Positions 1 through 64,000 of a DNA stretch of 64,000 bases are shown here, piece after piece. The DNA is from Ignavibacteria bacterium (GTDB taxonomy: Bacteria > Bacteroidota > Ignavibacteria > SZUA-365), in assembly GCA_016720835.1 (NCBI GenBank), contig JADKJW010000031.1:310625-374624 (forward strand), in the 5' to 3' direction. A program made the position numbers and the translations under genes. How positions within the stretch are numbered: position 1 is the stretch's first letter; every line of letters begins with the position of its first letter. The notes beneath the pieces are model-generated. The model saw only the letters and a program-made list of their open reading frames with translations, was not told the DNA's origin and made no database searches.

Positions 1-298
1 GAAGATCCGCCGCAACCTCGCCATCACCTGGGTGATTTCGATCTTCGTGAACATCGGCATGTGGTTCGAGCGTTTCGTGATCATCGCCACCTCGCTGCAT
101 CGCGACTTTCTGCCCTCCAGCTGGGGCTACTTCACGCCGACCTGGATCGACGTCTCGATTTTCGCCGGCACCGTGGGCATTTTCCTGACGCTCTTCCTGC
201 TCTTCGCGAAGTACCTGCCCGTGCTCGCGATGGCGGAGGTGAAGAGCATTCTTCCCGGCGCGCAACCCACGCACAACGGACACGGAGGAACGCACTGA
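1..298 (+). CDS. actC: Alternative complex III subunit ActC (NrfD/PsrC-like membrane subunit), 3' partial
   Basis: C-terminal hydrophobic TM-rich ORF ([18 protein letters not shown]...) running in from the window edge. It is followed by DUF3341 (ActD), a monoheme cytochrome c (ActE) and a second NrfD-like protein (ActF), the canonical ACIII order. The stop overlaps the actD ATG (TGATG). Confidence 0.65.
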
Positions 299-837
299 TG
301 ACCTCGCTTGCAGGCCTCACAGGCATCTTCACGAATCCCGACAGCGTGCTGCACGCGGCCGCGAAGTTGCGCGACGCCGGGTATCGGAAGTTTGATTTCC
401 ACACGCCGTATCCCGTGCACGGTCTCGACGACGCCATGGGCGTGCGTCCCACCATCCTGCCGTGGATCTCGCTCGTCGCGGGCTTCACCGGCGCCCTGGT
501 GGCCATCCACCTGCAGTGGTGGACCGGCGCCGTGGATTACAAGCTCATCGTGGGAGGGAAGCCCTTCTTCGCGATGGAGCCGTCCATCCCCATCGCCTTC
601 GAGCTCACTGTGCTGCTGAGCGCCACGGCCACCGTCGTCGGCATGTTCGCGCTGAACGGGCTGCCGGCGTGGTTCTCGAAGTGGCAGCGCGGTCCGCACT
701 TCGCGCGCAGCACCGACGACGCCTTCGTGCTGACCGTGGACGCCGGCGATCCGCTCTTCCACACGGACAAGACCAAAGCATTTCTCGAATCCATCGGCGC
801 CGAACAGGTCAGCCTCGTCGAATACCACGATGCATAA
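298..837 (+). CDS. actD: Alternative complex III subunit ActD (DUF3341 membrane protein)
   Basis: ATG at 298 overlapping the upstream stop. About 180 aa with two TM segments, typical of ActD. Translationally coupled to the downstream cytochrome c (ATGCATAA overlap). Confidence 0.65.
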   Translation: MTSLAGLTGIFTNPDSVLHAAAKLRDAGYRKFDFHTPYPVHGLDDAMGVRPTILPWISLVAGFTGALVAIHLQWWTGAVDYKLIVGGKPFFAMEPSIPIAFELTVLLSATATVVGMFALNGLPAWFSKWQRGPHFARSTDDAFVLTVDAGDPLFHTDKTKAFLESIGAEQVSLVEYHDA

Positions 838-1480
838 ACGCCACCGTATCCTCGCCGGCGCCGTTCTCGGCGTCGCCGTCCTCGTCTTCGTCGCGCTCTG
901 GGCCGGCAACGACTTCCAGCCGCTGCGCTCCACCGAGCCGCCTTTCCAGCTGCGCTACGACATGCAGTACCAGCAGAACCTGCGCGCGCAGCAGCCGAGC
1001 AGCGCCTTCGCAGACCGCAAGTCCATGCGCGATCATGTGCCCGGCACCCTGCCGCGCGACGGCGAGGTGTTCACCGACACGAGCTGGGAGCAAACCGAGG
1101 CGCGCCTCCGCGATCCGCTGCCCCCGGCCACGCCCGCGCTGCTCGCGCGCGGCCGCAACCGCTTCAACAGCTTCTGCGCGCCCTGCCATTCCGCCAACGG
1201 ACAGGACACCACCGAGGTGGTGCGCAAGGGCATGCAGAAGCCGCCCAACCTCGCCGCCGCCAAGGCGAAGGGATATTCGGATGCGCATCTCTTTTACATC
1301 ATCAGCCGGGGACAGAACATCATGCCGGGCTACGCCGACAAGCTCGTGCCGGCCGATCGCTGGGCGGTGATCCGTCACGTGCGCGAGCTGCAGAAGCAGC
1401 CGCTGCGGTACCCCGATCCGGCGCTGGCAAAGACGGACACCTCGAAACGCGCGCCCGCGACGGCGCAGGCAGGGAAGTGA
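830..1480 (+). CDS. actE: Alternative complex III monoheme cytochrome c subunit ActE
   Basis: N-terminal signal/TM anchor and a single CxxCH heme-binding motif (CAPCHSANGQ). Position between ActD and ActF. Confidence 0.7.
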   Translation: MHKRHRILAGAVLGVAVLVFVALWAGNDFQPLRSTEPPFQLRYDMQYQQNLRAQQPSSAFADRKSMRDHVPGTLPRDGEVFTDTSWEQTEARLRDPLPPATPALLARGRNRFNSFCAPCHSANGQDTTEVVRKGMQKPPNLAAAKAKGYSDAHLFYIISRGQNIMPGYADKLVPADRWAVIRHVRELQKQPLRYPDPALAKTDTSKRAPATAQAGK

Positions 1481-2652
1481 TCATGGACCACACCGCCGCA
1501 CTCCTCGCCGGCACGCCCTTCGTCAAGCGCCTCGGCATGGCCGGACTGCTCCTCGCGGTTCTCGGCATCGCCCTTTCCGTCGTCGCCGCCCTGACGCACA
1601 GCGAGCGCTTCCTCTTCGCGTACCTCACGGCCTTCGTCTTCTTCGGGGGCATCGCCGTCACCGGCGTCTTCTTCAGCATGCTGCAGTACCTCGTGCGCGC
1701 GGGCTGGAGCGTGAGCATCCGCCGCATTCCCGAGTTCATGGGCGCCTTCACGCCCTTCCTCATTCTGCTGCTGCTGCCCATCGCCTTCGGCGCGGGCACC
1801 CTCTACCATCACTGGGCGCATCCCGCGGTCGGGGACGTCGTGCTCGGCGGCAAGAAGGCCTGGCTCAACATGCCCTTCTTCCTCGCGCGGCTCGGCATCT
1901 ACTGCGCGATCTGGAGCGGCCTGTACTGGTTCATCGCGGGGAATTCCTTCCGGCAGGACAAGACCACCGATCTGAAATACACCCGCAGGAACTGGACATT
2001 CAGCGCGCCCGCCGTGATCCTCTTCGGCGCGTCGATGACCTTCGCCGCCTTCGATCTGCTGATGTCGCTCGATCCCCACTGGTACAGCACCATTTTCGGC
2101 GTGTACTATTTCTCCGGATCGCTGGTCGGCGCGCTCGCCGTCATCACCATCATCGCGGTGCTGCTGCGCAAGGCGGGACTCCTCACCGAGTGGCTCACGC
2201 CCGCGCGCTTCCACGATCTCGGCAAGCTGCTCTTCGCGTTCAACATCTTCTGGACCTACATCGCCTTTTCGCAGTACCTGCTGATCTGGTACGCGAACCT
2301 CCCGGAAGAAGTCATCTTCTTCACGACGCGCCTCCAGAACGGATGGCAGGCCGCCTCGCTGCTGCTGCTCGTGATCCACTTCCTCCTGCCCTTCGCGCTG
2401 TTGCTGTCGCAGGCCGCGAAGAAGAATCCCACCGTGCTGCTCTCCGGCGCCGTGCTGCTGCTCATCGCGCATGCGTTGGACATGTACTGGCTCGTCACGC
2501 CCAACCTCTCCAAACACCTCCTCATTCCCGGCTGGATCGAACTCGCCCCCATGCTCGGCATCGGAGGGCTCTTCCTGCTCGTGCTCGCATGGCAGTTCAA
2601 AAAGCGCAGCGCCGTGCCGGTGAATGATCCGTTTTTGTCGGAAGGGAAGTAG
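1477..2652 (+). CDS. actF: Alternative complex III subunit ActF (NrfD-like polytopic membrane protein)
   Basis: About 390 aa with roughly 10 predicted TM helices and NrfD/PsrC-like composition. GTG at 1477 overlaps the actE stop; an ATG follows at 1483. Last gene of the act cluster. Confidence 0.65.
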   Translation: MIMDHTAALLAGTPFVKRLGMAGLLLAVLGIALSVVAALTHSERFLFAYLTAFVFFGGIAVTGVFFSMLQYLVRAGWSVSIRRIPEFMGAFTPFLILLLLPIAFGAGTLYHHWAHPAVGDVVLGGKKAWLNMPFFLARLGIYCAIWSGLYWFIAGNSFRQDKTTDLKYTRRNWTFSAPAVILFGASMTFAAFDLLMSLDPHWYSTIFGVYYFSGSLVGALAVITIIAVLLRKAGLLTEWLTPARFHDLGKLLFAFNIFWTYIAFSQYLLIWYANLPEEVIFFTTRLQNGWQAASLLLLVIHFLLPFALLLSQAAKKNPTVLLSGAVLLLIAHALDMYWLVTPNLSKHLLIPGWIELAPMLGIGGLFLLVLAWQFKKRSAVPVNDPFLSEGK

Positions 2653-2659
2653 GATTGGG

Positions 2660-2935
2660 GACCAATTAAAGATCCGGGTGGGACCCCGCCTGCGTTCGCG
2701 AATAGCGAACTTCGGCGTGCAGGCCGGCGTTCCTGTCGGCCGATTCCGGGAGTGATGGAGTTGTGGAGTGTTGGAGTGAATCAAGATGCCGGGTGGGGCC
2801 GGTGTCCCTGCCGGCCGATTCCGGGGCTGCTGGAGTGATAGAGTGAATCAGATCGCCGGGTGGGGCCGGCGTCCCGCCGGCGATTGACGCGATGCTGGAT
2901 GGTGGATGGTGGATGCTTGATGATAGATGCTGATT
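2660..2935. repeat. REP-like intergenic repeat array: three tandem units of about 60-70 bp, then short GGTGGATG direct repeats
   Basis: Units read gatccgggtgggaccccgcctg..., gatgccgggtggggccggtgtccctgccggccgattccgggg and gatcgccgggtggggccggcgtcccgccggcgattg. Unit 1 carries a hairpin-capable insert (cctgc-gttcgc-gaata-gcgaac-...-gcagg). An inverted copy of unit 1 is present at 40105-40251. Confidence 0.6.
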
Positions 2936-3006
2936 ATTGAAACGTCACATTCTCGTATTTCATACTTCCTGGTTCATCGTTCATTCTTCATTCTTCCGAC
3001 CCACGG

Positions 3007-3909
3007 ATGCCCCGCCTGTCCTTGTGCTTCGCTGCCGTCGTTGTTCTCCATTGTTTCGTGATGGAGACGTTTTGCATTGGCCAGCCGAACAAGATAGACA
3101 GCTTGAGCCGCGTGCTGGAGACGCAGGGTATGGCCCAACAACGTGCCCAGACGCTTGCGACGCTGAACGAGGAGATTTACCGGGAGCTTCTCAAGCTGCA
3201 GCCTGACAAGCAGGTTAAACTGGTCGACATCATGCTGTTCAAGTTACAGAGGCAGCTACAGGAACTCGAACGGAAGACGGTGGAAGCAGAGCGGCGCTGA
3301 ACTGAACAAGCAGCGCGAGGAAAATGCGAGGAAGAAAAAGGAAATCGACCTCCTCGCGAGAAACATGCAGTTGCAAACCACCTTGAATGCGTCTCTGCGG
3401 AATTGTCGGAAAGCGGGCAACAGGGCGAGACGCACGCCATCACCGTGCGCATCGAGAAACACTTCGACCCCGAGGCCGGGGACATCGAAGTGTTGCCGCA
3501 GGAGATCAGCCGCGTGCTGCTCAACCTCATGGCCAACGCGATGTATGCTGTGCGCGAAAAAGCGAAGGACGCGAACGTCACCCTCGCCGCGCAACCCGGC
3601 GCCGCCGATGTCGGCATCGCCGCGATCAGCGAGTATGTTCCAACCATCACCGTATCCTCGCGCCGTCTTGCAGACGCGCTCGAGATCCGTGTCCGCGACA
3701 ACGGACCCGGCATCCCGTCCGATATCCGGGACAAGATCTTCCAGCCCTTCTTCACGACAAAGCCCACTGGTTCCGGCACGGGTCTCGGCCTCTCGATGAG
3801 TTACGACATCGTCACGAACGGCCACGACGGAACGCTCGCGTGCAGCAGCCCGCCCGCCTCAGCCCCGGAAGGCCCGGGCGCGGAATTTACAGTGACGCTG
3901 CCATTGTGA
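3007..3909 (+). pseudogene. Sensor histidine kinase remnant: coiled-coil N-terminal part plus a HATPase_c domain, interrupted by an in-frame TGA at 3298 and a frame change
   Basis: ORF 3007-3300 and ORF 3301/3403-3909 are in the same frame, separated by one stop. The best coiled-coil reading of 3300-3400 is in another frame ([26 protein letters not shown]). The C-terminal part carries the N-box ([12 protein letters not shown]) and the G-boxes ([15 protein letters not shown]). There is no H-box or sensor domain. Local GC is about 50% against about 65% in flanking DNA. Confidence 0.45.
3403..3909 (+). CDS. HATPase_c (histidine kinase ATP-binding) domain fragment, the largest intact ORF of the kinase remnant
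   Basis: N, G1 and G2 boxes are present. No DHp/HisKA domain lies upstream in frame. Confidence 0.5.
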
Positions 3910-3924
3910 AATGGCCCTTCGCCG

Positions 3925-5067
3925 TCAGTACATCTCCCTGACCACGGGGTGATTGTAGTTGAGCACGATGACGGTGAAATCGTAGGGTATGCCGGTCCGT
4001 TTTTCCAGATTCAGCACGCCCTTGAATTCGAGGTTGCCGAGCAGCGCCTTGCGCTGCCAGTCGGCGATGTGCGGGAGCGCATCGGAGAGGGTCCGGAGGA
4101 AGGGCGTCAGAAAGATATCGTGGTATTTGCCGAAGTTCCGGAGCAGGACCTCGAGGCAGGCGCGTTCGTTTTCGTCCAGGTCCGTGATGGGCTTGTTGAA
4201 CAATGCGTCGTTCGCGTCCCGGTCCCGTGATGCCAGGCTCGCAGGTGGCGAATCGTACGGTTTCACGACAGGCCCGGATGCTGCGCCGGCATCCGACGCG
4301 GGCTGGGAGAGATCTTCTCCTCCGGTGGAAACGACGGCCGACTCCGCGTGCATCGCGGCCTCGTCGGTCTGCTTCCGCGCTCGTTCCCGCTCTTCGCGCT
4401 CACGTTCTTCGCGCTCACGTTGTTCCTTGCGTTCGTTTTCCGCCTGCAGATAGTCGTTGTACCGTTTCGCCATCTCCTCCAGCTTCAGCAGCCGTTCAGG
4501 GGAAAAGAGGCCGTTGGCATCGATGAAGTTCGGCCTGCCGACGTTCAGCAGCAGGTCGCCCGAAAAATTGGCTTCGAAACCGACGGCAATCACCGTCTTG
4601 GCCTGCTTTTTCAGATGCTGGATCAGGGGGATGTAATCGCGGTCGCCCGCGAAGATCACGAAATGCTGAATCTCCGGCCGCGTGTACAGCACCTCCATGG
4701 CGTCGATGCAGAGCTTCATGTCGGCGGCGTTCTTGTGATCCGTGCCGAGCACGTTGAAGGTCTCGACGCCCATGAGGTACAGCGACCCCTGCGGCGTACT
4801 GCGCAACCGCTCGAAGTCCGCGTAGGCCTTCGAAATGATGGAGCGCACGCGGAAGGTTTCCTCCAGCCGCTTCTGCAGACTCATCAGCAGCTCGATGACC
4901 GCGTCGTTCAGCTCGGGGATATCGGCGTATGCGGCCTTGAGATGGTAGTACACATTTTCGTAATCGATGAACAGCGCCGCGAAGCGCTGCGGGCCGCTCT
5001 GCGCTTCCGTGTTCGACCGGCTCTCCGGCTCACCATCGCCGCTGCCGGGACGTCTCAGAGTATTCAT
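3925..5067 (-). CDS. NYN-domain (LabA-like PIN-fold RNase) protein with an acidic ER-repeat linker and a C-terminal OST-HTH/LOTUS-like region
   Basis: NYN hallmark residues (FIDYENV..., KNAADMKLCIDAMEV..., FAGDRDYIPLIQHLK). The low-complexity stretch reads REREEREREERERARK. Probable start is MNTLRR at 5067, preceded by ggaaacg; an in-frame ATG at 5124 is also possible. Confidence 0.65.
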   Translation of the reverse strand: MNTLRRPGSGDGEPESRSNTEAQSGPQRFAALFIDYENVYYHLKAAYADIPELNDAVIELLMSLQKRLEETFRVRSIISKAYADFERLRSTPQGSLYLMGVETFNVLGTDHKNAADMKLCIDAMEVLYTRPEIQHFVIFAGDRDYIPLIQHLKKQAKTVIAVGFEANFSGDLLLNVGRPNFIDANGLFSPERLLKLEEMAKRYNDYLQAENERKEQREREEREREERERARKQTDEAAMHAESAVVSTGGEDLSQPASDAGAASGPVVKPYDSPPASLASRDRDANDALFNKPITDLDENERACLEVLLRNFGKYHDIFLTPFLRTLSDALPHIADWQRKALLGNLEFKGVLNLEKRTGIPYDFTVIVLNYNHPVVREMY

Positions 5068-5154
5068 GGTGCGTCGTTTCCTTCGTGAACCTGTTCGTCT
5101 GCAATGCGCGCTCCAGCGCCCCACTCACTCCTCCTCACTCCCCGTTCCATTCCG

Positions 5155-6135
5155 CTATCGCAGCACCATGACCGCCCGCTGTCGCACCATGCCGTCGGAC
5201 GACACGCGCACGGTATACGCGCCCGCGGGCAGTCCTGCGGTGGGGAAAGAGAGTGACGTGTTTCCGGCCGCATCAGCACGGATCGAACGCGTGCGCACGA
5301 CGCGACCAAGGGCATCGACGAGCACTGCGTCAACGGGACCTGTGGAAGAAAAAGATGCGTCGATCTGAAACTGACCGGCAGAGGCGCTGACGGGATTCGG
5401 GTACGCTGCCGATAGGGTGAAGGACGCGGACGACGTGGCCACGTCCGCGGCGGACGTGCCCGCGGCGGTGACCTTCATGTTGTCCACGAGCAGTTCTTCG
5501 TTCGGCGAGGACATGTCCCAGAGGTACACTCCCACGGTGCCCGAAGCGAAGGTCTGGTCGAAAATGGCGCCGCCCGGCAAGGCCTGGCCGTCGAAGTAAA
5601 ATGTGAAGTGCGGACCGACGGCCTTGACCGCCAGCGTGTGCCAGCCGCTCTCGGTGGGAATGCCCCCGGGAATCTGTGCGGGGGTCCAGTCCTTCAGCGA
5701 AATCGGCATCGAGGGATTGTCGCTCGTGCGCGCGCGGAAGCGCATGCGCTGCGTGCCCGCCGGATTGAAGGCCGCGAGGAACTGGTAGCCCGAGGAGAGC
5801 CCCGCCGGATCGCCGCGGAATTCGATGCCGTAATAGATGCCTTCATCCACGGGAATGTAGATCGTGGCTTCATAGGTGAAGTCCGAGAAATTCTTGTTCT
5901 CCGCCGAACTTTGCGCGACATTTCCGCCTGAGGCCCTGTTCAATAATCTGCCCACCCAGCCGTCATCGGGCGCCAGCGACGTCTGGAACGGTTCGAGAGC
6001 CGTTCCGTTGAAGCCCGCCAACCAGACGTTCTCCGCCGTCCCGTTCGAGAAACGCTCCTGAAAAAGAATCTGCTGGCCGTTCGCAATGGATGCGGTGAAA
6101 ACACAAAGAACGCACAGACGGAAGAAAGAGATCAT
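5155..6135 (-). CDS. Secreted LamG/concanavalin-like domain protein with a T9SS (Por) C-terminal sorting domain
   Basis: N-terminal signal peptide (MISFFRLCVLCVFTASIANG). The C-terminal 80 aa match the Por_Secre_tail pattern (YPNPVSASAGQFQIDASF...GLPAGAYTVRVSSDG). An AGGAGA RBS lies before the ATG. Confidence 0.7.
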   Translation of the reverse strand: MISFFRLCVLCVFTASIANGQQILFQERFSNGTAENVWLAGFNGTALEPFQTSLAPDDGWVGRLLNRASGGNVAQSSAENKNFSDFTYEATIYIPVDEGIYYGIEFRGDPAGLSSGYQFLAAFNPAGTQRMRFRARTSDNPSMPISLKDWTPAQIPGGIPTESGWHTLAVKAVGPHFTFYFDGQALPGGAIFDQTFASGTVGVYLWDMSSPNEELLVDNMKVTAAGTSAADVATSSASFTLSAAYPNPVSASAGQFQIDASFSSTGPVDAVLVDALGRVVRTRSIRADAAGNTSLSFPTAGLPAGAYTVRVSSDGMVRQRAVMVLR

Positions 6136-6602
6136 GACGATTCTCCTGCGTGGATGAATTTCTGCAAAAGAAAGTACAAACGAATGCGGAAAGGCGAAAC
6201 AGGCGGGCGGAAGGAACTCGCGAACGGACGCAGAATCGCCGAAATGCAGAAAACCCGCCGGTGGGCGGGATTTCTGCTGATGAGAGGAGCCTGCCGGGGG
6301 TGAGAGCCCCGTTGAGGCCGACGATGAGGAAGAATCAATCCATCACGACAAGAAAATAGCGAAATCCATGCCAGAGAGCATAATCGGCGTAATCGATTCC
6401 TTTTGAAGAAGATACAGCTATATCGTGCGAAATTTTTGCATGCTTCTTTCCTGAAATTGCTGCAATTTGCATCGCCCATGGGGTGTTTGCCGCGACCGGA
6501 CAGATTCTTCCCCAAAAAAACCGGGAACATTTTCGCGCGAGCCGAGTTCAATCCATTACAACCAAGCCGTCGAAGTCGGCATCCCTTCACCAAAGAAGGA
6601 TC

Positions 6603-9600
6603 ATGATCATGCGCACGACCATTCGTTTCGTGGCACTGCTCCTGGCTACGGCCGCCATCGCCGCCGTGCTGCCCGCGCTGTACAGCTCGATGTCGGAATC
6701 ACACTCTCTCGAGGGATCAACCATGAAACAGGACTCCTATCCCGAGCTGTGGAAAAAAGTGGACGAGGCGATACGCGAGGGAAAACCGCGTACCGCTCTC
6801 GACATCGTCGAGAAAATCTACAAGCAGGCCAAGGCCGAACGCAACGCGGTGCAGACCGTCAAAGCCGTCGCGTTCCGCGTCGCCCTCCGAGCCGAGACGA
6901 ACGAGGACGGGGAAATCATCCTGGTCCGCGATATCGAAAAGGAAATCCCCGACGTCCGCGAGCCGGCGAAGTCCATCTTCCATTCCATGCTCGGCGAAAT
7001 GTACTGGAGCTACTATCAACAGCATCAATGGGAGATCTCGAGCCGCACGGTGACGGCCGACTCCGCGTCCGACGACCTGCGCACCTGGGACGCGAAAAAA
7101 CTCTTCGAAGCCACCAAAAGACATTACCTCGCCTCGCTCGCGCCCGCCGCCGAGCTGCAGCGCGTGCCGCTCGCCGATGTAAAGGACCTGCTCATCGACG
7201 GCTTCAACGGCGACGCATACCGGACTTCCGTGTATGATATTCTCGCGCATCGCGCGGTGGACTTCTTCGCCGACGACCGCGGCAATCTTCCCAAACCCAC
7301 GCGCGAATTCGAGGTCACCACGCTCGACGCCCTCGCGTCGGCGGAGCAGTTCGCGCAGCACCGCTTCGAGACGCCCGATTCCAGCGACAACACCTGGGTG
7401 GCCCTCGAACTGTACCAGCACCTGCTCCGCGCCCATCTGCGCGACCGGGCGCCCGACGCGCTCGTGGACCTCGATCTCGACCGCCTCGCCTTCGCGCGTC
7501 GCATCACCTACCACGATGAGAAGGACACCGCGTACGTCGACGCCCTCACCGCGCTCGCCGCGCGCCATCAGGCGCACGCCATCTCCGCGGAGGTCGGTTA
7601 CCGCATCGCGCAGTACCAGTACGACCGCGGCGACTACGTCAACGCGCTCGCCCGCTGCGACCGCGAAATCGCGCGGCACGGACAGCAACGCGGCGGCGTG
7701 AACTGCACGAACCTCCGCGCGCAGATCCTCGCGAAGGAGATCGATTACGCGGTGGAGAGCACCGTCGCGCCCGAGACCCCCATCCTCGCGGCGGTGACGT
7801 ATCGCAACCTTCCGCGCGTGTATTGCCGCATCCTGCCCGACGAGATCGATGACGAAGATCCCCGCCGTCCGCGCTCCGCGGAGGAGCGCATGCGCGCCCT
7901 GCTGAAGCGGAAAACCCTGCAGGCCTGGTCGGCGGCGCTGCCCGACGCGAAGGACTACAAGACGCACGTGGCGGACATCGCCGCGCCGGCGATGCCGATC
8001 GGCACCTACGTGCTCGTGATGAGCGCGCGCGAGGATTTTTCGCTGACGAACAACCGCCTCGCCGTCGGCCCGCTGCGCGTCACGCGGCTGAGCCTGCAGA
8101 GCCAGCAGCTGCTCGACTGCACGCACCTGTTCTGGATCCGCGAGGCCGACAACGGCGCGCCGCTCGGCGACGTGACCGCGAAACTCTCCATGCGCCGCTG
8201 GAATTCCTCGAACTACAAGTACGAGAAGATCCCGTTCCGCGACATGGTGTCCGACAGGAACGGCCGCGTGAAGCTCGAGCCCGGCAGCGCGCGCGACTAT
8301 CTCTACGTGACGCTCGAGCGCGGCGGCGACCGGCTCGCGCTCGACGAGGGTTTCTACCCCTGCACGCGCAATCCACCGGACAGCAAGCTGCGGACGATCT
8401 TCTTCACCGATCGCGGCCTGTACCGTCCGGGACAGACGGTGTTCTTCAAGGGCCTCACCGTGCGCTACGACGCCGATCAGGTGGGGCGCAGCGCCGCGAA
8501 GGGCGTGCAGAGCACGGTGGACTTCCTCGACGCGAACTACCAGAAAATCGCCTCGCAGTCCTTCACCACCAACGAATTCGGCAGCTTCCAGGGCACCTTC
8601 ACCGTGCCGACCGGTGTGCTGACGGGGACCATGACGCTGCGCTCCCAGCACGGCAGCGTGCAGATCCAGGTGGAGGAGTACAAGCGGCCGAAATTCGAAG
8701 TGACCTTCGAGGCCGCCAAAGGCACCTTCAAACTCTACGACAACATCACGGTGAAGGGCAACGCGAAAGCGTACGCCGGCGCGAATATCGACGGCGCCGC
8801 GGTGACGTACCGCGTCGTGCGGCAGGCGCGTTATCCCTTCTGGTGCTGGTGGTGGCGCAACCAGCCGCGCTCCGAAACCAAGGAGATCGCGCACGGCATC
8901 ACGAAAACCGCCGCGGATGGCACCTTCGAAATCACCTTCCCGGCGTTGCCGGACAAGTCGGTGCAGAAGAGCACGCTCCCGGTGTTCAGCTACGCGGTCA
9001 CCGCCGATGTGACCGACATGAGCGGCGAGACGCGCAGCGGCGCCACGACGGTTTCCGTCGGCTACACCGCCATCGTGCTGAGCGCCGTGCTTCCGCCCGT
9101 GCTCGACGCGAATGTCCCCGCCATCGCCGTCTTTGCTTCCACCAACCTGAACGGCTCGCCCGTGACGGCCCGCGGCACCGTGCTCGTCGAGAAACTGCGC
9201 AATCCCGCGCGCGTGCTTCGCGAGCGCCTGCTGCCGCAGCCCGACCAGTTCGCGATGAGCCGCGAGGAATTCAAGCGCGCTTTCCCGAACGACGTGTGGA
9301 AGGACGAGAACATCGAGGACACCTGGCCCGTGGAAAAGACCGCGGTCAGACAGGAGTTCTCGACGAACGCGGCCGGACAGGACACCGTCAGTCTCAAAGA
9401 CCTCGAACCCGGCCGCTACCGCGTCACGCTCACAGCGAAGGATCCCTCGGGCGAGACGCTCACGCTGAAGCAGTTCTTCACCGCCTACGCTTCGGACGCG
9501 AAGGAGCCCGCGACGACGGAAGGCTCCGTGCTCATCCCCGTCGCGGTGACGGGACAGCCGGGCACGAAGGCCACGGTGATCTTCGGCACCTCATTTTCGG

Positions 9601-10217
9601 ATGCGCGTATCCTGTATCAGGTGGAGCGCCGCGGCGTCATCACCGAGGAGCGCTGGCTGAAGATGAGCGGCGAGCAGCGGGCCTTCTCCGTGCCGATCCG
9701 CGAGGAGGACCGCGGGGGATTCACGCTGCGCTTCTCGCTGGTGAAGAACCGGAGGATCTACTCCGAGGAAGCCTACATCGCCGTGCCGTGGACGAACAAG
9801 GAACTGAAGATCACCACGTCGGTATTCCGCGACAAGATGCTGCCCGGCTCCAAAGAAGAATGGCGTCTCTCCGTGAAGGGCGAAAACGCCGAGGCCATCG
9901 CGGCGGAACTCGTCGCGGCGATGTACGACGCCTCGCTCGACGCCATCCGCGGGCACTGGTGGGAATCGCTCGCCTGGCCCACGTGGTACACGCAGGCGCG
10001 CATGAGTACGCACGCCTTCGGCACCAGTACGGCATCGATGCACGATTTCGATCTGAACCCGTATCCGGGCTCCTGGTCGCTGAGCTACCCGCGCCTCAAC
10101 CTCTTCCTCCTCGACGACGGCGGCTGGTACGGCCGCGGTCGCAGATACCGCATGATGGCGAAGAGCGGCATGATGAACGAAGCCGCGGCGCCATGGCAGC
10201 GCAGCGTGAACTCATGA
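6603..10217 (+). CDS. Alpha-2-macroglobulin family protein, copy 1, N-terminal segment (signal peptide plus MG domains up to the bait region)
   Basis: Start MIMRTTIRFVALLLATAAIAAV with a gaagga RBS. About 1200 aa of MG-like beta-domain repeats, homologous to the copy-2 N-terminus. The frame ends at TGATGA (10215-10220) inside the predicted bait region. The reading continues in frame +2 and then returns to frame 0 (see 10341-12674). Confidence 0.7.
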   Translation: MIMRTTIRFVALLLATAAIAAVLPALYSSMSESHSLEGSTMKQDSYPELWKKVDEAIREGKPRTALDIVEKIYKQAKAERNAVQTVKAVAFRVALRAETNEDGEIILVRDIEKEIPDVREPAKSIFHSMLGEMYWSYYQQHQWEISSRTVTADSASDDLRTWDAKKLFEATKRHYLASLAPAAELQRVPLADVKDLLIDGFNGDAYRTSVYDILAHRAVDFFADDRGNLPKPTREFEVTTLDALASAEQFAQHRFETPDSSDNTWVALELYQHLLRAHLRDRAPDALVDLDLDRLAFARRITYHDEKDTAYVDALTALAARHQAHAISAEVGYRIAQYQYDRGDYVNALARCDREIARHGQQRGGVNCTNLRAQILAKEIDYAVESTVAPETPILAAVTYRNLPRVYCRILPDEIDDEDPRRPRSAEERMRALLKRKTLQAWSAALPDAKDYKTHVADIAAPAMPIGTYVLVMSAREDFSLTNNRLAVGPLRVTRLSLQSQQLLDCTHLFWIREADNGAPLGDVTAKLSMRRWNSSNYKYEKIPFRDMVSDRNGRVKLEPGSARDYLYVTLERGGDRLALDEGFYPCTRNPPDSKLRTIFFTDRGLYRPGQTVFFKGLTVRYDADQVGRSAAKGVQSTVDFLDANYQKIASQSFTTNEFGSFQGTFTVPTGVLTGTMTLRSQHGSVQIQVEEYKRPKFEVTFEAAKGTFKLYDNITVKGNAKAYAGANIDGAAVTYRVVRQARYPFWCWWWRNQPRSETKEIAHGITKTAADGTFEITFPALPDKSVQKSTLPVFSYAVTADVTDMSGETRSGATTVSVGYTAIVLSAVLPPVLDANVPAIAVFASTNLNGSPVTARGTVLVEKLRNPARVLRERLLPQPDQFAMSREEFKRAFPNDVWKDENIEDTWPVEKTAVRQEFSTNAAGQDTVSLKDLEPGRYRVTLTAKDPSGETLTLKQFFTAYASDAKEPATTEGSVLIPVAVTGQPGTKATVIFGTSFSDARILYQVERRGVITEERWLKMSGEQRAFSVPIREEDRGGFTLRFSLVKNRRIYSEEAYIAVPWTNKELKITTSVFRDKMLPGSKEEWRLSVKGENAEAIAAELVAAMYDASLDAIRGHWWESLAWPTWYTQARMSTHAFGTSTASMHDFDLNPYPGSWSLSYPRLNLFLLDDGGWYGRGRRYRMMAKSGMMNEAAAPWQRSVNS

Positions 10218-10340
10218 TGACGGCCGACGCCGTCGGCGGCGCCAAGGAGGAACGCGACGAGAAGAAGAAGGACGGCGCCGCGCCGCCTCCGCCTCCCGGC
10301 GCTCCGCGCGAAGACAAACCCAAAGAAGACGTCTCCGGGC

Positions 10341-12674
10341 GTGAAGGCGCGGACGAACTTCAACGAGACGGCGTTCTTCTTCCCGCAGCTGCGGACGGAC
10401 GAGTCGGGCGGCATCACGCTGGCCTTCACGATGCCGGAGGCGCTCACGCGCTGGCGCTTCATGGCCTTCGCGCACACGCCGGACATGAAGACCGGCATGC
10501 TGCAGAAGTTCGCCGTCACGCAGAAGGAACTCATGGTGGTGCCGAACGCCCCGCGCTTCCTGCGCGAAAGCGACGTCATCGTCTTCCCGGTCAAGATCAC
10601 CAACCTCGCCGACCGCGACCTCGCCGGCACGGCGAAGCTCCAGATCTTCGACGCGCTCACCATGCAGCCGCTGGATGCGGAGTTCAAACTCGCCGATGCG
10701 GAGAAGTCCTTCAGCACCATCAAAGGCCAGAGCACCAGCGTGAGCTGGCAGTTGAAGGTGCCCGAAGGCCTCTCGGCCATCGTGTACCGCGTGGTGGCGA
10801 AGTCCGGCGATTACTCGGACGGGGAAGAGGCGCCGCTGCCCGTGCTGCCGAACCGCATGCTGGTCACCGAGACCATGCCGCTCAACGTGCGCGGCAACTC
10901 CTCCCGCACGTACACGTTCGAGAAGCTCGTGAACGCGGGCTCGTCGAAAACGCTGCGGCATCAGGCCTTGACGCTCGAGATGACCTCGCATCCGGCCTGG
11001 TACGCCGTGCAGGCGCTGCCGTACCTGCAGGAGTTCCCGTACGAGTGCTCGGAACAGAGCTTCAACCGCCTCTACGCGAACAGTATCGCCCAGCACCTCG
11101 TCAACTCGAGCCCCAAGATCAAGCGCGTCTTCGAATCGTGGAAGGGCACGGACGCATTGGTCTCGAATCTCGAGAAGAATCAGGAACTGAAATCCCTGCT
11201 GCTGCAGGAGACGCCATGGGTGATGCAGGGCAAGGACGAAGGCGAGCGGAAGAAGCGCATCGCGCTGCTCTTCGACCTCAACACGATGGCAAACAACCTC
11301 GAGTCCGCGCTGCGCCGTCTCGAGAAGGCGCAGGGCTCGAACGGCGGCTTCCCGTGGTTCCCCGGCATGCCCGAGAGCCGCTACATCACGCAGTACATCG
11401 TGGCGGGCTTCGGGCACCTGCGCGAACTCGGCATCGACGTGTCGGAGCCGCGCATCAAGCGCATGGTGGAGCGCGCGGTGACGTACTGCGATCAGGACAT
11501 GCGCTACGACTACGAGCGGCTGAAGGCGACGCCGGGCTTCAACCCGAAGCTCGATCACCTCGGCTACACCGAGATCCAGTACCTGTACGCGCGCAGCTAC
11601 TTCGTCAAGCAGGAGATGCCGAAGGAATGCGTCGAGGCCTTCGAGTTCTGGAAGACGCAGGCGCGGCGCTACTGGCTGGGCAAGGGCCTGATGTGCGAAG
11701 GGCAGCTGGCGCTGGCGTTCTTCCGCTTCGACGAGAAGAAGATCGCGCTCGAAGTCCTCGCCTCGCTCAAGGAGCGCGCGCTGCAGAACGACGAGATGGG
11801 CATGTACTGGAAGCAGAACGGCGGCTGGTGGTGGTATCAGGCGCCGATCGAGACGCAGGCCGTGCTGGTGGAAGCGTTCGATGAAATCGCGAACGACAAG
11901 CTGGCGGTGGAGGAGATGAAGATCTGGCTGCTGAAGCAGAAGCAGGTGCAGGACTGGCGCACCACCGTCGCCACGGCGGACGCCTGCTACGCGCTGCTGC
12001 GCCGGGGCGCGGACCTGATCTCGTCGGACAAGCTGGTGGAAGTGACGCTCGGCGGAAAGAACGTGACGCCGGTGCAGGGCGACGGGACGAAGGTGGAGGC
12101 GGGGACGGGCTACTACAAGCTCTCGTACAACCGCACGGAAGTGAAGCCGGAGATGGGCCGGGTGACGGTGAAGAAGACGGACGAGGGGATCGCGTGGGGC
12201 TGCGTGTACTGGCAGTACTTCGAGCAGCTCGACAAGATCACGCCGGCAAAGACGCCGCTGCAGATCGAGAAGAAGCTGTACAAGCAGGTGAACACCGACC
12301 AGGGCCTCGTGCTGGAGCCGATCACGGAGAACAGCCCGCTGAAGGTGGGCGACATCCTGAAGACGCGCGTGGAGATCCGTGTGGACCGCGACATGGAGTA
12401 CGTGCACATGAAGGACATGCGCGGCGCGGGCTTCGACCTGATCAACCAGCTCTCGCGCTACAACTGGCAGGGGCGTCTCGGCTACTACGAGGCGCCGAAG
12501 GACGCGTCGGTGAACTTCTTCATCTACTGGCTTCCGAAGGGCGTGCACGTGTTCGAGTACGCGCTGCGGGTCTCGCACGCGGGCGTGTTCTCGAACGGCA
12601 TCTCGACGATCCAGTGCATGTACGCCCCCGAGTTCGCCGCCCACACCCAGGGCTTCACCGTGACGGTCAAATAA
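10341..12674 (+). CDS. Alpha-2-macroglobulin family protein, copy 1, C-terminal segment (thioester domain plus receptor-binding domain)
   Basis: Carries the thioester motif (FPYECSEQSFNRLYAN), the A2M_comp region and a C-terminal MG/RBD domain. Same frame as 6603-10217. The two segments are separated by a pair of compensating indels in C/G homopolymers, so they are probably one about 2020-aa gene. Confidence 0.7.
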   Translation: MKARTNFNETAFFFPQLRTDESGGITLAFTMPEALTRWRFMAFAHTPDMKTGMLQKFAVTQKELMVVPNAPRFLRESDVIVFPVKITNLADRDLAGTAKLQIFDALTMQPLDAEFKLADAEKSFSTIKGQSTSVSWQLKVPEGLSAIVYRVVAKSGDYSDGEEAPLPVLPNRMLVTETMPLNVRGNSSRTYTFEKLVNAGSSKTLRHQALTLEMTSHPAWYAVQALPYLQEFPYECSEQSFNRLYANSIAQHLVNSSPKIKRVFESWKGTDALVSNLEKNQELKSLLLQETPWVMQGKDEGERKKRIALLFDLNTMANNLESALRRLEKAQGSNGGFPWFPGMPESRYITQYIVAGFGHLRELGIDVSEPRIKRMVERAVTYCDQDMRYDYERLKATPGFNPKLDHLGYTEIQYLYARSYFVKQEMPKECVEAFEFWKTQARRYWLGKGLMCEGQLALAFFRFDEKKIALEVLASLKERALQNDEMGMYWKQNGGWWWYQAPIETQAVLVEAFDEIANDKLAVEEMKIWLLKQKQVQDWRTTVATADACYALLRRGADLISSDKLVEVTLGGKNVTPVQGDGTKVEAGTGYYKLSYNRTEVKPEMGRVTVKKTDEGIAWGCVYWQYFEQLDKITPAKTPLQIEKKLYKQVNTDQGLVLEPITENSPLKVGDILKTRVEIRVDRDMEYVHMKDMRGAGFDLINQLSRYNWQGRLGYYEAPKDASVNFFIYWLPKGVHVFEYALRVSHAGVFSNGISTIQCMYAPEFAAHTQGFTVTVK

Positions 12675-12703
12675 ACGATCACCTGCATTCATGCAGAACA
12701 CCG

Positions 12704-12736
12704 AGGGACGGAGCAATCCGTCCCTCGTTACTTTCC
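12704..12736 (+). terminator. Hairpin terminator candidate downstream of A2M copy 1
   Basis: The sequence gagggacgg-agcaa-tccgtccctc has a 9-bp perfect stem and is followed by gttactttcc. Confidence 0.4.
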
Positions 12737-12896
12737 GGCCTGCCGCCGTGTCAATGAAGCAGACGGGCTGCACCCGCACGCGCTGACCGTGACGGCCCGA
12801 TCCGACTCCCTGTGATAAACGGATTTCTTTCTCTACTATTGTCAGGGTTATTCACGCATCGATCGTACGCGCCTCGAGTACTCGAAGGAAGCCACC

Positions 12897-15800
12897 ATGC
12901 GACGCACCTGCCTTGTTCTTGCCGTCCTCTTGACCGTCAGCTCCTGCGCGGTACAGACGGTCCTTCGCGACCCGGGAATGTCTTCAGCGCCGGCCAATGG
13001 CTTGACGCGCACGGAGGAATCCTACACAGAAATATGGAAGGCAGTGGATGAAGCGATGAAGAGCGGGAAACCCCGTACCGCGCTCGAGATTGTCGAGACG
13101 ATATACACGCGGGCCGTGTCGGAACGGAATACGGTGCAGATCGTCAAGTCCGTGTCTCACCGTGTTGCGCTCCGCGCCGAGTTGAACGAGGACGGGGAAC
13201 TCCTGCTCGTTCGCGATCTGGAGGCGGAGATTCGGATTTCCGGAGACCTGCCGGCGGCGATATTCCATTCCATGCTCGGGCAGTTCTACTGGACGTATTA
13301 TCAACAGCATCAGCGCGAAATATCCGGGCCGAACGGCGACAACGGACACGGCCTCTGGAGACTTCCGCACCTGGGATGCGAGGAAGCTCTTCGAGGCCGC
13401 GAAAATACACTACCTCGCGTCGCTGCGCACCGCGGCCCTTCTGCAGCGCGTGCCGCTCTCGGACGTAAAGGACCTGCTGGTTACAGGGTACAACAGCGAT
13501 GCGTACCGGAGCGACGCATACCGGACATCGGCGTACGATATTCTCGCGCATCGCGCGGTGGAATTCTTCGCCGACGGCCGCACCGGGCTTCCGTCCGCGT
13601 CGGGCGAGTTCGGGTTCGAGACCCTCGACGGGTTGCTCCCCACATTGCAGTTCGTTGAGCAGCGCCTCGAGCCGTCCGACTCCAGCGACAACGCCCGGAT
13701 CGCCCTCGGCCTGTACAGGCATCTGCTGCGCGCGCATCTGGGCGATGCCGGGCCGGACGCGCTCGTGGATCTCGATCTCCTCCGCCTGGACTTCGCGCGG
13801 CGCATCACCCGGCATGACAACAAGGATACCGCATACTTCGGAGCGCTCGTGGAGCTGTATCTCCGCCACGCATCGGCATCCATCTCCGCCGAAGTGGGGT
13901 ACCGCATGGCGCAGTATCACTACGACCGTGGTGATTATCCCGCAGCGCTCGCAATCTGCGAACGAGAAATTGAACGATTCCCGGATTCCCGCGGAGGCGT
14001 GCATAGCGAAAATCTCCGAGCGAAAATCCTCACGAAGGAGTTGGACTTCTTTGTCGAAAAATCCGTGCTCCCCGGCAAGCCGATACTCGTCGCCGTCCGT
14101 TACCGTAATCTCTCGCGCGTCTACTGTCGTATCCTGGCGGAGAAACAATACCGGCAGATGTACGAGCAGTTCGAGCAGAAGGCGCGTACCGAAAGCGTGC
14201 GCATTCTGCTCGAATCGAAAATCCTTGAAGAATGGACAGTGGAGTTACCAGGAGCACAGGATTACCAAAGGCATGTGGTCGATATCGCCGCCCCCTCGAT
14301 GCCCGTCGGCAACTATATCATGGTCGTGAGTACACGCGAGGACTTTTCGAGAACAAAGCCCAACACGCTTGCTGTGTGTGAGTTGCATGTCACAGGATTG
14401 AGCATGCAGAGCCAGCACTTGCGGGATCAATCGGATCTGCTGTGGATACGCGACGCAGAAAACGGATACTCCTTGCCGGGTGTGACCGCGCACATGTATC
14501 ATCGCAGGGAGAACTGGTCGATCTCGAAGGTCGAGAAGATTCCGGTCCGTGATGCATTGTCGGACTCAAACGGATGCGTCAGACTCGAATTCGGCGCCTC
14601 GAACACCTCAATCAATGTCGCGTTGGAATGTAGCGGTGATACGTTCGATCCCGGAGAGAGTTACCATAAAGCTTCCTCCAAAATACGAGGTGAAACCGCG
14701 CGCGGTGTTTTTCACCGACCGCACACTCTACCGTCCAGGACAAACCGTCCTTTTCAAATGCCTCCTCGTGAACACAGACACGGATCGCACTGACCGGGAC
14801 GTCGCGACCAATCTGCCGGTGACTGTGGATTTGCAGGATGAGAGATCCCAGACTGTCGCGACTGAGAGCTTCATCAGCAATGCATTCGGCAGTGTTCAGG
14901 GAAGTTTCCACGTGCCGCAAGGAGCGTTCACCGGTCGCATGACATTGCGCTGCCAATTCGGCGCTGTGTCGATACGGGTGGAAGAGTACAAACGTCCGAA
15001 GTTTGAAGTGGTCATGGAGACCGTCAAGGGAGTGGTCGCATTGGGTGATACTGTCATCGTCGCCGGAACTGCCAAGGCGTTCTCCGGCGCCATGATCGAC
15101 CATGCGAAGGTGGTCTACATTGTGGTGCGTCACACGCATTTCGCCTCATGGTACTCCTCGGAAAGCGTCTATTCCTCAAGGAACCCTCCACCCCATTCCA
15201 GATAACCTCGTCATCTCGCAAGGGACGGTACCTACGGACGCCAAGGGACGATTCGAGATCACGTTCCCGGCTCTGCCTGATCGCGCCATTCCGCGTGGCA
15301 TGCAGCCCGTGTTCAGTTACGAGGTCCGTGTCGACGTCACTGATAATGCCGGTGAGACGCACAGCGGGACGAGCCTCGTGCTCGCCGGCTATTCATCTGT
15401 GCTGCTCTCCGCTACGGTGCCCGAATCCTTTGATGTTCACGCGAAGGCTGCTGTGGCCATCAACTCCACCAACATGAATCATGCTCCCGTTTCCATCCGC
15501 GGGAGCGTGTCGGTGGAGAAACTCCGCGTGCCCGACCGGGTGTATCGTCAACGCATACTGCCGTGGCCTGACCGCTTCGCGATGAGCCGCGAAGAATTCA
15601 TACGCGCTTTCCCGAACGATGTTTGGAAAGATGAACACATCGAGGACACCTGGCCTGTGGAGAAAATCGCCATCAGGCAGGATTTCTGGACGAATGCGGC
15701 GGGACAGGACACCGTGCAGCTCGCGCAGCTCGAACCCGGACGGTATCGTGTCATCGTCTCTGCAAAGGATCCTTCAGGAGACACGCTCCTCCTGAAGTAT

Positions 15801-18800
15801 TTCTTCACTGCCTATTCCGACGACACGAATGCGCCGGCGACGATGGAAGGCTCGATGCTCTATCCCTTCATGCAGACCTGCGAGCCGGGCGATACCGCGA
15901 GAGTGCTCTTCGGGACGTCGTTTTCGGATGCGCGTCCTGTATCAGGTCGAACGCATGCGAGGCATTACGGAAGAGCGCTGGTTGCTCTTGAACAATGAAC
16001 AGCGCGCATTTTCCTGTCCGATCGCCGAAGAGGATCGCGGAGGAGTCCGGATGCGCTTCTCGATCGTTCGGGATGGTCGCCACTATCTGAAAGAGGCGTT
16101 CATTACCGTGCCGTGGACCAACAAGGAATTGGTGCTCAGCACTTCGGTATTCCGCGACAAGATGCTGCCCGGAACGAAGGAGGAGTGGCGACTTACCGTA
16201 AAGGGCGGGAAGGCTGAGACCGTCGCTGCCGAACTGGTCGCGACCATGTACGATGCCTCACTCGATGCGATCGATAGAAATGATTGGGCGACGTTCACCA
16301 ATCCCATGTTGCGCGGCTCCAGGATGCAGATGGCAGGGGCCGGCGTATTATCCGCATCGAATTATGATTTCAAGTTGAATTCGTCACTGCCGACCTTCAA
16401 CCTCGCCTACCCGCGTCTCAATCTTTTCCTTCTCGACAATGGTCGTGGCCGGTATCGCGAAATCGGGAACACGACGGTTGGGAGCATGATGTACACTCGC
16501 GGGGGCAGAGGAGGTCCGATTGTCGATCTGAACGCCACAAGCAGTAGGGAGACAATCTCTGCATTAACTGCTGGCGTCATGAACGAACCCGTACCCGGTG
16601 CTGCAGAACAACAACCCAAAGAAGACCTCTCCGGCGTGAAGGCTCGGACGAACTTCAACGAGACGGCGTTCTTCTTCCCGCAGCTGCGGACGGACGAGTC
16701 GGGCGGCATCACGCTGGCCTTCACGATGCCGGAGGCGCTCACGCGCTGGCGCTTCATGGCCTTCGCGCACACGCCGGACATGAAGACCGGCATGCTGCGA
16801 AGTTCGCCGTCACGCAGAAGGAACTCATGGTGGTGCCGAACGCCCCGCGCTTCCTGCGCGAAAGCGACGTCATCGTCTTCCCGGTCAAGATCACCAACCT
16901 CGCCGACCGCGACCTCGCCGGCACCGCGAAGCTCCAGATCTTCGACGCGCTGACGATGCAGCCGCTGGATGCGGAGTTCAAACTCGCCGATGCGGAGAAG
17001 TCCTTCAGCACCATCAAGGGCCAGAGCACCAGCGTGAGCTGGCAGTTGAAAGTGCCCGAAGGCCTCTCGGCCATCGTGTACCGCGTGGTGGCGAAGTCGG
17101 GCGATTACTCCGACGGGGAGGAAGCGCCGCTGCCCGTGTTGCCGAACCGCATGCTGGTCACCGAGACCATGCCGCTCAACGTGCGCGGCAATTCCTCCCG
17201 CACGTACACCTTCGAGAAGCTCGTGAACGCGGGCTCGTCGAAAACGCTGCGACATCAGGCCTTGACGCTCGAGATGACTTCGCATCCGGCCTGGTACGCC
17301 GTGCAGGCGCTGCCGTACCTGCAGGAGTTCCCGTACGAGTGCTCGGAGCAGACCTTCAACCGCCTGTACGCGAACAGCATCGCCCAGCATCTGGTGAACT
17401 CGAGCCCCAAGATCAAGCGCGTCTTCGAGTCGTGGAAGGGTACGGACGCATTGGTCTCGAATCTCGAAAAGAATCAGGAACTGAAATCGCTGCTGATTCA
17501 GGAGACGCCGTGGGTGATGCAGGGGAAGGACGAGGGCGAGCGGAAGAAGCGCATCGCGCTGCTGTTCGATCTCAACACGATGGCGAACAACCTCGAGTCC
17601 GCGCTGCGCCTGCTCGAAAAGGCGCAGGGGTCGAACGGCGGCTTCCCGTGGTTCCCCGGCATGCCCGAGAGCCGCTACATCACGCAGTATATCGTGGCGG
17701 GCTTCGGGCACCTGCGCGAACTCGGCATCGACGTCTCCGAGCCGCGCATCAAGCGCATGGTGGAGCGCGCGGTGACGTACTGCGATCAGGACATGCGCTA
17801 CGACTACGAACGGCTGAAGGCCTCGCCGGGCTTCAACCCGAAGCTCGATCACCTCGGCTACACCGAAATCCAGTACCTGTACGCGCGCAGTTACTTCGTC
17901 AAGCAGGAAATGCCGAAGGAATGCGTCGAGGCCTTCGAGTTCTGGAAGACGCAGGCGCGGCGCTACTGGCTGGGCAAGGGCCTGATGTGCGAGGGACAGC
18001 TGGCTCTGGCGTTCTTCCGTTTCGACGAGAAGAAGATCGCGCTCGAGGTGCTGGCATCGCTCAAGGAGCGCGCGCTGCAGAACGAGGAGATGGGCATGTA
18101 CTGGAAGCAGAACGGCGGCTGGTGGTGGTATCAGGCGCCGATCGAGACGCAGGCCGTGCTGGTGGAGGCGTTCGATGAAATCGCGAACGACAAGCTGGCG
18201 GTGGAGGAGATGAAGATCTGGCTGCTGAAGCAGAAGCAGGTGCAGGACTGGCGCACCACGGTCGCCACGGCGGACGCCTGCTACGCGCTGCTGCGCCGGG
18301 GCGCGGACCTGATCTCCTCGGACAAGCTGGTGGAAGTGACGCTCGGCGGAAAGAACGTGACGCCGGTGCAGGGCGACGGGACGAAGGTGGAGGCGGGGAC
18401 GGGCTACTACAAGCTCTCGTACAACCGCACGGAAGTGAAGCCCGAGATGGGCAAGGTGACGGTGAAGAAGTCGGACGAGGGGATCGCGTGGGGCTGCGTG
18501 TACTGGCAGTACTTCGAGCAGCTCGACAAGATCACGCCGGCGAAGACGCCGCTGCAGATCGAGAAGAAGCTGTACAAGCAGGTGAACACCGACCAGGGGC
18601 CTCGTGCTCGAGCCGATCACGGAGAACAGCCCGCTGAAGGTGGGCGACATCCTGAAGACGCGCGTGGAGATTCGTGTGGACCGCGACATGGAGTACGTGC
18701 ACATGAAGGACATGCGCGGCGCGGGCTTCGACCTGATCAACCAGCTCGCGCTACAACTGGCAGGGGCGCCTCGGCTACTACGAGGCGCCGAAGGACGCGT

Positions 18801-18967
18801 CGGTGAACTTCTTCATCTACTGGCTGCCGAAGGGCGTGCACGTGTTCGAGTACGCGCTGCGTGTCTCGCACGCGGGCGTGTTCTCGAACGGCATCTCGAC
18901 GATCCAGTGCATGTACGCCCCCGAGTTCGCCGCTCACACCCAGGGCTTCACCGTGACGGTCAAATAA
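12897..18967 (+). pseudogene. Alpha-2-macroglobulin family lipoprotein, copy 2, broken into about 8 ORF fragments by frameshifts
   Basis: Lipoprotein signal (MRRTCLVLAVLLTVSSC). The homologous reading switches frame at about 13330 (+1, ccggg), about 14665 (+1), about 15200 (+1, cccc), about 15935 (2-nt deletion, at), about 16803 (1-nt deletion, a), about 18598 (+1, gggg) and about 18745 (2-nt deletion, tc). The thioester CSEQ motif is retained (YECSEQTFNRLYAN). The 5' 3.7 kb is about 53-57% GC. The 3' 2.3 kb is about 95% nucleotide-identical to copy 1. Confidence 0.6.
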
Positions 18968-18995
18968 TTTTGCCCATCATTTTCGACGAATAAAT

Positions 18996-19022
18996 TCAGG
19001 GCGTCCACGGGCGCCCTGAAAC
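18996..19022 (+). terminator. Hairpin terminator candidate downstream of A2M copy 2
   Basis: The sequence ttcagggcg-tccacgg-cgccctgaa has a 9-bp stem. Confidence 0.35.
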
Positions 19023-19075
19023 TTGTGTTGCGCTGCCTCCGTATATACCGCAGTCATTCGAAATCGGAGCCAGCC

Positions 19076-19585
19076 ATGAAAACGCACACCGTCACCGCCG
19101 CGATTCTGTTCCTGTTCACCGTATCCGCACCGTCCTTCTCACAGACGTCCTGTTCCAACGACCCGGGACTGCTCGACACGCCAGACGACATTCTGAACAT
19201 GGTGACACGCTCGGATGACACGCTGATCCAGACCTACGCGGAGTACCATCCCGTGCTGCTCAAGACCGCGCTCGACAATTACGCCGTGTGCCTGCGCTCC
19301 GACAACCATGGCGTCGTCGAGTCCGCCATCGCGCAGCTCGTGCGTCTGAAGCTCGATGTGCCGAACCTGAGCGCGCCCGACTGCGTGCGCGAGATGCGCC
19401 GGCTGTCCACCGAAGGCCGGACGCAGATGATACGGCTCAAGGCGCGCTTTGCCCTCATGCTCTGCGACGATCCGGCGCTCTTCGATCTCGCGCAGTTGCA
19501 TCGCAGCGACGAGCCGGACGCCGTCTTCGCGGAAATCGCGTCGCAACTCCGCTCGAAACTCATCGTCAGTGAAGCTCGCGAGTAA
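19076..19585 (+). CDS. Hypothetical secreted protein
   Basis: GGAGCC RBS and ATG at 19076. Signal peptide (MKTHTVTAAILFLFTVSAPSFSQ). No recognisable domain. Confidence 0.5.
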   Translation: MKTHTVTAAILFLFTVSAPSFSQTSCSNDPGLLDTPDDILNMVTRSDDTLIQTYAEYHPVLLKTALDNYAVCLRSDNHGVVESAIAQLVRLKLDVPNLSAPDCVREMRRLSTEGRTQMIRLKARFALMLCDDPALFDLAQLHRSDEPDAVFAEIASQLRSKLIVSEARE

Positions 19586-19820
19586 AGCGGCGGATCGAGC
19601 CGCGCACGCAGCCACACCTCCCTCTCTCTCTTCTCATAGATGCAGCGCCGCCCCGGCAACGAGGCGGCGCCGCCATTTCCCGCATGGAACCGATCTCGAT
19701 CTTCTTCCACGAAAAAATCCTGTTTCGTGTGTTTCGAGTGTTTCGTGGACCGTCTTTCTTGCAGGCCTCAATGCCTCGCGCTAACTTGCAGATCAGCTTG
19801 TTCCACCCACACACAACTCC

Positions 19821-20468
19821 ATGCACGAACATCTCGCACTCCTCGTTCAGCTCCCCACACTTGAAGAAATCGTCCGCTGGGGAGGATACATCGGACTTTT
19901 CGCGATCATCTTTGCCGAGACAGGGATTTTCCTCGGCTTTTTCCTGCCCGGCGATTCGCTGCTCGTCACGGCGGGGCTCTTCGCCTCGAACCCCGAGAAC
20001 GGCCTGAACATCGTCATTCTCGTCCCGCTGCTGTGTGTTGCGGCGGTCGCGGGGGACTTCACCGGATACACGATCGGGAAGCGCGCGGGGCACACGCTGT
20101 ATAACCGCCCGCAATCGCGCATTTTCAGGCGAGACCACCTCTTGAAGACGAGGGAATTCTACGAAAAGTACGGTGCGATGACGATCGTGATAGCGCGTTT
20201 CATGCCCTTCGCGCGCACGTTCGCGCCCGTCGTGGCGGGCATCGCTGAAATGCGCTACCGGCGCTTCGCGACGTACAATATCGTCGGCGGCATCTCCTGG
20301 ATCTGCAGCATGACGCTGCTGGGCTACTTCCTCGGACGTTCCGTTCCCGGCATTGCCCAGAACATCGAGTACGTGATCATCGTCGTGGTATTCCTCTCCA
20401 TCCTGCCGCTCATCATCAAGTATATCCAGCACAAAAAAAATACACCCTCATCCACCACCACTCCGTAG
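19821..20468 (+). CDS. dedA: DedA/TVP38/SNARE-associated family membrane protein
   Basis: About 215 aa with the typical DedA re-entrant/TM pattern (GYIGLFAIIFAETGIFLGFFLPGDSLL...ARFMPFARTFAPVVAGI). Confidence 0.75.
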   Translation: MHEHLALLVQLPTLEEIVRWGGYIGLFAIIFAETGIFLGFFLPGDSLLVTAGLFASNPENGLNIVILVPLLCVAAVAGDFTGYTIGKRAGHTLYNRPQSRIFRRDHLLKTREFYEKYGAMTIVIARFMPFARTFAPVVAGIAEMRYRRFATYNIVGGISWICSMTLLGYFLGRSVPGIAQNIEYVIIVVVFLSILPLIIKYIQHKKNTPSSTTTP

Positions 20469-20480
20469 AGGAACACGCGT

Positions 20481-21998
20481 ATGGGCAGTCCCTTATTCGA
20501 GCGAAAACCCCTGCACATTCTTCTTGAAGAAGTCCACAGCGAGAACCGCCTGCGGCGCGTGCTCGGTCCGGTGCAGCTGACCGCACTGGGCGTCGGCGCC
20601 ATCATCGGAGCGGGGATCTTCGTCGCCACGGGCGCCGCGGCGCACAATGTGGCGGGGCCTTCGCTCATGCTCTCCTACGTGGTGGCGGGCATCACCTGCA
20701 TCTTCGCGGCGCTCTGCTACGCGGAGTTCGCCGCCATGGTGCCGGTCGCGGGCTCGGCGTACACCTACGCGTATGCCACGCTCGGCGAGCTGTTCGCGTG
20801 GATCATCGGCTGGGATCTCGTGCTCGAATACGCCGTGGGCAGCGCGACCGTCGCCACCGGCTGGTCGGGGTACTTCCAGAACGTGCTGGCCAAAATCGGC
20901 GTTGAAATACCCCTGCTGCTCCGCGAGTCGCCCTGGCGCTACGACGCCGTGAGCGGATCCTTCCTCTCCACCGGATCGATGATGAATCTCCCCGCCATCA
21001 TCATCGTGGCGATCGTCACCGTCATCCTCGTGAAGGGCATACAGGAATCGGCGTCGTTCAACGCGACCATGGTCTTCATCAAGCTGGCCGCGGTGCTCTT
21101 CGTCATCGGCGTGGGCGTCTTCTTCATCGACAAGACCAACTGGGAGCCCTTCGCGCCGTTCGGGTGGACAGGCATCAGCTTCTTCGGCTACAGCGTGTCG
21201 GGGCAGACCAACCCGATGGGAGCGCCGGTCGGCATGCTCGCGGGAGCGGCCATCATCTTCTTCGCCTACATCGGCTTCGATTCGGTGTCCACGCACACCG
21301 AGGAGGCGAAGAATCCGCAGCGCGACGTGCCCATCGGCATCATCGTTTCGCTGCTGCTCTGCACCGTGCTCTACATCGGCGTGGTGGCGGTGATCACGGG
21401 CATGGTGCGCTTCGACCAGCTCGACATCAACGCGCCCGTGTCGCGCGCCTTCCAGCAGCAGGGACTCGGCTGGGCCGAGGGGCTCATCGCGCTCGCCGGT
21501 GTGGCCGGCATCACCTCGGTGCTGCTCGTCATGATGCTGAGCGGTCCCCGCGTGTTTCTCGCCATGGCGCGCGACGGCCTGGTCCCGCGCTCGATATTCG
21601 GGGTCGTGCATCCGAAATTCCGCACGCCGTGGAAGTCCACCATCCTCATCGGCCTCTTCGTGACGTCGCTGGCCGGCTTTCTGCCGATCGACGCGCTGCT
21701 GCACCTCACCAACATCGGCACGCTGCTCGCGTTCGTCATCGTCTGCGCGGCGGTACTCATCATGCGCAAGACGCATCCGGAGGCTGAACGGCCCTTCCGC
21801 TGCCCCTGGGTGCCGGTGGTGCCCATCATGGGTATCCTCACCTGCGGCATGCTCATGTTCTCGCTGCCCGTGGACAACTGGTGGCGCCTCATCGTCTGGC
21901 TCCTCATCGGCATGGCCATCTACTTCTTCTACGGCCGCAAGCACAGCATCATGGCCGTCGAGCGGGCGAAGAATGCGGCAGTGAAGAGTTCTGACTGA
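20481..21998 (+). CDS. APC-family amino-acid permease (cationic amino-acid transporter-like)
   Basis: 505 aa, 12-14 TM segments. N-terminal region conserved in the APC family (LGPVQLTALGVGAIIGAGIFVATG). Confidence 0.8.
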   Translation: MGSPLFERKPLHILLEEVHSENRLRRVLGPVQLTALGVGAIIGAGIFVATGAAAHNVAGPSLMLSYVVAGITCIFAALCYAEFAAMVPVAGSAYTYAYATLGELFAWIIGWDLVLEYAVGSATVATGWSGYFQNVLAKIGVEIPLLLRESPWRYDAVSGSFLSTGSMMNLPAIIIVAIVTVILVKGIQESASFNATMVFIKLAAVLFVIGVGVFFIDKTNWEPFAPFGWTGISFFGYSVSGQTNPMGAPVGMLAGAAIIFFAYIGFDSVSTHTEEAKNPQRDVPIGIIVSLLLCTVLYIGVVAVITGMVRFDQLDINAPVSRAFQQQGLGWAEGLIALAGVAGITSVLLVMMLSGPRVFLAMARDGLVPRSIFGVVHPKFRTPWKSTILIGLFVTSLAGFLPIDALLHLTNIGTLLAFVIVCAAVLIMRKTHPEAERPFRCPWVPVVPIMGILTCGMLMFSLPVDNWWRLIVWLLIGMAIYFFYGRKHSIMAVERAKNAAVKSSD

Positions 21999-22018
21999 TA
22001 CCCAGCGAACCTTGCGTC

Positions 22019-22291
22019 ATGATTTTTCTCTGGGATGATAGAAAGGCAGGAGCAAACGAGAAGAAACACGGTGTCACGTTTCAGGAAGCAAGCACGGTGT
22101 TTGGCGATCCTTTGGCAGTATCATTTGATGATCCGGATCATTCGGAGAACGAAGAACGGTTTCTTACATTTGGAATGTCTCTGAACGGCAGATTGCTCGT
22201 CATCGCGCATACAGGAACAGGGGATACAGTTCGAATGATCAGAGCCCGCGTTATGACGAATTACGAGAGGAGTGTCTATGAGGAAGCCTAA
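22019..22291 (+). CDS. brnT: BrnT-family type II toxin (DUF497 ribonuclease)
   Basis: 90 aa (WDDRKAGANEKKHGVTFQEASTVFGDP...). Overlaps the downstream antitoxin gene by 20 nt. Local GC is about 48%. Confidence 0.7.
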   Translation: MIFLWDDRKAGANEKKHGVTFQEASTVFGDPLAVSFDDPDHSENEERFLTFGMSLNGRLLVIAHTGTGDTVRMIRARVMTNYERSVYEEA

Positions 22292-22520
22292 GAGCGAAGA
22301 GCTGCGTGAAGAGTACCAACGCCGTGATCTCGGTGCTGGAACACGCGGGAAATATCTGGAGGCATATCGGTCGGGAACGAATCTTGTTCTTCTCAGTCCT
22401 GATGTCGCGGAGGCTTTTCCAACGGCCAAGGCCGTAAATGATGCATTGCGGTCACTCATCGAGATTGCTCGAATGTCCGCACGCACGCGACGGACGAGCC
22501 GAGCTGCGAAAACGCCATAG
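22272..22520 (+). CDS. brnA: BrnA-family antitoxin
   Basis: 82 aa partner immediately downstream of and overlapping brnT (EEYQRRDLGAGTRGKY...LVLLSPDVAEAFPTAKAVNDALR). Confidence 0.65.
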   Translation: MSMRKPKSEELREEYQRRDLGAGTRGKYLEAYRSGTNLVLLSPDVAEAFPTAKAVNDALRSLIEIARMSARTRRTSRAAKTP

Positions 22521-22644
22521 TGACGAAAAAACAATGCGTACCTGTGTTCATCAGCGTCTTCAACCGACGTGCATGCTCGCATCAGCGAGAGGTACCAGCA
22601 TCCTTTCCAATGTGAGCACATCGGGCCACGACGACGATTGATTG

Positions 22645-24786
22645 ATGAGCAACAGCAATCGACATCGCGTCGAGAAAGTGGAAGGTCGTTCACGTGTCGT
22701 TATAGTCGTTTCGATCGTCCTCGCTCTGCGCATCATCGGCGGCTTCGTGGAGTATCCGCGCTTCTGGTCGATGGATGTGCTGCGCTACGTGGACCTGCCG
22801 CTCGCGCTGCTCGCCTGTGTCGCGGCCGCAGGCTTCCTGCTTCCATCCACTGAAAAACTTCTCCGCCGCGTGGCGGCCTTTGTCGCGGGCGAGCGATCTT
22901 CTGCGGTGTTCTGGTGCGTCGTGGCGGTCTTCGGCGCGCTCTGCGTGCTGTTCCCGATGCGGACGTTTTTCTATGGCGACGGGGGCAGCTACGTTCCGGA
23001 AATCTTCAAGCTGGGGCGCGATCCGGGGTACTTCAGCGAACTCCTCTGGAGCATCCGTTCCGCGCCGCTCGCCGGCGTGATGGTAGTGCTCATCACACGA
23101 ATGCTCCCGCACGTGTTGCACGCCCTCGGGCTGGCGCTTCCACAGACCTCCGTGTTCCCCTTTCACGTGCTGTCGATCCTGTGGTTGGGAGTGTTTGCGG
23201 TCGGCATCCGCCTGCTTGCGAAAAGGGAGGAGCGCGTGACGCTGCTCGTGCTGCTGCTCGGAAGCGGCGCGTCGCTGCATTTTTTCGGATACGTGGAGTT
23301 GTACCTCCCGGTGCTCGTTTCCCTGACGCTGTTTTTTCTCGCCGGCCTTCGCGCCTTGGAATCAGGACGGAAGTGGCCGGCGGTGTTCCTCTTTCTCCTG
23401 GCGTGCACAGCGCACGTGTATACCATCGCGCTGCTGCCGGCTCTGCTGTACGTCCTCCTGTTCAACACCCGGCTCTTTCCGCCCTCCCTGCGCACGACGA
23501 GAGGGGTGCTGTGGAGTTCACTGGGAGTGTTTCTCGCGGGAATCGTGGTGTATTTCGCGTCGGGCCTGTGGAACCAGGACGGCCGCATCGTCATGTCCGC
23601 GGTGTCGATTCCGAGACCCGCGGGTGTGCAATCCTATACGCTGCTGTCCGCGGCGCACCTTCTCGATCTCATCAATCTCCCGCTGCTCCTCGCGCCGGTT
23701 TCCACCGTATTCCTGCTCGTCGTTGCGGCGCGGCGGAGGCATGCCGCCGAAGAGTCTTCGCCCGCGGTGCACTTCCTGCTCCTGGCGCTCATTTCCTTCG
23801 GCGTCTTTCTCGCCTTCGCGAACGCCGTGTTCGGTTGGGCGCGCGACTGGGACCTGGCCGCCCCGCTGGGAGTCATCATCAGCCTCCTGGCGTATGTCGT
23901 CGCCGGCAGAATGAAGCCGGCGTCGCCGGCGCTGCCCGCCGGGCTCGCGCTGGCGTCTCTGGTGTTCGTCGCGCCGTGGATCGTCATGAATGTCTCCGAG
24001 GAGAGTTCCACGCGCAGGTTCGAGCGCATCATCGAACTGGACGCGGAGAACATGTACGCGGATTATGCGCTGAGCGGTTTCGAAGCGCTCCGGAAACACT
24101 ACCTGCACGAAGCCGACTACGCGAACGAGATGCGCGTCGAGAAGCGCATGGTGGAGCGGCTCGGCTACGCGGAGCACTACCGGCTGCTGATCAACTCGGC
24201 GGGGGTCCTCGCCGATACGAAGTCGCCCCGCGCCGCGTCCGAATACCTGTGGGTACTGCAGCGACTGCTCCATCAGGCCGATGGACTGCAGCGGAAAGGA
24301 CTCCGCGGCGATTACGCGATCACGTTCGCGCGCATCGATTCGCTCGCGGCCGCCTGCGCGTACCAGGCGTATCTCCGAAAGGCGCACGGCGGACTCGCGG
24401 AAACCATCGAGGTGCTCGCCGCGCGCCACGGACTTGCCACCGCTCGCGACGTGCTGCAGGGCATGGAAGCATTTACCGCCGCCCGATACGACGATGCGCA
24501 GCGTCTGCTTTCCTCCGGCGCGGCCAAAGGCTTCGAAACAGGAAAGCTGGCCGCCCTGCAGTGCGGCGCGCTCCTGATGCTGGGCCGCGGCGCCGATGCC
24601 GAGGCGAAATATCGCGAAGCCGTGCAGAAGTATCCCTCCGAAGGAGAACTCCGCTTCCTGATGGGATACGGGTACCTCACGCTCGGTGACAGACGGGGGA
24701 TCGCCCTCTTGAAGGAAGCCGAGGGAATGAATCCGACGGAGGACATGCGCAGACAAATCGCGGAGATTCTGAAGCAGATCAAGTGA
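22645..24786 (+). CDS. Polytopic membrane protein with C-terminal TPR-like repeats (GT-C/DUF2723-like putative glycosyltransferase or assembly factor)
   Basis: About 12 TM helices over the first 430 aa, then a soluble alpha-helical repeat region (EYLWVLQRLLHQADGL...AEAKYREAVQKYPSEGELRF). TTG at 22642 or ATG at 22645. The GC content is native. Confidence 0.55.
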   Translation: MSNSNRHRVEKVEGRSRVVIVVSIVLALRIIGGFVEYPRFWSMDVLRYVDLPLALLACVAAAGFLLPSTEKLLRRVAAFVAGERSSAVFWCVVAVFGALCVLFPMRTFFYGDGGSYVPEIFKLGRDPGYFSELLWSIRSAPLAGVMVVLITRMLPHVLHALGLALPQTSVFPFHVLSILWLGVFAVGIRLLAKREERVTLLVLLLGSGASLHFFGYVELYLPVLVSLTLFFLAGLRALESGRKWPAVFLFLLACTAHVYTIALLPALLYVLLFNTRLFPPSLRTTRGVLWSSLGVFLAGIVVYFASGLWNQDGRIVMSAVSIPRPAGVQSYTLLSAAHLLDLINLPLLLAPVSTVFLLVVAARRRHAAEESSPAVHFLLLALISFGVFLAFANAVFGWARDWDLAAPLGVIISLLAYVVAGRMKPASPALPAGLALASLVFVAPWIVMNVSEESSTRRFERIIELDAENMYADYALSGFEALRKHYLHEADYANEMRVEKRMVERLGYAEHYRLLINSAGVLADTKSPRAASEYLWVLQRLLHQADGLQRKGLRGDYAITFARIDSLAAACAYQAYLRKAHGGLAETIEVLAARHGLATARDVLQGMEAFTAARYDDAQRLLSSGAAKGFETGKLAALQCGALLMLGRGADAEAKYREAVQKYPSEGELRFLMGYGYLTLGDRRGIALLKEAEGMNPTEDMRRQIAEILKQIK

Positions 24787-24842
24787 CGACACAGTGACGA
24801 GCAGGCACGGATCCGCCCGGACGGTGTCATTGTGAAACAGAC

Positions 24843-24871
24843 TTGACGCGCATCCGTATTATGGCTATACT
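24843..24871 (+). promoter_or_regulatory. Sigma-70-type promoter of mazEF
   Basis: TTGACG (24843-24848), a 17-nt spacer, then TATACT (24866-24871). A CAGGAG RBS and the ATG at 24897 follow. Confidence 0.55.
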
Positions 24872-24896
24872 TGGGATATACAGGAGTGATGCCGTC

Positions 24897-25145
<249 letters not shown>

Positions 25146-25481
25146 ATGAAGAAGAGGATTCCAGAGAAAGGCGATTTCATTACCGTGTCGTTCGATCCGC
25201 AGTCGGGACACGAACAGAAAGGCCGTCGCCCCGCGCTCGTGGTAAGCAACACGGCATTCAATGCGCATACCGGCCTTGCCATCGTGTGTCCGCTTACCAG
25301 CACCGATCGCGGGTATCCGTTTCATGTGCCTGTGACTGGAGATGCACCCGCGAAGGGTTTCGTCATGGTGGAACAGGTCAAATCTCTTGACTACCACGCG
25401 CGTTCCGCAAAGATCATCGGGAAAGCTCCGGATGCATTGCTCGATGAAGTCCTCTCCATACTGGATGCGTGTATCTTTTAA
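25146..25481 (+). CDS. mazF: MazF/PemK-family endoribonuclease toxin
   Basis: 111 aa (GDFITVSFDPQSGHEQKGRRPALVVSNTAFN...PLTS). PemK fold signature. Confidence 0.8.
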   Translation: MKKRIPEKGDFITVSFDPQSGHEQKGRRPALVVSNTAFNAHTGLAIVCPLTSTDRGYPFHVPVTGDAPAKGFVMVEQVKSLDYHARSAKIIGKAPDALLDEVLSILDACIF

Positions 25482-25575
25482 TTGACAGACACGGCGCGTG
25501 TGGGCTTCAACGCGGAGAAACGCAACAGGGCGGGAGAATTTCCCGCCCTGTGCATTCTTCCCGCGTGTCCGCGTT

Positions 25576-27507
25576 TTACACTGTCGCGCCCGGCGGGGTT
25601 TCCGCGGGCGGAGTCTCCTCCGGCAGCACCCCGGTTTCGAGCAGCGCGGTGAGCTGCTTGCCGTCGATGATTTCCTTGGTGATCAGCGCGAGCGCGATGA
25701 GATCGAGCTGCTGCCGCCGTTCGGAGAGAATGGCGAGCGCGCGCTGATAGGCGTCGTCGATGAAACGCTTCGTCTCGGTATCCACGAGGCGCAACGTGTC
25801 CTCGCTGAAATTCCTGCCGCCGAAGGGATTGCCGCCGACATAGGACTCCGCGCCCGGCTCGAGCAGCGAGAGGTTGCCGAGCACGTCGCTCATGCCGTAC
25901 CGCGCCACCATGTTGCGCGCCAGCGTGGTGCCGTGCATGAGATCGTTTTCCGCGCCGGTGGAGATGGAGCCGTAGACCACCTGCTCCGCGGCGCGTCCGC
26001 CGAGCACGACGGCGAGCCGTTCCAGCAGATACTCGCGCGTGTAGTTGTGGCGTTCGTCGATGGGCGTCTGCATCGTGACGCCCAGCGCGCGTCCGCGCGG
26101 CACGATGGTGACCTTGGTCACGGGATCGGAATTGGGGAAGCTCTTCGCGACGAGCGCGTGCCCCGCCTCGTGGTAGGCGGTGCGCTTCTTCTCGTCCTCG
26201 CTGAGAATGAGGCTCGAGCGCACGAGGCCGAGCATGATGTTGTCGAGGGCGCCCCAGAAATCCTCCATCTCCACGGCGTCCTTGCGCTTCTTGGAGCCGA
26301 GGATGGCGGCTTCGTTCACGAGGTTCTTCAGGTCCGCGCCGGAGTTGCCCGGCGTCGCGCGCGCGATGGCCTTGATGTCCACATCGGCCGCGAGCGGGAC
26401 TTTCCGGATGTGCACGCCCAGGATTTCCTCGCGCTCCACGAGGTTCGGGAGGTCCACAATGATGCGGCGGTCGAAACGACCGGGCCGCAGCAGCGCGGGA
26501 TCGAGCACGTCGGGCTGATTGGTGGCCGCCATCACGATGACGTCCTCATTCGATTCGAAGCCGTCCATTTCCGACAGCAGCTGATTGAGCGTCTGCTCCA
26601 TTTCGCTGGCGCCGCCGCCGTAGAACCCCTGGATGCCGCCGCGACGCCGGCCGATCGAATCGATCTCGTCGACGAAGATGATGCACGGCGTGTTCTTCTT
26701 CGCCGTCGCGAACAGGTCGCGCACGCGGCTCGCGCCGACACCGACGAGCATTTCGAGGAATGCGGAGCCCGACACGTGGAAGAAAGGGACGTCCGCCTCG
26801 CCCGCCACGGCGCGCGCGAGGAGCGTCTTGCCCGTTCCCGGAGGACCGACGAGCAGCACGCCCTTGGGCGTGGAGCCGCCGAGCTTCTTGAAGTCCTGCG
26901 GCCGCTTGAGGAAGTGGATGATCTCGTACAGCGCTTCCTTCTGCTCCTTGGAGCCCGCCACATCGGCGAAAGTGGTTTTCACCTTTTCCTTGCTGTAGGA
27001 CTGCGCATTCATCTTCCCCATCGAGAGCAGTCCACCCGAACCGCCGCCCTGCGCGCGCATGCGCTGATTGAAGAGGGCGAAAAAGCCCACCATCAGCAGC
27101 AGCGGGAAGACGAACCAGATGAGGGTGTTCCAGAAACTCGAGGTGTCCTGTACGGCGGATATCGTGACCTTTTTCTCCTCGAGCAGCTGCATCAGCGCGT
27201 TGTCGGGGACCGCCGTCGGAAGCGTCACGGAATACACGGTCGGCGCGTCCTGCTTCTGCGAAGCATCCGCTTTCAGCGTGGCCATCAGGGACGCGGTTTC
27301 GATGTCGACCTTCGCGACCTTGCCGTCGATGACGAGTTGCTTGAAGGTGCTGTATGGGATGGTCTGCCCCTGCTTGCCCCAGAAATACACAAATTCAATG
27401 ACGATGAGGGCCAGGATACCCACCAGGAACCAGCGCAGCATGGGCGTGGTCCGGAAGGGAAGCGGGGATTTCGGCTGGCTCTTGTCGTCGGGTTGTCCGT
27501 TGCTCAT
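25576..27507 (-). CDS. ftsH: ATP-dependent zinc metalloprotease FtsH
   Basis: N-terminal TM pair, an AAA+ domain ([23 protein letters not shown]; Walker B and SRH motifs) and the HEAGH zinc motif. Start MSNGQ with an AGGAGC RBS; the longer in-frame ORF runs to 27576. Confidence 0.9.
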
Positions 27508-27613
27508 GTACGTTGCTCCTGGTCTTGATGCGACTCCTTCACCGGCGCCCGGAAGTGGGGGCGGCGGGGAGCGCACACTCTAAACATCCGGGCGCGTCCG
27601 AAGGTTCGACGCG

Positions 27614-28924
27614 CTATTTTTCTCTGAACTGCACCGCGATCGGCACGCCGTGGAAGCCGAACATCCGCCGCACGGCGCGCTCCACGAAACGCCGGTAACT
27701 CTCGGGGATGTGCTTCGGCTCGTTCGTGAAGAGGACCACCACCGGCGGCGATTCGCGCACCTGCGTCACGTAGTAGATTTTCACCTCGCGTCCGGTGGGC
27801 GTGGACGGCGGCGGCGTGGCGCGCACCACCTCCAGCAGGCGATCGTTGAGCTCCGAGGTCTTCACGCGCTTCTTGCGCTCCTCGTAGACCTCGATGCAGG
27901 TGTCCAGCATCTTCGTGACGCGCTGCCGCGTGAGGGCCGAGACGAAGGCGATGGGGACGTAATCGTACATCTTCACCTTCGCCTGGATGTCGTCCTCGAT
28001 GCGCTTCGCGGAGTGCGAATCCTTCTCGAGCAGATCCCACTTGTTGACGCAGATGACCACGCCCTTGTGATGCTCGATGGCCTCGGTGATGATGTCGATG
28101 TCCTGATGCAGCAGGCCTTCCGTGGCGTCCACCATGCACAACGCCACGTCGCAGCGCTCGATGCTCTTGAACGTGCGCAGGGTGGAGAAGAACTCGATGT
28201 TCTCCTTGATGTGGCTCTTGCGGCGCAGTCCCGCGGTGTCGATGAGGGTGATCTCCTTGCCGTGGTACACGAGCGTCGAATCGAGGGAGTCGCGCGTCGT
28301 GCCCGGAATGGGCGTGACGATGGACCGCTCCCGCCCCAGCAGCGCGTTGGTGATCGAGGATTTCCCGACATTCGGCCGACCGATGATCGCGAGCCGCAGG
28401 TGGGGCTCCTCCTCGACGTCGGTCGCCTCGGGGAAGCCCGCGACAATGACGTCGAGCAGATCGCCGGTCATGCGCCCGGAAATACCCGAGACCTCGTGCG
28501 GCTCGCCGAGACCGAGTTCGTAGAACTGCGCCGTCTCGTTGCTGAGCTTGCCGCTGTCGATCTTGTTGACGGCGAGCACCACCCGGCGCGAGCTCTTGCG
28601 CAGCATCTGCGCGATTTCGAGATCCATCGGGTGCAGGCCGTCCCGCGCGTCCACGACGAACACGATGACGGTCGCCTCGTCGATGGAGGCGGCCACCTGC
28701 TCCCGGATGGCCTTTTCGAAGACATCGGAGGAGTCGGAAACATACCCTCCGGTATCGATGAGCATGAATTCGCGGCCGGCCCACTCCGCATCGGCGTAGT
28801 GCCTGTCGCGCGTCACGCCGGGCTGATCGTCCACGATCGCCTGCCGGATCCCGATGAACCGGTTGAACATCGTCGATTTTCCGACGTTCGGCCTGCCTAC
28901 GATTGCTACCAGCGGTTTCGCCAT
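27614..28924 (-). CDS. der: Ribosome-associated GTPase EngA/Der (tandem GTPase domains plus KH-like domain)
   Basis: Two G domains (GRPNVGKST...DTGG and GRPNVGKSS...DTAG) and the C-terminal KH-like region. Start [10 protein letters not shown] with a GGAAG RBS. Confidence 0.9.
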
Positions 28925-28997
28925 AACTTCCTGTTTCGAGTCTCGTGTGGACAAAAGAACATTAAAGATACGACGATTCCGGATAGGATGACAGTAG

Positions 28998-29094
28998 TCG
29001 TGAATGGTGAATCGTGAATATCGACTTCACGATTCACCATTCACGATTCACGACTCACGACTCACGACTTCACGATTCACCATTCACGATTCAT
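28998..29094. repeat. Heptanucleotide tandem repeat (TTCACGA/TTCACCA, about 10 copies) preceded by a 19-bp perfect inverted repeat
   Basis: Arms gtgaatggtgaatcgtgaa and ttcacgattcaccattcac (29001-29019 and 29026-29044), then gattcacgactcacgactcacgacttcacgattcaccattcacgattca. Lies about 75 nt upstream of the der start and abuts the stop of the small minus-strand ORF. Confidence 0.7.
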
Positions 29095-29250
29095 TTCTTC
29101 AGCCGTTTGAACACTCCCGACCGGACAATCAGATAGATCACCCCCGCGACGACGGCGAAGATCAGGATGTTTTTCAGCGTCCAGAGCAGCACCTTGAGCG
29201 CGATGACCGCGAGGACGACGAGGCCGAGGATGAAGAGAAAATCTCGCATG
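29092..29250 (-). CDS. Small hydrophobic membrane protein (52 aa, two TM segments)
   Basis: MRDFLFILGLVVLAVIALKVLLWTLKNILIFAVVAGVIYLIVRSGVFKRLKK. It is shorter than the ORF-track cutoff. It ends at TGA 29092-29094 in the first heptad repeat. Confidence 0.4.
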
Positions 29251-29268
29251 GGGAACTCCTGCGTGGTG

Positions 29269-30516
29269 TTATGATCGGATCCATCGAACGATTTCGTCGA
29301 GCGTGGGGCGCGTGCCCGTCAGGAGAATGCCGACACGGAAGACCTTCGCGGCGATCCACACGACGACGGCGATCGACAGCACGAGGCCTGCGAGGCTGGC
29401 CGCGATCTGCCAGGCGGGAGGCGTGAGGATCGGCAGGCGCAGGATCATCATCGAAGGCGTGAGCAACGGCACGAAGCTGAGGCCGACGAGCAGCGGACTG
29501 TTCGGATTCTGCACCGCGATCATCGCGATGACGAGCGGCAGCGACAGGAAGATCGACAGGTAGCCGGTCATCTGCTGCGCCTCCTGTTCGGTGGAGGCGA
29601 GGCAACCGAACATCACGAAGATCCCGGCGTACAGCAGAAAGCCGAGGAAGAAGTACACGATCATCAGCCACAGATTGTCGAGCGGCAGGCCGGTGATGCC
29701 CGAGGCGAGCACGAGCACGACCCCGATGACCACCCACAGCGACAGCTGCACGATGCCGAGCAGGCTCAGCCCGATGATCTTGCCGAACATCAGGTCGGTG
29801 GCGGAACAGGACGAGACCAGCACCTCCACGATGCGGTTGCTCTTTTCCTCCACCATGCTGCGCACCAGCATCTGCCCCGAGCTCAGGATCATGATCATCA
29901 GCATGATGATGAACACGTAGGAAATGCCGAAGGACTCCAGGAAGCCGCTCTGCTTCTCGCCCGTCGGCGTCACGCGCACCGTGCGGAGATCCGCCCGGCG
30001 GTTCAATTCGCCGACCTTGACGGGATCGAGTCCCGCATGCGTGAGCTTGTACGACGTGATCACGCCGGACACGATGCTTTCCAGGCGCGAAATGTTCTCG
30101 ATGTCGGACACGTTCCGGGCGCGGTACTCGACGTGCAGGGAATCGAGCGCGGTGGACGGGATGAGGACGGCCGCCTCCAGGGTCTCCGCGAGGATGCGCT
30201 CGTCCGCGCGCCCCTTCGCCTCCTCCATGCTCGTCTCGGCGCCGACCGGCGTCACCACGTAGAGGGGACGGTCGTCGGGCAGCGTGAACGCGCGCGCCAC
30301 GGAGGCGGTGACGCTGTCGAGCAGCACGCCGGTGCCGTCGTAGACGAGGAGATGGAGCTGCTCCTGCTTCACGATGTTCTCGCGCAGCAGGGACGGCACG
30401 ACGGAGAACAGCGCCATGATGGCGGGCGTGAGGAACAGCCCGATGATGAAGCTCTTGGTCTTCACGCGCTCGACGAATTCCCAGCGCGCGACGCTGAAGG
30501 CCTTGCGGGAGATCAT
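29269..30516 (-). CDS. ABC-2 family transporter permease (NatB-like)
   Basis: 415 aa with an N-terminal TM, a large extracytoplasmic loop and five C-terminal TM helices. Overlaps the upstream ATPase gene by 4 nt. Confidence 0.7.
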   Translation of the reverse strand: MISRKAFSVARWEFVERVKTKSFIIGLFLTPAIMALFSVVPSLLRENIVKQEQLHLLVYDGTGVLLDSVTASVARAFTLPDDRPLYVVTPVGAETSMEEAKGRADERILAETLEAAVLIPSTALDSLHVEYRARNVSDIENISRLESIVSGVITSYKLTHAGLDPVKVGELNRRADLRTVRVTPTGEKQSGFLESFGISYVFIIMLMIMILSSGQMLVRSMVEEKSNRIVEVLVSSCSATDLMFGKIIGLSLLGIVQLSLWVVIGVVLVLASGITGLPLDNLWLMIVYFFLGFLLYAGIFVMFGCLASTEQEAQQMTGYLSIFLSLPLVIAMIAVQNPNSPLLVGLSFVPLLTPSMMILRLPILTPPAWQIAASLAGLVLSIAVVVWIAAKVFRVGILLTGTRPTLDEIVRWIRS

Positions 30517-31667
30517 GCGCGCGGCCCTCCTTCCGCGCGTTCGCGCAATTCGGCCTGCACCTTCTTCTTCACCCGGAAAAAGCGCAGGGCGGACAGCATC
30601 GCCGCCCCGATGAGTATGAAGAACAGCACGGGCTGCAGGTGTCCGGCCTTGACTTGCGCGGCGGCGACGACGAGGACGGCAAGGAACATGAGCAGCGAGG
30701 TGAACAACTCCCGGCGCACGCGCTTGTCCTGCGCTGCGCTCTTCGGCGGGAGTGCGGCGGCGGCCGTCGTCTCCGCTTCGGGCATGCCGACGGTCTCGAT
30801 GAAGATGGCTTCGAGGGACGGTTCGATGCGCGCGAAGCGGGCGATCTGCAGGCGCGCGACCGCCGCGGTGAGAATGCTGTTGGTGTCCGCGCCGTCGGCG
30901 ACGACGAGTTCGGCGAAGTTCTGCGACACCTGCGCGCGCGCCACGCCGGGCAGCGTTTCGAGGAAGTCCCCTTCGCCTTCGAATTCGATCTGCACGGAGT
31001 TCTTGCCGAAGCGCTGCTTGATGCCCGCGGGCGAGCCTTCCAGCACGATGCGCCCCTTGTTGATCAGCACCAGGTCGTCGCAGAGCTTCTCCGCGAATTC
31101 CATCTGATGCGTCGAGAAGATGATCGCCCGGTTGTCGAGGCGCAACTCCTGCAGCGCGTCCTTGATCAGGATCTGATTCACGGGATCGAGGCCGGAAAAC
31201 ACTTCATCGAGCACGAGCAGCGCCGGTCGGTGCAGCACGGAGATGATGAACTGCACCTTCTGCTGATTGCCCTTGCTCAGTTCCTCGACGTTGCGCTTGA
31301 GGGCGTGCGTCAGCGAGAAGCGCTCGAGCCAGGGCGCCGCGGCGGCGCGCGCGGCGGCCGCGTCCATGCCCTTGAGGGATGCGAAATACGCGATCACGTG
31401 CACGAGCTTGTTCTTGCGGTACAGGCCGCGCTCCTCGGGCAGGTAGCCGACGAGATTCTTGCCCGACTCGCCGGGGCGTTTTCCGTTGAACAGGATCTCC
31501 CCGCTGTCGGGTTGAATGATGTCCATGATCATCCGGATGGTCGTCGATTTCCCCGCGCCGTTCGGTCCGATCAGTCCGAAGACCTGGCCGGGCTTGACGG
31601 TGAAGGAGACGTCGTCAACCGCGCGGACGGAGGTGAAATCCTTGCGCAGGTGTGAAACGGTCAGCAT
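30513..31667 (-). CDS. ABC transporter ATP-binding protein (NatA-like) with a C-terminal membrane-anchored extension
   Basis: Walker A (GPNGAGKST), the ABC signature (LSKGNQQK), Walker B (LLVLDEVFSGLD) and the H-loop. One predicted TM helix at the C-terminus. Confidence 0.85.
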   Translation of the reverse strand: MLTVSHLRKDFTSVRAVDDVSFTVKPGQVFGLIGPNGAGKSTTIRMIMDIIQPDSGEILFNGKRPGESGKNLVGYLPEERGLYRKNKLVHVIAYFASLKGMDAAAARAAAAPWLERFSLTHALKRNVEELSKGNQQKVQFIISVLHRPALLVLDEVFSGLDPVNQILIKDALQELRLDNRAIIFSTHQMEFAEKLCDDLVLINKGRIVLEGSPAGIKQRFGKNSVQIEFEGEGDFLETLPGVARAQVSQNFAELVVADGADTNSILTAAVARLQIARFARIEPSLEAIFIETVGMPEAETTAAAALPPKSAAQDKRVRRELFTSLLMFLAVLVVAAAQVKAGHLQPVLFFILIGAAMLSALRFFRVKKKVQAELRERAEGGPRA

Positions 31668-31753
31668 GCAGTCCTGTAAGGTTCAGTGCGTGAAAGTGGT
31701 CCGGAGTCCGGGGACACCGGATCGTGATGTTCTACGGTACAGTGGCCGTCTTG

Positions 31754-32593
31754 TTACGGGAGCTTCTTTTTGAACGCCTGATACGATTTCGTGAAGAGCT
31801 GCGATTCCGCGGGGGACGGGACCTTCCATTCCGCCATTTTCGCCTGCACGTTGTTCGCGCGGTCTTCCGACGGGGGATGCGTCAGAAACAGCGTGGTGAG
31901 GGAGGACGAGCTGCTGCCGCCCGCGGCCCCGATCTTCTCGAAGAAGTATTTGATGGAACCCGGGTAGTAATCCGTCGATCGCAGGTACTGCATGCTGTAG
32001 TTGTCGGCCTCCATCTCGTCGTCGCGGCTGTTCTTGAGGAAGCCGAGATTCGTGAAGAGGTTGCCCGCGATTTGCGCGACCGTGCTGGGATTCTTCCCGA
32101 GCACTTCGCCGAGCAGGATCTGGGCGCCGTGCGCGGCGGTGATGCGCTTGGTCGCATGGCGGCGTTCCGCGTGCGCGATCTCGTGGCCCAGCACACCGGC
32201 GAGCGACGCCTCATTGTCGAGAAATTTCATCAGGCCGGTGTACACGTAGATGTAGCCGCCGGGAGTGCAGAAGGCGTTGATGGTCTTGTCGTCCTGGATG
32301 ATCTCCACGACGTAGGGATAGATGGCGCGCTTCTGCACATCCGGCGACGCGAGCACTTTCTGCACGATGCCGCCGACGTAGGACTTCACTTCGGGGCGCC
32401 CCTGCATGATGGGGTATTCCTTCGGGTTGGCGCGAATCTCCTTGTCGAGCTGCGCGCCCAGATTCACGTCGTCGCTGTCCTTGTAGATGTTCACGCCGCA
32501 GGCGATCAGGACCGCGGTGTACGCGAGCATCGTCAGCATGGCGATGCGGCTCCTGAACACCGTGTGGATATTGTGTCTCATTCGCGATAGCAT
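31754..32593 (-). CDS. M48-family zinc metallopeptidase lipoprotein
   Basis: HEIAHAERRH (HExxH) plus a downstream Glu. Lipoprotein signal (MLTMLAYTAVLIAC). Start MLSRMR preceded by GAGGA; the longer in-frame ORF runs to 32659. Confidence 0.75.
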   Translation of the reverse strand: MLSRMRHNIHTVFRSRIAMLTMLAYTAVLIACGVNIYKDSDDVNLGAQLDKEIRANPKEYPIMQGRPEVKSYVGGIVQKVLASPDVQKRAIYPYVVEIIQDDKTINAFCTPGGYIYVYTGLMKFLDNEASLAGVLGHEIAHAERRHATKRITAAHGAQILLGEVLGKNPSTVAQIAGNLFTNLGFLKNSRDDEMEADNYSMQYLRSTDYYPGSIKYFFEKIGAAGGSSSSSLTTLFLTHPPSEDRANNVQAKMAEWKVPSPAESQLFTKSYQAFKKKLP

Positions 32594-32677
32594 GGTGTAT
32601 CCTCTCTGCGGAAATGGTTGGTGGTGGAAGAGTCGAAAAGTATCCAAAACTTGCGGCAAATCCAGTGCCGCTCGGAA

Positions 32678-33754
32678 TCACCCGAGATACTGCTCGGGGG
32701 CCGGCGTGGAGAGCCAGTACAGGACGCGGTGACGGAAGGCTTTTTCCATCGCGAGGCGCGCGGGCGCATCCGCGGACAGCGGAAGCGGGGAGAGCGCGAA
32801 GAACGCCGCGATGGCATCCTGAATGCAGGAAATATCATCGTTCCGGAACACGAGGTGGCGCAGGTCGTCCGCTCCCTCGAAGTACCGCGTGTACCATGCC
32901 ACGTGCTTGCGCAGGCGAGGCAGACTGAGGATGGGACCGAACTCGCGCGCGAGCATCGCGACGTGCCGCCGCACCACATCGGCAAGGTCGGTCACCGATG
33001 GCAGGTGCTCGTCGATGCCGCAGCGGCGCCCGAGCGCGATGTCCCGGAATATCCACGGGGTGCCAAGCGCTCCGCGCGCGATCATCACCGCGTCACAGCC
33101 GGTCTGATCCATCATGCGGAAGGCGTCGGCCGAGGAGAACACGTCCCCGTTGCCCACGACGGGGATGGAGGCTTCGTCCTTCGCGATGGCGATGGCGTCC
33201 CAGTGCGCGGGCTGATCGTAGGCGGCGGAGCGGGAACGCGCGTGAACGGTGATGAAACTCGCGCCCGCGTCCTCCACGGCGCGCACGATGGCGCGCATGG
33301 ATTCTTCGCGATGCTGCGCGCTCATGCGCACTTTGGCCGACACCGGCACCGTCGACGCGCGCACGGCGGCGCGCACGACGCTTTCGAGGGATTTGGGGTC
33401 CTCGAGCAGTTTCGCGCCGGCGCCCGCATCGCAGATGCGCTCGTTCGGACAGCCGCAGTTGATGTCGATGATCGTCGGGTGCATGCGCGAGAGTTCATGG
33501 ATGGCCTGCGTCGCCATGCCCGCAGTCGCCGCCACCACCTGCATCGAGATCGCGCCCTCCGCGGGATCGAAGACCGCGCAGCGGAACGACTCCTTGAGGC
33601 CCTCCACGATGCCCTTGGCGCTCACCATCTCCGTGCTCGCGTGCACGACGCCGAATTCCCGGCACACGGCGCGGAAGGGAATGTCGGTCGTCGCGAGCAT
33701 CGGCGCGAGTATGGCCCTGCCGGCGAGGAGCTGCTGTACGACATCTGGAATCAT
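32678..33754 (-). CDS. dusB: tRNA-dihydrouridine synthase (DusB-like) with a C-terminal extension
   Basis: FMN TIM-barrel motifs (LAPMLATTDIPFRAVCREFG, DINCGCP, catalytic Cys/Lys region). Confidence 0.8.
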   Translation of the reverse strand: MIPDVVQQLLAGRAILAPMLATTDIPFRAVCREFGVVHASTEMVSAKGIVEGLKESFRCAVFDPAEGAISMQVVAATAGMATQAIHELSRMHPTIIDINCGCPNERICDAGAGAKLLEDPKSLESVVRAAVRASTVPVSAKVRMSAQHREESMRAIVRAVEDAGASFITVHARSRSAAYDQPAHWDAIAIAKDEASIPVVGNGDVFSSADAFRMMDQTGCDAVMIARGALGTPWIFRDIALGRRCGIDEHLPSVTDLADVVRRHVAMLAREFGPILSLPRLRKHVAWYTRYFEGADDLRHLVFRNDDISCIQDAIAAFFALSPLPLSADAPARLAMEKAFRHRVLYWLSTPAPEQYLG

Positions 33755-33819
33755 CCTTCCAAGATAGCAAATCCCCGGGGGTTGCTTCGCATGACTCGAG
33801 ACGGTATATTCGCATTTAG

Positions 33820-33832
33820 ATTTAGTCTAAAT
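33820..33832. promoter_or_regulatory. Fur-box-like palindrome (atttagtctaaat) 5 nt upstream of the fur start codon
   Basis: A 13-bp perfect palindrome within catttagatttagtctaaata, made of AT-rich hexamer repeats like Fur operators. It lies between the divergent dus and fur-feoAB genes. Confidence 0.45.
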
Positions 33833-33836
33833 AGAC

Positions 33837-34289
33837 ATGCAGAAACCCGACATCAAATCCTTCTTCCACGAGTACCTGCGCCGGAACAACCTGCGCATCA
33901 CCCCCGAGCGCATCGAAGTGCTGGACGCGGCAATGGCATCCAAGAGCCACTTCGACGCGGATCAGCTCTTCCTGCACCTCAAGAAAAAGGGGAGCAAGGT
34001 GTCGCGCGCGACGGTGTACAACACGCTCGAGAAGCTGCGCGATTCGGGCATCCTCGTGCAGTACCGCTTCGAGGAACGCCTCGCCAAGTACGAAGTCGCC
34101 CTCAACAACCAGCCGCATCATCACCTGATCTGCCGTTCCTGCGGCACCATCGAGGAATTCATCGACAAGCGCGTCGACCGCATGGCCCGCGACGCCGCCG
34201 CCTTCATGAATCACGATCTGCAGGACGCGATCCTGCACATCTACGGGATCTGCCCCGCCTGCAGGAAGAAACACCCATCGCAGCCGTAA
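33837..34289 (+). CDS. fur: Ferric uptake regulator family transcriptional repressor
   Basis: N-terminal winged helix (RITPERIEVLDA...) and C-terminal metal sites (HHHLICRSCG...CPACRKKH). The stop overlaps the feoA ATG (TAATG). Confidence 0.85.
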   Translation: MQKPDIKSFFHEYLRRNNLRITPERIEVLDAAMASKSHFDADQLFLHLKKKGSKVSRATVYNTLEKLRDSGILVQYRFEERLAKYEVALNNQPHHHLICRSCGTIEEFIDKRVDRMARDAAAFMNHDLQDAILHIYGICPACRKKHPSQP

Positions 34290-34513
34290 TGCCCATGCTC
34301 CTCAGTACCGTCCGCAAAGGATCGCGCGTCCGCATCGCCGGACTTCCCCTCGGCGACATGCGCTCGCAGCTCATCCGCCTCGGCCTCATGGAAGGCACCG
34401 TGGTGGAATGTCTCGAGCGGCTGCCCGGAGGCACGCTCGTGCTGCTGCACAGCCGCCAGGAAGTGGCCGTGAGCACCGAGCTGGCCGCGTCCATCACCGT
34501 CTCGTCGCTCTGA
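34289..34513 (+). CDS. feoA: Ferrous iron transport protein FeoA
   Basis: 74-aa SH3-like protein (GSRVRIAGLPLGDMRSQLIRLGLMEGTVVEC) immediately upstream of feoB. Confidence 0.75.
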   Translation: MPMLLSTVRKGSRVRIAGLPLGDMRSQLIRLGLMEGTVVECLERLPGGTLVLLHSRQEVAVSTELAASITVSSL

Positions 34514-34532
34514 GAAAGGATACACGCACCTC

Positions 34533-36608
34533 ATGCCATCGCCGATTGTCGACACCGGACCGGAACGCGCGCTCACGTCCAAAACGCATCCGCCGCAACC
34601 GCATGCCGGACATCATCACCCGCGCACGGATATCCTCGCGGGCGATCCCTCCAAGCGCAAACTCGTCCTCGTCGGGAATCCGAATGTCGGCAAATCCGTG
34701 TTCTTCAACTACCTCAGCGGCCTGTACGTCGATGTCTCCAATTTTCCCGGCACCACCGTGGAAGTTGCGAAAGCCTCCTACCTCGAGTACGATCTGTACG
34801 ACACGCCCGGCATCTACGGCGTGTCGTCCTTCAACGACGAGGAAACCGTCGCGCGCGACATCATCCTGAATGCGGATCTGATCGTCAACATCGTCGACGG
34901 CGTGCACCTCGAGCGCGATCTGTTCCTGACCCAGCAGCTCATCGACATGGGCAAGCCGGTCGGCGTGGCCGTGAACATGCTGGACGAGGCGCGCCATCAG
35001 AAACTCGACATCGATCTTGCCGCGCTGGAACGCGAACTCGGCGTGCCCGTCATCGGCACCGTCGCCACGCAGCGCGAGGGACTCGACGCCATCCACGACC
35101 TCATCCGCTCGGTACGCGAAGGACGTCAGAATCCGTCTCTCCACGCCGAGCTGCACCGCCTCCTGAGCGTGGTCGGCTCGCAGGGAGAAGCACTGCTCGT
35201 GCTCGAGGGCGATCCGGTCATCGCCGCGCGGCACGGCCTGAAGACCGTCGTCTCCTCGTCGCGCGACGAACTCTACATCGATCGGCGGAACCGCGTCAAC
35301 ACCATCGTCGCGCAGGTCGTCAGCCATGCGCAGACAGGCCGCCGCCTGTCGTCACTGTTCGGGCGCGCGACGGTCAGCCCGATCTGGGGTCTTCCGATTC
35401 TCGCCGTCATTCTCTTTCTGCTCTACCAGTTCGTCGGCGTGCTCGTGGCGCAGGATCTCGTCGGCTTCACCGAATCGACGGTGGGCAACCGGATCGTGGA
35501 AGTGGCGATCAAGGGCGCCGTCGCGCGCAATGCCGCGACGGAGATCACGGTGGAACGGGTGGGCGCTCACGACGAAATCATCGCAGAGCGAAACTTCAGC
35601 TTTCCTGATGGCCGCTTTGCGAATCCGGCGCTGTGGAAGGAAGCGCAGGACTTCGCATCAGGCCACACCGCCAACTGGACCTTCAAATATTCGAATCCCT
35701 GGATCGTCGTGTTCTTCGGGGAATTCGGCGCGATCACGATGACGCTCACGTACCTGCTCTTCCTGCTCATGCCGCTCGTCATCGGCTTCTACCTCGCGCT
35801 CTCGGTGCTGGAGGACAGCGGCTACCTGCCGCGGCTGGCGACGATCGTGGATCGCACGCTGCGCGTCATCGGGCTCAACGGACGCGCGATCATCCCGCTC
35901 ATTCTCGGATTCGGCTGCGTCACCATGGCTACCATTACGACGCGCCTGCTCGGGACGAACAGGGAAAAGACGATTGCAACCACGATATTGCAGCTCGCGA
36001 TCCCGTGCTCCGCGCAACTCGGCGTCATCGCCGCGCTGCTCGCGACCGCGGGTCCCGCGGCAACGGCGATCTACGCGGCGGTGATCTTTTCCTTCCTCGT
36101 CGCCGTCGGCACCTCGATGAGCAGGCTCATTCCCGGCGAAACATCCGCCCTGCTGCTCGACCTCCCGCCGATGCGCTTTCCCCGCGTCGGGAACGTGGTG
36201 CAGAAGACCGCCTACAAAACGTATTTCTTCATGAAGGAAGCCAGCCCGTGGTTCTTTGTCGGCGCGCTCGCGGTCAGCATTCTGCAGGTCACCGGCGCGC
36301 TCGTCGCGGTGCAGGACCTGCTGCAGCCGCTGGTCGTGTCCTGGCTCAAACTCCCGAAGGAGGCGGCCACCGCCTTCGTCATGGGACTCGTGCGACGCGA
36401 CTTCGGAGCCGCCGGACTGTATTCGATGGATCTCTCGCCGTATCAGACCGTCGCCGCCCTGGTCACCATCACCCTGTTCGTGCCCTGCATCGCGTCCGTC
36501 GTCGTGATGCTCAAGGAACGCGGCCTCAAGGAAGGCATGATCATCTGGACGGGCAGCTTCGTGCTCGCCCTCGTCGTCGGCGGCCTCGTCGCGCAGTTGC
36601 TGATTTGA
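34533..36608 (+). CDS. feoB: Ferrous iron transporter FeoB (N-terminal G-domain plus polytopic membrane domain)
   Basis: G1 (GNPNVGKS), G2-G4 motifs and the two Gate regions. 691 aa. Confidence 0.9.
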   Translation: MPSPIVDTGPERALTSKTHPPQPHAGHHHPRTDILAGDPSKRKLVLVGNPNVGKSVFFNYLSGLYVDVSNFPGTTVEVAKASYLEYDLYDTPGIYGVSSFNDEETVARDIILNADLIVNIVDGVHLERDLFLTQQLIDMGKPVGVAVNMLDEARHQKLDIDLAALERELGVPVIGTVATQREGLDAIHDLIRSVREGRQNPSLHAELHRLLSVVGSQGEALLVLEGDPVIAARHGLKTVVSSSRDELYIDRRNRVNTIVAQVVSHAQTGRRLSSLFGRATVSPIWGLPILAVILFLLYQFVGVLVAQDLVGFTESTVGNRIVEVAIKGAVARNAATEITVERVGAHDEIIAERNFSFPDGRFANPALWKEAQDFASGHTANWTFKYSNPWIVVFFGEFGAITMTLTYLLFLLMPLVIGFYLALSVLEDSGYLPRLATIVDRTLRVIGLNGRAIIPLILGFGCVTMATITTRLLGTNREKTIATTILQLAIPCSAQLGVIAALLATAGPAATAIYAAVIFSFLVAVGTSMSRLIPGETSALLLDLPPMRFPRVGNVVQKTAYKTYFFMKEASPWFFVGALAVSILQVTGALVAVQDLLQPLVVSWLKLPKEAATAFVMGLVRRDFGAAGLYSMDLSPYQTVAALVTITLFVPCIASVVVMLKERGLKEGMIIWTGSFVLALVVGGLVAQLLI

Positions 36609-36657
36609 CTCTCGCGGACGCGCCCCGCGGCGCTCCCCGCCACTCCAGGAGTATCGC

Positions 36658-37191
36658 ATGATCCGACACGCACTTCTCGCCGTCGCGCTGCTGCTCGCAG
36701 CGCAGGCCTCGCGCGCCCAGGAAGCCCGCCACCGCTTCGATCCGGTGGTGTACCTCGGCACGCTCAACATCTATCAGCAGTGGGCCGAGGGAGTGTTCCT
36801 CAAGCCGCCGCACAGCGTGCAGCAGTACGTCGACACGCTGCTCTCGTACGAGAACGTCATCGCCTTCACGCTGGTCACGCGCGATTCGTCCCGCGCGGGG
36901 TGGACGATGCGCATGGACTTCGACGCCGACAACTACGGCGCGCTGAAGCTGATCCGCGTGAAAGCGTGGAAACCCGCGGGCACGGATGCCGCCGCCGAAT
37001 TCAAGGATCTCGCGTCGCGCGTGCAGAGCATCCTGAAACGGAAACTCCTCGAGCGGACGGAAGATTCAGCGGACAAGATTGTCTGGAAATGGATGCCCCG
37101 TTCCGGGCATGCCTTCGTCATCACGCGGCAGGCCGCGGAAGGCGCGCGTCCCGCCATGCTGCGGATGTCCCTCGACGCCGTGGTACAGTGA
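36658..37191 (+). CDS. Hypothetical secreted protein
   Basis: Signal peptide (MIRHALLAVALLLAAQASRAQ) and a CAGGAG RBS. No recognisable domain. Confidence 0.5.
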   Translation: MIRHALLAVALLLAAQASRAQEARHRFDPVVYLGTLNIYQQWAEGVFLKPPHSVQQYVDTLLSYENVIAFTLVTRDSSRAGWTMRMDFDADNYGALKLIRVKAWKPAGTDAAAEFKDLASRVQSILKRKLLERTEDSADKIVWKWMPRSGHAFVITRQAAEGARPAMLRMSLDAVVQ

Positions 37192-37225
37192 GTGCATGGG
37201 GACAGGGGAAAGGGAATGCGATGCG

Positions 37226-39994
37226 TCAATCCAGCAGCACAATGTTCCTGACGACGGTGCGCGTGACTCCCGTTGTCTGCTCCCTGGCGAGGAGCTGCAC
37301 GAAATAGACTCCGGCAGGCACGCGGCGATGCAGATCGTCGCCGCCATCCCAGCGGTACAGCCGCGTCCCATGCACGGATTCACCCGCGGTGATGCTCCGG
37401 ACCCTTCGGCCGAGCCGGTCAAACACCGCGATGGTGACCACGGAGGCGTTGCGCGCGCGGAGGGTGATGCCGGTCTCGCGCCGGAAGGGATTCGGCGCGA
37501 TGGACAGCGAGATCGAATCGTTGTCGATCGCGCCGGCGACCTCGGGAACATCCAGGAGTTTCGTTTCGTCGAACGGGTCTTTCATGAAGTGCAGAGTGTC
37601 GTTGGGCTCCAGCGCGAGCAACGCGGTGTAGTCGCAGAGCAGACGGTAGCGCATGGCCATGCTCACGATGGCGGCGGTGTCGCGTTTCGGCTGCTTGAAC
37701 AGGTCCTTGAGATGCTCGTTCCCCAGCATCGATGGCACGATTTTGTCCATTTTCGTGCTGTCGTGACTCAGATACCTGCTGCCGGTATAGATCCTTTCGC
37801 CGATGGAATCCTTGAATACGGCACGGACGGTGAACGTGATGCTGTCCGACGGAGTGGCGGCGCCGATGAAGAAGCGTGCCTTGTTCGGATCCTCCGGCAC
37901 CGGTTCGACTTCGCGGATTTCCTTCACCACCCCGGCGCCCGCATCCGCAACTGCCGAGACGGTCAGGGTGTCCGCCGTCGGCAAACTGTACGGATCGAGC
38001 AGCGCGCAGAGCGAATTCCATGGGTACAGGTGCGTCTCGAAATGCCGGCCATGCGTCGCGTCCGCGATGGTCTTCAGCAGATACCCGCATCCGTAGTATT
38101 GGACCTGTTGGTCCGTGACCGACCGCGGGAGGAAATTCGATCCGTCCAAGAGATTGATGGTCGTGAATTGAGGAGCTGCAGGGATGAAGTCCGCAACGTA
38201 GGACGCCGTCCACGCCTGTGCATCGGGCTTCTCGAAGAGCGTATCGGTATTGCTCAGGACGATGACCCGATCGCACGGGGACGCCGTATGGAATGCCTTC
38301 ACGGTTTGGAGGAGGCCGGTAAGTTGCTGATCGCACGAGACCGCATTGAGGCCGAGGAGGGGGATACCGATCACAGCTTTCAATGCTCCGTCATCCCTGA
38401 ACGACCAGATGGCACTGACAACAAGCAAGCCGTTGTGTATTCTTTTCGAAATGACGTACGGCCTGCCCAGAGAGTCGATCAATTCCACTTTTACCTGCGG
38501 ATCCGGAGAGTACTCCAGGAAATTGAACACGTAATGATTGAATGGTTCTGTAAAGTCCTTTCCGATATTCCCTGCGGCGACTCCTGTAAGGGGCGCCGGA
38601 AATTCCGTTATCCTCCTTACGCTCAGTCCGGCGATATGTGCGGAAGCGATCACTTCATCGCTTGGAGATCGGTTATAGTCGTAGTAGGTCAGAACCCTGC
38701 CGCCTTCGATGAAGACGCTATCGATCTTCGCCAACAGCTCGACGGAATTGTTCTTCCGATCATCGGTTCCGTTATTGTATGTTGCTACAACGTCCGCTTT
38801 TCCGGAATCGCGAAGAGCCTCGAGAAGACTCGGGAAGTTTTTAATCGTGGCGAGTTTTTCCAGCCCGGGAAATTGCCAGCATACGGGTGCGAGATCATCC
38901 GTGTACTTGATATACGGGATCCGTTGCTCCGCGATTTCCCGCCCCCACTCGCTGGCGACGAAGCGATCGATGAGCGCACTGATGCTGTCGGTCCGGCCCA
39001 GGGTCCAAGCAGGATTCAGGAACTGAATCTTTCCTGCCCCCGCAACCAGCACGTTGACGCTGTCGTCCGCTTTCGCGGCGGAGAGGATTGCCTGCTTCAC
39101 CCGTGGAATCAGCGTGACGAAATTCTTGTAATGCACGCCGCTCAGGTCCAGCGCGAATAGCAGACGCTTGCTCGATGAATCCCTCTGAATCGGGAAGATC
39201 GAGCCGGGATCGAAGCCGAATTGGAAGTACGCCCCATCGTTCTTGCGCTCCGAGGATGAGAAGAACGTGCCGTCGGAGAAGTCCGTGGTGAAGCCAAGTG
39301 TGAATCCAGGCAGGACACCGATATCATCGACGCGGGTATATTGAAAGCGGTATCCGTTCGTATCCTTCAAGCCGGTGAAATTCGCGTTCGGCAGTTCAGA
39401 GATGCTGGGCTTGCCCCAGACGGGTTCTACGACACGAAAGAGGACGTCCAACGGTTTTTTCGCGGCATTGTTATCACTCAACATTTGCAGAGGAAGTTCT
39501 GCGACGCCGAGCTTGCCCAGCCAGCGCGTGGGCGTGATGAAGTTGAGTTTGATCTTCCTCACGGAACCCGAGACGAGTGGGAAGATATGGAGTTCGTAGA
39601 TGTCGCCGCGCTTGGCGAGGAAGGCCGGATCGTGCAGGCTGCTCGTGATGCTGTCGTAGATCGCGCGCGCCCGCCATGTGTCGAGCATGATCGCCTGCAT
39701 CACGCTGTCGCCGATCCACAGCCACAGATCGTTGACCACCGCATTGGCGGGCAGACGGAAGCGATGCACAATCTCGACGATGGAAGAACCGGCGAATTGG
39801 TTGTGGTCCGAATACGAGAGGTACAGCGACTGTTCGACGTACGCCCCGTGGGGCTCCACAACCAGCGTCGCTTGGTCGATGTACCCCGGCTTCGTGCCGT
39901 AGGCGGTCGTCTTGACGGTGAGCTGCGCGCGTGCCGGAAGCGCAAGGAGGACAATGAGAAATGCCAGCAGGAAGGATCTCTGGTGCATGTCCAT
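37226..39994 (-). CDS. Large secreted VIT-like/vWA-like domain protein with a T9SS C-terminal sorting domain
   Basis: Signal peptide, an N-terminal region resembling the VIT domain, a central Rossmann-like region with a degenerate MIDAS (LLFALDLSGV), and a C-terminal Por_Secre_tail (LSIAPNPFRRETGITLRARNASVVTIAVFDRLGRRV...GVYFVQL). Confidence 0.6.
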   Translation of the reverse strand: MDMHQRSFLLAFLIVLLALPARAQLTVKTTAYGTKPGYIDQATLVVEPHGAYVEQSLYLSYSDHNQFAGSSIVEIVHRFRLPANAVVNDLWLWIGDSVMQAIMLDTWRARAIYDSITSSLHDPAFLAKRGDIYELHIFPLVSGSVRKIKLNFITPTRWLGKLGVAELPLQMLSDNNAAKKPLDVLFRVVEPVWGKPSISELPNANFTGLKDTNGYRFQYTRVDDIGVLPGFTLGFTTDFSDGTFFSSSERKNDGAYFQFGFDPGSIFPIQRDSSSKRLLFALDLSGVHYKNFVTLIPRVKQAILSAAKADDSVNVLVAGAGKIQFLNPAWTLGRTDSISALIDRFVASEWGREIAEQRIPYIKYTDDLAPVCWQFPGLEKLATIKNFPSLLEALRDSGKADVVATYNNGTDDRKNNSVELLAKIDSVFIEGGRVLTYYDYNRSPSDEVIASAHIAGLSVRRITEFPAPLTGVAAGNIGKDFTEPFNHYVFNFLEYSPDPQVKVELIDSLGRPYVISKRIHNGLLVVSAIWSFRDDGALKAVIGIPLLGLNAVSCDQQLTGLLQTVKAFHTASPCDRVIVLSNTDTLFEKPDAQAWTASYVADFIPAAPQFTTINLLDGSNFLPRSVTDQQVQYYGCGYLLKTIADATHGRHFETHLYPWNSLCALLDPYSLPTADTLTVSAVADAGAGVVKEIREVEPVPEDPNKARFFIGAATPSDSITFTVRAVFKDSIGERIYTGSRYLSHDSTKMDKIVPSMLGNEHLKDLFKQPKRDTAAIVSMAMRYRLLCDYTALLALEPNDTLHFMKDPFDETKLLDVPEVAGAIDNDSISLSIAPNPFRRETGITLRARNASVVTIAVFDRLGRRVRSITAGESVHGTRLYRWDGGDDLHRRVPAGVYFVQLLAREQTTGVTRTVVRNIVLLD

Positions 39995-40104
39995 GTGCGA
40001 GCCTCACGATGTGCGTATGGAGGAAGGTCCCCAAGAGAACGTCGAAAAACGAAACTACTCAGCGCGCTCCCCACATGCAATGCTCGCGGCGATCCGCCTT
40101 ACCC

Positions 40105-40251
40105 GAATACCTCACCTTGCCCACGAATCGGCCGGCGGGACTTCGGCCTGCACGCCGAAGTTCGCTATTCGCGAACGCAGGCGGGGCCCTACCCGGCGTT
40201 TGATTCACTCCAATACTCCATCACTCCGATACTCCGCCGCTCCGCATTCGC
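40105..40251. repeat. REP-like element, inverted copy of unit 1 of the 2660-2935 array
   Basis: The reverse complement reads gagtgatggagtattggagtgaatcaaacgccgggtagggccccgcctgcgttcgcgaatagcgaacttcggcgtgcaggccg...ccggccgattcg and matches 2668-2760 almost base for base. It sits immediately 3' of mnmG. Confidence 0.65.
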
Positions 40252-42123
40252 CTACCGCCGCAGGTACACCATCAGGATCGACACGTCCGCCGCGCTCACG
40301 CCGCTTATGCGCGAGGCCTGGCCCACGGAGCGCGGACGCACGGTCTTGAGCTTGCCCCGGCCTTCCGTAGAAAGGGAATTCACGCGGTCGTAGTCGAAGT
40401 CCTCGGGCAGCAGGAGTTGCTCGGCGACGCTGAACTTCCGGATGTCCGCCCGCTGCCGCTCGATGTACCCGGCGTATTTCGCCTCGATCTCCACCTGCTG
40501 CGCGATGACGGGCTCGTCGAGCGCCGCGCGGAACAGCGGATCGTCGCGGAGAGCGTCAAGCGCGAAAAGATCGCTCGCGCAGACTTCGTCGCGGCGCAGG
40601 ACTTTCCCGACGAATTCATGCTGCGTCACAGGCGTCGATGCGCGCGCGGTGAGGAAGGGATTGAGCGCTTCGGGCGACAGCGTGCGCTTGTCGATGACCT
40701 CGAGCAACGCGTTGATGCCCCGCTCGCGCTCGCACATGGCCGCGTATACGGCGTCGGGCAGCAATCCGAAGGCGTGTCCGTAACGCATCAGGCGGCGGTC
40801 GGCATTGTCCTGCCGCAGCAGGAGGCGGTACTCCGCGCGCGACGTGAACATGCGGTACGGCTCGTCGGTGCCCTTGTTCACGAGGTCGTCGATGAGCACG
40901 CCGATGTAGGCCTCCTCGCGGCCGATGACGAACGGCGCGTCGCCCCGCACGAAATGCACGGCGTTGATTCCCGCGACGAGTCCCTGCGCCGCGGCTTCTT
41001 CATACCCGGAGGTGCCGTTGATCTGTCCGGCCAGGAAGAGCCCGCGCACCGTCTTCGTCTCGAGCGACAGCTTCAACTGATGCGGCGGGAAGTAATCGTA
41101 TTCCACAGCGTAACCGGGACGGATCATCTCCACGTCCTGCAATCCCGCGACCGACCGCAATGCGCGCAACTGGATGTCCTCGGGCAGGCTGGACGAGAAA
41201 CCGTTGACGTACACCACGTCGGTGTCCCACCCCTCCGGCTCGAGAAACAGATGATGACTTGCGCGATCGGAGAACCGGACGATTTTGTCTTCTATGCTCG
41301 GACAGTAGCGCGGACCCGCGCCCTGGATGCGGCCGGTGAACATCGGCGAATGCGCGAAGCCCTCGCGCATGATGTCGTGCGTCCGCTCGTTGGTGCGGGT
41401 GATGTGGCAGGGCACCTGCGTGATGTCGGGCACGGGCGACTGGAAGGAGAAGGGGATGGGCGGTTCGTCGCCGGGCGCGAGGACGGTCTGCGACAGATCG
41501 ATGCTCCGCATGGACACGCGCGGCGGCGTGCCGGTTTTCAGGCGTCCCGTCTCGAAGCCGAGGCGGAGCAGCGTCTCGGTGATGCCCGTCGCGTGGGCCT
41601 CTCCGAAGCGGCCGCCTTCGCTGCGGTCGAGCCCCGTGTACATCGCGGCATTCAGGAAGGTGCCCGCGCAGAGGACGAGCGCCCGGCAGGCGATCTCGAC
41701 GCCGCCGTCGGTGGTCAGGCCCCGGACCGCGTCTCCGTCAAGATGCAGCAGGCGGACTGATCCCTGCACGATATCGAGATTCTCCTGCGCTTCGAGTGTG
41801 CGCCGCGCGAGTGCGGAGTAGAGTTCGCGGTCGTTCTGCGTGCGGGGCGACCAGACGGCGGGACCCTTCGAGCGGTTGAGCATCTTGAACTGGATGGCCG
41901 ACGCGTCGGCAAGCTTGGCCATCTCGCCTCCCAGCGCGTCGATTTCGCGCACGAGATGCCCTTTCGCGGTGCCGCCGATGGCCGGGTTGCAGGACATGCG
42001 TCCGATTGCCGCCGCGTCCATCGTGATCAGCGCCGTTGTGCAGCCCATGCGCGCGGCGGCGAGACACGCTTCGATTCCCGCATGTCCGCCTCCGACGACA
42101 GCGATATCGTACACTTCTGCCAT
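40252..42123 (-). CDS. mnmG: tRNA uridine 5-carboxymethylaminomethyl modification enzyme MnmG (GidA)
   Basis: FAD-binding N-terminus ([23 protein letters not shown]) and a full-length, 623-aa GidA architecture. Confidence 0.9.
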
Positions 42124-42159
42124 GCGCGCTGCCTTTCTCTCCTGTTGGTTCTGCAGAAA

Positions 42160-42181
42160 CAGGGCATGAATTCATGCCCTG
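42160..42181. promoter_or_regulatory. Perfect 9-bp inverted repeat with a 4-nt spacer (cagggcatg-aatt-catgccctg) about 40 nt upstream of the mnmG start
   Basis: Seen directly in the sequence. Possible operator or 5'-UTR structure. Confidence 0.3.
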
Positions 42182-42272
42182 TCCCCTGGTGAAACTTGTG
42201 CGGTGCGGTGTCGTATAGGAGTCGGCTTCAGGCTTTAGGGAGGAAAAAAACGCCTACCGCAACACACCCCAC

Positions 42273-42312
42273 CGCAGTCAGCAATGGCGGGTGCATCTCT
42301 GCTCCCGCCATT
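42273..42312. terminator. Bidirectional-looking rho-independent terminator downstream of the beta-CASP RNase gene
   Basis: The sequence aatggcggg-tgcatctctgct-cccgccatt is flanked by an A-tract on one side and ttttttatt on the other. Confidence 0.45.
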
Positions 42313-42318
42313 TTTTAT

Positions 42319-43719
42319 TCAAAGCGTGAACCGGTCGCCGATTGCCGGCGTGTGCGTGACGCTGAAGCCGAGTTCCTCGCGCACGCCCTGGTCCATTTTC
42401 TTGAGCTGATCCTCATCTCCGTGCACCAGATAGATGTTCTGGAGCCGCGCGCGGTCGAACTGCCCGATCCAGGACAGCAGTTCCGTCCGGTCGGCATGTG
42501 CGCTCAAGCTGTTCATCACCTGCACTTCGGCCTTGACCGTATACTCGTCGCCGAGAATGTTCACCACGGGCTGCTTCTCGACGAGGCGGCGTCCGAGCGT
42601 GTGCTCGGCATTGTATCCGGTGATGAGGATGGTGTTGCGGGGGTTCTCGATGTTGTTGGCGAGGTGATGCAGGATGCGCCCGGCCTCGCACATGCCGGAG
42701 GACGAAATGATCACCATCGGTTGGCGGGAAGCGTTGAGGGCCTTCGAATCTTCCACTGCAGTGATGTAATGCAGCTTCTGGAAGCCGAAGGGATCCTTCC
42801 TCGTCAGCAGATCCTCGCGCACATCCGGGTCCATGCATTCGGGATGGATGCGGAAGATTTCCGTCGCGTTGGCGCTGAGCGGACTGTCCACGTAGATCGG
42901 AATGTCCGGCAGGCGTCCGTGCTTCTGCAGCTGATGCAGATCGTACACGAGCTCCTGCGTGCGACCGACGGAGAAGGCGGGCACGATGACGCGTCCCCCG
43001 CGCGCGGTCGTGCGCTTGAGGATGTCCTCGAGCCGGTCGAGCGCGGTGAGATCGTCGACGTGGAAGCGTCCGCCGTAGGTGCTTTCGGTGATGAGCGCGT
43101 CCACATCGCCGATCAGTTCGGGGTCGCGAAGAATGGGCCGGTTCGGACGCCCGAGGTCGCCGGTGAAGCAGAGGCGGGTGGAACCGCCGCTGCCGCGGAT
43201 ATCGAGCACGACGATCGCCGAGCCCAGGATGTGTCCCGCGTCGTAGAACGTGAGATCCACCGCGGCAGTCACCGGGATGGTCTTCCGGTAGCCGATGGTC
43301 TGAAACAGCTCCAGCGCCGCCATCGCGTCTTCGCTCGTGTACAGGGCTTCGACGGGGGGCAGGCCGCGCTTGGCGTGCTTCTTCGTCATGAACTGCGCGT
43401 CCTTCATCTGGATGTGCGCGCTGTCGAGAAGCATGATGTTCGCGAGATCGCGCGTCGCGTGCGTCGAGTACACCGTGCCCGAGAACCCGTGCTTGACGAG
43501 CATCGGGAGTTTGCCGCTGTGATCGATGTGCGCGTGGGAGAGGATGAGAACATCGATGTCCTTCGGATCGAAGGGGAAGGACTGGTTCTTGATCGCCGAT
43601 TCCTCGCGGCGGCCCTGGAAGAGGCCGCAGTCGAGCATGATGCGCTTGCCGTCCGCTTCGAGCAGGTGACAGGAACCGGTGACGGTATGCGCGGCGCCGT
43701 AAAAGGTCAGTGTGGCCAT
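42319..43719 (-). CDS. MBL-fold metallo-hydrolase of the beta-CASP family (RNA-specific, RNase J-like)
   Basis: HxHxDH motif (LILSHAHIDHSG) plus a C-terminal beta-CASP/RNA-specificity region. 466 aa. Confidence 0.75.
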   Translation of the reverse strand: MATLTFYGAAHTVTGSCHLLEADGKRIMLDCGLFQGRREESAIKNQSFPFDPKDIDVLILSHAHIDHSGKLPMLVKHGFSGTVYSTHATRDLANIMLLDSAHIQMKDAQFMTKKHAKRGLPPVEALYTSEDAMAALELFQTIGYRKTIPVTAAVDLTFYDAGHILGSAIVVLDIRGSGGSTRLCFTGDLGRPNRPILRDPELIGDVDALITESTYGGRFHVDDLTALDRLEDILKRTTARGGRVIVPAFSVGRTQELVYDLHQLQKHGRLPDIPIYVDSPLSANATEIFRIHPECMDPDVREDLLTRKDPFGFQKLHYITAVEDSKALNASRQPMVIISSSGMCEAGRILHHLANNIENPRNTILITGYNAEHTLGRRLVEKQPVVNILGDEYTVKAEVQVMNSLSAHADRTELLSWIGQFDRARLQNIYLVHGDEDQLKKMDQGVREELGFSVTHTPAIGDRFTL

Positions 43720-43788
43720 GAGAGCTCGCCGTTATTGAAGGTGCGGTGGTCTGGCTGCGCCGCGCAACCGTTGCGCGGCAGGGACGGG

Positions 43789-45900
43789 TCAGTACCGGGC
43801 GAGCTGCAGGGTCGTCCGGTACACGTCGTCCGCGTTCACCAGGATTTCTTTTTCGAGATTTTTTGCGAAACCGACAGGGATGTCCTTTGAACCGAGGCGG
43901 AACACCGGGGCGTCGAGATGCTCGAACAGCGCTTCGGAAATGTGCGCCGCGATCTCGCCGCCGAACCCGCCTGTGCGGTTGGCTTCCTGGAGGACCAGGA
44001 CCTTGCCGGTTTTCGTGACGGTGCGCGCGATGGCCTCCTTGTCGTACGGCACGATCGAGCGCAGATCGACGACTTCCACGGAAATGTTCTCCTCCTTCTG
44101 CAGGCGCTCGGCGGCCTGCAGCGCGAAATGCACGGTCGTCCCGTACGTGACGATGCTCACATCGCTGCCTTCGCGGCGCGTGCGGGCGCGTCCGAGCGGC
44201 ACGCACCACGATGGTCCGGGCCGCGGACTCTTCGCCATCGCGTGGTTGTACAGATGCTTCGGTTCGAGATACATGGTGATGCCGCGAGTCCGCATGGCGC
44301 AGCGCAGGAGGCCGGTGGCGTCGTCCGCGAAGGACGGCATGACGATGCGCAGCCCGGGGATGGCCGCGAGCGAGCCCTCGATGCTCTGCGAGTGGTACAG
44401 GCCGCCCTGGATGTAGCCGCCGGAGGCGAGGCGCACGACGATGTTCGGCGCGAACTGGCCCTTCGTGCGCCAGTACTCGTGCGTCGTTTCGACAAGCTGT
44501 TCCATGGCGGGCCAGAAGTAGTCCGCGAATTCCGCGCCCTCCACCACCACCCAGATGTCGTCGCGATAGCGCGAGAAGCCGTTGGCGGTGCCGAGAATGA
44601 AGTCTTCCGCGATGGGCGCGTTGAAAATGCGGTCGTTGCCGAATTCGGGCAGCATGCCCTTCGTGACGTTGAAGATGCCGCCCTTGTCCTTCGAGGCGAC
44701 GTCCTGGCCCCAGAGAAACGTGTTCGGGTTGCGCCGGAATTCTTCCTTCAAGGTCTCGTTGACGGCCTCGCGGAGCGTGAAGACTGTGGCGGCATCGGTG
44801 GTCTGCGACGCGAGACGATCGAGCTGTCCGTTGTCGAGGGGACAGGTATGCGTGTCGTCGGGGAACACGAACTGCAGCGCCGACTCGGGCGCGGGATCGG
44901 GCGCGGCCTCCGCCCGTTCGGCGGCGGCGTCGAGCGCGATCTTGTTTTCCTCCTCGATGCGCGCAACGTCCTCGGCGGGGAGCATGGCGTGCTGTAAAAT
45001 ATACGTGCGGAAACGCTCCAGCGGATCGCGCTGATGGGCTTCCTCGAGCTCCTCGGGTGTGCGGTAGAGTTCCTGCCGGTCGGAGTTGCTGTGCGCGCCG
45101 ATGCGGACGCACTCGGCATGGATCATGACCGGCCCGTTGCCGCTGATCGCGTGATGGGCTGCTTCCTGCATGGTCCGCCAGGAATCGAAGATGTTCGTGC
45201 CGTCGCAGTTGAGCACCAGGAGATTCTTGAAGCCGCGGAAGTTGTCCGCGACGTTCGTGCTCGGACTCTGCTCGTGCACCGGGACGGAAATGCCGTACCC
45301 GTTGTTCTGGATCACGAACAGCACGGGAAGTTTTTCACGGCAGGCGCCGCTGACGGCTTCGTAGAAGTAGCCCTCGGATGTGGCCGACTCGCCGCTGCTG
45401 TAGATGGCGATTTCATCGCCGCCGTAGCGCTTGATCGCGCGGGCGACGCCCACGGCGTGCGGCGCGTGGTTGCCGGTGCAGGACGACACGTTCTGAATGC
45501 GGATGGAGGGTTTCGCGAAGTGGTTGCTCATGTGCCTGCCGCCGCCCGCCACGTCGGTGTCCTTGGACAGGCCATTGAGGATGATCTCTTCGGCGGTGAT
45601 GCCCGCGGCGAGGGCGGTCATCAGATCGCGGTAGTACGGGAAGAGAAAATCCTTGCCGCGGCGGAAGGTAATTCCCATCGCGAGCTGAATGCCTTCGTGG
45701 CCCGCGCACGGCGCGTGGTAGGACCATCCCTTCGAGAGTTTCAGGTAGCGCGCGGCCTTTTCGTCGAGCAGGCGCCCGAGATGCATGAGCTGGTACCAGG
45801 TGCGCAGGGTATTCGGATGGACGTCGAGGTTGGTGAGGTCGGCGAACAAATTCGCGTCGATCGCGTCCGGGCGCGCATCGTGTCCGTCAGGGTTGGCCAT
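43789..45900 (-). CDS. Thiamine-diphosphate-dependent 2-oxoacid dehydrogenase E1 component, with alpha and beta subunits fused
   Basis: The N-terminal half resembles E1-alpha (TPP-binding motif GDG...NN: YSSGESATSEG...VIQNNGYGIS). The C-terminal half resembles E1-beta (transketolase-like Pyr and C-terminal domains). Start MANPDG; the in-frame ORF extends to 45936. Confidence 0.75.
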   Translation of the reverse strand: MANPDGHDARPDAIDANLFADLTNLDVHPNTLRTWYQLMHLGRLLDEKAARYLKLSKGWSYHAPCAGHEGIQLAMGITFRRGKDFLFPYYRDLMTALAAGITAEEIILNGLSKDTDVAGGGRHMSNHFAKPSIRIQNVSSCTGNHAPHAVGVARAIKRYGGDEIAIYSSGESATSEGYFYEAVSGACREKLPVLFVIQNNGYGISVPVHEQSPSTNVADNFRGFKNLLVLNCDGTNIFDSWRTMQEAAHHAISGNGPVMIHAECVRIGAHSNSDRQELYRTPEELEEAHQRDPLERFRTYILQHAMLPAEDVARIEEENKIALDAAAERAEAAPDPAPESALQFVFPDDTHTCPLDNGQLDRLASQTTDAATVFTLREAVNETLKEEFRRNPNTFLWGQDVASKDKGGIFNVTKGMLPEFGNDRIFNAPIAEDFILGTANGFSRYRDDIWVVVEGAEFADYFWPAMEQLVETTHEYWRTKGQFAPNIVVRLASGGYIQGGLYHSQSIEGSLAAIPGLRIVMPSFADDATGLLRCAMRTRGITMYLEPKHLYNHAMAKSPRPGPSWCVPLGRARTRREGSDVSIVTYGTTVHFALQAAERLQKEENISVEVVDLRSIVPYDKEAIARTVTKTGKVLVLQEANRTGGFGGEIAAHISEALFEHLDAPVFRLGSKDIPVGFAKNLEKEILVNADDVYRTTLQLARY

Positions 45901-46197
45901 GGGGGATGTTCTTTCTGGAATGTTCGTGATAAACAATAAAGTTAGGGCTTCACCGAGGCGGAAACAAGCAGGCCGCGGCGGGTCACTCGACTCTGGTAAG
46001 AACAGTAAAACGCCCGGAGTCGTTCACCGGGGGGAGAGGAGCTTCCGTGGATGGATGAGCACTCGCGCCCTTGGAAACATTGGCGATTCTGCCGCTCGCA
46101 GCCAAGAATCCCTTTGCCTTCAAGGTTTTTTTATGTATGTTGACGCGTCATTGGTACCTCACACTACCATTTCCCACCTCACATCAAGGAGTTCATC

Positions 46198-46503
46198 ATG
46201 GCGAAAGAAGCCAAGCCCATGACGAAGAAGCAGATTGTCGACCATCTCGCCGAGAAGCTCGATGTGCCGAAGAAGGTCGCCGACCAGTTCCTCATGGAAT
46301 TTTCGACGCTTGCCTACAAGGAAGCGAAGAAGTCGTTCGTGCTCCCCGGCCTCGGCAAGCTGGTCGTCGTGAACCGCAAGGCGCGTACCGGCCGCAACCC
46401 GGCCACCGGCGAAGCAATCAAGATCCCGGCGAAGAAGACACTGAAATTCCGCATCGCGAAAGCGGCGAAGGACGCAGTGCTCGGCGCAGCCCCGAAAAAA
46501 TAA
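46198..46503 (+). CDS. hup: HU-family nucleoid-associated DNA-binding protein
   Basis: Conserved arm (VNRKARTGRNPATGEAIKIPAKK) with a lysine-rich C-terminal tail. AGGAG RBS. Confidence 0.85.
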   Translation: MAKEAKPMTKKQIVDHLAEKLDVPKKVADQFLMEFSTLAYKEAKKSFVLPGLGKLVVVNRKARTGRNPATGEAIKIPAKKTLKFRIAKAAKDAVLGAAPKK

Positions 46504-46519
46504 GTTCGAGTCCGCTCGC

Positions 46520-46558
46520 ACAAGAAAAAGGTGTTTCACGTCGAAACACCTTTTTCTT
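46520..46558 (+). terminator. Rho-independent terminator of hup
   Basis: The sequence aaaaaggtgtttc-acgtc-gaaacaccttttt is followed by cttttctc. Confidence 0.8.
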
Positions 46559-46765
46559 TTCTCCCCGGTACCTCATCGTTCCTCCCTCCTCGACACCGCT
46601 CTACGCTCCGGAAACAAATTCCCGTCCTCGCGAGTATAACAGGTAGGCGCTTCCTCCCGGCTTTCCTCGCGGGCGCAGCCATGCGTGTTTCTCCCGCATC
46701 TTACATCCGGCAGTCCGCAACTCTCAACTCCCAACTCCCAACGCCACTCCATCTCTCATCCTGCC

Positions 46766-48319
46766 ATGTTCTCAAAAGTGTTCTCCGCCGCCACCTACGG
46801 GATCAACGCATTCGTCATCACCGTCGAGACGCATCTCGAAAACCAGATCCCGGGTTTCGTGGTCGTGGGCTTGCCGGACAACGCCGTCAAGGAGAGCCGC
46901 GAACGGGTGACCGCCGCGATCAAGAATTCCAACTGCGCGTTTCCCGTCAAGCGCATCGTGGTCAACCTCGCGCCCGCGGACGTGCGGAAGGAGGGCTCGG
47001 CGTACGATCTGCCGCTCGCGGTCGGCATCCTGCACGCGACGGGCCTGTTCGGCGACCGCGCGTTCGACGACACGGTGTTCCTCGGCGAACTTGCCCTCGA
47101 CGGCGCGCTGCGTCCCGTGCACGGCGCGCTCTCCATTGCCCTCGCCGCGAAGCAGAAGGGATACACGCGCCTGATCGTCCCGCCCGGCAACGCGCGCGAG
47201 GCCGGCCTCGTGCAGGGCATTGATGTGTTCCCGTGCACGACGCTGCTCGAGGTGATCGATTTCCTCGGCGGCACGCATCCGCATCTCGTGCCGTTCCGCG
47301 TGGACGTCGAGGCCGTGTTCCGCGACGAGCAGGTCAACACGCCGTTCGATTTCTCCGACGTGAAGGGGCAGGAGAATGTCAAGCGCGCGCTGGAAGTGGC
47401 CGCGGCGGGCGGGCACAACATCGTGCTCATCGGTCCGCCCGGCTCGGGCAAGACCATGCTCGCGAAGCGCATCCCGACCATTCTGCCGCCGCTCACCTTC
47501 GACGAATCGCTCGAGACGACGAAGATCCATTCCGTGGCGGGCGTGCTGCCCGCGGGCGCGGCGCTCGTCGCATCCCGCCCCTTCCGCGCGCCGCATCACA
47601 CCATCAGCGACGCGGCGCTCGTGGGCGGGGGAGTGGGGTACGCGCGCCCCGGCGAGATCAGCCTCTCGCACAACGGCGTGCTCTTCCTCGACGAGCTGCC
47701 GGAGTTCGCGCGCAACGTCCTGGAAGTGCTGCGCCAGCCGCTGGAGGACGGCACGGTCACGATCGCCCGCTCGAAGCTCTCGATCGAGTACCCCGCCAAC
47801 TTCATGCTCGTCGCCGCGATGAACCCGTGCCCCTGCGGGCAGTTCGGCAATCCGCTGCGCGAGTGCTCCTGCGCGCCGATGCAGATCCAGAAATACCTCG
47901 CAAAGATTTCGGGCCCGCTGCTCGACCGCATCGACATCCACGTCGAGTGCCCGCAGGTGCGCTACCAGGACCTGAGCAGCGATCGCGTCGGCGAACGCTC
48001 GGATGGCATCCGCGCCCGCGTGGTGCGCGCGCGCGAACGGCAGACCCTCCGCTTCGCGGGACGGCGCGGCGTGCACGCCAACGCCGACATGCAGAGCCGC
48101 GACATCCGCCGCACCTGCGCCATCGACGCGGCCGGACAGGAACTGCTGAAAAGCGCCATCGCCAAGCTCGGCCTCAGCGCGCGCGCCTACGACCGCATCC
48201 TCAAAGTCAGCCGCACCATCGCGGACCTCGGCGGCGCCGAATCGATTCGCAGCGAGCACCTCTCCGAGGCCATTCAATACCGCAGCCTCGACCGGCAGAT
48301 GTGGAATCCGGGAGGATGA
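46766..48319 (+). CDS. YifB/ComM-family Mg-chelatase-like AAA+ ATPase
   Basis: N-terminal Lon-protease-like domain, Walker A (GPPGSGKT), sensor motifs and a C-terminal ChlI-type domain. ATG at 46766; the in-frame ORF starts at 46685. Confidence 0.8.
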
Positions 48320-48359
48320 GGAAGTGGCGCGTCGGTTCGCAGGGAAGGCGGGAAAAATC

Positions 48360-49442
48360 ATGCTGATCGTCCTGTCCGTCATCTGTGCCGTGATACTCGT
48401 GCTCCTTGGCGTGCTGCTGCTGTGGAGTCCGGGCGATCCGCGACCGTTCCTGACCGCCAATGGAGCGACCCTGAAAGGGAGCATTTCCGAAAAGCATTTC
48501 ATCACCATCAACGGTGTCGAGCAGGGGATGTTCATCAAGAGCCGGGATGCGGGGAATCCCGTCCTGCTCTATCTGCACGGCGGCATGCCCGACTACTTCC
48601 TGACGGAACGGTACCCGACCGGTCTCGACGAGTATTTCACCGTGGTCTGGTGGGAACAGCGCGGATCGGGACTCTCGTACCGTTCCGATGTTCCGCCCGA
48701 ATCGGTGAATGCGGAACAGCTGATCTCGGATGCGATCGCGCTGACGCGGTATCTCCGCTCACGCTTCGGGCGAGAGAGGATCTACCTGATGGGGCATTCG
48801 GGCGGGACCTTCATCGGCATACAGGCGGCTGCGCGGTGTCCGGAATTGTTCGAGGCGTACATCGGCGTGGCGCAGATGGCCCACCAGCTCCGATCGGAGC
48901 AGCTCGCGCACGAGTACATGCTCGGGCGATTCACGGCGGAGGGGAATGAGAGCATGGCGCGCAGACTCGCGGAAGCGCCGGTCGGCGACACGGTCCCTTT
49001 GCCGGATGCGTATCTCTCCGTGCGCGACGTGGCCATGCACCGCCTCGGCATCGGCACCATGCGCGACATGCGCTCGATCGTCAGGGGACTGTTCCTCCCG
49101 TCGCTGCAATTCCGCGAGTACACGCTGGGCGAAAAGATCAACCTGTGGCGCGGCAAGATCTTCTCCGGCAACCGACTGTGGAACACCCAGCTCGCCACCG
49201 ATCTGACGAAGCGCGTGACGCGTCTCGAAATCCCCGTCTATTTCCTGCACGGCGTGCATGATTACACCGTTTCATACACGGAAGCGCGCTCGTACTTCGC
49301 GAAGCTCGAGGCCCCGGTGAAAGGCTTCTACTCCTTCGCGCGGTCCGCGCACAGTCCCCTGTTCGAGGAACCGGAGACAATGCGCGCAATCATGCTGCAG
49401 GACGTGCTGCAGGGACGGAACGATCTCGCGGATCGGCCGTAG
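48360..49442 (+). CDS. Alpha/beta-hydrolase fold protein (prolyl aminopeptidase/epoxide hydrolase-like) with an N-terminal membrane anchor
   Basis: Nucleophile elbow (GHSGG), the HGG oxyanion motif (LYLHGGMPD) and an N-terminal TM (MLIVLSVICAVILVLLGVLLL). A GTG at 48324 is also in frame. Confidence 0.7.
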   Translation: MLIVLSVICAVILVLLGVLLLWSPGDPRPFLTANGATLKGSISEKHFITINGVEQGMFIKSRDAGNPVLLYLHGGMPDYFLTERYPTGLDEYFTVVWWEQRGSGLSYRSDVPPESVNAEQLISDAIALTRYLRSRFGRERIYLMGHSGGTFIGIQAAARCPELFEAYIGVAQMAHQLRSEQLAHEYMLGRFTAEGNESMARRLAEAPVGDTVPLPDAYLSVRDVAMHRLGIGTMRDMRSIVRGLFLPSLQFREYTLGEKINLWRGKIFSGNRLWNTQLATDLTKRVTRLEIPVYFLHGVHDYTVSYTEARSYFAKLEAPVKGFYSFARSAHSPLFEEPETMRAIMLQDVLQGRNDLADRP

Positions 49443-49528
49443 CGACGTTCGCGAAACGTGACCGACGCCGCAGGACGCGTCATTCGGCGCAGGCGCAGTA
49501 CCCGGCTCGCCTACTTGCGACGGGCACG

Positions 49529-50105
49529 CTATGTCGTCGGAGCGCTTCTCCGCTCCCGCCACACCGCCCAGAGGAAGCGAGGGATCCCGAGCAGGTAGCG
49601 CCTCCACAGGCGCCCCGGTTCGAGGAGCAGCCGGTGCAGCCACTCGAGACCGATCGCGCGTCGCTGCGGCACGGTCGTCCACCGGGTCCCGCCCGTGGCG
49701 CGCATGCACATGTCCGGTGCCGAAAAACTCCGCCTCGACGTTGTGCAACAGGATGCGCGCGGTTTCGTCGTCGCCTCCGAGGAAGTAGTAGCGCACGGCG
49801 CCGGGCGGCATGCGCTCGAGGAGATGCGCGTAGAGATCGGTGCCGTTCACGCGCGCGGCGCGGATTCCGGTGAGGGCGCGGATCGCCAGCGCGACGCCCG
49901 CTCCGTCCGCGTGATTGATCTGGCACGCGTTCAGGAAATCAACCAGCCATGGTTCCTCCCGCGCCTGGAGCAGCGTCCAGAAATGCGGCGGCGTGATGAT
50001 GAGGCGCCGGCGCGACACCATGGATGCCGCGATCGCCTCCAGGATCTCGTCGCGACCCGCGAGGTCGATGCGGATGCCGAGGACCGTGACCGGGCGAGGG
50101 CTCAT
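49529..50105 (-). pseudogene. WecB/TagA/CpsF-family glycosyltransferase, apparently frameshifted or internally deleted
   Basis: The N-terminal 150 aa align with the WecG/TagA family (VTVLGIRIDLAGRDEILEAI...YYFLGGDDETARILLHNVEAEFFGTGHVHA). The family-typical C-terminus (AIGLEWLHRLLLEPGRLWRRYLLGIPRFLW) is in another frame (ORF 49529-49711). The total is about 190 aa against roughly 240 expected. Confidence 0.5.
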
Positions 50106-50192
50106 GGGATTACGGTGTGGGTCGGGAAAAGGAAAAGCGGCGAGAGACACGCTGTCGCCGCTTCCTGAAAATCATCGCCGCGCCCGTTGCGG

Positions 50193-50717
50193 TCAGCTCT
50201 TGGCGTCGTCCGTCGCCTCGCCCTCGCTTTCGTCCTCGTCGCCGCCGAAGCTGCCGAGGAGGAGGGACATGAGCATGACGCGGTTCTTGTCCTCGTCGGC
50301 GAGGAACGCGCCGTCGTACTGCAGCTGCGCGTGCTCCTTCGACATCGGGCGCCACGAGACCTCGTTGTCCTCCGTGAAGGGCGCCGCGTTCAGCGTGTAG
50401 CCGAGTTCCGTGAGCTTTGCGGCGACGCGATCCTTCAAGGGCGCGTTGTCCTCCAGCCACAGTTCCAGCAGCCGGTGCGCGAGGGCGGGAGTGATGCTGG
50501 CCTCGTCCGACAGCACCGGCACGATCATGACGTTTGGCGCGAGGCCGAGATGCCGGAAGCCCTTCAGCTGGTGCTTCCCGGAGGTCAGGCGGCAGACGGA
50601 GGCCTTGTCCTTCTCGAGTGCCGGCCGGATCAGGGAGTAGCGGAATTCGCGATCGTCCATCAGCGCGAAGACGGCATTGGCGGGATGCGTATACAGTTCT
50701 TGCTCTTCAGTTTCCAT
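50193..50717 (-). CDS. Hypothetical acidic cytoplasmic protein
   Basis: 174-aa ORF with coding-like codon usage and an acidic C-terminal tail (GGDEDESEGEATDDAKS). No domain recognised. Confidence 0.45.
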   Translation of the reverse strand: METEEQELYTHPANAVFALMDDREFRYSLIRPALEKDKASVCRLTSGKHQLKGFRHLGLAPNVMIVPVLSDEASITPALAHRLLELWLEDNAPLKDRVAAKLTELGYTLNAAPFTEDNEVSWRPMSKEHAQLQYDGAFLADEDKNRVMLMSLLLGSFGGDEDESEGEATDDAKS

Positions 50718-50810
50718 GAATCAATTCTATCCGTGTGTGAGTGTCAGAACGAATGATACGGAAAAATGCCGTCGCGATGAAGTGGAGCGCGCGGGGCCGA
50801 TCGTCCCCCG

Positions 50811-52196
50811 TTACAGGTAGATGTCCTTCTCCCCGCCGTCCACTTTCCGGATCATCTCCTCCGTTTTTTCCCGCGTCTTCTCCGGCATCGCGTCGAGTTC
50901 GGCCTGCATGAGGGCTTTCGCGGCCTCGCGGGTGTCGTCGCCGGCGAAGTCGTTGAGGTATTCCTCGAAGGTCGCGAGCGCGTTGGGCGCGCAGATCTTT
51001 CCGATGTTGCCGGACTTCGCGAGGTCCATGAAACGGTCGCCGGTGCGCCCGCTGCGGTAGCACGCGGTGCAGAAGCTGGGCATGTATCCGAGGGAGACGA
51101 CGTCGCGCACCACTTCGTCCATCGGGCGGTGGTCGCCCAGCTGGAACTGTTCGGAGGTCGCGTGATCGCTCGCCATGTAGCCGCCGGGATCGGTGCGCGA
51201 ACCCGCGGAAATCTGCGAGATGCCGAAGTCGAAGAGTCCGCGCCGCGTGTCGGCGTTCTCGCGCGTCGAGAGGATCATGCCGGTGTAGGGGACCGCGAGA
51301 CGGAGGATGGCGACCACGGTCTGGAAGTCCTCGTCGGCGACGGTCCACGGCGAATTGGTGCTGTCGAGCGGCGCGTTGAGCGCGGGTTCGAGGCGCGGAA
51401 TGGAAATCGTGTGCGGGCCCACGCCGTCGAAATGTTCTTCGAGGTGGAGGATGTGCTGCATCATCGCCATCACCTCGAAGCGATAGTCGTAGAGCCCGAA
51501 GAGGACGCCGATGCCGACGTCGTCGATGCCCGCCTCGATGGCGCGGTCCATCGCCGTCACGCGCCAGTCGTAGTCGCGCTTGCGACCGCTTGGATGCACG
51601 TGGGCGTAGGTCTCGCGATGGTAGGTCTCCTGAAAGCACTGGTAGGTGCCGATGCCGAAGGATTTGAGCGCGCGGAATTCGTCCACGGTCATCGGCGCGG
51701 CGTTGATGTTGGCGCGTCGGATGTTGGCGCCGTTCCAGCGCGCGTCGTAGACGGTGGCGATGGACTGCCCGATGTACTCGAGCGGCGCTTCCTTCGGGTG
51801 CTCGCCGGCGACGAGCAGGAGGCGTTTGTGTCCCTGTTCGAGAAGGAACTCCACCTCGCGCCGGATTTCGTCCTGCGTGAGCGTGGCGCGGACGAGTTCG
51901 TCGTTCTCGCGGCGGAAGGAGCAGTAGAGGCAGTTGTTGACGCAGCGGTTCGTCAGGTACAACGGGGCGAAGAACACGAGGCGGTTGCCGTAGATGCGTT
52001 TCTTTTCGTCGCGCGCGGCGAGGTGGATTTCCTCACGGATGTCCCTCGAGCGGGTGTGGAGGAGCGCGGCCACGTCCTCGAGCGTGAGCCGCTCGCGCGA
52101 GCGGGCCTTTGCGATGGTGTCGCGCTGTCGTCCTTCGTCGGTGAAGCGGGGGTCTGCAAGCAGTGCGGCAATGCGTTCTTCGTCGATGATCGGCAT
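50811..52196 (-). CDS. hydG: [FeFe]-hydrogenase H-cluster maturase HydG (radical SAM tyrosine lyase)
   Basis: Radical SAM motif (CVNNCLYC). It also has the HydG-specific C-terminal CX2CX22C motif (CTACYRSGRTGDRFMDLAKSGNIGKIC), which ThiH lacks. Its position is next to the hydrogenase genes. Confidence 0.8.
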   Translation of the reverse strand: MPIIDEERIAALLADPRFTDEGRQRDTIAKARSRERLTLEDVAALLHTRSRDIREEIHLAARDEKKRIYGNRLVFFAPLYLTNRCVNNCLYCSFRRENDELVRATLTQDEIRREVEFLLEQGHKRLLLVAGEHPKEAPLEYIGQSIATVYDARWNGANIRRANINAAPMTVDEFRALKSFGIGTYQCFQETYHRETYAHVHPSGRKRDYDWRVTAMDRAIEAGIDDVGIGVLFGLYDYRFEVMAMMQHILHLEEHFDGVGPHTISIPRLEPALNAPLDSTNSPWTVADEDFQTVVAILRLAVPYTGMILSTRENADTRRGLFDFGISQISAGSRTDPGGYMASDHATSEQFQLGDHRPMDEVVRDVVSLGYMPSFCTACYRSGRTGDRFMDLAKSGNIGKICAPNALATFEEYLNDFAGDDTREAAKALMQAELDAMPEKTREKTEEMIRKVDGGEKDIYL

Positions 52197-52253
52197 GAAT
52201 GCGGGTGACTGGGGTGTATCCGGGCGGAAGATGGAACCGTCAATGGCAAAACA

Positions 52254-53699
52254 TCAACGGCGCGTGTTCTGTTCCTGCATCTCGACGTGATCGTCCTCGA
52301 GCTCGGTGGCCGTCTCGACGAAGCGCTTCGGCAGGGTGATGAAAAAGGCCGTGCCGGGGCGCTCGGCGCCGTCGCCGAGGCGCGAGGGGGAGTCGACGCT
52401 GATGCTGCCGTGGAACTGGTGGATGATCTGCTTGACGATGGAGAGTCCGAGGCCGGTGCCTTCGGTGGTCTTCTTCTTGGAGACGGTGGTGCGGTAGAAG
52501 TCGTCGAAGATGCGGTTCAGCTCGCCCTTGGGAATGCCGATACCGGTGTCGGCGATTTCGATGCTGATGAGATCGTCGCGTTCCTTCAGGTGCACTTCCA
52601 CGACGCCCTCGGATTCCGTGTACTTGTGCGCGTTCGAGATGAGGTTGCCGAGGGCCAGCTTCAGCAGACGCGGTTCGGCCTCGATATGCAGATCTTCTTC
52701 GGCGTTGGTCCAGGTCGTGAAGCGGATTTTCTTGGCCATGAACATGATGCGCATCTCGTCGTAGATGTCCTCGAGCATCTCGGTCAGGTTGATGTCGGCC
52801 GCCTCGATGCGGTTGGCGAGCTTCACCTGCGAAAGCTGGAGGATGTCGTTGATGAGCGTGATGGCGGAGCTCAGCCGCGCGCGCGAGCGCTCCAGCGGCC
52901 GTTCCATCTCCTCGCTGAGCGCGCCGAAGGACTTGTCGAGCAGCATGTTGATGTAGGTGATCGCCGCGGCGATCGGGGTCTTCAGGTCGTGCACCACCGA
53001 CATGACGTAGCGCGATTTCGTCTTCTCGGCCTCTTCGAGCTGCTTGTAGGCGCGGGTCAGAGAACGCTCGCGCAGGTACAGCTCCTTGGAGATGGAATTC
53101 GCGAGGTAGTTGCTCACGAGCAGGGTGAAGGTGAAGACGAGGAAGAAGACGATGATGTACGGCGCGTTCGTGTAGAGCGGCGCGCCGAGGAACCCCACGA
53201 TCGCGTGATGCGGTATCGTGCCATGGTATTCGAGCAGCACCCCCGTGAGCATCGTGGAGAGCGACACCGCGATCACCACCGACACGACGGCGGACGGCAG
53301 GATCAGGCTCCCGATGATGATGTGGAACAGGAAGAAGAGGAAGAACGGCGACTCGATGCCGCCGGTGAAGTACATGATGCCCATCAGCACGAGCAGATCG
53401 GCGCTGATCTGAATGAGCGCGAAATGCAGGCCGTGGAAGGGCGCGTACGCGGCGGGCACCGCGCCGATGCTCCGGTGCAGCACGACGTTGTACGCGAGGA
53501 TGCACACCGTGATGATCGCGATCGGCAGCGTGTCGACCTGCAGCTGCGGCAGCGCCGCCATGCCGGCGAGGAAGACGGTCAGGGCGAGAACGGCGCCGTA
53601 GCGCAGCGTGATCAGCCAGAGGTTCCGGCGCTTCAGCGCGATCCAGAACTGGTCGAACATGATCCATTGCGGCGTCAGGGCAAGCATGCGTGCGCTCAT
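52254..53699 (-). CDS. Membrane-bound sensor histidine kinase (polytopic N-terminal sensor, HisKA plus HATPase_c)
   Basis: About 6 TM helices, an H-box (VVHDLKTPIAAAITYINML), an N-box (LALGNLISNAHKYT) and a G-box (GTGLGLSIV). Start MSARML; the in-frame ORF extends to 53771. Sits between hndD and hydG. Confidence 0.75.
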   Translation of the reverse strand: MSARMLALTPQWIMFDQFWIALKRRNLWLITLRYGAVLALTVFLAGMAALPQLQVDTLPIAIITVCILAYNVVLHRSIGAVPAAYAPFHGLHFALIQISADLLVLMGIMYFTGGIESPFFLFFLFHIIIGSLILPSAVVSVVIAVSLSTMLTGVLLEYHGTIPHHAIVGFLGAPLYTNAPYIIVFFLVFTFTLLVSNYLANSISKELYLRERSLTRAYKQLEEAEKTKSRYVMSVVHDLKTPIAAAITYINMLLDKSFGALSEEMERPLERSRARLSSAITLINDILQLSQVKLANRIEAADINLTEMLEDIYDEMRIMFMAKKIRFTTWTNAEEDLHIEAEPRLLKLALGNLISNAHKYTESEGVVEVHLKERDDLISIEIADTGIGIPKGELNRIFDDFYRTTVSKKKTTEGTGLGLSIVKQIIHQFHGSISVDSPSRLGDGAERPGTAFFITLPKRFVETATELEDDHVEMQEQNTRR

Positions 53700-53801
53700 G
53701 GGCGTTCCCCGTGTGATTGGGATATTGTTGTTCTGTTTTGTGGGCGAATGAGCCGGAAAAAGGGCACGCACCGCGGTCGCGGCGCGTGCCCTTCGTTTCC
53801 G

Positions 53802-55680
53802 TCAGGCGATGTACTTGCCGCGTTCAACGTAGTGCGTGTGCAGCAGCTTGTGGGACGTGTGCCCGCACGGACCCTCGACGAGGAACTTCTCGTAGATGTA
53901 CTTCACGTGCTCGTTCTCGTGCGACTTGCGCAGCGCGAGACTCGCGTCCTCGGCATAGATCGCCTCGGCGCGCTTCTGACGGATGTCCAGCGAGGTCGGG
54001 ATCGGCTGTCCGCCGCCGCCGATGCAGCCGCCCGGACATCCCATCACCTCGATGAAGTGCACGTCGGCGAGTTCGCCGCGCTTCATGGCTTCCATCACCT
54101 TCTTCGCGTTCGCGGTGCCGTGGGCGATCATGAAGTTGAGGCTGACGCCCTCGAGAAAGCCCCATTCGGGCTTGACGTTCTCGAGTTTCACCGAGGCCTG
54201 CTTGACGCCTTCGAAGCCGCGGCAGGGCATGATGTCGAGGTTCGCGAAGGGGACTTCGCGGCCCGTGACGAGTTCGTACGCCGTGCGCAGCGCGGCTTCC
54301 ATCACGCCGCCCGTGGCGCCGAAGATCAGGCCGGCGCCCGAGGCTTCACCGAAGGGATCGTCGAAGCCGGTTTTTTCGAGCTCCGGCAGGAACAGACCCG
54401 CTTCCTTGATCATCTGCGCCATCTCGCGCGTCGTCAGGCCGAAGTCCACGTCCTTGAAGCCGCTGTCGTCCATTTCGGGACGGTTGCACTCGAACTTCTT
54501 CGCCGAACAGGGCATGACGGCCACCGTGATGATGTCCTTCGGATCGATGCCGCGCTCCTGCGCGTAGAAGGTCTTGATCACCGCGCCGAACATCTGCTGC
54601 GGGGATTTGCAGCTCGACATGTGGCCCAGGTATTCCGGATAGAAGTGCTCGATGTACTTCACCCAGCCGGGCGAACAGGACGTGAACTGCGGGAGCTTCA
54701 CGTCGGGATTCTTGTCGACGAGCGCCGCCTTGAGCCGGAGCAGCAGTTCGGTGCCTTCTTCCATGATGGTGAGATCGGCGGTGAAGTTCGTGTCGAACAC
54801 GCGGTCGAAGCCGATCATGCGCAGCGCGGTGTTCAGCTCGCCCGTCATCGACCGTCCCGGCGCGAGGCCGAATTCCTCGCCGATGGCCGCGCGCGGCGAC
54901 GGCGCGGTCTGAATGACCACGTGCTTCTTCGGGTCGTCGATCGCGGTCCAGATGTCGTCGGACGGATCGTTCGCCTTGAGCGCCGCGGTGGGGCAGCGGT
55001 TGATGCACTGGCCGCAGTTGATGCAGACCACGTCGGCCAGCGGCTTGTCCATGAACGTGGAGATGCGCGTCTTGTCGCCCTTGCCCGACGGCCTCGAGCA
55101 CGCCCACTTCCTGCATGTCGATGCACGTGCGCACGCAGCGCCGGCAGAGGATGCACTTGTCCATGTCGCGGACGACGGAGTAGCTGGACTGGTCCACGCT
55201 GTGCGTGCGCTCGGTCACGTGGCCGAAGCGGTACGAGTCGACGCCGTACTCCTTCGCAAGGGTCTGCAGTTCGCAGTTGCTGTTGCGATGGCAGGAGTAG
55301 CACTCGCCGTAGTGTTCGCTCAGGAGCAGGTCCAGGATATGCCTGCGGGCCTTGCGGACCTTCTCCGACGTCGTGACGATTTTCATCGGGTTGGTGACGG
55401 GATAGGTGCAGGCCGCCTGCAGGGTGCGCATGCCTTCCACTTCCACGACGCACATGCGGCAGACGCCCGCGAGGCAGAGGTCGCTGTGATAACAGAGGGT
55501 GGGGATGTGGATGTTGTGCGTTTTGCAGGCGTCGAGCACGGTGGTCCCGATCGGGACGTGAAATTGCTGCCCGTTGATGGTGAGACTGACGAGCGACCCG
55601 ATCTCTCCGAGGGGGCTCGCCTTCACGGTCAATGGCTGTTGCGCATGCGGAGCGCGTGTGGTGTCTGATGATGGTTGCAT
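53802..55680 (-). CDS. hndD: [FeFe]-hydrogenase catalytic subunit (HndD/HydA-like; N-terminal 2Fe-2S and 4Fe-4S ferredoxin domains plus H-domain), read through one apparent frameshift near 55085
   Basis: N-terminal part (55680 to about 55086): 2Fe-2S (CYHSDLCLAGVCRMC) and a His-ligated cluster (CYSCHRNSNC), ending ...CILCRRCVRTCIDMQEVGVLEAVG. C-terminal part (ORF 53802-55052): MDKPLADVVCINCGQC... with H-cluster motifs (TSCSPGW, MPCSAKKFE, EVMGCPGGCIGGGGQP). Deleting one G from gtcgggcaagggcgacaag restores ...AVGKGDKTRISTFMDKPLADV. The 54346-55052 part of the upstream ORF is an out-of-frame extension. Confidence 0.8.
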
Positions 55681-55692
55681 TGCCGTGTCTGC

Positions 55693-56862
55693 TTATCGTT
55701 GTGAGAAGATTTCGTGCTGGAAATGGGTCAGGATCGAGAGAAACGGCGACGGGCTCGACTGCCCGAGACCGCACTTCGAGGCGACCTGCATGGACTGGCC
55801 GAGTTGCATCAGCTCGTTGAGGTAGCGCATCGAGCATTCGCCCTTCTCGATTTTCTCGACGCCGTCAAGCAGCTTGATGTTGCCGATGCGGCAGGGCGTG
55901 CACTGGCCGCAGGATTCCTCGACGAAGAACTCCATGAAGTTTTTCAGCACGTGAAGCATGTCGCGGCTCTCGTTGAACACGATCACCGATCCGCCCGTGG
56001 AGACGTCCTCGAACGCCACCTTGCGGCCGAATTCGCTCTTCGGGACGCAGGTGCCGGATGCCCCGCCGACCTGCACGGCCTTCGTGTCCTTCGCGCCGAC
56101 CATCTCCAGCAGTTCCGCGATGGACATGCCGAAGGGAATCTCGTAGACGCCCGGTTTTTCGCAGTCGCCCGACACCGACACGAGTTTCGAACCCGCCGAT
56201 TTGTCCGTGCCGATCTGCTTGTACCACTCGGCGCCCTTCGACAGGATCACCGCGACGCTGGCGAACGTCTCGACGTTGTTCACCGTGGTCGGATAGCCCA
56301 TGTATCCCGTGTTGACCGGGAAGGGCGGCCGGTTGCGCGCTTCGCCGCGATGGCCTTCGAGCGACTCGATGAGCGCGGTTTCTTCGCCGCACACGTAGGC
56401 GCCCGACCCGAGGCGGATATGAATGTCGAACGTGAAGTCCTTGCCGCAGACGTTTTCGCCGAGGCGATGATCCGCGCGCATTTTTTCCAGCACGCCCTCG
56501 AGCTTGGCGAGGAGGTAGCGATACTCGCCGCGCAGGTACAGGAAGCCCGTCTGCGCGCCGATCGTGTAGCCCGCGATGGCCATGCCTTCGAACACGAGTT
56601 CCGCGTACTCGTCAAGCAGCACGCGATCCTTGAAGGTGCCCGGCTCGCCCTCGTCGGCGTTGCAGACGACGAACTTTTTGTCCGCCATCGCCGCCGACGC
56701 GAGCATCCACTTGGTGCCCGTCGGGAAGCCCGCGCCGCCGCGGCCCTTGAGGCCCGACTCGCGCACTTCCATGACGATGTCCTGGCGCGTCTTCTTGAGC
56801 GCCTCCGCGAGGCCGTTTCCGTGCATGGCCGTATCAAACAGTACGATGCCTTTTCTTTCCAT
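55693..56862 (-). CDS. hndC: NuoF-like flavoprotein subunit of NAD(P)-dependent [FeFe] hydrogenase (HndC/HydB-like)
   Basis: FMN and NADH site motifs (GRGGAGFPTGTKW, CNADEGEPGTFKDR) and 4Fe-4S motifs (CGQCTPC...C). Strong AGGAGGA RBS. Confidence 0.8.
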   Translation of the reverse strand: MERKGIVLFDTAMHGNGLAEALKKTRQDIVMEVRESGLKGRGGAGFPTGTKWMLASAAMADKKFVVCNADEGEPGTFKDRVLLDEYAELVFEGMAIAGYTIGAQTGFLYLRGEYRYLLAKLEGVLEKMRADHRLGENVCGKDFTFDIHIRLGSGAYVCGEETALIESLEGHRGEARNRPPFPVNTGYMGYPTTVNNVETFASVAVILSKGAEWYKQIGTDKSAGSKLVSVSGDCEKPGVYEIPFGMSIAELLEMVGAKDTKAVQVGGASGTCVPKSEFGRKVAFEDVSTGGSVIVFNESRDMLHVLKNFMEFFVEESCGQCTPCRIGNIKLLDGVEKIEKGECSMRYLNELMQLGQSMQVASKCGLGQSSPSPFLSILTHFQHEIFSQR

Positions 56863-56874
56863 GGCGGTGTCCTC

Positions 56875-57348
56875 CTAGGCCCGGTTCTTGAGAATGTCCG
56901 CGATGCGCTGCGGGGTGAGGTGCGTGAACACCTCGTCGTTGATCAGCATCGCGGGGCCCTGGTCGCACATGCCCATGCAGTTCGCGAACTCGAGCGTGTA
57001 TTTCTTGTCCGTCGTGGTTTCGCCGAAGCGCACGCCGATCTCCCGCTCGAGCGTGCGGATGATCGCGTCCTTCCCCGCGAGATCGCAGGAGATCGTGCGG
57101 CAGAGACGGATGATGTTGCGGCCCTTGGGCTCGGTGCTCAGGAAGGAGTAGAAGGTGATGACGCCGTACACTTCCACGGGGTGGATGTCGAGCAGGCGCG
57201 CGATTTCCTGCTGCCCGAAATCGGAGATGTGGCCGTGCCGGATCTGGACCTGCTGAAGAATGGGCAGGAGCGCCTCGCGCCCGCTGCCGTGAACCGCGAT
57301 CAGCTTCTCGATCTCGGCCGTCAGGGCGTTCTTCTCAGTGACTAGCAT
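56875..57348 (-). CDS. hndA: NuoE-like thioredoxin-fold 2Fe-2S subunit (HndA/HydC-like)
   Basis: 157 aa with the 2Fe-2S cysteine pattern (CRTISCDLAG...CMGMCDQGP). Confidence 0.8.
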   Translation of the reverse strand: MLVTEKNALTAEIEKLIAVHGSGREALLPILQQVQIRHGHISDFGQQEIARLLDIHPVEVYGVITFYSFLSTEPKGRNIIRLCRTISCDLAGKDAIIRTLEREIGVRFGETTTDKKYTLEFANCMGMCDQGPAMLINDEVFTHLTPQRIADILKNRA

Positions 57349-57730
57349 GGGTGCTCCGTTTCGATTGTGCGAGATGAAACTTCACCTTGTCGAGCAAGAT
57401 GGCGGGCGGGACCGGCTTCTCCAGAAATTCCTCGATCGGCACCATTTCGCTTGCGCCGAAATTGAAGCCGATGGCCTTCGACACCGACGTCAGCATGATG
57501 ATGGGAATGGTGAATCCGGATTTGCGAAAACGGTTCGCGAGGTAGAAACCGTCGTCCGGCTCCTGCATCATCACATCGAGAATGATCAGATCGGGATGCT
57601 CGGCGTTGACGAGGGCGATCGCCTCGTCCACCGAGGCCGCCGAGACGACGCTGAATCCGTTCGCTTCGAGCAGCATCGTGTTGGCTTCCACGATATCCGG
57701 ATCATCGTCGATGATTGCGATTTTGTTCAT
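57335..57730 (-). CDS. Single-domain response regulator (CheY-like receiver)
   Basis: Acidic pocket and phosphoacceptor Asp (IIDDDPD...LIILDVMM), and the conserved Lys (EKP). AGGAG RBS. Overlaps the hndA start by 14 nt and is the first gene of the minus-strand operon. Confidence 0.8.
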   Translation of the reverse strand: MNKIAIIDDDPDIVEANTMLLEANGFSVVSAASVDEAIALVNAEHPDLIILDVMMQEPDDGFYLANRFRKSGFTIPIIMLTSVSKAIGFNFGASEMVPIEEFLEKPVPPAILLDKVKFHLAQSKRSTHASH

Positions 57731-58066
57731 CGGTACTCCTGTGGTGTATGGAAGGTGCGTGAGACAGTTCTGGCAGCATGGGCGAAAAACAACGGGGCGT
57801 GTCGGCGGTGTTTCGGAGGAGGTGCTTCATTGTGCAATCGCTAAATTAATCACTATAGACATTGCAAACAAAAAGAAAATCACCCAGGCTCTCTTGATTC
57901 ACCCTATGATATATCCGAATTAAGGGACTTTGTTCGTTTTAATGCGTGAAGAAATTCACCATTTGATCGAAAAATAGGTTGACCTTTTGTCCGAAATTTC
58001 CGACATTTGTTCACGATCGATCGCTGCATCAAGACAGAACTTTAAAAATCAAGCACCTGCGTCATC

Positions 58067-60106
58067 ATGCCTGTCATTTCAACCATACCCGAGCGCTGCA
58101 AGCGGTGTTACTGCTGCGTCAGGGAATGCCCCGCAAAAGCCATACAGATCAGTCACGGCCAGGCCGTCGTCATTGCCGAGCGCTGCATCGGATGCGGCAA
58201 TTGCCTGAAAGTCTGTTCGCAGAACGCGAAGGCCGTTCGCAACGGCATCGGAGGCATCGCCGCGCGGCTCGCGCTGCCGGGCAGCGCCGAGAAGATCGCC
58301 TGCATCGCGCCGTCCTTCCCGGCCGCGTTTCCGGACGTGGCGCCCCTGCGCGTCGTCGGCGCGCTGCGCGCACTCGGGTTCACCAAGGTCCTCGAGGTCG
58401 GCTTCGGCGCGGATCTGGTCAGCGCGGAGTACCGGCGCTATGTGGACCAGGCGGAAGGCACCGTCATCACCACGCCGTGCCCTTCCGTCGTGGAACTGAT
58501 CGAGAAATACTACCCCGAACTGATTCCGAACCTCGCGCCGATCGTCTCGCCGATGATCGCCTGCGGCAAGGTGGCGCGCGAGCGCTACGGCGCGGGCGCC
58601 TTCGTCGTCTTCATCGGCCCCTGCATCGCGAAGAAGCTCGAGATCGCCGATCCGGAATGCGACGGCGTGATCAACGAGGCGCTGACCTTCGACGAGACCG
58701 CCAAACTTCTCGCGAACGCCGGCGTCGACGTGCACACGCAACCGGAGCGCGAGTTCGACCAGCCGCGCGCGAATCTCGGGCAGATCTACCCGCTCTCCGG
58801 CGGATTGCTCAAGAGCGCGGGCATCGGCGCGGACGTGATGGACGCGGAGGTGATCGTCGTCGAAGGCCGCGAACACTGCCTCAACATCATCAACGAGATC
58901 GCCTCCGGGAAGGTCGGCACCAAGCTCATCGACATCCTCTTCTGCGAGGGCTGCGTCAACGGTCCCGGCATGCACAGCAGCCTGAACTACTTCGAGAAGC
59001 GCGAGCGCATCATCGGCTTCGTGAAGGAACGCACCGCCACGCTCAACGCCGCCATCTGGAAGAACTCGATGACGAACTACGCGGGCATCAGCCTCGCGCG
59101 CGGCTTCCGCAACTGCCGCATCGAGGAACGCGCGGTGCCGGACGCGGAGATCGACGCCATCCTCACCGCCGGCGGAAAGGCGCGCGTCGAGAACCGCCTC
59201 AATTGCGGCGCCTGCGGCTATCCCGACTGCCGGCAGATGGCGGTGGCCATCGCCCTCGGCCTCGCCGAACAGGAAATGTGCCTGCCCTATACGATCGACA
59301 ACCTCGAGCGCTCGCACCGCGAACTGGCCCAGGCCCAGGAGCAGCTCATCCACACCGAGAAGCTCGCCTCCGTCGGACAGCTCGCCGCGGGCGTCGCGCA
59401 CGAAATCAACAACCCGCTCGGCACCATTCTCCTCTACTCCCATCTGCTGCTCAAGCAACTGCAGGACGCGGAGCCGGCCCGCAAGGACATCCAGTTCATC
59501 GTCCAGGAAGCGAACCGCTGCAAGACCATCGTCTCGAGCCTCCTCAACTTCGCGCGACAGGGGAAGCTCGCCGTCGCGGAGACGACGGTCGGCGATCTCG
59601 TCGCGTCCATCGTCGCCATGATCGCGCATCGCGAGGAGTTCGGCGCCATCCGCATCGGCACCACCATCGCGCCCGATCTCCCGCCGCTGCACGTGGACGT
59701 GGACCAGATGAAACAGGTGCTCCTCAACATCGCGATCAACGCCTGCGAGGCCATGCCCGCGGGCGGGACGCTCGATTTCACCGCCGGGAAAGGCGAGAGG
59801 GACGAGATCGTGTTCACCATCGAGGACAGCGGCGGCGGCATCCCGAAGGAGAACATGTCCAAGCTCTTCACGCCGTTCTTCACGACGAAGCAGATCGGCA
59901 AGGGCACGGGACTCGGCCTCCCCATCGCCTACGGCATCGTCAAGATGCACCATGGCAGCATCACGGTGCGCAGCGACGCCGGGAAGGGCACCGCCTTCCG
60001 CATCGCCATCCCGTCCGATGTCCGCGACCTCCATTCCGGCCCGATGACGCCGCTCGAATTCGCGTCCACCCTCGACGCGTCCGCGTCGTCTTCACTGCAG
60101 CAGTGA
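58067..60106 (+). CDS. Sensory [FeFe]-hydrogenase-like protein (HydS-type H-domain with accessory 4Fe-4S clusters) fused to a HisKA/HATPase_c histidine-kinase transmitter
   Basis: Two N-terminal ferredoxin motifs (CKRCYCCVRECP; CIGCGNCLKVCS). H-cluster motifs with the ligating Cys retained but the proton-relay Cys replaced (TTPCPS instead of TSCCP; GPCIAKKLE; FCEGCVNGPG). A HydS-like CX2CX4CX16C motif (CGACGYPDCRQMAVAIALGLAEQEMC). No PAS domain. An H-box (GVAHEINNPLGTILLYSHLL), an N-box (LLNIAINACEAM) and G-boxes (DSGGGIP, GKGTGLGLPI). Confidence 0.8.
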   Translation: MPVISTIPERCKRCYCCVRECPAKAIQISHGQAVVIAERCIGCGNCLKVCSQNAKAVRNGIGGIAARLALPGSAEKIACIAPSFPAAFPDVAPLRVVGALRALGFTKVLEVGFGADLVSAEYRRYVDQAEGTVITTPCPSVVELIEKYYPELIPNLAPIVSPMIACGKVARERYGAGAFVVFIGPCIAKKLEIADPECDGVINEALTFDETAKLLANAGVDVHTQPEREFDQPRANLGQIYPLSGGLLKSAGIGADVMDAEVIVVEGREHCLNIINEIASGKVGTKLIDILFCEGCVNGPGMHSSLNYFEKRERIIGFVKERTATLNAAIWKNSMTNYAGISLARGFRNCRIEERAVPDAEIDAILTAGGKARVENRLNCGACGYPDCRQMAVAIALGLAEQEMCLPYTIDNLERSHRELAQAQEQLIHTEKLASVGQLAAGVAHEINNPLGTILLYSHLLLKQLQDAEPARKDIQFIVQEANRCKTIVSSLLNFARQGKLAVAETTVGDLVASIVAMIAHREEFGAIRIGTTIAPDLPPLHVDVDQMKQVLLNIAINACEAMPAGGTLDFTAGKGERDEIVFTIEDSGGGIPKENMSKLFTPFFTTKQIGKGTGLGLPIAYGIVKMHHGSITVRSDAGKGTAFRIAIPSDVRDLHSGPMTPLEFASTLDASASSSLQQ

Positions 60107-60113
60107 GCACGCC

Positions 60114-61604
60114 ATGACAGACAAACCCACGCTGCTCGTCGTCGACGACGAGTTCGGCATGCGCGAAGGCATCTCGCGCATCTTCGCCCTCGAGGGTTAC
60201 GACGTGACCGTCGCGGAGAACGGCACCGACGGCATCGCGCGCGGCCTGGAGCGCGAGTTCGACGTCACCCTCCTCGACCTGAAAATGCCCGACATCGACG
60301 GACTCACCGTGCTGCGCCGGCTCCGCGAAACGTATCCCGACACCGAGTACCTGATGATGACGGCCTTCGCCGGCATCGACTCGGCGGTGGAGGCCACACG
60401 CAACGGGGCGTACACGTACATCCCGAAACCGTTCACGCCCGACCAGATTGTCTTCGAGGTCGATCGCGCCCTCGCCAAACGCCGCCTCACGATGGAGGCG
60501 CGCGAGCTGCGGGCCGATCAGGAGCGTCGCCTCCTCGAAATCCATCTCGAGCAGAGCCGCCTCCGCACCATCATCAACGCCATCAGCGACGCGGTGTTCG
60601 TGACCAACCTCGAGGAGCAGATCGTGCTGGCAAATCCGCAGACCCGGGCGCTGTTCGGCTTCTCGTCGCGCGTCATCGCCGGCACGCACATCGATGACAT
60701 CTTCCCGAAGGAAGTGACCGACGTGATCCGCGACGCCGCCGCGAAGGCGCCGCTGGGCGTGGAACTCGTGTCGCGCGAGTGGGAGATGAAACCCGAACTC
60801 GAACTCGTCGTGTCGATGAAGACCGTGCCGCTGCGCGACCGCGACGACGCGGTCATCGGCTTCGTCTCCACGCTGCAGGACGTCACCGAGCTGAAAAAAC
60901 TCGACATGCAGAAATCGCAGTTCGTCTCCATGGTGGCGCATGAACTCAAGGCCCCGCTGGCCGCGATCTCGGGGTACCTCGAGACCATGCAGGGCAAGCT
61001 GCTCGGCGCCGACATGGCGAAGTACGAGACCATGATCGACCGCTCGAATCTCCGCCTGCGCTCGATGATCGACCTGATCAACGACCTGCTGAACATCAGC
61101 CGCAAGGACCTCGGCACCGCGCGTCGCGAGATCGTCGCGGTGGCCGTGCCGGAAGCCGTCGAATCCGTCGCGGACTTCCTTCGCCAGGAAATGGCGAAGC
61201 GCGCGCTGCGCTTCGTCACGGACTACGCCGACGCGCTGCCGACCATCGACGTGGACCGCGACGAATTCTCGCGTCTCCTCACCAACCTCCTCAGCAACGC
61301 CATCAAGTACAACCGCGAGGGCGGCGAGATCCGCGTCGCCGCGCGCGCCGAGGAGGATTCCGTCATCCTCAGCGTCGGCGACACCGGCATCGGCCTCACC
61401 TCGGAGGAGCGATCACAGCTGTTCCGGCAATTCTACCGCGCCAAGAACGAGCAGACGCGTTCCATCCCCGGCACCGGCCTCGGCCTCTCCATCGTCAAGG
61501 GCATCGTCGAATCCTATCACGGCAACATCGACGTGCAGAGCGAGTTCGGCGTCGGAACCACCTTCGTCCTGCGCATCCCGGAGCATTTCGTCGACCGCTC
61601 CTGA
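60114..61604 (+). CDS. Hybrid signal-transduction protein: receiver domain, PAS domain, HisKA and HATPase_c
   Basis: N-terminal REC (LLVVDDEFGMREGISRIFALEGYDV...LLDLKMPDIDG). A PAS-like region (IINAISDAVFVTNLEEQIVLANPQTRALFG). An H-box (MVAHELKAPLAAISGYLE), then N, G1 and G2 boxes. It starts 7 nt after the preceding stop. Confidence 0.8.
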   Translation: MTDKPTLLVVDDEFGMREGISRIFALEGYDVTVAENGTDGIARGLEREFDVTLLDLKMPDIDGLTVLRRLRETYPDTEYLMMTAFAGIDSAVEATRNGAYTYIPKPFTPDQIVFEVDRALAKRRLTMEARELRADQERRLLEIHLEQSRLRTIINAISDAVFVTNLEEQIVLANPQTRALFGFSSRVIAGTHIDDIFPKEVTDVIRDAAAKAPLGVELVSREWEMKPELELVVSMKTVPLRDRDDAVIGFVSTLQDVTELKKLDMQKSQFVSMVAHELKAPLAAISGYLETMQGKLLGADMAKYETMIDRSNLRLRSMIDLINDLLNISRKDLGTARREIVAVAVPEAVESVADFLRQEMAKRALRFVTDYADALPTIDVDRDEFSRLLTNLLSNAIKYNREGGEIRVAARAEEDSVILSVGDTGIGLTSEERSQLFRQFYRAKNEQTRSIPGTGLGLSIVKGIVESYHGNIDVQSEFGVGTTFVLRIPEHFVDRS

Positions 61605-61792
61605 TTTCGGATTGAACAGTTGTCACCCCGAGTCACTCATTGCACGGCATCCCATGAGCGTCGTCAATGACAGTTCCGTGAGAAGAAAAGGCGATCGCGA
61701 AACACACGAAATGTCCGAATGAGTCCGAAAAAAGATGTTTTCGTAGTTTTCGCTTTATTCGATTGCTTCGTGATCTCTTCTGAATCCGGTAT

Positions 61793-63253
61793 TCAATCCG
61801 AAATTGGAAATCCGCAATCCGCAATCCTCGCGATCCCGCGCAGCATGCCGCGGAAGACGAGGGCGTGCACCGGGTAGATGCCGTACCAGTAGAGGATTCC
61901 CGCGAGTCCGACGGGATCGAAGATCGCGGTCTGCCGGATGACGGCGCCGTCGCCGTCGGGGGTGACCTGATACTCGAGCCACGCGCGGCCGGGGACTTTC
62001 ATTTCTGCGAAGAGACGCAACTGCACACCGGGTTCGATGACTTCCACGCGCCACCAGTCCACGGCGTCGCCGACGCACAGATCGACGGGGTGCCGCCGCC
62101 CGCGGCGCATGCCGACGCCTCCGGCGAGGATGTCCGCGAAACCGCGCAGGCGCCAGAGCCAGTTGCCCCAGTACCAGCCCGTTTCACCGCCGATGCGCTG
62201 AATGGGCGCGAAGGCCCGCGCGGGTGTGCATGCGACGCGGATGCTGCGCTGATCGAGGAGGCGGTTTCCGAAGCGCGTGCCGCCCCAGCCGGGCGCGATG
62301 CCCGCGGACGAGAGCGCGTCGGACCAGCGCGTCTCGGCGAACTCGCGGTCCTCGTTGCGCAGCGCGTCCGCGATCGCGTCGCGCACGCTCTTCGGGCGCA
62401 GAGGGAAATCCGCGAGCGCGGACTGATCCTCCACGACGGTGGGATGCTTGAGGCTTTCGGCGAGCTTGCGCCCGACGCGCGCGTACAGCGGCGTGACGAG
62501 TCCGAGCCAGAGGCTCGAGAGCCGCGGCGTGAGCACCGGCACGGGGATCATCACGCGCCGCAGGCCGCGCTGGCGGGCGTACTCGCGCATCAGGTCGCCG
62601 TAGGACAGGCGGTCCGCCGCGCCGATTTCATAGACGCGGTTGCCGTCGGCCCGCACGTCGAGCGCGAGCGCGAGGTACGCGAGGAGGTCGGCGATGCCGA
62701 TCGGCTGCGCTTTCACCGACACCCAGCGCGGCGTGATCATGACCGGCAGGCGTTCGACCAGGGCGCGGATCATTTCGAAGGAGAGGCTTCCGGAGCCGAT
62801 GACGATGGACGCGCGCAGCTCGATCACCTGCACGCCGGATGCGGCGAGCACGCGGCCCACCTGCTGGCGGCTGCGCAGATGCGAGGACAGCGCCTCGGCG
62901 GAGGAACCGAGTCCGCCGAGGTACACGATGCGGCGCACCCCGGCCTCGCGCGCGGCCGCCCCGAAATTCTCCGCGGCGATGCGGTCCAGCGTCTCGAAGT
63001 CGCGGTCGTCGCCCATGGAATGCACGAGGTAGTACGCCGTGTCCACTCCGCGCATCGCGGCGCCCAGGCTCGCGGCGTCGAGCACGTCGCCCTGCGCGAT
63101 CTCCGTGTCGCCGCCGACGCGCGCGGCGAGCTGTGCCGGTCTCCGAGCGAGGCAGCGCACGCGCTCGCCCGCTTCCTCGAAGCGCCGCAGCAGCCGTCCG
63201 CCGATGTACCCGGTTGCGCCGGTGAGCAGGATGAGACGGGGGGATGTTGGCAT
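61793..63253 (-). CDS. NAD(P)-binding SDR/NmrA-like protein fused to a C-terminal DUF2867-like domain
   Basis: Rossmann motif (LLTGATGYIGGRLL). The C-terminal about 170 aa are polyketide-cyclase/SRPBCC-like (WYWGNWLWRLRG...). Confidence 0.65.
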   Translation of the reverse strand: MPTSPRLILLTGATGYIGGRLLRRFEEAGERVRCLARRPAQLAARVGGDTEIAQGDVLDAASLGAAMRGVDTAYYLVHSMGDDRDFETLDRIAAENFGAAAREAGVRRIVYLGGLGSSAEALSSHLRSRQQVGRVLAASGVQVIELRASIVIGSGSLSFEMIRALVERLPVMITPRWVSVKAQPIGIADLLAYLALALDVRADGNRVYEIGAADRLSYGDLMREYARQRGLRRVMIPVPVLTPRLSSLWLGLVTPLYARVGRKLAESLKHPTVVEDQSALADFPLRPKSVRDAIADALRNEDREFAETRWSDALSSAGIAPGWGGTRFGNRLLDQRSIRVACTPARAFAPIQRIGGETGWYWGNWLWRLRGFADILAGGVGMRRGRRHPVDLCVGDAVDWWRVEVIEPGVQLRLFAEMKVPGRAWLEYQVTPDGDGAVIRQTAIFDPVGLAGILYWYGIYPVHALVFRGMLRGIARIADCGFPISD

Positions 63254-63337
63254 CGGAGGCGCCTGTTATGGTGATGAATGCGGATGTCGTATTTTTGCGC
63301 TTCTCCAACAACATCGAAACAAATAGCGAAGAATCCC

Positions 63338-64000
63338 ATGACGATAGACGTCGCCGATTTTCAGACCGAAGTGCTGGACCTGAGCCGCGAGATGCCCGTG
63401 CTCGTGGATTTCTGGGCCGAGTGGTGCGGTCCCTGCCGCACGCTCGGACCCATCCTGGAAAAGATCGCGGACGAGAACGAGGGATCCTGGGCGCTCGCGA
63501 AGGTGGACACCGAGCGTTTTCCCGACATTTCCGTGCAGTACGGCGTGCGCAGCATCCCCAACGTGAAGCTGTTCATCGACGGCAAGGTGGCCGACGAATT
63601 CACCGGGGCGCTGCCAGAGCGCGCTGTCCGTCAGTGGATCGAGAAAGCCATCCCCGCGAAACCCGCGCACAATCCGGAACTCGAACAGGCCGAACTGCAT
63701 CTCGCGCAGGGCGACATTGACGCAGCCGAACGCTTGTTAGGCAGCGTCATCGCCGCGGATCCCGCCAACACGAAGGCGCGGGTCCTGCTCGCGCAGATCT
63801 TCCTGGCCGACGATCCCGCAAAGGCCGCGGAGCTGGTCGCGGCCATCGAGCCGGGTTCCGAATACGACGACATGGTCTTCGCGATACGCACCATCGCCGA
63901 CCTCCTGCGAAAGGACCCGAACGCGCTGCCCGACGCGCCCGTGAAGGACGCGTACGTCGCCGCTCTCGGACAGCTCGACGCGGGCGATTTCGACGCCGCG
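63338..64000 (+). CDS. Thioredoxin-domain protein with C-terminal TPR-like repeats (YbbN/CnoX-like), 3' partial
   Basis: The WCGPC active site (FWAEWCGPCRTLGPI) is followed by helical repeats. The ORF runs to the window edge. Confidence 0.75.
   Translation, partial: MTIDVADFQTEVLDLSREMPVLVDFWAEWCGPCRTLGPILEKIADENEGSWALAKVDTERFPDISVQYGVRSIPNVKLFIDGKVADEFTGALPERAVRQWIEKAIPAKPAHNPELEQAELHLAQGDIDAAERLLGSVIAADPANTKARVLLAQIFLADDPAKAAELVAAIEPGSEYDDMVFAIRTIADLLRKDPNALPDAPVKDAYVAALGQLDAGDFDAA

Follow-up and report, generated by a model that had tools for sequence, protein, structure and literature searches.

A tandem pair of alpha-2-macroglobulin-like genes in an Ignavibacteria bacterium: evidence for gene conversion of the module downstream of the bait region

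Bacterial alpha-2-macroglobulins (A2Ms) fall into two described types. ECAM (YfhM) of E. coli and Sa-A2M of Salmonella are Type I proteins, which possess a bait region and a CxEQ thioester motif; ECAM has a lipoprotein signal. Genes of this type have an adjacent pbpC 'in a number of bacteria' (PMC5764988). [quoted passage not shown] Elsewhere in the superfamily, Anopheles TEP1 has been described as a chimaera of other TEP loci generated through gene conversion (Obbard et al. 2008, PMC2576239).

The window considered here is a stretch of 64,000 nucleotides from an Ignavibacteria bacterium, on a contig which appears to belong to a MAG assembled from long reads. Two tandem thioester-type A2M-like paralogs of ~6.1 kb each lie on its + strand, copy 1 at 6603-12674 and copy 2 at 12897-18967, each with a full-length product of ~2,020 aa. 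Their parts, and those of their surroundings, are as follows.

6603..10192, + strand: copy 1 N-terminal part; hydrophobic N-terminus without a lipobox, ~380 aa predicted helical, then MG and bait-region domains
7140..7590, + strand: probable older, shorter conversion tract of ~450 nt within copy 1, with its partner in copy 2 at ~13426-13890
10193..10340, + strand: copy 1 bait, readable in a shifted frame only, MAAQRELMMTADAVGGAKEERDEKKKDGAAPPPPPGAPREDKPKEDVSG; flanked by two 1-nt indels
10341..12674, + strand: copy 1 post-bait module, modelled as MG7-CUB-TED-MG8 (Pfam A2M and bMG10, AF2 model, Foldseek)
12702..12727, + strand: terminator-like hairpin of 11 pairs, 28 nt past the copy 1 stop codon
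12897..16632, + strand: copy 2 N-terminal part and bait; lipobox signal, four frameshifts, GC3 0.70
16633..18967, + strand: copy 2 post-bait module, 97% identical to the copy 1 block at 10338-12674, three indels
18995..19020, + strand: terminator-like hairpin of 11 pairs past the copy 2 stop codon

Pfam matches to MG2, A2M_BRD, A2M and bMG10 (E 4e-29) were obtained over the pair, revealing the MG-domain array and bait-region domain of the A2M/thioester-containing protein superfamily. MG2 was matched in copy 1 at aa 599-685 (E 3e-16) and in copy 2 with E 5e-19, A2M_BRD at aa 985-1111 of copy 1 (E 1.7e-7), and A2M (PF00207) immediately 3' of the bait in both copies; no TED match was returned by the Pfam scan of either copy. 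Both proteins contain PYECSEQ, with CSEQ encoded at 11046-11057 in copy 1 and 17340-17351 in copy 2. Among 52 homologs the C and Q of CxEQ are at least 90% conserved and the E is invariant. A preliminary description of the locus as tandem A2M paralogs with CSEQ motifs is thus borne out by the Pfam matches and by the motif in both copies. It also assigned the N-terminal ~1240 aa to MG domains, an assignment which fails for the first ~380 aa: these are predicted to be helical and have no Pfam match. In copy 1, where the single-frame ORF 6483..10217 covers the N-terminal part, the AF2 model of this region is helical across aa 45-377 at low confidence. The differing N-terminal signals reported earlier were recovered: the lipobox pattern matches copy 2 (VLAVLLTVSSC, Cys17, codon at 12945-12947) and neither copy 1 nor any of 18 relatives.

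The post-bait block common to both copies is modelled as MG7-CUB-TED-MG8. Its AF2 model (pLDDT 80.5) comprises beta, helical (aa 219-553) and beta segments, and the top Foldseek match is 4ZIU, which spans ECAM from MG7 to the C-terminus (E 3e-28). Further structural matches are to 4U48, 5A42, C3 and TEP1, with E from 1e-24 to 3e-28. The model, these matches and bMG10 together place a predicted TED nested in a CUB domain, together with a C-terminal MG domain. If the family mechanism holds, an A2M-like trap would be exported and its exposed bait then cut by a protease; bait cleavage would trigger a rearrangement in which the Cys-Gln thioester (CSEQ), buried in the TED until then, would capture the protease covalently.

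The pair belongs to a long form of A2M common in Bacteroidota and Ignavibacteria, in which relatives have a single continuous ORF of ~2,000 aa. The C-half is the better conserved across this family (54-70% identity versus 31-46% for the N-half). A second tandem A2M gene was found in 2 of 80 related loci (L025 and L050). The clade concerned is large, uncharacterised and without pbpC, and in species-level genomes it numbers at least 595 loci. The nearest relative, at 88% protein identity, is found on one contig of 2,274 nt; L081, the sole close relative, spans the C-half only. The entry P0001 is 100% identical to the copy 1 post-bait module, which in the NCBI annotation is a separate 777-aa protein, IPP94_19835. 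With its frame restored, the copy 1 bait is Met-rich and resembles the bait of the relative P0004. The genes nearby encode a T9SS-tail protein, an NYN-domain protein, a DedA/VTT protein and an amino-acid permease, all unrelated to A2M. No transglycosylase or transpeptidase domain was detected when ~45 ORFs of the window were searched for Transgly/PBP (pbpC), in agreement with the earlier remark that a pbpC partner is lacking.

Comparison of the two copies reveals a mosaic. Over the 5' 3.7 kb (~1,240 aa) they share 58% protein identity and ~60-70% nucleotide identity (60-80% along the 5' part), the moderate similarity reported before, and divergence is not uniform along the gene. Over the 3' 2,334 nt (10341-12674 versus 16633-18967), only 70 substitutions and 3 small indels separate the copies. 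Near-identity of this block was correctly recognised in the preliminary description, although its figure of ~95% is replaced by a measured 97.0% (95-99% along the 3' part), and the synonymous excess it estimated at ~40 to ~5 was counted as 62 synonymous differences, at third codon positions, to 8 non-synonymous. The N-half has a saturated dS of ~1.23, whilst the 3' block has dS 0.127, dN 0.0045 and omega 0.035, the fall in dS from ~1.2 to 0.13 spanning ~30 nt. A maximum chi-square test places the breakpoint at nt 10317 (chi2 839, versus a maximum of 19.6 over 1000 permutations), where the bait ends, at ...CCCAAAGAAGAC, the same site at which an abrupt onset of identity just past the bait had been noticed. 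Homology resumes ~25 nt ahead of the MG7 motif and continues exactly to the stop codon, where between-copy identity stops, again as claimed; the flanks are unrelated. The hairpin sequence of copy 1 is likewise unrelated to the sequence downstream of copy 2, and the copy 2 bait cannot be aligned with that of copy 1. The copies are mutual nearest relatives in both halves, with L081 represented in the C-half only, and it is the branch lengths rather than the topology that disagree. On these sequence data, an origin of the 3' identity in non-reciprocal recombination (gene conversion) is strongly supported, through the jump in dS and the breakpoint test; this was one of the two explanations originally put forward.

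Base composition provides the sole basis for assigning a direction to the exchange. GC3 rises at the breakpoint from 0.70 to 0.93 in copy 2 and from 0.88 to 0.95 in copy 1, and single-copy relatives show a rise of 0.05-0.09 over the same boundary. Conversion therefore probably ran from copy 1 to copy 2. The N-half of copy 2 is also the more diverged from every outgroup (39-40% identity, versus 44-45% for copy 1); its low GC3 and greater divergence would fit relaxed constraint too. Conversion probably occurred more than once. Differences across the 3' tract are unevenly spread, at 1.3, 5.0 and 1.6 per 100 nt (chi-square p = 0.001). In the candidate older tract at 7140..7590, the identical-codon fraction among conserved residues reaches 0.70-0.76 against a background of ~0.45, dS is 0.51 in the window 7203-7502, and copy 2 GC3 climbs to 0.84-0.92 within the partner segment. 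Most probably the paralogs diverged long ago, in their N-terminal 1,240 aa and bait, and the whole 2.33 kb post-bait module was later overwritten, most likely that of copy 2 by that of copy 1. The tract extends as far as alignable homology does, from the indel-rich bait to the stop codon, and since conversion strong purifying selection has acted on both modules. When changes are polarised against L081, they divide roughly symmetrically, 29 in the copy 2 lineage and 22 in that of copy 1, with non-synonymous sites numbering 5 and 2; the probability of at most 5 of 28 non-synonymous changes in the copy 2 lineage is 5e-11 under neutrality. The few differences post-dating conversion are mostly synonymous because purifying selection acts on both modules.

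As sequenced, both copies lack an uninterrupted reading frame. The earlier description of two ~6 kb genes stands as regards their adjacency and size; in this sequence the genes are not intact, their frames being broken by nine 1-2-nt indels in total, and the NCBI annotation offers protein fragments only (IPP94_19835 and IPP94_19840). The main frame of copy 1 runs 6603..10217 and then meets TGA TGA (10215-10220); a base is missing at ~10191-10192, in a CC run, and a G is extra in GGG at 10335-10337, where copy 2 has GG. In copy 2 tblastn detects seven frame switches, four in the N-terminal part, at ~13322 (GGG/CC run), ~14668 (AAA), ~15165 (CCCC) and 15935 (2-nt deletion), and three in the 3' block (deleted A at 16799, extra G at 18596, deleted CT at 18745). 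Several of the nine lesions lie in G, C or A runs. Three others, the two 2-nt deletions and the single A deletion, are outside homopolymers, which counts against an origin in error, and the four frameshifts in the N-terminal part of copy 2 occur in unique sequence, which polishing with short reads ought to have corrected. Of ten frameshifts detected across the window, nine are concentrated in 19% of its length (P = 3e-6), a clustering unexpected for random assembly error, and ~25 other genes of the window look intact. A similar indel beside a G run splits HydA within an otherwise intact hydrogenase cluster. Among the loci fetched, frame-split A2M genes are limited to MAGs with 'MFD ... contig_' names (L052, L067 and L074), and A2M ORFs are truncated on other long IPxx-tagged contigs also (P0064 and P0109). 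The IPP94 tag may denote a set of MAGs assembled from activated sludge with Nanopore reads and CANU. The assemblies of that set received a single round of Illumina polishing (PMC8012365).

Several explanations other than conversion may be considered for the mosaic. The preliminary description had also named purifying selection as a possible cause of the 3' identity, and the greater family-wide conservation of the C-half would accord with selection maintaining the 3' halves without recombination. Selection on protein does not reach synonymous sites to such a degree, however, and could not hold a dS of 0.13 beside one of ~1.2 within ~30 nt; even between orthologs whose proteins are 88% identical, 31% of third positions have changed. 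The dS contrast refutes the selection-only explanation, which deserves practically no credence, and the break at the bait, taken earlier as a sign of modular selection, is simply where the tract ends together with alignable homology. Very improbable, too, is that the 97% identity was made or inflated during assembly or polishing, whether through collapse of a repeat, cross-mapping of reads or the joining of strain haplotypes head to tail. The contig probably derives from a metagenome assembled from long reads, and nine indels attest to a locally poor consensus, but a collapse is unlikely because the 3' blocks differ at 70 sites structured by codon position, a biological signature. Moreover unique sequence makes up both 5' halves, the spacer between the genes and the flanks downstream, the copy 2 hairpin and the downstream gene at 19025-19585 are conserved in the independent contig L081, and tandem second A2M genes exist in the two related loci mentioned above. 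Unlikely, though less so, is a copy 2 assembled in one step, in which partial duplication or illegitimate recombination joined a foreign or old N-half to a fresh duplicate of the copy 1 post-bait module, without recurrent conversion between full-length paralogs. The coincidence of the copy 2 GC3 jump with the breakpoint would suit such a chimaera, as would the lack of any close relative of its N-half among 5.8 billion proteins or the JGI contigs. Yet the nearest relative of that N-half is copy 1 itself (58%, versus at most 40% for all others), the extent of homology from just before the MG7 motif to the stop codon is that predicted for homology-guided exchange, and both the heterogeneous divergence within the tract and the second, older tract in the N-half speak against a single event.

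A different question is whether the genes are alive. Copy 2, and perhaps copy 1 with it, could be a genuine, very recent pseudogene, with real indels at a locus which is being lost. This is somewhat unlikely, albeit a serious possibility: it would account for the seven frame changes in copy 2, the two in copy 1 which expose TGA TGA, their clustering, the indels outside homopolymers, the fragmentary NCBI proteins, and the low GC3 and longer branch of the copy 2 N-half. Against it, the broken frames are not accompanied by relaxed constraint. Omega is 0.035, the ~5 non-synonymous among 28 changes in the copy 2 lineage are far below neutral expectation, and CSEQ and the family-invariant residues are undamaged in the corrected frames, which contain no nonsense codons in either copy (~1,940 aligned codons in copy 2). 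In bacterial mutation spectra substitutions are several-fold commoner than indels; if the three indels of the 2.3-kb block were real, tens of unconstrained substitutions would be expected beside them, and these are absent. Decay is further disfavoured by the HydA indel, whose sequence context is similar. The absence of nonsense codons, the strong constraint on both lineages and the long-read MAG source make it likely that the indels are mostly assembly errors rather than signs of decay. To the combined reading, of real tandem traps whose 3' module was overwritten by conversion and whose frame-breaking indels are mostly assembly error, we assign a probability of roughly 60%.

On the favoured reading, the two are real, adjacent paralogous genes for thioester-type A2M-like protease traps, their trapping function being that expected from the family. 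It is plausible that the two traps recognise different proteases, since the baits cannot be aligned and the signals differ. It is tempting, though doubtful, to extend this to a maintained arrangement of two sensors with one warhead, in which recurrent directional conversion would keep MG7-CUB-TED-MG8 interchangeable while scaffold, bait and signal diverge. Were this true, divergence would cover different proteases and compartments (copy 2 as a lipoprotein, copy 1 with a plain signal or anchor), providing a bacterial counterpart of the diversification of bait and hypervariable regions in animal TEPs. The process behind the mosaic is an ordinary evolutionary one, and the pair joins a known A2M family as a clean case of partial concerted evolution within bacterial innate-defence-like genes. 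Provided that both are undamaged in the living cell, the genes constitute a natural bait-swap experiment on the protease specificity of bacterial A2Ms. The locus also carries a caution: residual indels in long-read MAGs can split a 6-kb gene into several 'hypothetical proteins', and substitution-based tests, such as omega and the absence of nonsense codons, can flag genes split in this way.

A number of parallels can be drawn with the known systems. The pair shares with the Type I proteins ECAM and Sa-A2M (4ZIU, 5A42 and 4U48) the CxEQ thioester and bait, predicted export, and an architecture of MG, CUB, TED and C-terminal MG domains in which the modelled converted block best fits ECAM; the lipoprotein signal of copy 2 is like that of ECAM, whereas copy 1 and 18 relatives have no lipobox. 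Sequence identity to the ECAM and Sa-A2M chains is just 14-16% in structural alignment, and phmmer returned no significant match against these PDB chains. Set against the known length of ECAM, the pair is ~370 aa longer, with its predicted helical N-terminal region. Unlike many Type I genes it has no adjacent pbpC, a feature which is typical and not obligatory. Type II proteins resemble the pair in being large periplasmic MG-domain traps with a bait, and relatives bear the JGI label 'YfaS (alpha-2-macroglobulin family)'; CSEQ in both copies and the unrelated neighbouring genes rule out a Type II identity. Anopheles TEP1, of the same superfamily, has undergone the same non-reciprocal exchange between paralogs giving mosaic genes. 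TEP1 is eukaryotic, however, and there conversion makes divergent allelic classes at one locus, whilst in the bacterial pair it would homogenise the effector module and leave the sensor parts different. In tufA/tufB and the rRNA operons, identity between paralogs is kept by recurrent RecA-dependent conversion with tract ends set by the extent of homology. There the whole gene is homogenised; in the Ignavibacteria pair only the 3' 38% is, with a sharp intragenic boundary.

Two sequences related to alpha-2-macroglobulin (A2M) lie head-to-tail on the forward strand at 6603-18967, laid out as follows.

6603-12674, +, copy 1
12897-18967, +, copy 2
10341-12674 and 16633-18967, +, the post-bait C-halves of copies 1 and 2 (2.33 kb); the N-halves (~3.7 kb) run up to and include the bait

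Direct repeats at a spacing of ~6.29-6.33 kb extend along the full length of the pair, and a repeat comparison of 6603-18967 found no inverted repeats. An inverted arrangement, suggested by a minus-strand ORF of the same length as the C-half (16407-18740), was rejected, that ORF being an artefact of high GC. Pfam recognises MG2, A2M_BRD, A2M and bMG10 on copy 1 and the same families across the fragments of copy 2, and the motif PYECSEQ is present in both (nt 11046-11057 and 17340-17351). The pair are members of the A2M/TEP superfamily. NCBIfam gave no matches for them. The NCBI annotation contains the 777-aa ORF at 10341-12671 as a 100% identical hypothetical protein, IPP94_19835 [Ignavibacteria bacterium], on a MAG contig of 379,677 nt, and a 447-aa fragment of copy 2 as IPP94_19840. 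A gene for a T9SS-tail protein adjoins the pair, whose best relatives are in Ignavibacteria and Bacteroidota MAGs, consistent with the stated taxonomy.

The preliminary description took these to be two intact genes of ~6 kb and overlooked an important caveat of sequence quality, for neither copy is open as sequenced. Copy 1 is open from the ATG at 6603 to 10214, where TGA TGA follows, and its original frame returns at 10341. The intervening 148 nt are clean and high in GC3 solely in another frame (MAAQRELMM...PKEDVSG), whose junction with the VKARTNFNETAFF motif further downstream is identical to that of copy 2; copy 1 thus carries two 1-nt indels flanking the bait. Reading TGA TGA as reassigned stop codons was rejected, since the shifted-frame bait is clean, high in GC3 and fits the copy 2 junction. 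Copy 2 has seven frame changes.

Indels in the two copies
~10191, +, copy 1, base lost from a CC run
10335-10337, +, copy 1, additional G where copy 2 has GG
~13322, +, copy 2, frameshift in a GGG/CC run
~14668, +, copy 2, frameshift in an AAA run
~15165, +, copy 2, frameshift in a CCCC run
15935, +, copy 2, deletion of 2 nt
16799, +, copy 2, A deleted
18596, +, copy 2, GGG to GGGG
18745, +, copy 2, CT deleted

Once frame-corrected, the copies are ~2,020 aa each with no internal stop codons. Species-level genomes supplied 80 related loci; in 77 of these both halves are free of frame changes and the A2M gene is a single ORF of ~2,000 aa. The three split loci (L052, L067 and L074, in their N-halves) all come from 'MFD ... 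contig_' MAGs, and two related NCBI proteins, P0064 (IPM69) and P0109 (IPP17), also represent A2M ORFs cut short in mid-contig, on contigs of >200 kb. These cases suggest that in long-read MAGs the 6-kb A2M gene is frequently broken up.

In global alignment the copies share 50-81% nucleotide identity over 6693-10330, and 94-99% between 10338-12674 and 16633-18967. Divergence was computed for each half from codon alignments reassembled across the frameshifts, and is far from uniform.

Divergence between the copies by half
N-half: 1,164 codons; protein identity 58%; dS 1.23 (saturated); dN 0.34; omega 0.28
C-half: 777 codons; protein identity 99%; dS 0.13; dN 0.006; omega 0.04

Of the 70 substitutions in the C-half, 5 fall at first, 3 at second and 62 at third codon positions (Sd 62 and Nd 8 by NG86). 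The maximum chi-square method places the breakpoint at nt 10317: mismatch is 35% on its left side and 3.0% on its right, and the chi2 of 839 compares with a highest value of 19.6 over 1000 permutations. The site is where the unalignable bait ends, and it precedes the first MG7 residues by ~25 nt. The final difference is at 12641 and identity continues to the stop codon, beyond which the flanks are unrelated, each copy having its own 11-pair hairpin. The abrupt identity from just after the bait to the stop codon was thus described correctly. Its cause had been left between purifying selection and gene conversion, and here the latter is upheld: on the sequence comparison the 3' identity is attributable to recombination, since protein-level selection is unable to lower synonymous divergence tenfold within ~30 nt.

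The sole close relative found, L081 (a JGI metagenome locus, 3300044712, 1-2274), covers the C-half only, the proteins being 88% identical across the final 605 aa; at that distance 31% of third positions already differ. The terminator hairpin of copy 2 recurs downstream in L081, together with a homologue of the ORF at 19025-19585, which identifies the sequence following copy 2 as the ancestral 3' flank of the locus. A profile scan with both copies reached at most 38% identity among JGI contigs, and a scan of genome contigs at most 70%. The copy 2 N-half had no relative among JGI contigs and, against 5.8 billion proteins, matched its own MAG only. Exact-protein look-up of IPP94_19835 and the neighbouring permease returned no independent sequence of the same species. 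Across the family, identity is 54-70% in the C-half and 31-46% in the N-half; the C-half thus stayed similar enough for homologous exchange, whilst the N-half and bait did not.

At the breakpoint GC3 rises from 0.70 to 0.93 in copy 2 and from 0.88 to 0.95 in copy 1. Single-copy relatives have a C-half GC3 above that of the N-half by +0.05 to +0.09, similar to the copy 1 increment, and given the larger jump in copy 2 the converted block looks native to copy 1. GC-biased conversion as the source of the high tract GC3 was rejected, the same excess being present in these relatives. Across the tract the density of differences per 100 nt goes from 1.3 to 5.0 to 1.6 (p = 0.001), and in an N-half stretch of ~450 nt (7140-7590 / 13426-13890) synonymous divergence is intermediate and the GC3 of copy 2 resembles that of copy 1; from these two features conversion probably recurred. 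Concerted evolution of bacterial duplicates is textbook material, and the observation, correct and tidy, concerns an established process in an already described family. An adaptive modular reading of the mosaic is possible, and is unnecessary to account for the pattern. At the window start, GC3 over 1-5,100 is 0.69-0.79, below most of the window; an alternative complex III gene (ActD) and then a cytochrome c gene are found there (1-2652, +).

A search with phmmer against PDB sequences yielded nothing beyond a weak A2ML1 match, so a fold search was needed. The AlphaFold2 model of the shared block (777 aa, 52 homologues) has a pLDDT of 80.5. In the PDB it comes closest to 4ZIU (E 3e-28), a structure of E. 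coli alpha-2-macroglobulin that spans MG7 to the C-terminus; next come Salmonella A2M (Sa-A2M), full-length E. coli A2M (ECAM), complement C3/C5, A2ML1 and TEP1. By its modelled fold, the converted block is therefore assigned as MG7-CUB-TED-MG8. In Sa-A2M, the MG7-CUB-TED-MG8 fragment remains bound to the protease following bait cleavage (PMC5764988).

The baits are mutually unalignable, that of copy 1 being rich in K/E/P/M and that of copy 2 in G/S/T/N. The proposed signals hold: copy 2 matches the lipoprotein pattern (Cys17), and copy 1, like 18 relatives, has a hydrophobic N-terminus without a lipobox, so that the lipobox is derived in copy 2. The N-terminal part had been assigned wholly to MG domains; residues ~45-377 are instead predicted to be helical, and no Pfam match precedes aa 599. 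These first ~380 residues of the long A2M clade (copy 1 6735-7740, aa 45-377, and the copy 2 equivalent) match neither Pfam nor NCBIfam. For them an AlphaFold2 model of the N-terminal 600 aa, of low confidence (pLDDT 59, four-sequence alignment), predicts a series of helical hairpins preceding the first beta domain. A Trp-rich motif occurs in copy 1 (FWCWWWRN, 8830-8860) and relatives (YWYWWWRP in the related protein P0004); copy 2 has SWYSSESVYSSRN in its place (15140-15190), beside one frameshift.

The indels are probably residual consensus errors (probability about 0.7), perhaps worsened by strain heterogeneity at a variable locus. All nine are of 1-2 nt, and neither frame-corrected copy contains a nonsense codon. 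When L081 serves as outgroup, the changes since conversion are split almost evenly, 29 falling on copy 2 and 22 on copy 1, and ~5 of 28 on the copy 2 lineage are non-synonymous (P = 5e-11 under neutrality), so that copy 2 was strongly constrained essentially throughout the time since conversion. Elsewhere in the window a single frameshift was detected, a 1-nt indel in a comparable G-run context, GTCGGGCAAGGGCG, which splits the [FeFe]-hydrogenase gene HydA (53802-55680, minus) near 55,110 into N-terminal Fer2/NADH-G/Fer4 and C-terminal Fe_hyd_lg_C/SSU parts. The cluster around it is otherwise intact (NuoF 55693-56862, NuoE 56875-57381), and the split is probably an assembly error and a marker of local quality. 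The IPxx locus tags presumably denote the activated-sludge MAGs of Singleton et al. For that set, CANU was used to assemble Nanopore reads, and polishing comprised Racon, medaka twice and Illumina Racon once (PMC8012365).

True and very recent inactivation of the A2M genes would account for the clustering of lesions, 9 of the 10 frameshifts detectable in 64 kb falling within the 12.4-kb locus (P = 3e-6), although elsewhere frameshifts were detected through GC3 phase and the completeness of Pfam domains, a less sensitive approach than the paralogue alignment applied inside the locus. FtsH, Der, MnmG, FeoB, the E1 dehydrogenase and ~20 further genes appear intact, four copy 2 lesions are in unique sequence, and the N-half of copy 2 sits on a longer branch. 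Against this stand the exclusively small indels, the constraint on copy 2, the HydA lesion and the restriction of split A2M genes among the fetched loci to the three MFD MAGs, and inactivation is judged unlikely, consensus error being preferred.

Two signalling genes adjoin the hydrogenase cluster. A 679-aa ORF (58067-60106, +) with 4Fe-4S, Fe_hyd_lg_C, FeS, HisKA and HATPase_c domains joins a hydrogenase-like sensory domain to a histidine kinase, and is followed by a hybrid receiver/PAS/kinase gene (60114-61604, +).

Tandem A2M genes are rare among relatives, occurring at loci L025 and L050. The L050 pair (6398-18532, in a MAG labelled Alphaproteobacteria) has CAEQ in the first copy and no CxEQ in the second; the copies are uniformly 25-26% identical, with no conversion, and form a Type I / Type II-like pair. 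Gene conversion has been documented between mosquito thioester-protein paralogues (PMC2576239). As in Type I bacterial A2Ms, the thioester is carried by both copies studied here, which suggests a functional resemblance. Unlike ECAM and Sa-A2M, to which sequence similarity is remote, the pair belongs to a long Bacteroidota/Ignavibacteria clade that lacks pbpC and, as originally proposed, is itself without a pbpC partner, that gene being absent from the window.

Follow-up and report, generated by a model that had tools for sequence, protein, structure and literature searches.

A divergent locus for a non-bifurcating-type [FeFe] hydrogenase and a HydS-like sensor kinase in an Ignavibacteria bacterium, with a candidate Rex-type operator

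The NADP-reducing Hnd hydrogenase of Desulfovibrio fructosovorans (HndABCD) is a four-subunit enzyme that contains HndB and a long HndC. Single-domain response regulators such as CheY and DivK, which offer a functional analogy for one protein discussed below, act by binding other proteins. Among trimeric [FeFe] hydrogenases, the non-bifurcating type is recognized by a beta subunit without additional Fe-S cluster domains (Losey 2020, PMC7311640), by Thr or Ser at the position of T. maritima HydB residue 232, Lys, Ser, or Ala at 234, and Tyr at 367, and by an SLBB region without GGPSG (PMC7311640). In Hydrogenedentota and Acidobacteriota, such enzymes go by the name 'sub-type II BfuABC'; IALB_0255-0257 of Ignavibacterium album are counted among them. 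Putative sensory HydS proteins lose Cys299 and Met353 and carry a Cx2Cx4Cx16C motif, and those studied by spectroscopy bind the H-cluster (PMC8163306). Group C1 of HydDB is described as 'histidine kinase-linked (putative)', and no experimental study of a HydS-kinase fusion was found in the searchable literature. Finally, both the Rex consensus sequence and the control of [FeFe] hydrogenase genes and hydG by Rex have been described (PMC6391272, PMC2883068).

Here, a divergent hydrogenase locus was analyzed within a 64-kb stretch of DNA from an Ignavibacteria bacterium (hereafter, the window) and compared with related loci, which are given L numbers. The components of the locus all belong to known kinds, and their layout is real and widely conserved. 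Taken jointly, the evidence makes it moderately probable that the locus combines a non-bifurcating HydCBA enzyme, a promoter region gated by Rex, and an H2-sensing relay headed by a HydS-kinase fusion, and that the frameshift in hydA is an error or a recent lesion.

Layout of the locus and type of hydrogenase

The gene order and domain content described in the first-pass annotation were borne out by domain and profile searches. The minus-strand operon begins with a stand-alone receiver of 131 aa (57335..57730; Response_reg domain only), whose stop overlaps by 14 nt the start of hydC (56875..57348), encoding a NuoE-like [2Fe-2S] subunit of 157 aa (PF01257, E = 3.9e-47; NF005722, 148.1 bits against a cut-off of 141). 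These are followed by hydB (55693..56862), encoding a short-form NuoF-like flavoprotein of 389 aa, by hydA (53802..55680), encoding the catalytic subunit of a group A [FeFe] hydrogenase (625 aa after frameshift repair), and by the gene for a 481-aa membrane histidine kinase (52254..53699; 6TM_PilS-like, HisKA, and HATPase_c domains), the start of which was set by orthologue alignment and an identical NCBI protein (P0121). Next comes hydG (50811..52196), encoding a radical-SAM H-cluster maturase of 461 aa with Radical_SAM and BATS domains (TIGR03955, 529.7 bits against a cut-off of 312). A hypothetical protein of 174 aa (MBL0177492; 50193..50717, minus strand) is a possible tail of the operon; it has no Pfam or NCBIfam match, is 52-54% identical to the operon-ending ORF of L085 and to an ORF in L084, and has no detected counterpart in L001. 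On the plus strand, a 679-aa protein in which a HydS-like [FeFe] hydrogenase domain is fused to a histidine kinase (58067..60106) is separated by a gap of 8 nt from the start of a 496-aa receiver-PAS-histidine kinase (60114..61604).

The hydrogenase had been proposed to be possibly of the bifurcating type, a suggestion that HydB contradicts. This subunit contains Complex1_51K, SLBB, and NADH_4Fe-4S domains and no additional Fe-S cluster domains, and its sequence marks (NADEGEPGTFKDR, GSGAYVCGEE, and GGASG) are invariant across 10 orthologues. It carries all four non-bifurcating marks of PMC7311640, namely T76/K78, Y156, GGASG in place of GGPSG, and the lack of extra Fe-S domains, with the residue positions placed by motif rather than by direct alignment to T. 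maritima HydB. In one alignment, PGTFKDR, GAYVCGEE, and GGASG of the window protein stand against PGAFMDR, GAFVCGEE, and GGPSG of the bifurcating 7t2r_B. Assignment to the electron-bifurcating HydABC enzymes (HydDB A3, of the T. maritima and A. woodii type) was rejected, as the N-terminal [2Fe-2S] and C-terminal 2x[4Fe-4S] domains are missing from HydB; unlike it, the long HydB (661 aa) of the adjoining module in L082 has Fer4 domains. The best solved relative of HydB is HoxF of the NAD-reducing [NiFe] hydrogenase (5xf9). HydA carries H-cluster motifs L1, L2, and L3 (TSCSPGW, MPCSAKKFE, and EVMGCPGGCIGGGGQP), and its best solved relative, 7q4v_A (HydA1; E = 5.8e-192), has the same L1 variant. 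With one base removed, HydA scored 816.7 bits on NF040763 ('NADH-dependent [FeFe] hydrogenase, group A6'; curated cut-off, 765 bits), compared to 575.7 bits for the C-terminal ORF as encoded. By these sequence features, the enzyme is a trimeric HydC-HydB(short)-HydA hydrogenase of the NADH-dependent, non-bifurcating type. The 'hnd' gene names given previously do not apply, since there is no HndB, only three structural genes are present, and the short NuoF-like subunit is not a long HndC.

The unit of receiver, HydC, short HydB, HydA, and kinase, accompanied by the sensor kinase in some loci and not in others, was found in at least four phyla. The receiver lies immediately 5′ of the NuoE-like gene in 14 of the 16 informative metagenome loci retrieved via the short NuoF, and orthologues of the membrane kinase come after HydA in Ignavibacteria loci. 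A survey of the sensor-kinase family covered 70 full-length loci from many phyla; the kinase and receiver genes of the locus recur in approximately 70 related loci, and in 58 of 70, the sensor kinase is followed within 1.6 kb by a receiver-PAS-kinase homologue. In Ignavibacteriales, the receiver-HydCBA-kinase module sits within one same-strand cluster, in the order bifurcating-type HydCBA, sensor kinase, receiver, receiver-PAS-kinase, and then the non-bifurcating module. The clade of the window retains only the non-bifurcating module, in inverted orientation.

Divergent intergenic region and candidate Rex-type operator

The two transcription units are separated by a divergent intergenic region at 57731..58066, which is exactly the 336 bp reported earlier and has an AT-rich core (GC 0.36-0.39 over 57820-58071, against approximately 0.62 for the window). 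Alignment revealed blocks of sequence conserved with L001 and L002, and one block shared with L001 (GTGCAATCGCTAAATTAATCACTATAG, 57830..57856) may be a promoter element of the minus-strand operon. Neither an Rfam match nor a sigma-54 motif turned up in the region, which also lacks a stable leader fold.

A candidate Rex-type operator, GCGTGAAGAAATTCACCA, is located at 57944..57961. Its GTGAA-N4-TTCAC core is the only one in the 64-kb window (mean in shuffled sequences, 0.05), and the site fits TTGTGAANNNNTTCACAA at 11 of its 14 specified positions, with the core exact. Comparable sites precede the sensor-kinase start by approximately 80-115 nt in L001, L002, and L084, and another was found in the equivalent intergenic region of L086, so that five of six orthologous regions contain a candidate, L085 being the one without. 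In 23 related loci, a rex gene directly precedes the hydrogenase genes, with the sensor-kinase gene also downstream of it, and one such rex gene reached 212.5 bits on NF003995, the Rex model (cut-off, 126). Perfect TGTGA-N6-TCACA sites number 18 in 1.4 Mb of related loci, compared to approximately 1.3 expected, and most of them are just upstream of rex genes. In the 23 relatives, rex appears to be autoregulated as well as adjacent to the hydrogenase genes. A palindrome like that at 57944-57961 could also be bound by a factor of the CRP/FNR type.

There is no rex gene within the 64-kb window, and a classical Rex-type regulator encoded elsewhere is probably involved in control of the locus. The earlier suggestion of a regulator outside the window therefore gains support from the operator candidate and from the adjacency of rex in the 23 relatives. 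A Rex-type repressor responsive to NADH/NAD+ would bind the palindrome and gate transcription from the shared AT-rich region, so that the hydrogenase would be made when NADH accumulates.

Signaling proteins and the output of the relay

The sensor kinase comprises two Fer4 motifs (N-terminal [4Fe-4S] motifs beginning at residues 11 and 40), Fe_hyd_lg_C (E = 1.2e-50), an FeS domain (PF04060), HisKA, and HATPase_c, an architecture shared by 120 of its 120 best database matches. The H-cluster cysteines C138, C186, C293, and C296 and also H445 are invariant in 14 relatives, the Cx2Cx4Cx16C motif (C380, C383, C388, and C405) is invariant in 14 sequences, and the Lys/Glu of motif L2 are invariant across phyla. 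The proton-relay residue Cys299 is replaced by Pro (TTPCPS), Met353 by Gly (GPC), and Met497 by Leu (DILFC). The hydrogenase domain is confident in an AlphaFold model, and the linker between the Fe-S domain and the kinase has a 7-residue insertion in some relatives. No PAS domain follows the Fe-S domain (M2f type); HisKA and HATPase_c are found there instead, so the protein fits the HydDB C1 description rather than that of TmHydS. It is thus probably of the C1 kind, a placement made by description.

The stand-alone receiver has invariant D8/D9, D52, T81, and K105 and an atypical alpha4 region with a GFxF motif; it scored 54.9 bits on NF045717 (DivK-like), below the cut-off of 160. The membrane kinase has about six hydrophobic segments (residues 27-201), no extracytoplasmic domain, and the His-box VVHDLKTPI. 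RegB/PrrB/ActS kinases have the motif GGXXNPF; assignment of the membrane kinase to them was rejected at 100.7 bits on NF033792 (cut-off, 350), its motif being GGIESPF with Ser replacing Asn. In the receiver-PAS-kinase, Response_reg (residues 8-113), PAS (149-261), HisKA (266-333), and HATPase_c (381-490) domains were delineated. A domain search found no DNA-binding domain in the kinases and receivers of the locus, confirming the first-pass annotation on this point, and none was present among those of five Pfam-annotated related loci.

In the proposed relay, the HydS domain would bind an H-cluster and, without the proton relay, report H2 as a redox state with no turnover; this state would reach the kinase by way of the C-terminal [4Fe-4S] domain and a helical linker, and phosphate would be transferred to the receiver of the hybrid kinase, to the stand-alone receiver, or to both, a pairing that we infer entirely. 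The membrane kinase would contribute a membrane-borne signal. Because no receiver binds DNA, the output of the relay would be modulation of other kinases or proteins, or else an orphan regulator encoded elsewhere. The latter possibility, in which a DNA-binding response regulator such as an NtrC-type sigma-54 activator takes phosphate from the sensor or hybrid kinase, deserves tentative consideration. The core of the sensor kinase is closest to ZraS, AtoS, and NtrB; in L031 and L073, the gene immediately after the sensor kinase encodes an NtrC-type regulator; and in L167, a PAS-kinase and an NtrC-type regulator face the receiver-HydCBA module. However, the window encodes no such regulator, one was seen in 8 of approximately 165 related loci examined, no -24/-12 promoter motif occurs in any of the six intergenic regions, and the conserved partners are receivers without an output domain. 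An orphan regulator would account for the relay output only and is compatible with the Rex-gated, H2-sensing reading.

It is unlikely that the locus is a self-contained neighborhood in which three kinases and two receivers around a possibly bifurcating, NAD(P)-linked hydrogenase form a post-transcriptional switch between respiration and H2 metabolism. Its anatomy and the absence of DNA-binding outputs were confirmed, and the membrane kinase bears the distant, sub-threshold likeness to redox-sensing RegB/PrrB given above (NF033792, 100.7/350 bits; GGIESPF). Alternative complex III, previously cited as a link to aerobic respiration, is indeed represented in the window by an ActD subunit at 1-837, but it lies 48 kb away with unrelated genes between, and the window boundary truncates its operon. 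Melioribacter roseus has a corresponding gene cluster, whose hydrogenases were found in fermenting cells only (PMC5492636), and it is plausible, by analogy, that the locus is tied to the choice between respiration and fermentation. Against a self-contained switch stand the non-bifurcating type of HydB, the lack of hydE and hydF, and the Rex-type operator candidate, which points to a regulator encoded elsewhere. Likewise, the neighborhood is not the complete regulatory one that had been described, as hydE and hydF are missing and the likely transcription factor is encoded outside the window.

There is a slight chance that the receiver, with its atypical alpha4 face, and the membrane kinase control the hydrogenase directly, the phosphorylated receiver binding HydCBA or a kinase that acts on HydCBA. 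Flux from NADH to H2 would then be tuned by H2, via the HydS-kinase, and by a membrane signal, and the locus would represent a two-component system with a metabolic enzyme complex as its output.

Integrity of the locus and comparison with described systems

As assembled, hydA is not the single ORF that was previously assumed: an overlooked 1-nt insertion at 55088..55089, located by alignment to L086 and L001, splits it into ORFs 54346-55680 (Fer2_4, NADH-G_4Fe-4S_3, and Fer4 domains) and 53802-55052 (Fe_hyd_lg_C and Fe_hyd_SSU). The sequence as it stands encodes no full-length enzyme. The extra base is the sole gap in 4870 nt relative to the 98.15%-identical short-read contig L086 (GAGGCCA-CGGGCAAG in L086, GAGGCCGTCGGGCAAG in the window) and the only frame-breaking gap relative to L001. 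Since HydA is intact in L086 (625 aa) and in the orthologues of L001 (624 aa) and L085 (626 aa), the frameshift most likely reflects a mistake in assembly or else a very recent mutation specific to this strain.

Within the window, hydG is the only maturase gene, as the first-pass annotation held; neither hydE nor hydF occurs anywhere in the 64 kb, where HydE queries matched only hydG and HydF queries only the EngA GTPase. Maturation of both H-clusters must therefore rely on genes outside the window. It is quite unlikely that the locus is decaying in this strain, with hydA a true pseudogene, hydE and hydF lost, and the sensor kinases repurposed or remnants. Decay would agree with the frameshift itself, with the absence of NCBI protein records for hydA, hydB, and hydC in this genome (accessions run straight from 494 to 495), with the position of hydE after hydG in L085 but not here, and with L084, which has no hydrogenase genes yet keeps the receiver, a truncated kinase, the sensor kinase, and the receiver-PAS-kinase. 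However, a single lesion occurs in 1879 nt, every motif is intact, synonymous differences between the window and L086 far exceed non-synonymous ones on either side of the shift, and hydB, hydC, hydG, and the kinases are undamaged. Moreover, hydE and hydF are often encoded elsewhere, e.g., near the other hydrogenase of I. album, and the missing hydB and hydC records may stem from annotation with fused NuoEF reference proteins. Similarly improbable is a HydS-like domain that is never given the [2Fe] subcluster and serves as an Fe-S redox or O2 sensor rather than sensing H2: the function of group C1 is only putative, one paper doubts that H-cluster motifs are retained in Hydrogenedentota C1 proteins, and hydG is the only maturase gene nearby, but the four H-cluster cysteines and the L2 Lys/Glu are invariant across phyla, the substitutions follow those of spectroscopically studied, H-cluster-binding HydS, and the sensor gene is tightly linked with hydrogenase and maturase genes.

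Compared with known non-bifurcating enzymes, the window hydrogenase has the same three subunits, the same T/K, Y, and non-GGPSG marks, and a HydB that likewise has neither the N-terminal [2Fe-2S] domain nor the C-terminal 2x[4Fe-4S] domain. It differs in that its clade is known from sequence only, in that hydA is frameshifted in this assembly, and in that the operon adds a leading receiver and a trailing kinase, which are unmentioned in the literature found. The leading receiver resembles CheY and DivK in consisting of a receiver domain only, with a complete phospho-acceptor pocket. As in HydDB C1, a hydrogenase-like sensor is linked to a histidine kinase beside group A hydrogenase genes; the best C1 reference reportedly lacks a HATPase domain, whereas the window protein has HATPase_c, suggesting that the fused form may be a distinct sub-type. 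With TmHydS (Thermotoga maritima, group C) and TamHydS (Thermoanaerobacter mathranii, group D), the sensor kinase shares the Cys ligands of the hydrogenase domain, the loss of Cys299, and the C-terminal Cx2Cx4Cx16C, and with TmHydS also the Met353-to-Gly replacement; in contrast, it has no PAS domain, and a helical linker joins its Fe-S domain to a HisKA/HATPase kinase.

In outline, the locus is also like HoxBC-HoxJ-HoxA of Cupriavidus necator (Ralstonia eutropha), where H2 is signaled by a slow hydrogenase to a histidine kinase in control of hydrogenase genes (PMC5665086). That sensor (HydDB group 2b, [NiFe]) has an unrelated metal site, sensor and kinase are separate proteins there, and the output is the DNA-binding, NtrC-type HoxA, which has no equivalent at the window locus. 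The Rex regulon of Caldicellulosiruptor bescii includes [FeFe] hydrogenase genes, hydG, and rex itself; the window has no rex and its predicted site matches 11 of the 14 consensus positions, but an operator-like site of the TTGTGAANNNNTTCACAA type lies upstream of hydrogenase genes in both.

Organization of the hydrogenase locus

The gene order was checked by listing ORFs, filtering them by GC content at codon positions, and scanning against Pfam and NCBIfam, and it agreed with that given in the first-pass annotation. On the minus strand, the genes encode, in order, a stand-alone receiver consisting of a receiver domain only (57335-57730), a NuoE-like [2Fe-2S] protein (hydC, 56875-57348, overlapped by the receiver gene by 14 nt), a NuoF-like flavoprotein (hydB, 55693-56862), HydA (53802-55680, split by a frameshift), a membrane histidine kinase (52254-53699), and HydG (50811-52196). 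Divergent from these, on the plus strand, are the genes for the sensor kinase, in which HisKA/HATPase is joined to a HydS-like hydrogenase domain (58067-60106), and for a receiver-PAS-kinase, the hybrid kinase (60114-61604). The 336-bp AT-rich gap reported between the two operons was confirmed (core GC content of 36-39%), as was the absence of any DNA-binding domain in a Pfam scan of all locus products. HydG is also the sole maturase encoded here, as proposed; HydE and HydF queries from relatives met only hydG and an EngA GTPase gene, and neither hydE nor hydF has a match in the 64 kb. Located 3′ of hydG is a gene for a 174-aa protein without a family match (50193-50717, minus strand), homologs of which (52-54% identity) end the same operon after hydE in the related locus L085 and are also present in a second related locus, L084.

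An alternative complex III in the same window had been taken as a sign of switching between respiratory growth and H2 metabolism. Such an operon is indeed represented by its tail, cut by the window edge, at the very start (1-2652, plus strand), with ActD (E = 3.8e-60), a c-type cytochrome (830-1480), and a 391-aa ORF without a family match; however, it lies 48 kb from the hydrogenase genes, past unrelated housekeeping genes. The window GC content of ~62% and the presence of a type IX secretion sorting domain agree with the Bacteroidota/Ignavibacteriota group. A Fur-family regulator gene adjoins FeoB ferrous-iron transporter genes (33837-36608, plus strand), a pairing that is ordinary, yet relevant to a cell building many Fe-S proteins. 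Overall, the initial observation was largely right, and its interpretation needs three corrections, concerning the frameshift, the non-bifurcating type of the hydrogenase, and the probable Rex operator.

The hydA frameshift and the type of hydrogenase

In hydA, the reading frame of the N-terminal Fe-S portion differs from that of the H-cluster portion. A single base constitutes the sole frame-breaking gap in 1879 nt aligned with a 71%-related locus (L001), and the same base, at 55088-55089, is the sole gap in 4870 nt aligned with L086, a contig assembled from short reads that shares 98.15% identity with the window and differs from it mostly at synonymous positions on either side of the shift. 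L086, L001, and L085 each encode an unbroken HydA, of 625, 624, and 626 aa, respectively. With one base removed, the window HydA passes the NF040763 cut-off (816.7 versus 765 bits), whereas the fragment alone fails. A programmed frameshift was ruled out, given that neither a stop nor a slippery context is present, that the wrong frame is open for ~230 codons, and that close relatives do not have the base. The frameshift was concluded to stem, in all likelihood, either from faulty assembly or from a very recent mutation. Elsewhere in the window, an alpha-2-macroglobulin-like gene looks split (6483-10217 and 10341-12674, plus strand) into an MG2 and bait-region part followed by an A2M and MG10 part; the halves share a frame, and between them lie two stop codons in a row and ~120 nt for which another frame is the better reading. 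A second gene may be disrupted here, as would be in keeping with an assembly susceptible to indel errors.

The public annotation has a gap at this locus. NCBI records MBL0177492-MBL0177497, from a metagenome-assembled "Ignavibacteria bacterium" (contig of 379,677 bp), match six of the region's proteins exactly, and one of these records has the locus tag IPP94_20000. The accessions jump from the membrane kinase (MBL0177494) directly to the receiver (MBL0177495), passing over 53802-57348. In the public record, hydA, hydB, and hydC of this genome thus seem to be without a protein entry, and protein-based surveys would miss the hydrogenase. Records for the intact hydB and hydC may be missing because the reference proteins are NuoE-NuoF fusions, such as that reported for Melioribacter roseus Mros2487.

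The NuoF-like subunit comprises 389 aa with FMN/NADH, SLBB, and N3-cluster domains only. All four features that divide non-bifurcating NADH-dependent enzymes from bifurcating ones (Losey et al. 2020, PMC7311640) are of the non-bifurcating type in the window: HydB has no extra Fe-S domains, and its alignment with the bifurcating 7t2r_B shows PGTFKDR versus PGAFMDR at the NADH site, GAYVCGEE versus GAFVCGEE at the FMN site, and GGASG versus GGPSG in the SLBB region. These HydB marks are invariant in 10 orthologs from four phyla. The short form has also been observed in Ignavibacterium album and, in Hydrogenedentota and Acidobacteriota, has been named "sub-type II," without bifurcation. The earlier description of the enzyme as possibly bifurcating and the accompanying hnd gene names are therefore unsupported, and the change of type alters the metabolic reading of the locus. 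An NADH-only hydrogenase runs only when the partial pressure of H2 is low, which makes an adjoining H2 sensor physiologically sensible. In HydA, motif L1 (54679-54699) reads TSCSPGW instead of TSCCPGW, its Ser occupying the position of the second Cys in Clostridium pasteurianum CpI, a [4Fe-4S] ligand. A motif defect was ruled out, since the solved HydA1 7q4v_A and most relatives carry the same variant.

Conserved modules and a candidate Rex operator

A total of 80 genome loci were collected via the sensor kinase, the window proteins were mapped onto them by tblastn, and counts were made over the 70 with a full-length sensor kinase. HydA is present in 53 of these (directly upstream on the same strand in 36), a stand-alone receiver directly follows the sensor kinase in 45, a (receiver-)PAS-kinase comes next in 58, and hydG is present in 20. 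Two hydrogenase modules were distinguished. Module 1, found upstream of the sensor kinase in most phyla, consists of NuoE, a long HydB, and HydA, with merely ~45% identity to the window proteins; module 2 is the ortholog of the window operon (receiver, NuoE, short NuoF, HydA, and kinase). Ignavibacteriales have the sensor genes between the two modules, all on one strand in a cluster of 12 genes, exemplified by locus L082 (5735-19656): bifurcating-type HydCBA with a long HydB (661 aa), sensor kinase, receiver, receiver-kinase, receiver, non-bifurcating-type HydCBA, DUF5808, and kinase. The H2 sensor in this cluster may choose between the two hydrogenases by H2 pressure. The window, L001, L002 (another related locus), and L085 have module 2 alone, inverted and hence divergent, and lack the small receiver that elsewhere follows the sensor kinase.

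A second survey, of metagenomes, was seeded with the short NuoF, such that loci were not chosen via the sensor kinase. At a NuoF identity of at least 60%, 14 of the 16 informative loci have a receiver immediately before NuoE; HydA is followed by a kinase in every case in which the contig extends far enough, and more distant NuoF relatives are mostly without the receiver. Since only a portion of these loci have an adjacent sensor kinase, the conserved gene order indicates that module 2 is an autonomous conserved unit. L084 (7874-13558), whose sensor kinase is 64% identical, has lost hydC, hydB, and hydA; what remains there is the sensor kinase, the receiver-PAS-kinase, the stand-alone receiver, a kinase in truncated form, and an intergenic Rex-like site.

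The intergenic region of the window contains GCGTGAAGAAATTCACCA at 57944-57961, whose core, GTGAA-N4-TTCAC, occurs once in the window versus 0.05 times expected from shuffles. The Rex consensus is TTGTGAANNNNTTCACAA, and in Caldicellulosiruptor bescii Rex represses FeFe hydrogenase genes, hydG, and rex itself (PMC6391272, PMC2883068). L001 has the same 17-mer and L002 a perfect TGTGA-N6-TCACA; sites with 11 or more of the 14 positions matched are present in five of six orthologous intergenic regions, ~80-115 nt upstream of the sensor-kinase start where this is known. Across 1.4 Mb of related loci, 18 perfect TGTGA-N6-TCACA sites were found versus ~1.3 expected, most of them just upstream of a 215-aa gene directly preceding NuoE. 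This gene is rex (NF003995, 212.5 bits; cut-off, 126), which is present in 23 of 83 related loci. The site at 57944-57961 is therefore a probable, sequence-predicted Rex operator, and an NADH/NAD+ sensor over an NADH-oxidizing hydrogenase would be a coherent arrangement. The 64-kb window contains no rex gene; the factor, if the genome has one, must therefore be encoded outside it. The first-pass suggestion of a regulator outside the window thus gains support from the conserved candidate operator and from rex preceding NuoE in relatives.

No NtrC-type regulator is encoded in the window; one is adjacent in just eight of ~165 loci and directly follows the sensor kinase in just two. In the related locus L167 (6979-17113), a PAS-kinase and an NtrC-type sigma-54 regulator, instead of the sensor kinase, face a receiver-HydCBA-DUF3795-kinase module. 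The six orthologous intergenic regions contain no sigma-54 promoter motif, and a sigma-70 consensus scan of the window intergenic region gave no match, although the organism's promoter type may fall outside such a scan. There was no credible Rfam match to a known RNA or riboswitch within 49500-62500, and the receiver-gene leader folds no better than shuffles (z = +1.2). The intergenic region also contains a second near-palindrome, TGTCCGAAATTTCCGACA, at 57988-58005, and repeated TCCGAA and TTCACC half-sites (57914-57919, 57990-57995), with TCCGAA recurring in the L001 intergenic region.

Putative sensory components and comparison with known systems

The N-terminal 410 residues of the sensor kinase include two ferredoxin-type motifs and an H-domain that retains the four cluster cysteines (C138, C186, C293, and C296), with Pro in place of the proton-relay Cys299 and Gly in place of Met353, and a C-terminal Cx2Cx4Cx16C motif is present. 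The same signature has been described for HydS proteins (PMC8163306). In contrast to TmHydS, which has a PAS domain, the window protein has a predicted helix running from directly after Cys405 to the phospho-acceptor His445. Some relatives have an insertion of exactly seven residues in this linker, as expected if it forms a coiled-coil signaling helix. An AlphaFold monomer model, confident for the H-domain and with pLDDT <50 for the linker and phospho-acceptor helices, weakly backs a helical linker. The kinase core most resembles those of ZraS, AtoS, and NtrB. The fused architecture occurs in all 120 best database matches, and HydDB already lists class C1 as "histidine kinase-linked (putative)"; a literature search turned up no experiments on any fused member.

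The stand-alone receivers of modules 1 and 2 are paralogs with a complete phospho-acceptor pocket. The receiver subfamily at these loci has a GFxF motif where alpha4 normally lies (window residues 80-87, 57470-57493) and DVMMxEPDDGF after the phospho-aspartate (alignment A4). The gene linkage makes direct control of the hydrogenase enzyme by the receiver conceivable, though improbable. Fusions of receiver and NuoE, which would hint at a physical interaction, were sought, and two candidates were met: P0264, an unconfirmed case on a 1.2-kb contig, and P0265, considered an artefact because its host assembly (L167) is full of split genes. The membrane kinase has no extracytoplasmic domain; its likeness to RegB-type kinases is sub-threshold, and RegB membership was rejected.

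Built on the established parts, their conservation, and the operator-like site, a plausible mechanism would have Rex gate transcription by NADH level, while the HydS domain would report H2 to the kinase via its own redox state. Phosphate would then pass to the receiver of the hybrid kinase and/or the stand-alone receiver, and the membrane kinase would supply a second, membrane-derived input. In M. roseus, fermenting cells alone gave detectable hydrogenases from the matching gene cluster (PMC5492636), a pattern that agrees with respiration/fermentation regulation, without showing the regulator responsible.

The sensory role of such [FeFe] hydrogenases was still called putative in a 2022 review. 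A sensor fused straight to a histidine kinase offers a simple readout, namely autophosphorylation with versus without H2, and this clade, with a single copy each of sensor kinase, hybrid kinase, stand-alone receiver, and hydrogenase, provides a minimal test case. The recurring receiver-hydrogenase-kinase module is worth pursuing, as is the finding that neither the window nor the annotated relatives show a DNA-binding output. All components of the locus are of kinds previously described or catalogued, and the cultured relative M. roseus holds the full two-hydrogenase version.

Follow-up and report, generated by a model that had tools for sequence, protein, structure and literature searches.

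At this locus of the analysed window (the whole 64-kb stretch of DNA), an ATG opens a 679-aa reading frame in the ORF list, whose product joins a HydS-type [FeFe]-hydrogenase sensor module to a HisKA/HATPase_c histidine kinase transmitter (Table 1). A hybrid kinase gene starts 7 nt past the stop codon of this sensor kinase gene (junction sequence ...cagTGAgcacgccATGaca), as the preliminary description had stated, and its REC-PAS-HisKA-HATPase architecture is recovered by Pfam. In the opposite direction, a divergent operon 337 bp from the sensor kinase gene is headed by a single-domain response regulator (REC-only) gene and encodes the subunits of a bifurcating hydrogenase and a membrane histidine kinase; the locus also encodes a HydG-like maturase.

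Table 1. Coordinates of the genes and protein features at the locus (residue numbers refer to the sensor kinase).
Feature	Position	Strand	Basis
hydG-like radical SAM maturase for the H-cluster	50811..52196	-	Radical_SAM + BATS
Membrane histidine kinase, after hydA; 6-TM PilS/RegB-like N-terminus + HisKA + HATPase_c	52254..53771	-	Pfam
hydA, catalytic subunit of bifurcating-type (A3/A6) [FeFe]-hydrogenase, frameshifted	53802..55680	-	NCBIfam FeFe_hydrog_A6
hydB, NuoF-like FMN/NADH subunit	55693..56862	-	Complex1_51K + NADH_4Fe-4S
hydC, NuoE-like [2Fe-2S] thioredoxin-like ferredoxin	56875..57348	-	PF01257, E 3.9e-47
Single-domain response regulator, 131 aa	57335..57730	-	Response_reg, E 8.7e-20
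Sensor kinase gene, 679 aa	58067..60106	+	ORF, Pfam, homologues, AF2
Two ferredoxin-type [4Fe-4S] motifs, residues 7-54	58085..58228	+	Fer4 family matches (Pfam), Fer4-type dicluster
H-domain, residues 77-300	58295..58966	+	Fe_hyd_lg_C, E 1.2e-50; alignment to catalytic HydA; census; Foldseek
C-terminal cluster motif C380-x2-C383-x4-C388-x16-C405	59198..59287	+	PF04060 'FeS', residues 378-407, E 2e-9
Predicted unbroken helix, residues 406-464, beginning right behind C405 and including H445 (codon 59399-59401)	59282..59458	+	AF2 secondary structure
Transmitter: HisKA + HATPase_c with N, G1, F and G2 boxes	59375..60016	+	Pfam
REC-PAS-HisKA-HATPase hybrid kinase, 496 aa	60114..61604	+	Pfam

The N-terminal cluster motifs of the sensor kinase read C11-x2-C14-x2-C17-x3-C21 and C40-x2-C43-x2-C46-x3-C50 in sequence and alignments. 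The H-domain matches Fe_hyd_lg_C (PF02906) at 172.9 bits, with a cut-off of 22.1, over profile positions 4-245 of 245, and its model matches solved [FeFe]-hydrogenases in Foldseek. On alignment, C138, C186, C293 and C296 correspond to the H-cluster ligands C300, C355, C499 and C503 of CpI, with L2 reading G-P-C186-IAKKLE and L3 reading D-I-L-F-C293-E-G-C296-VNGPG. L1 is T-T-P-C138-P-S, with Pro at CpI position 299 and Cys at position 300, and the counterpart of CpI E279-R286 is deleted in the alignment to catalytic HydA. The C-terminal cluster motif is of the CX2CX4CX16C type described for the HydS classes M2e and M2f (PMC8163306). Hence, the full H-domain with its four cluster cysteines, the TTPCPS motif without the proton-relay cysteine and the flanking cluster motifs, all proposed in the preliminary description, are confirmed, and the profile searches that it had suggested found Fe_hyd_lg_C, Fer4, HisKA and HATPase_c alike.

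The transmitter consists of HisKA (residues 437-498, E 5.8e-14) and HATPase_c (residues 544-650, E 5.8e-24) in Pfam. The H-box, A-H445-EINNPLG, provides the class I (HisKA) histidine of a DHp hairpin that AF2 predicts as helices at residues 406-464 and 470-498, and the ATP-binding boxes (N554/N558; D587-x-G589-x-G591; F601/F604; G613-x-G615-x-G617) are invariant or nearly so in 36 relatives. No PAS family is matched in the sensor kinase by Pfam at E <= 0.01, and the five-stranded PAS beta-sheet is absent from residues 300-464 of the AF2 model (mean pLDDT 84.2), which are helical, residues 300-405 being all-helical; the direct join to a DHp/CA transmitter claimed earlier is therefore upheld. 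ZraS-, AtoS- and NtrB-type HisKA kinases are closest to the transmitter, with an entirely different input module: its best solved relative is the cytoplasmic domain of ZraS (9jfj, E 7.5e-37; target-normalised Foldseek TM-score 0.77), and the partial NCBIfam matches to AtoS and ZraS lie below the family cut-offs and cover residues 410-653 only. The protein is best explained as a predicted cytoplasmic, soluble class I (HisKA) histidine kinase with a HydS-type, putatively sensory input module.

A new detail from the present analysis is the heptad quantisation of the linker between the last cluster cysteine and the H-box. In 201 distinct relatives, the spacing between the fourth cysteine and the histidine (C405-H445 here) is 33 (one relative), 40 (80), 47 (116), 54 (three) or 68 residues (one), and every observed value equals 5 modulo 7, that is, changes in seven-residue steps. 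Together with the single predicted helix, this spacing is the signature of a putative register-preserving coiled-coil transducer.

All eight ferredoxin cysteines, the four H-cluster cysteines, the four C-terminal cysteines and H445 are invariant in an alignment of 36 relatives, so that neither a ligand nor the H-box histidine is missing. Full-length homologues with 64-71% identity were found in a protein database search, and the fusion architecture is common to all of the best 120 database matches, which are colinear over residues 1-649. Full-length colinear relatives occur in at least 595 species-representative genomes from more than 15 phyla and are labelled 'histidine kinase' or '[Fe-Fe] hydrogenase large subunit C-terminal domain-containing protein' in the databases. 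In a census of about 200 relatives, residue 299 is never a Cys but mostly P (95), S (34), A (24), T (18) or D (17), with Gly occupying position 353 in 194 and Leu position 497 in 195 of them; this agrees with what has been published for the sensory enzymes TmHydS and TamHydS (PMC8163306; PMC10055695). Pro is found at position 299 in about 10% of the HydDB sensory sequences (PMC10055695). In the kinase-fused family it is the commonest residue 299, and TTPCP is the commonest L1.

The rarity of the fusion implied in the preliminary description does not hold, as the sensor kinase falls into a known, widespread and already catalogued class, in which it is unexceptional. HydDB (2016) lists an [FeFe] group C1, 'histidine kinase-linked (putative)' (PMC5037454), and a 2024 survey describes 'BfuT', a sensory subunit with a His-kinase domain, beside group A3 bifurcating hydrogenases in sub-type V BfuABC clusters (PMC11406978). 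The subgroup labels differ, a kinase-linked protein of Bacteroidales being called C1 (PMC7768429) and the His-kinase-bearing BfuT having its best HydDB match in C3 (PMC11406978); the present protein, in which the histidine kinase is part of the same polypeptide, would carry the label C1 or C3. Nothing essential differs from HydDB C1/BfuT proteins such as Caldithrix abyssi WP_006928132.1 and Petrimonas mucosa ING2E5A_0849, in which a sensory-type H-domain is likewise linked to a histidine kinase and encoded beside a group A3 hydrogenase, and relatives in Calditrichota, Hydrogenedentota and Bacteroidales share this arrangement. What sets the present locus apart is the inverted, divergent orientation of hydCBA, with the REC-only gene shifted to the front of this operon, and a PAS domain acquired by the partner REC-kinase. 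In the literature, we found no experiment on any kinase-fused member.

The best-studied putative sensory [FeFe]-hydrogenase is TmHydS of Thermotoga maritima (group C, M2f), which shares with the sensor kinase two N-terminal [4Fe-4S] motifs, all H-cluster ligands, the loss of C299, Gly353, the C-terminal Cx2Cx4Cx16C motif and its encoding with a bifurcating hydrogenase. However, TmHydS has Ala at position 299 and Ser at position 497, where Pro and Leu are found here, and its C-terminus is a PAS domain, its signal going to separate proteins, whereas in the sensor kinase the DHp/CA transmitter directly follows the cluster domain. The earlier likening to HydS stands for the H-domain, the lost proton-relay cysteine and the cluster motifs. 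TamHydS of Thermoanaerobacter mathranii (group D, M2e) resembles the sensor kinase in having a C-terminal cluster, Leu497 and no PAS domain, and it has a kinase-like ATPase gene in its vicinity. In contrast to the covalently attached output here, TamHydS is without a fused output domain, and it has Ser353. Its C-terminal cluster stays unreduced under 1 atm H2, and the redox state of this cluster is uncoupled from the H2-induced structural change (PMC13104023). A redox relay via the C-terminal cluster is therefore doubtful, and by analogy this domain may possibly have a structural role. The same logic, a slow hydrogenase that serves a histidine kinase as H2 receptor in the control of hydrogenase genes, is known from the [NiFe] regulatory hydrogenases (HoxBC-HoxJ-HoxA and HupUV-HupT-HupR; HydDB [NiFe] group 2b) (PMC5037454). 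Their metal site and fold are unrelated, and sensor and kinase are separate proteins joined via a PAS-like domain, in contrast to the single polypeptide without PAS seen here. Only [FeFe]-type domains were found with Pfam and NCBIfam, and membership in the HoxBC/HoxJ-type systems was rejected; these are analogues by logic.

The gene order around the sensor kinase recurs, at 71% identity, in a related locus (L001), where the hydG-like gene is syntenic and 78% identical. The membrane kinase, which matches the NCBIfam family ActS/PrrB/RegB weakly and below its cut-off, lies at the same position in L001 and in eight Ignavibacteria-type loci. Neither hydE nor hydF is among the annotated genes of the window. 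The two pieces of hydA match FeFe_hydrog_A6 (NCBIfam) at 575.7 and 205.5 bits and are separated by a 1-nt homopolymer frameshift at about 55078-55080, the frames switching at 55072-55088; removing one G gives back a 625-aa ORF. A frameshift in the presumed target gene counts against an explanation by control of the hydrogenase.

Two receivers near the sensor kinase are candidate cognate partners, the REC domain of the hybrid kinase and the REC-only protein, and none was detected elsewhere in the 64-kb window. The former is likely to be the first phosphoryl acceptor of the sensor kinase. In 73 of 79 related loci a receiver gene lies directly downstream of the sensor gene, starting less than 900 bp away; a Victivallales REC-kinase is 42% identical in both its REC and its kinase parts and is without PAS. 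The REC-only gene and hydC share 14 nt, and their adjacency recurs in other phyla, where a REC-only gene is also found immediately after the sensor gene. Sensor kinase, single-domain REC and REC-kinase form a trio that is kept across phyla. In a Clostridia locus, the partner of the sensor is a classical NtrC-type transcription activator. The multistep phosphorelay suggested earlier is plausible, but was loosely worded, as Pfam detects neither an Hpt domain nor a DNA-binding or other output domain in the locus. A hydCBA operon (bifurcating hydrogenase; NuoF + HydA) lies within 10 kb of the sensor in 56 of 81 related loci; in 20 of the 81, the retrieved sequence, often a short one, contains no hydrogenase. 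This proximity of hydCBA and of a receiver gene in most related loci supports a regulatory role, and the sensor kinase probably controls the adjoining hydrogenase.

Hence, the sensor kinase is best read as a one-polypeptide kinase that responds to H2, and we consider it reasonably probable that a HydS-type input, coiled-coil transmission and REC partners together place the adjacent bifurcating hydrogenase under H2-dependent control. The H-domain would bind an H-cluster matured by the HydG of the locus and by HydE and HydF encoded elsewhere, and would react with H2 at slow turnover, because the proton-relay cysteine and the E279/E282/R286 segment are lacking. The state of the H-domain and the C-terminal [4Fe-4S] domain would then be transmitted mechanically through one continuous coiled-coil helix, from C405 to H445, and shift the autokinase/phosphatase balance of the DHp/CA transmitter. 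The phosphoryl group would pass to the REC of the downstream REC-PAS-kinase, to the single-domain REC heading the divergent hydCBA operon, or to both.

It has to be considered whether the input is H2 at all. The three accessory [4Fe-4S] clusters, strictly conserved in the 36 relatives, could instead report the ferredoxin/NADH pool, the H-cluster being vestigial or equilibrating that pool with H2, and the kinase could tune the confurcating hydrogenase to the reductant load. The transmitter joins onto the C-terminal cluster domain and not directly onto the H-domain, the additional, RegB-like membrane kinase of the operon is suggestive of redox integration, and the C-terminal cluster of TamHydS shows no H2 response (PMC13104023). 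However, four H-cluster ligands and an L2/L3 framework invariant across more than 15 phyla are hard to explain if the H-cluster is dispensable, hydG is syntenic, and both TmHydS and TamHydS carry an active H-cluster and are reactive towards H2 (PMC8163306), which makes pool sensing unlikely. Sensing of O2 or CO attack on the H-cluster, switching hydrogenase expression off, is very improbable, as sequence and context hold no O2- or CO-specific pointer and the sensor gene is tightly associated with genes of H2 metabolism. Both gases react intrinsically with H-clusters. Sensory-type enzymes, moreover, show unusual CO and O2 reactivity (PMC8163306). That the hydrogenase and kinase halves were misjoined in assembly, or L1 altered by error, is practically negligible: the homopolymer frameshift in hydA indicates a sequence that is not error-free, yet the colinear relatives, the shared gene order of L001 and a family-wide TTPCP refute a chimera or an L1 error, and Pro299, as the commonest state in the family, is no sequencing error.

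The point of action is a further question. In the 2024 survey, the kinase-bearing protein is treated as the T subunit of BfuABC (PMC11406978), and as such a 'BfuT/HydS' regulatory subunit it could be fed electrons by HydABC or report its turnover, the kinase and the REC (co-translated with HydC) acting post-translationally and not on transcription. The sensor gene adjoins hydCBA in most loci, the REC-only gene is tied to hydC here and in other phyla, and the locus is without DNA-binding output. We nevertheless regard a bound subunit as quite unlikely, since complex formation is without support, the solved HydABC complexes (7p5h, 8a6t, 7q4v) contain no such subunit, the 20 loci noted above have no hydrogenase in their often short fetched sequence and the Clostridia partner is a transcription activator. 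A bolder form of the H2-responsive kinase reading, which we hold to be decidedly improbable, is that the C-terminal [4Fe-4S] domain is a mechanical transducer, its last ligand capping a coiled coil locked in register, by which the phospho-accepting histidine is driven, and that in the kinase-fused form the signal passes via the REC-only/REC-kinase pair onto HydABC itself and does not end at a transcription factor. Action on the enzyme is proposed because translation of the REC-only gene and of hydC is coupled. If this reading is true, autophosphorylation in this protein family would offer a first direct biochemical readout for the still-unproven H2 sensing of group C/D hydrogenases, and post-translational control of electron bifurcation would be revealed.

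The HydS-type [FeFe]-hydrogenase module of the sensor kinase is joined on a single polypeptide to a histidine kinase transmitter, and the gene lies divergently from a hydrogenase operon (see the table). In alignments with homologues (A1, A2), the N-terminal region contains two C-x2-C-x2-C-x3-C motifs (C11 to C21 and C40 to C50), and the H-cluster motifs read T-T-P-C138-P-S (L1), G-P-C186-I-A-K-K-L-E (L2) and D-I-L-F-C293-E-G-C296 (L3). These are followed by the C-terminal cluster motif C380-x2-C383-x4-C388-x16-C405 and by the H-box A-H445-E-I-N-N-P-L-G, with complete N, G1, F and G2 boxes. The anatomy given in the preliminary description, that is the H-domain, its motifs, the join to the kinase and the hybrid kinase downstream, was right in every detail that could be checked with Pfam and these alignments. 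No PAS family was detected in the 679 residues at an E value of 0.01 in the Pfam scan. NCBIfam gave only partial, below-threshold matches, in which the N-terminal half resembles [FeFe]-hydrogenase models and residues 410-653 resemble AtoS/ZraS/CckA-type kinases. A tail of about 30 residues 3' of HATPase_c, DVRxxxSGxMTPxEFAxAL (residues 651-679, window 60017-60106), is common to the closest clade (58-71% identity in A1), absent from remoter relatives and modelled with low AlphaFold2 confidence.

Genes of the hydrogenase and sensor kinase locus, with the domains of the sensor kinase (window coordinates unless residues are stated)
Feature	Position	Strand	Remarks
hydG	50811-52196	-	
6-TM PilS/RegB-like membrane histidine kinase	52254-53771	-	
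hydA, NADH-dependent bifurcating type	53802-55680	-	
hydB (NuoF-like)	55693-56862	-	
hydC (NuoE-like)	56875-57348	-	14-nt overlap with REC-only gene
Single-domain response regulator (REC-only)	57335-57730	-	divergent from sensor kinase
Sensor kinase	58067-60106	+	ATG start, 679 aa
Ferredoxin-type dicluster region	residues 7-54	+	Pfam
Fe_hyd_lg_C, [FeFe]-hydrogenase H-domain	residues 77-300	+	Pfam, E 1.2e-50, 172.9 bits, cut-off 22.1
PF04060 'FeS' small domain	residues 378-407	+	Pfam
HisKA	residues 437-498	+	Pfam
HATPase_c	residues 544-650	+	Pfam
Hybrid kinase, REC-PAS-HisKA-HATPase	60114-61604	+	496 aa, Pfam; begins 7 nt past the sensor kinase stop codon

The same Fer4, Fe_hyd_lg_C, FeS, HisKA and HATPase_c set is found in all of the best 120 matches among 5.8 billion proteins, with lengths of 650-730 aa and a query coverage of 94-100%, and at least 595 genomes encode a relative when each species is represented by a single genome. 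A chimera or sequencing error as the origin of the fusion is therefore rejected. The 80 relatives kept from the species scan are colinear with residues 1-649 and come from the Ignavibacteriota, Bacteroidota, Planctomycetota, Calditrichota, Hydrogenedentota, Acidobacteriota, Myxococcota, Chloroflexota, Spirochaetota, Verrucomicrobiota, Clostridia, Thermoleophilia and others. At the L1 position equivalent to residue 299 of the catalytic reference hydrogenase CpI, about 200 family members carry Pro (95), Ser (34), Ala (24), Thr (18) or Asp (17) and never Cys, while position 353 is Gly in 194 and position 497 is Leu in 195. Since Pro leads at CpI-299, TTPCP is the commonest L1 in the family, and a sequencing error behind TTPCPS is likewise rejected; Pro at this position also occurs in about 10% of HydDB sensory sequences (PMC10055695).

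The claim that the architecture is new was not borne out, as the fusion occurs in abundance in public genomes and belongs to a class already named, and the gene in the window adds no new principle. In 2016, HydDB distinguished three subgroups of group C, all as possible H2 sensors: C1 'histidine kinase-linked (putative)', C2 'chemotactic' and C3 'phosphatase-linked' (PMC5037454). For instance, ING2E5A_0849 of Petrimonas mucosa, which adjoins hnd genes, has been called C1 and kinase-linked (PMC7768429), and a 2024 study of Hydrogenedentota named 'BfuT' a sensory hydrogenase with a PAS or His-kinase domain beside the group A3 BfuABC, using Caldithrix abyssi as the reference for the kinase type (PMC11406978). 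In the biochemical literature, group C stands for 'H-domain plus PAS' (PMC8163306, PMC10055695); the only proteins characterised there are TmHydS of Thermotoga maritima and TamHydS of Thermoanaerobacter mathranii, and our literature search yielded no experiments on a kinase-fused member. The window protein is another member of a catalogued and very widespread class that lacks biochemical study.

The sensor module also occurs with other outputs. Residues 1-410 match 937 clusters at E <= 1e-30 (1.84 billion cluster representatives searched), and output domains were surveyed with Pfam in half (75) of the 150 nearest cluster representatives (A4). PF04060 is present in 71 of the 75, PAS in about 22 and HisKA/HATPase_c in 20-21, and nine have a sigma-54 activator AAA+ domain attached, accompanied in six by a Fis-type HTH; such fusions would be one-component H2-responsive transcription activators. 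Three carry a REC domain. The survey identifies the HydS module as a widely reused input domain, for which kinase fusion is one common output.

In an AlphaFold2 model built from 36 homologues (mean pLDDT 84.2), the first 300 residues superpose on solved [FeFe]-hydrogenases (DdH, CpI, and HydA from the HydABC complexes of T. kivui and T. maritima), and the C-terminal part superposes on the cytoplasmic domain of ZraS; the PDB contains no structure of a HydS. Residues 300-405 are all-helical in the model and thus contain no cryptic PAS fold. An unbroken helix spans residues 406-464, beginning just after the fourth cluster cysteine, C405, and including H445. Among 201 distinct members, the spacing equivalent to C405-H445 is 33 (1 member), 40 (80), 47 (116), 54 (3) or 68 (1), so that every value equals 5 modulo 7. 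Insertions and deletions of whole heptads are expected for a coiled-coil signalling helix needing a fixed register, and no other evidence from the sequences speaks as strongly for a mechanical coupling of the C-terminal cluster domain to the kinase. TamHydS calls for caution over signalling through this domain: H2 does not reduce its C-terminal cluster, for which a structural over a redox role has been favoured (PMC13104023). The coiled-coil evidence fits a structural role.

The closest relative, in the Ignavibacteriota MAG GCA_016218045.1 (locus L001), is 71% identical and lies in an identical gene order, with 71-89% protein identity across the locus. A NuoF and HydA pair is located within 10 kb of the sensor in 56 of 81 related loci (same strand: upstream in 38, downstream in 15; divergent: L001 alone; other orientations: 2), many of the remainder being short contigs. 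Of the 79 loci with enough sequence, 73 have a receiver-domain gene whose start lies no more than 900 bp downstream of the sensor. Neighbours surveyed with Pfam in Victivallales, Bacteroidales, Calditrichota, Planctomycetota and Thermoleophilia loci form a recurring module of sensor kinase, REC-only protein, REC-HisKA-HATPase kinase and radical-SAM maturases. The REC-kinase of the Victivallales locus, which has no PAS, shares 42% identity with the window hybrid in both its REC and kinase parts, and in the Thermoleophilia locus the REC-kinase immediately follows the sensor. A Clostridia locus has an NtrC-type REC-sigma54-HTH activator instead. The window locus encodes three kinases and two receivers and no DNA-binding output; tblastn across the 64 kb revealed no further receiver domain, and ten ORFs (at 37-50 kb and 63.3 kb) are only housekeeping genes or have no Pfam match.

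We consider it fairly probable that the window protein is an H2-responsive sensor kinase controlling the adjoining bifurcating hydrogenase, and the H2-sensing kinase of the preliminary description is reasonable as a proposal. TmHydS and TamHydS are slow, Hred-stabilising enzymes, and the window H-domain likewise keeps every cofactor ligand without the group A proton pathway, a comparison resting on residue identities stated in PMC8163306 and PMC10055695. In the proposed mechanism, the H-domain would pass its state to H445 by way of the C-terminal cluster domain and then the register-locked helix, and from H445 the phosphoryl group would move to the adjacent receivers.

A general redox sensor is unlikely. 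It is rather improbable that the protein is a regulatory subunit bound to HydABC, acting post-translationally through the REC-only protein. The overlap with hydC and the recurring adjacency of the two genes hint that the REC-only protein is made stoichiometrically with the hydrogenase. This REC-to-hydC adjacency is also seen in Ignavibacteria-type, Thermoleophilia and Myxococcota loci. We regard a CO or O2 sensor as very improbable, and an artefact is refuted.

H2 sensing by 'sensory' [FeFe]-hydrogenases is putative, as is the route by which their signal is passed on, and a 2026 TamHydS study considers finding interaction partners critical (PMC13104023). Our analysis adds a conserved three-gene signalling module, the absence of a PAS fold and a heptad-quantised link from cluster ligand to phospho-histidine. 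A covalent kinase provides a built-in, easily measured output, and the heptad-locked helix that connects the cluster domain with the H-box suggests concrete mutants; together, they make the kinase-fused family a convenient experimental system.

The likeness of the transmitter to NtrB/ZraS/AtoS prompted a search for a sigma-54 promoter (TGGCAC-N5-TTGC, up to 2 mismatches); the intergenic region 57731-58066 contains no match, and the whole window has fewer matches than shuffled sequence. Scans of 57300-62000 for sigma-70 promoters and terminators gave nothing above chance.

The 6-TM PilS/RegB-like kinase ends the hydCBA operon in the window, in L001 and in eight Ignavibacteria-type loci. The window hydA is split into two frames by one extra G in the GGG run 55078-55080 (frame change 55072-55088, minus strand); with one base deleted, the ORF runs to 625 aa and is colinear with HydA of L001, which is intact (624 aa), and the frameshift would be either a homopolymer sequencing or assembly error or a very recent pseudogene. 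Two catalytic HydA genes lie near the sensor in L007, L008, L010, L012, L013, L024, L031, L035, L047 and L049, where one sensor module may sit between two hydrogenase operons. Most of these loci have one TSCCP and one TSCSP type; in L031, L035, L047 and L049, both genes are of the TSCSP type. In the window catalytic HydA (ORF 53802-55052, residues ~122-128, FTSCSPGW), the L1/P1 motif is TSCSPGW, with Ser aligned to CpI C300, which in CpI is a ligand of [4Fe-4S]H. Ser occupies this position in 41 of 61 catalytic HydA genes adjoining sensor-kinase homologues and in A. woodii HydA1 (PDB 7q4v), and it has been described as common at this position of HydA L1 (PMC11406978).
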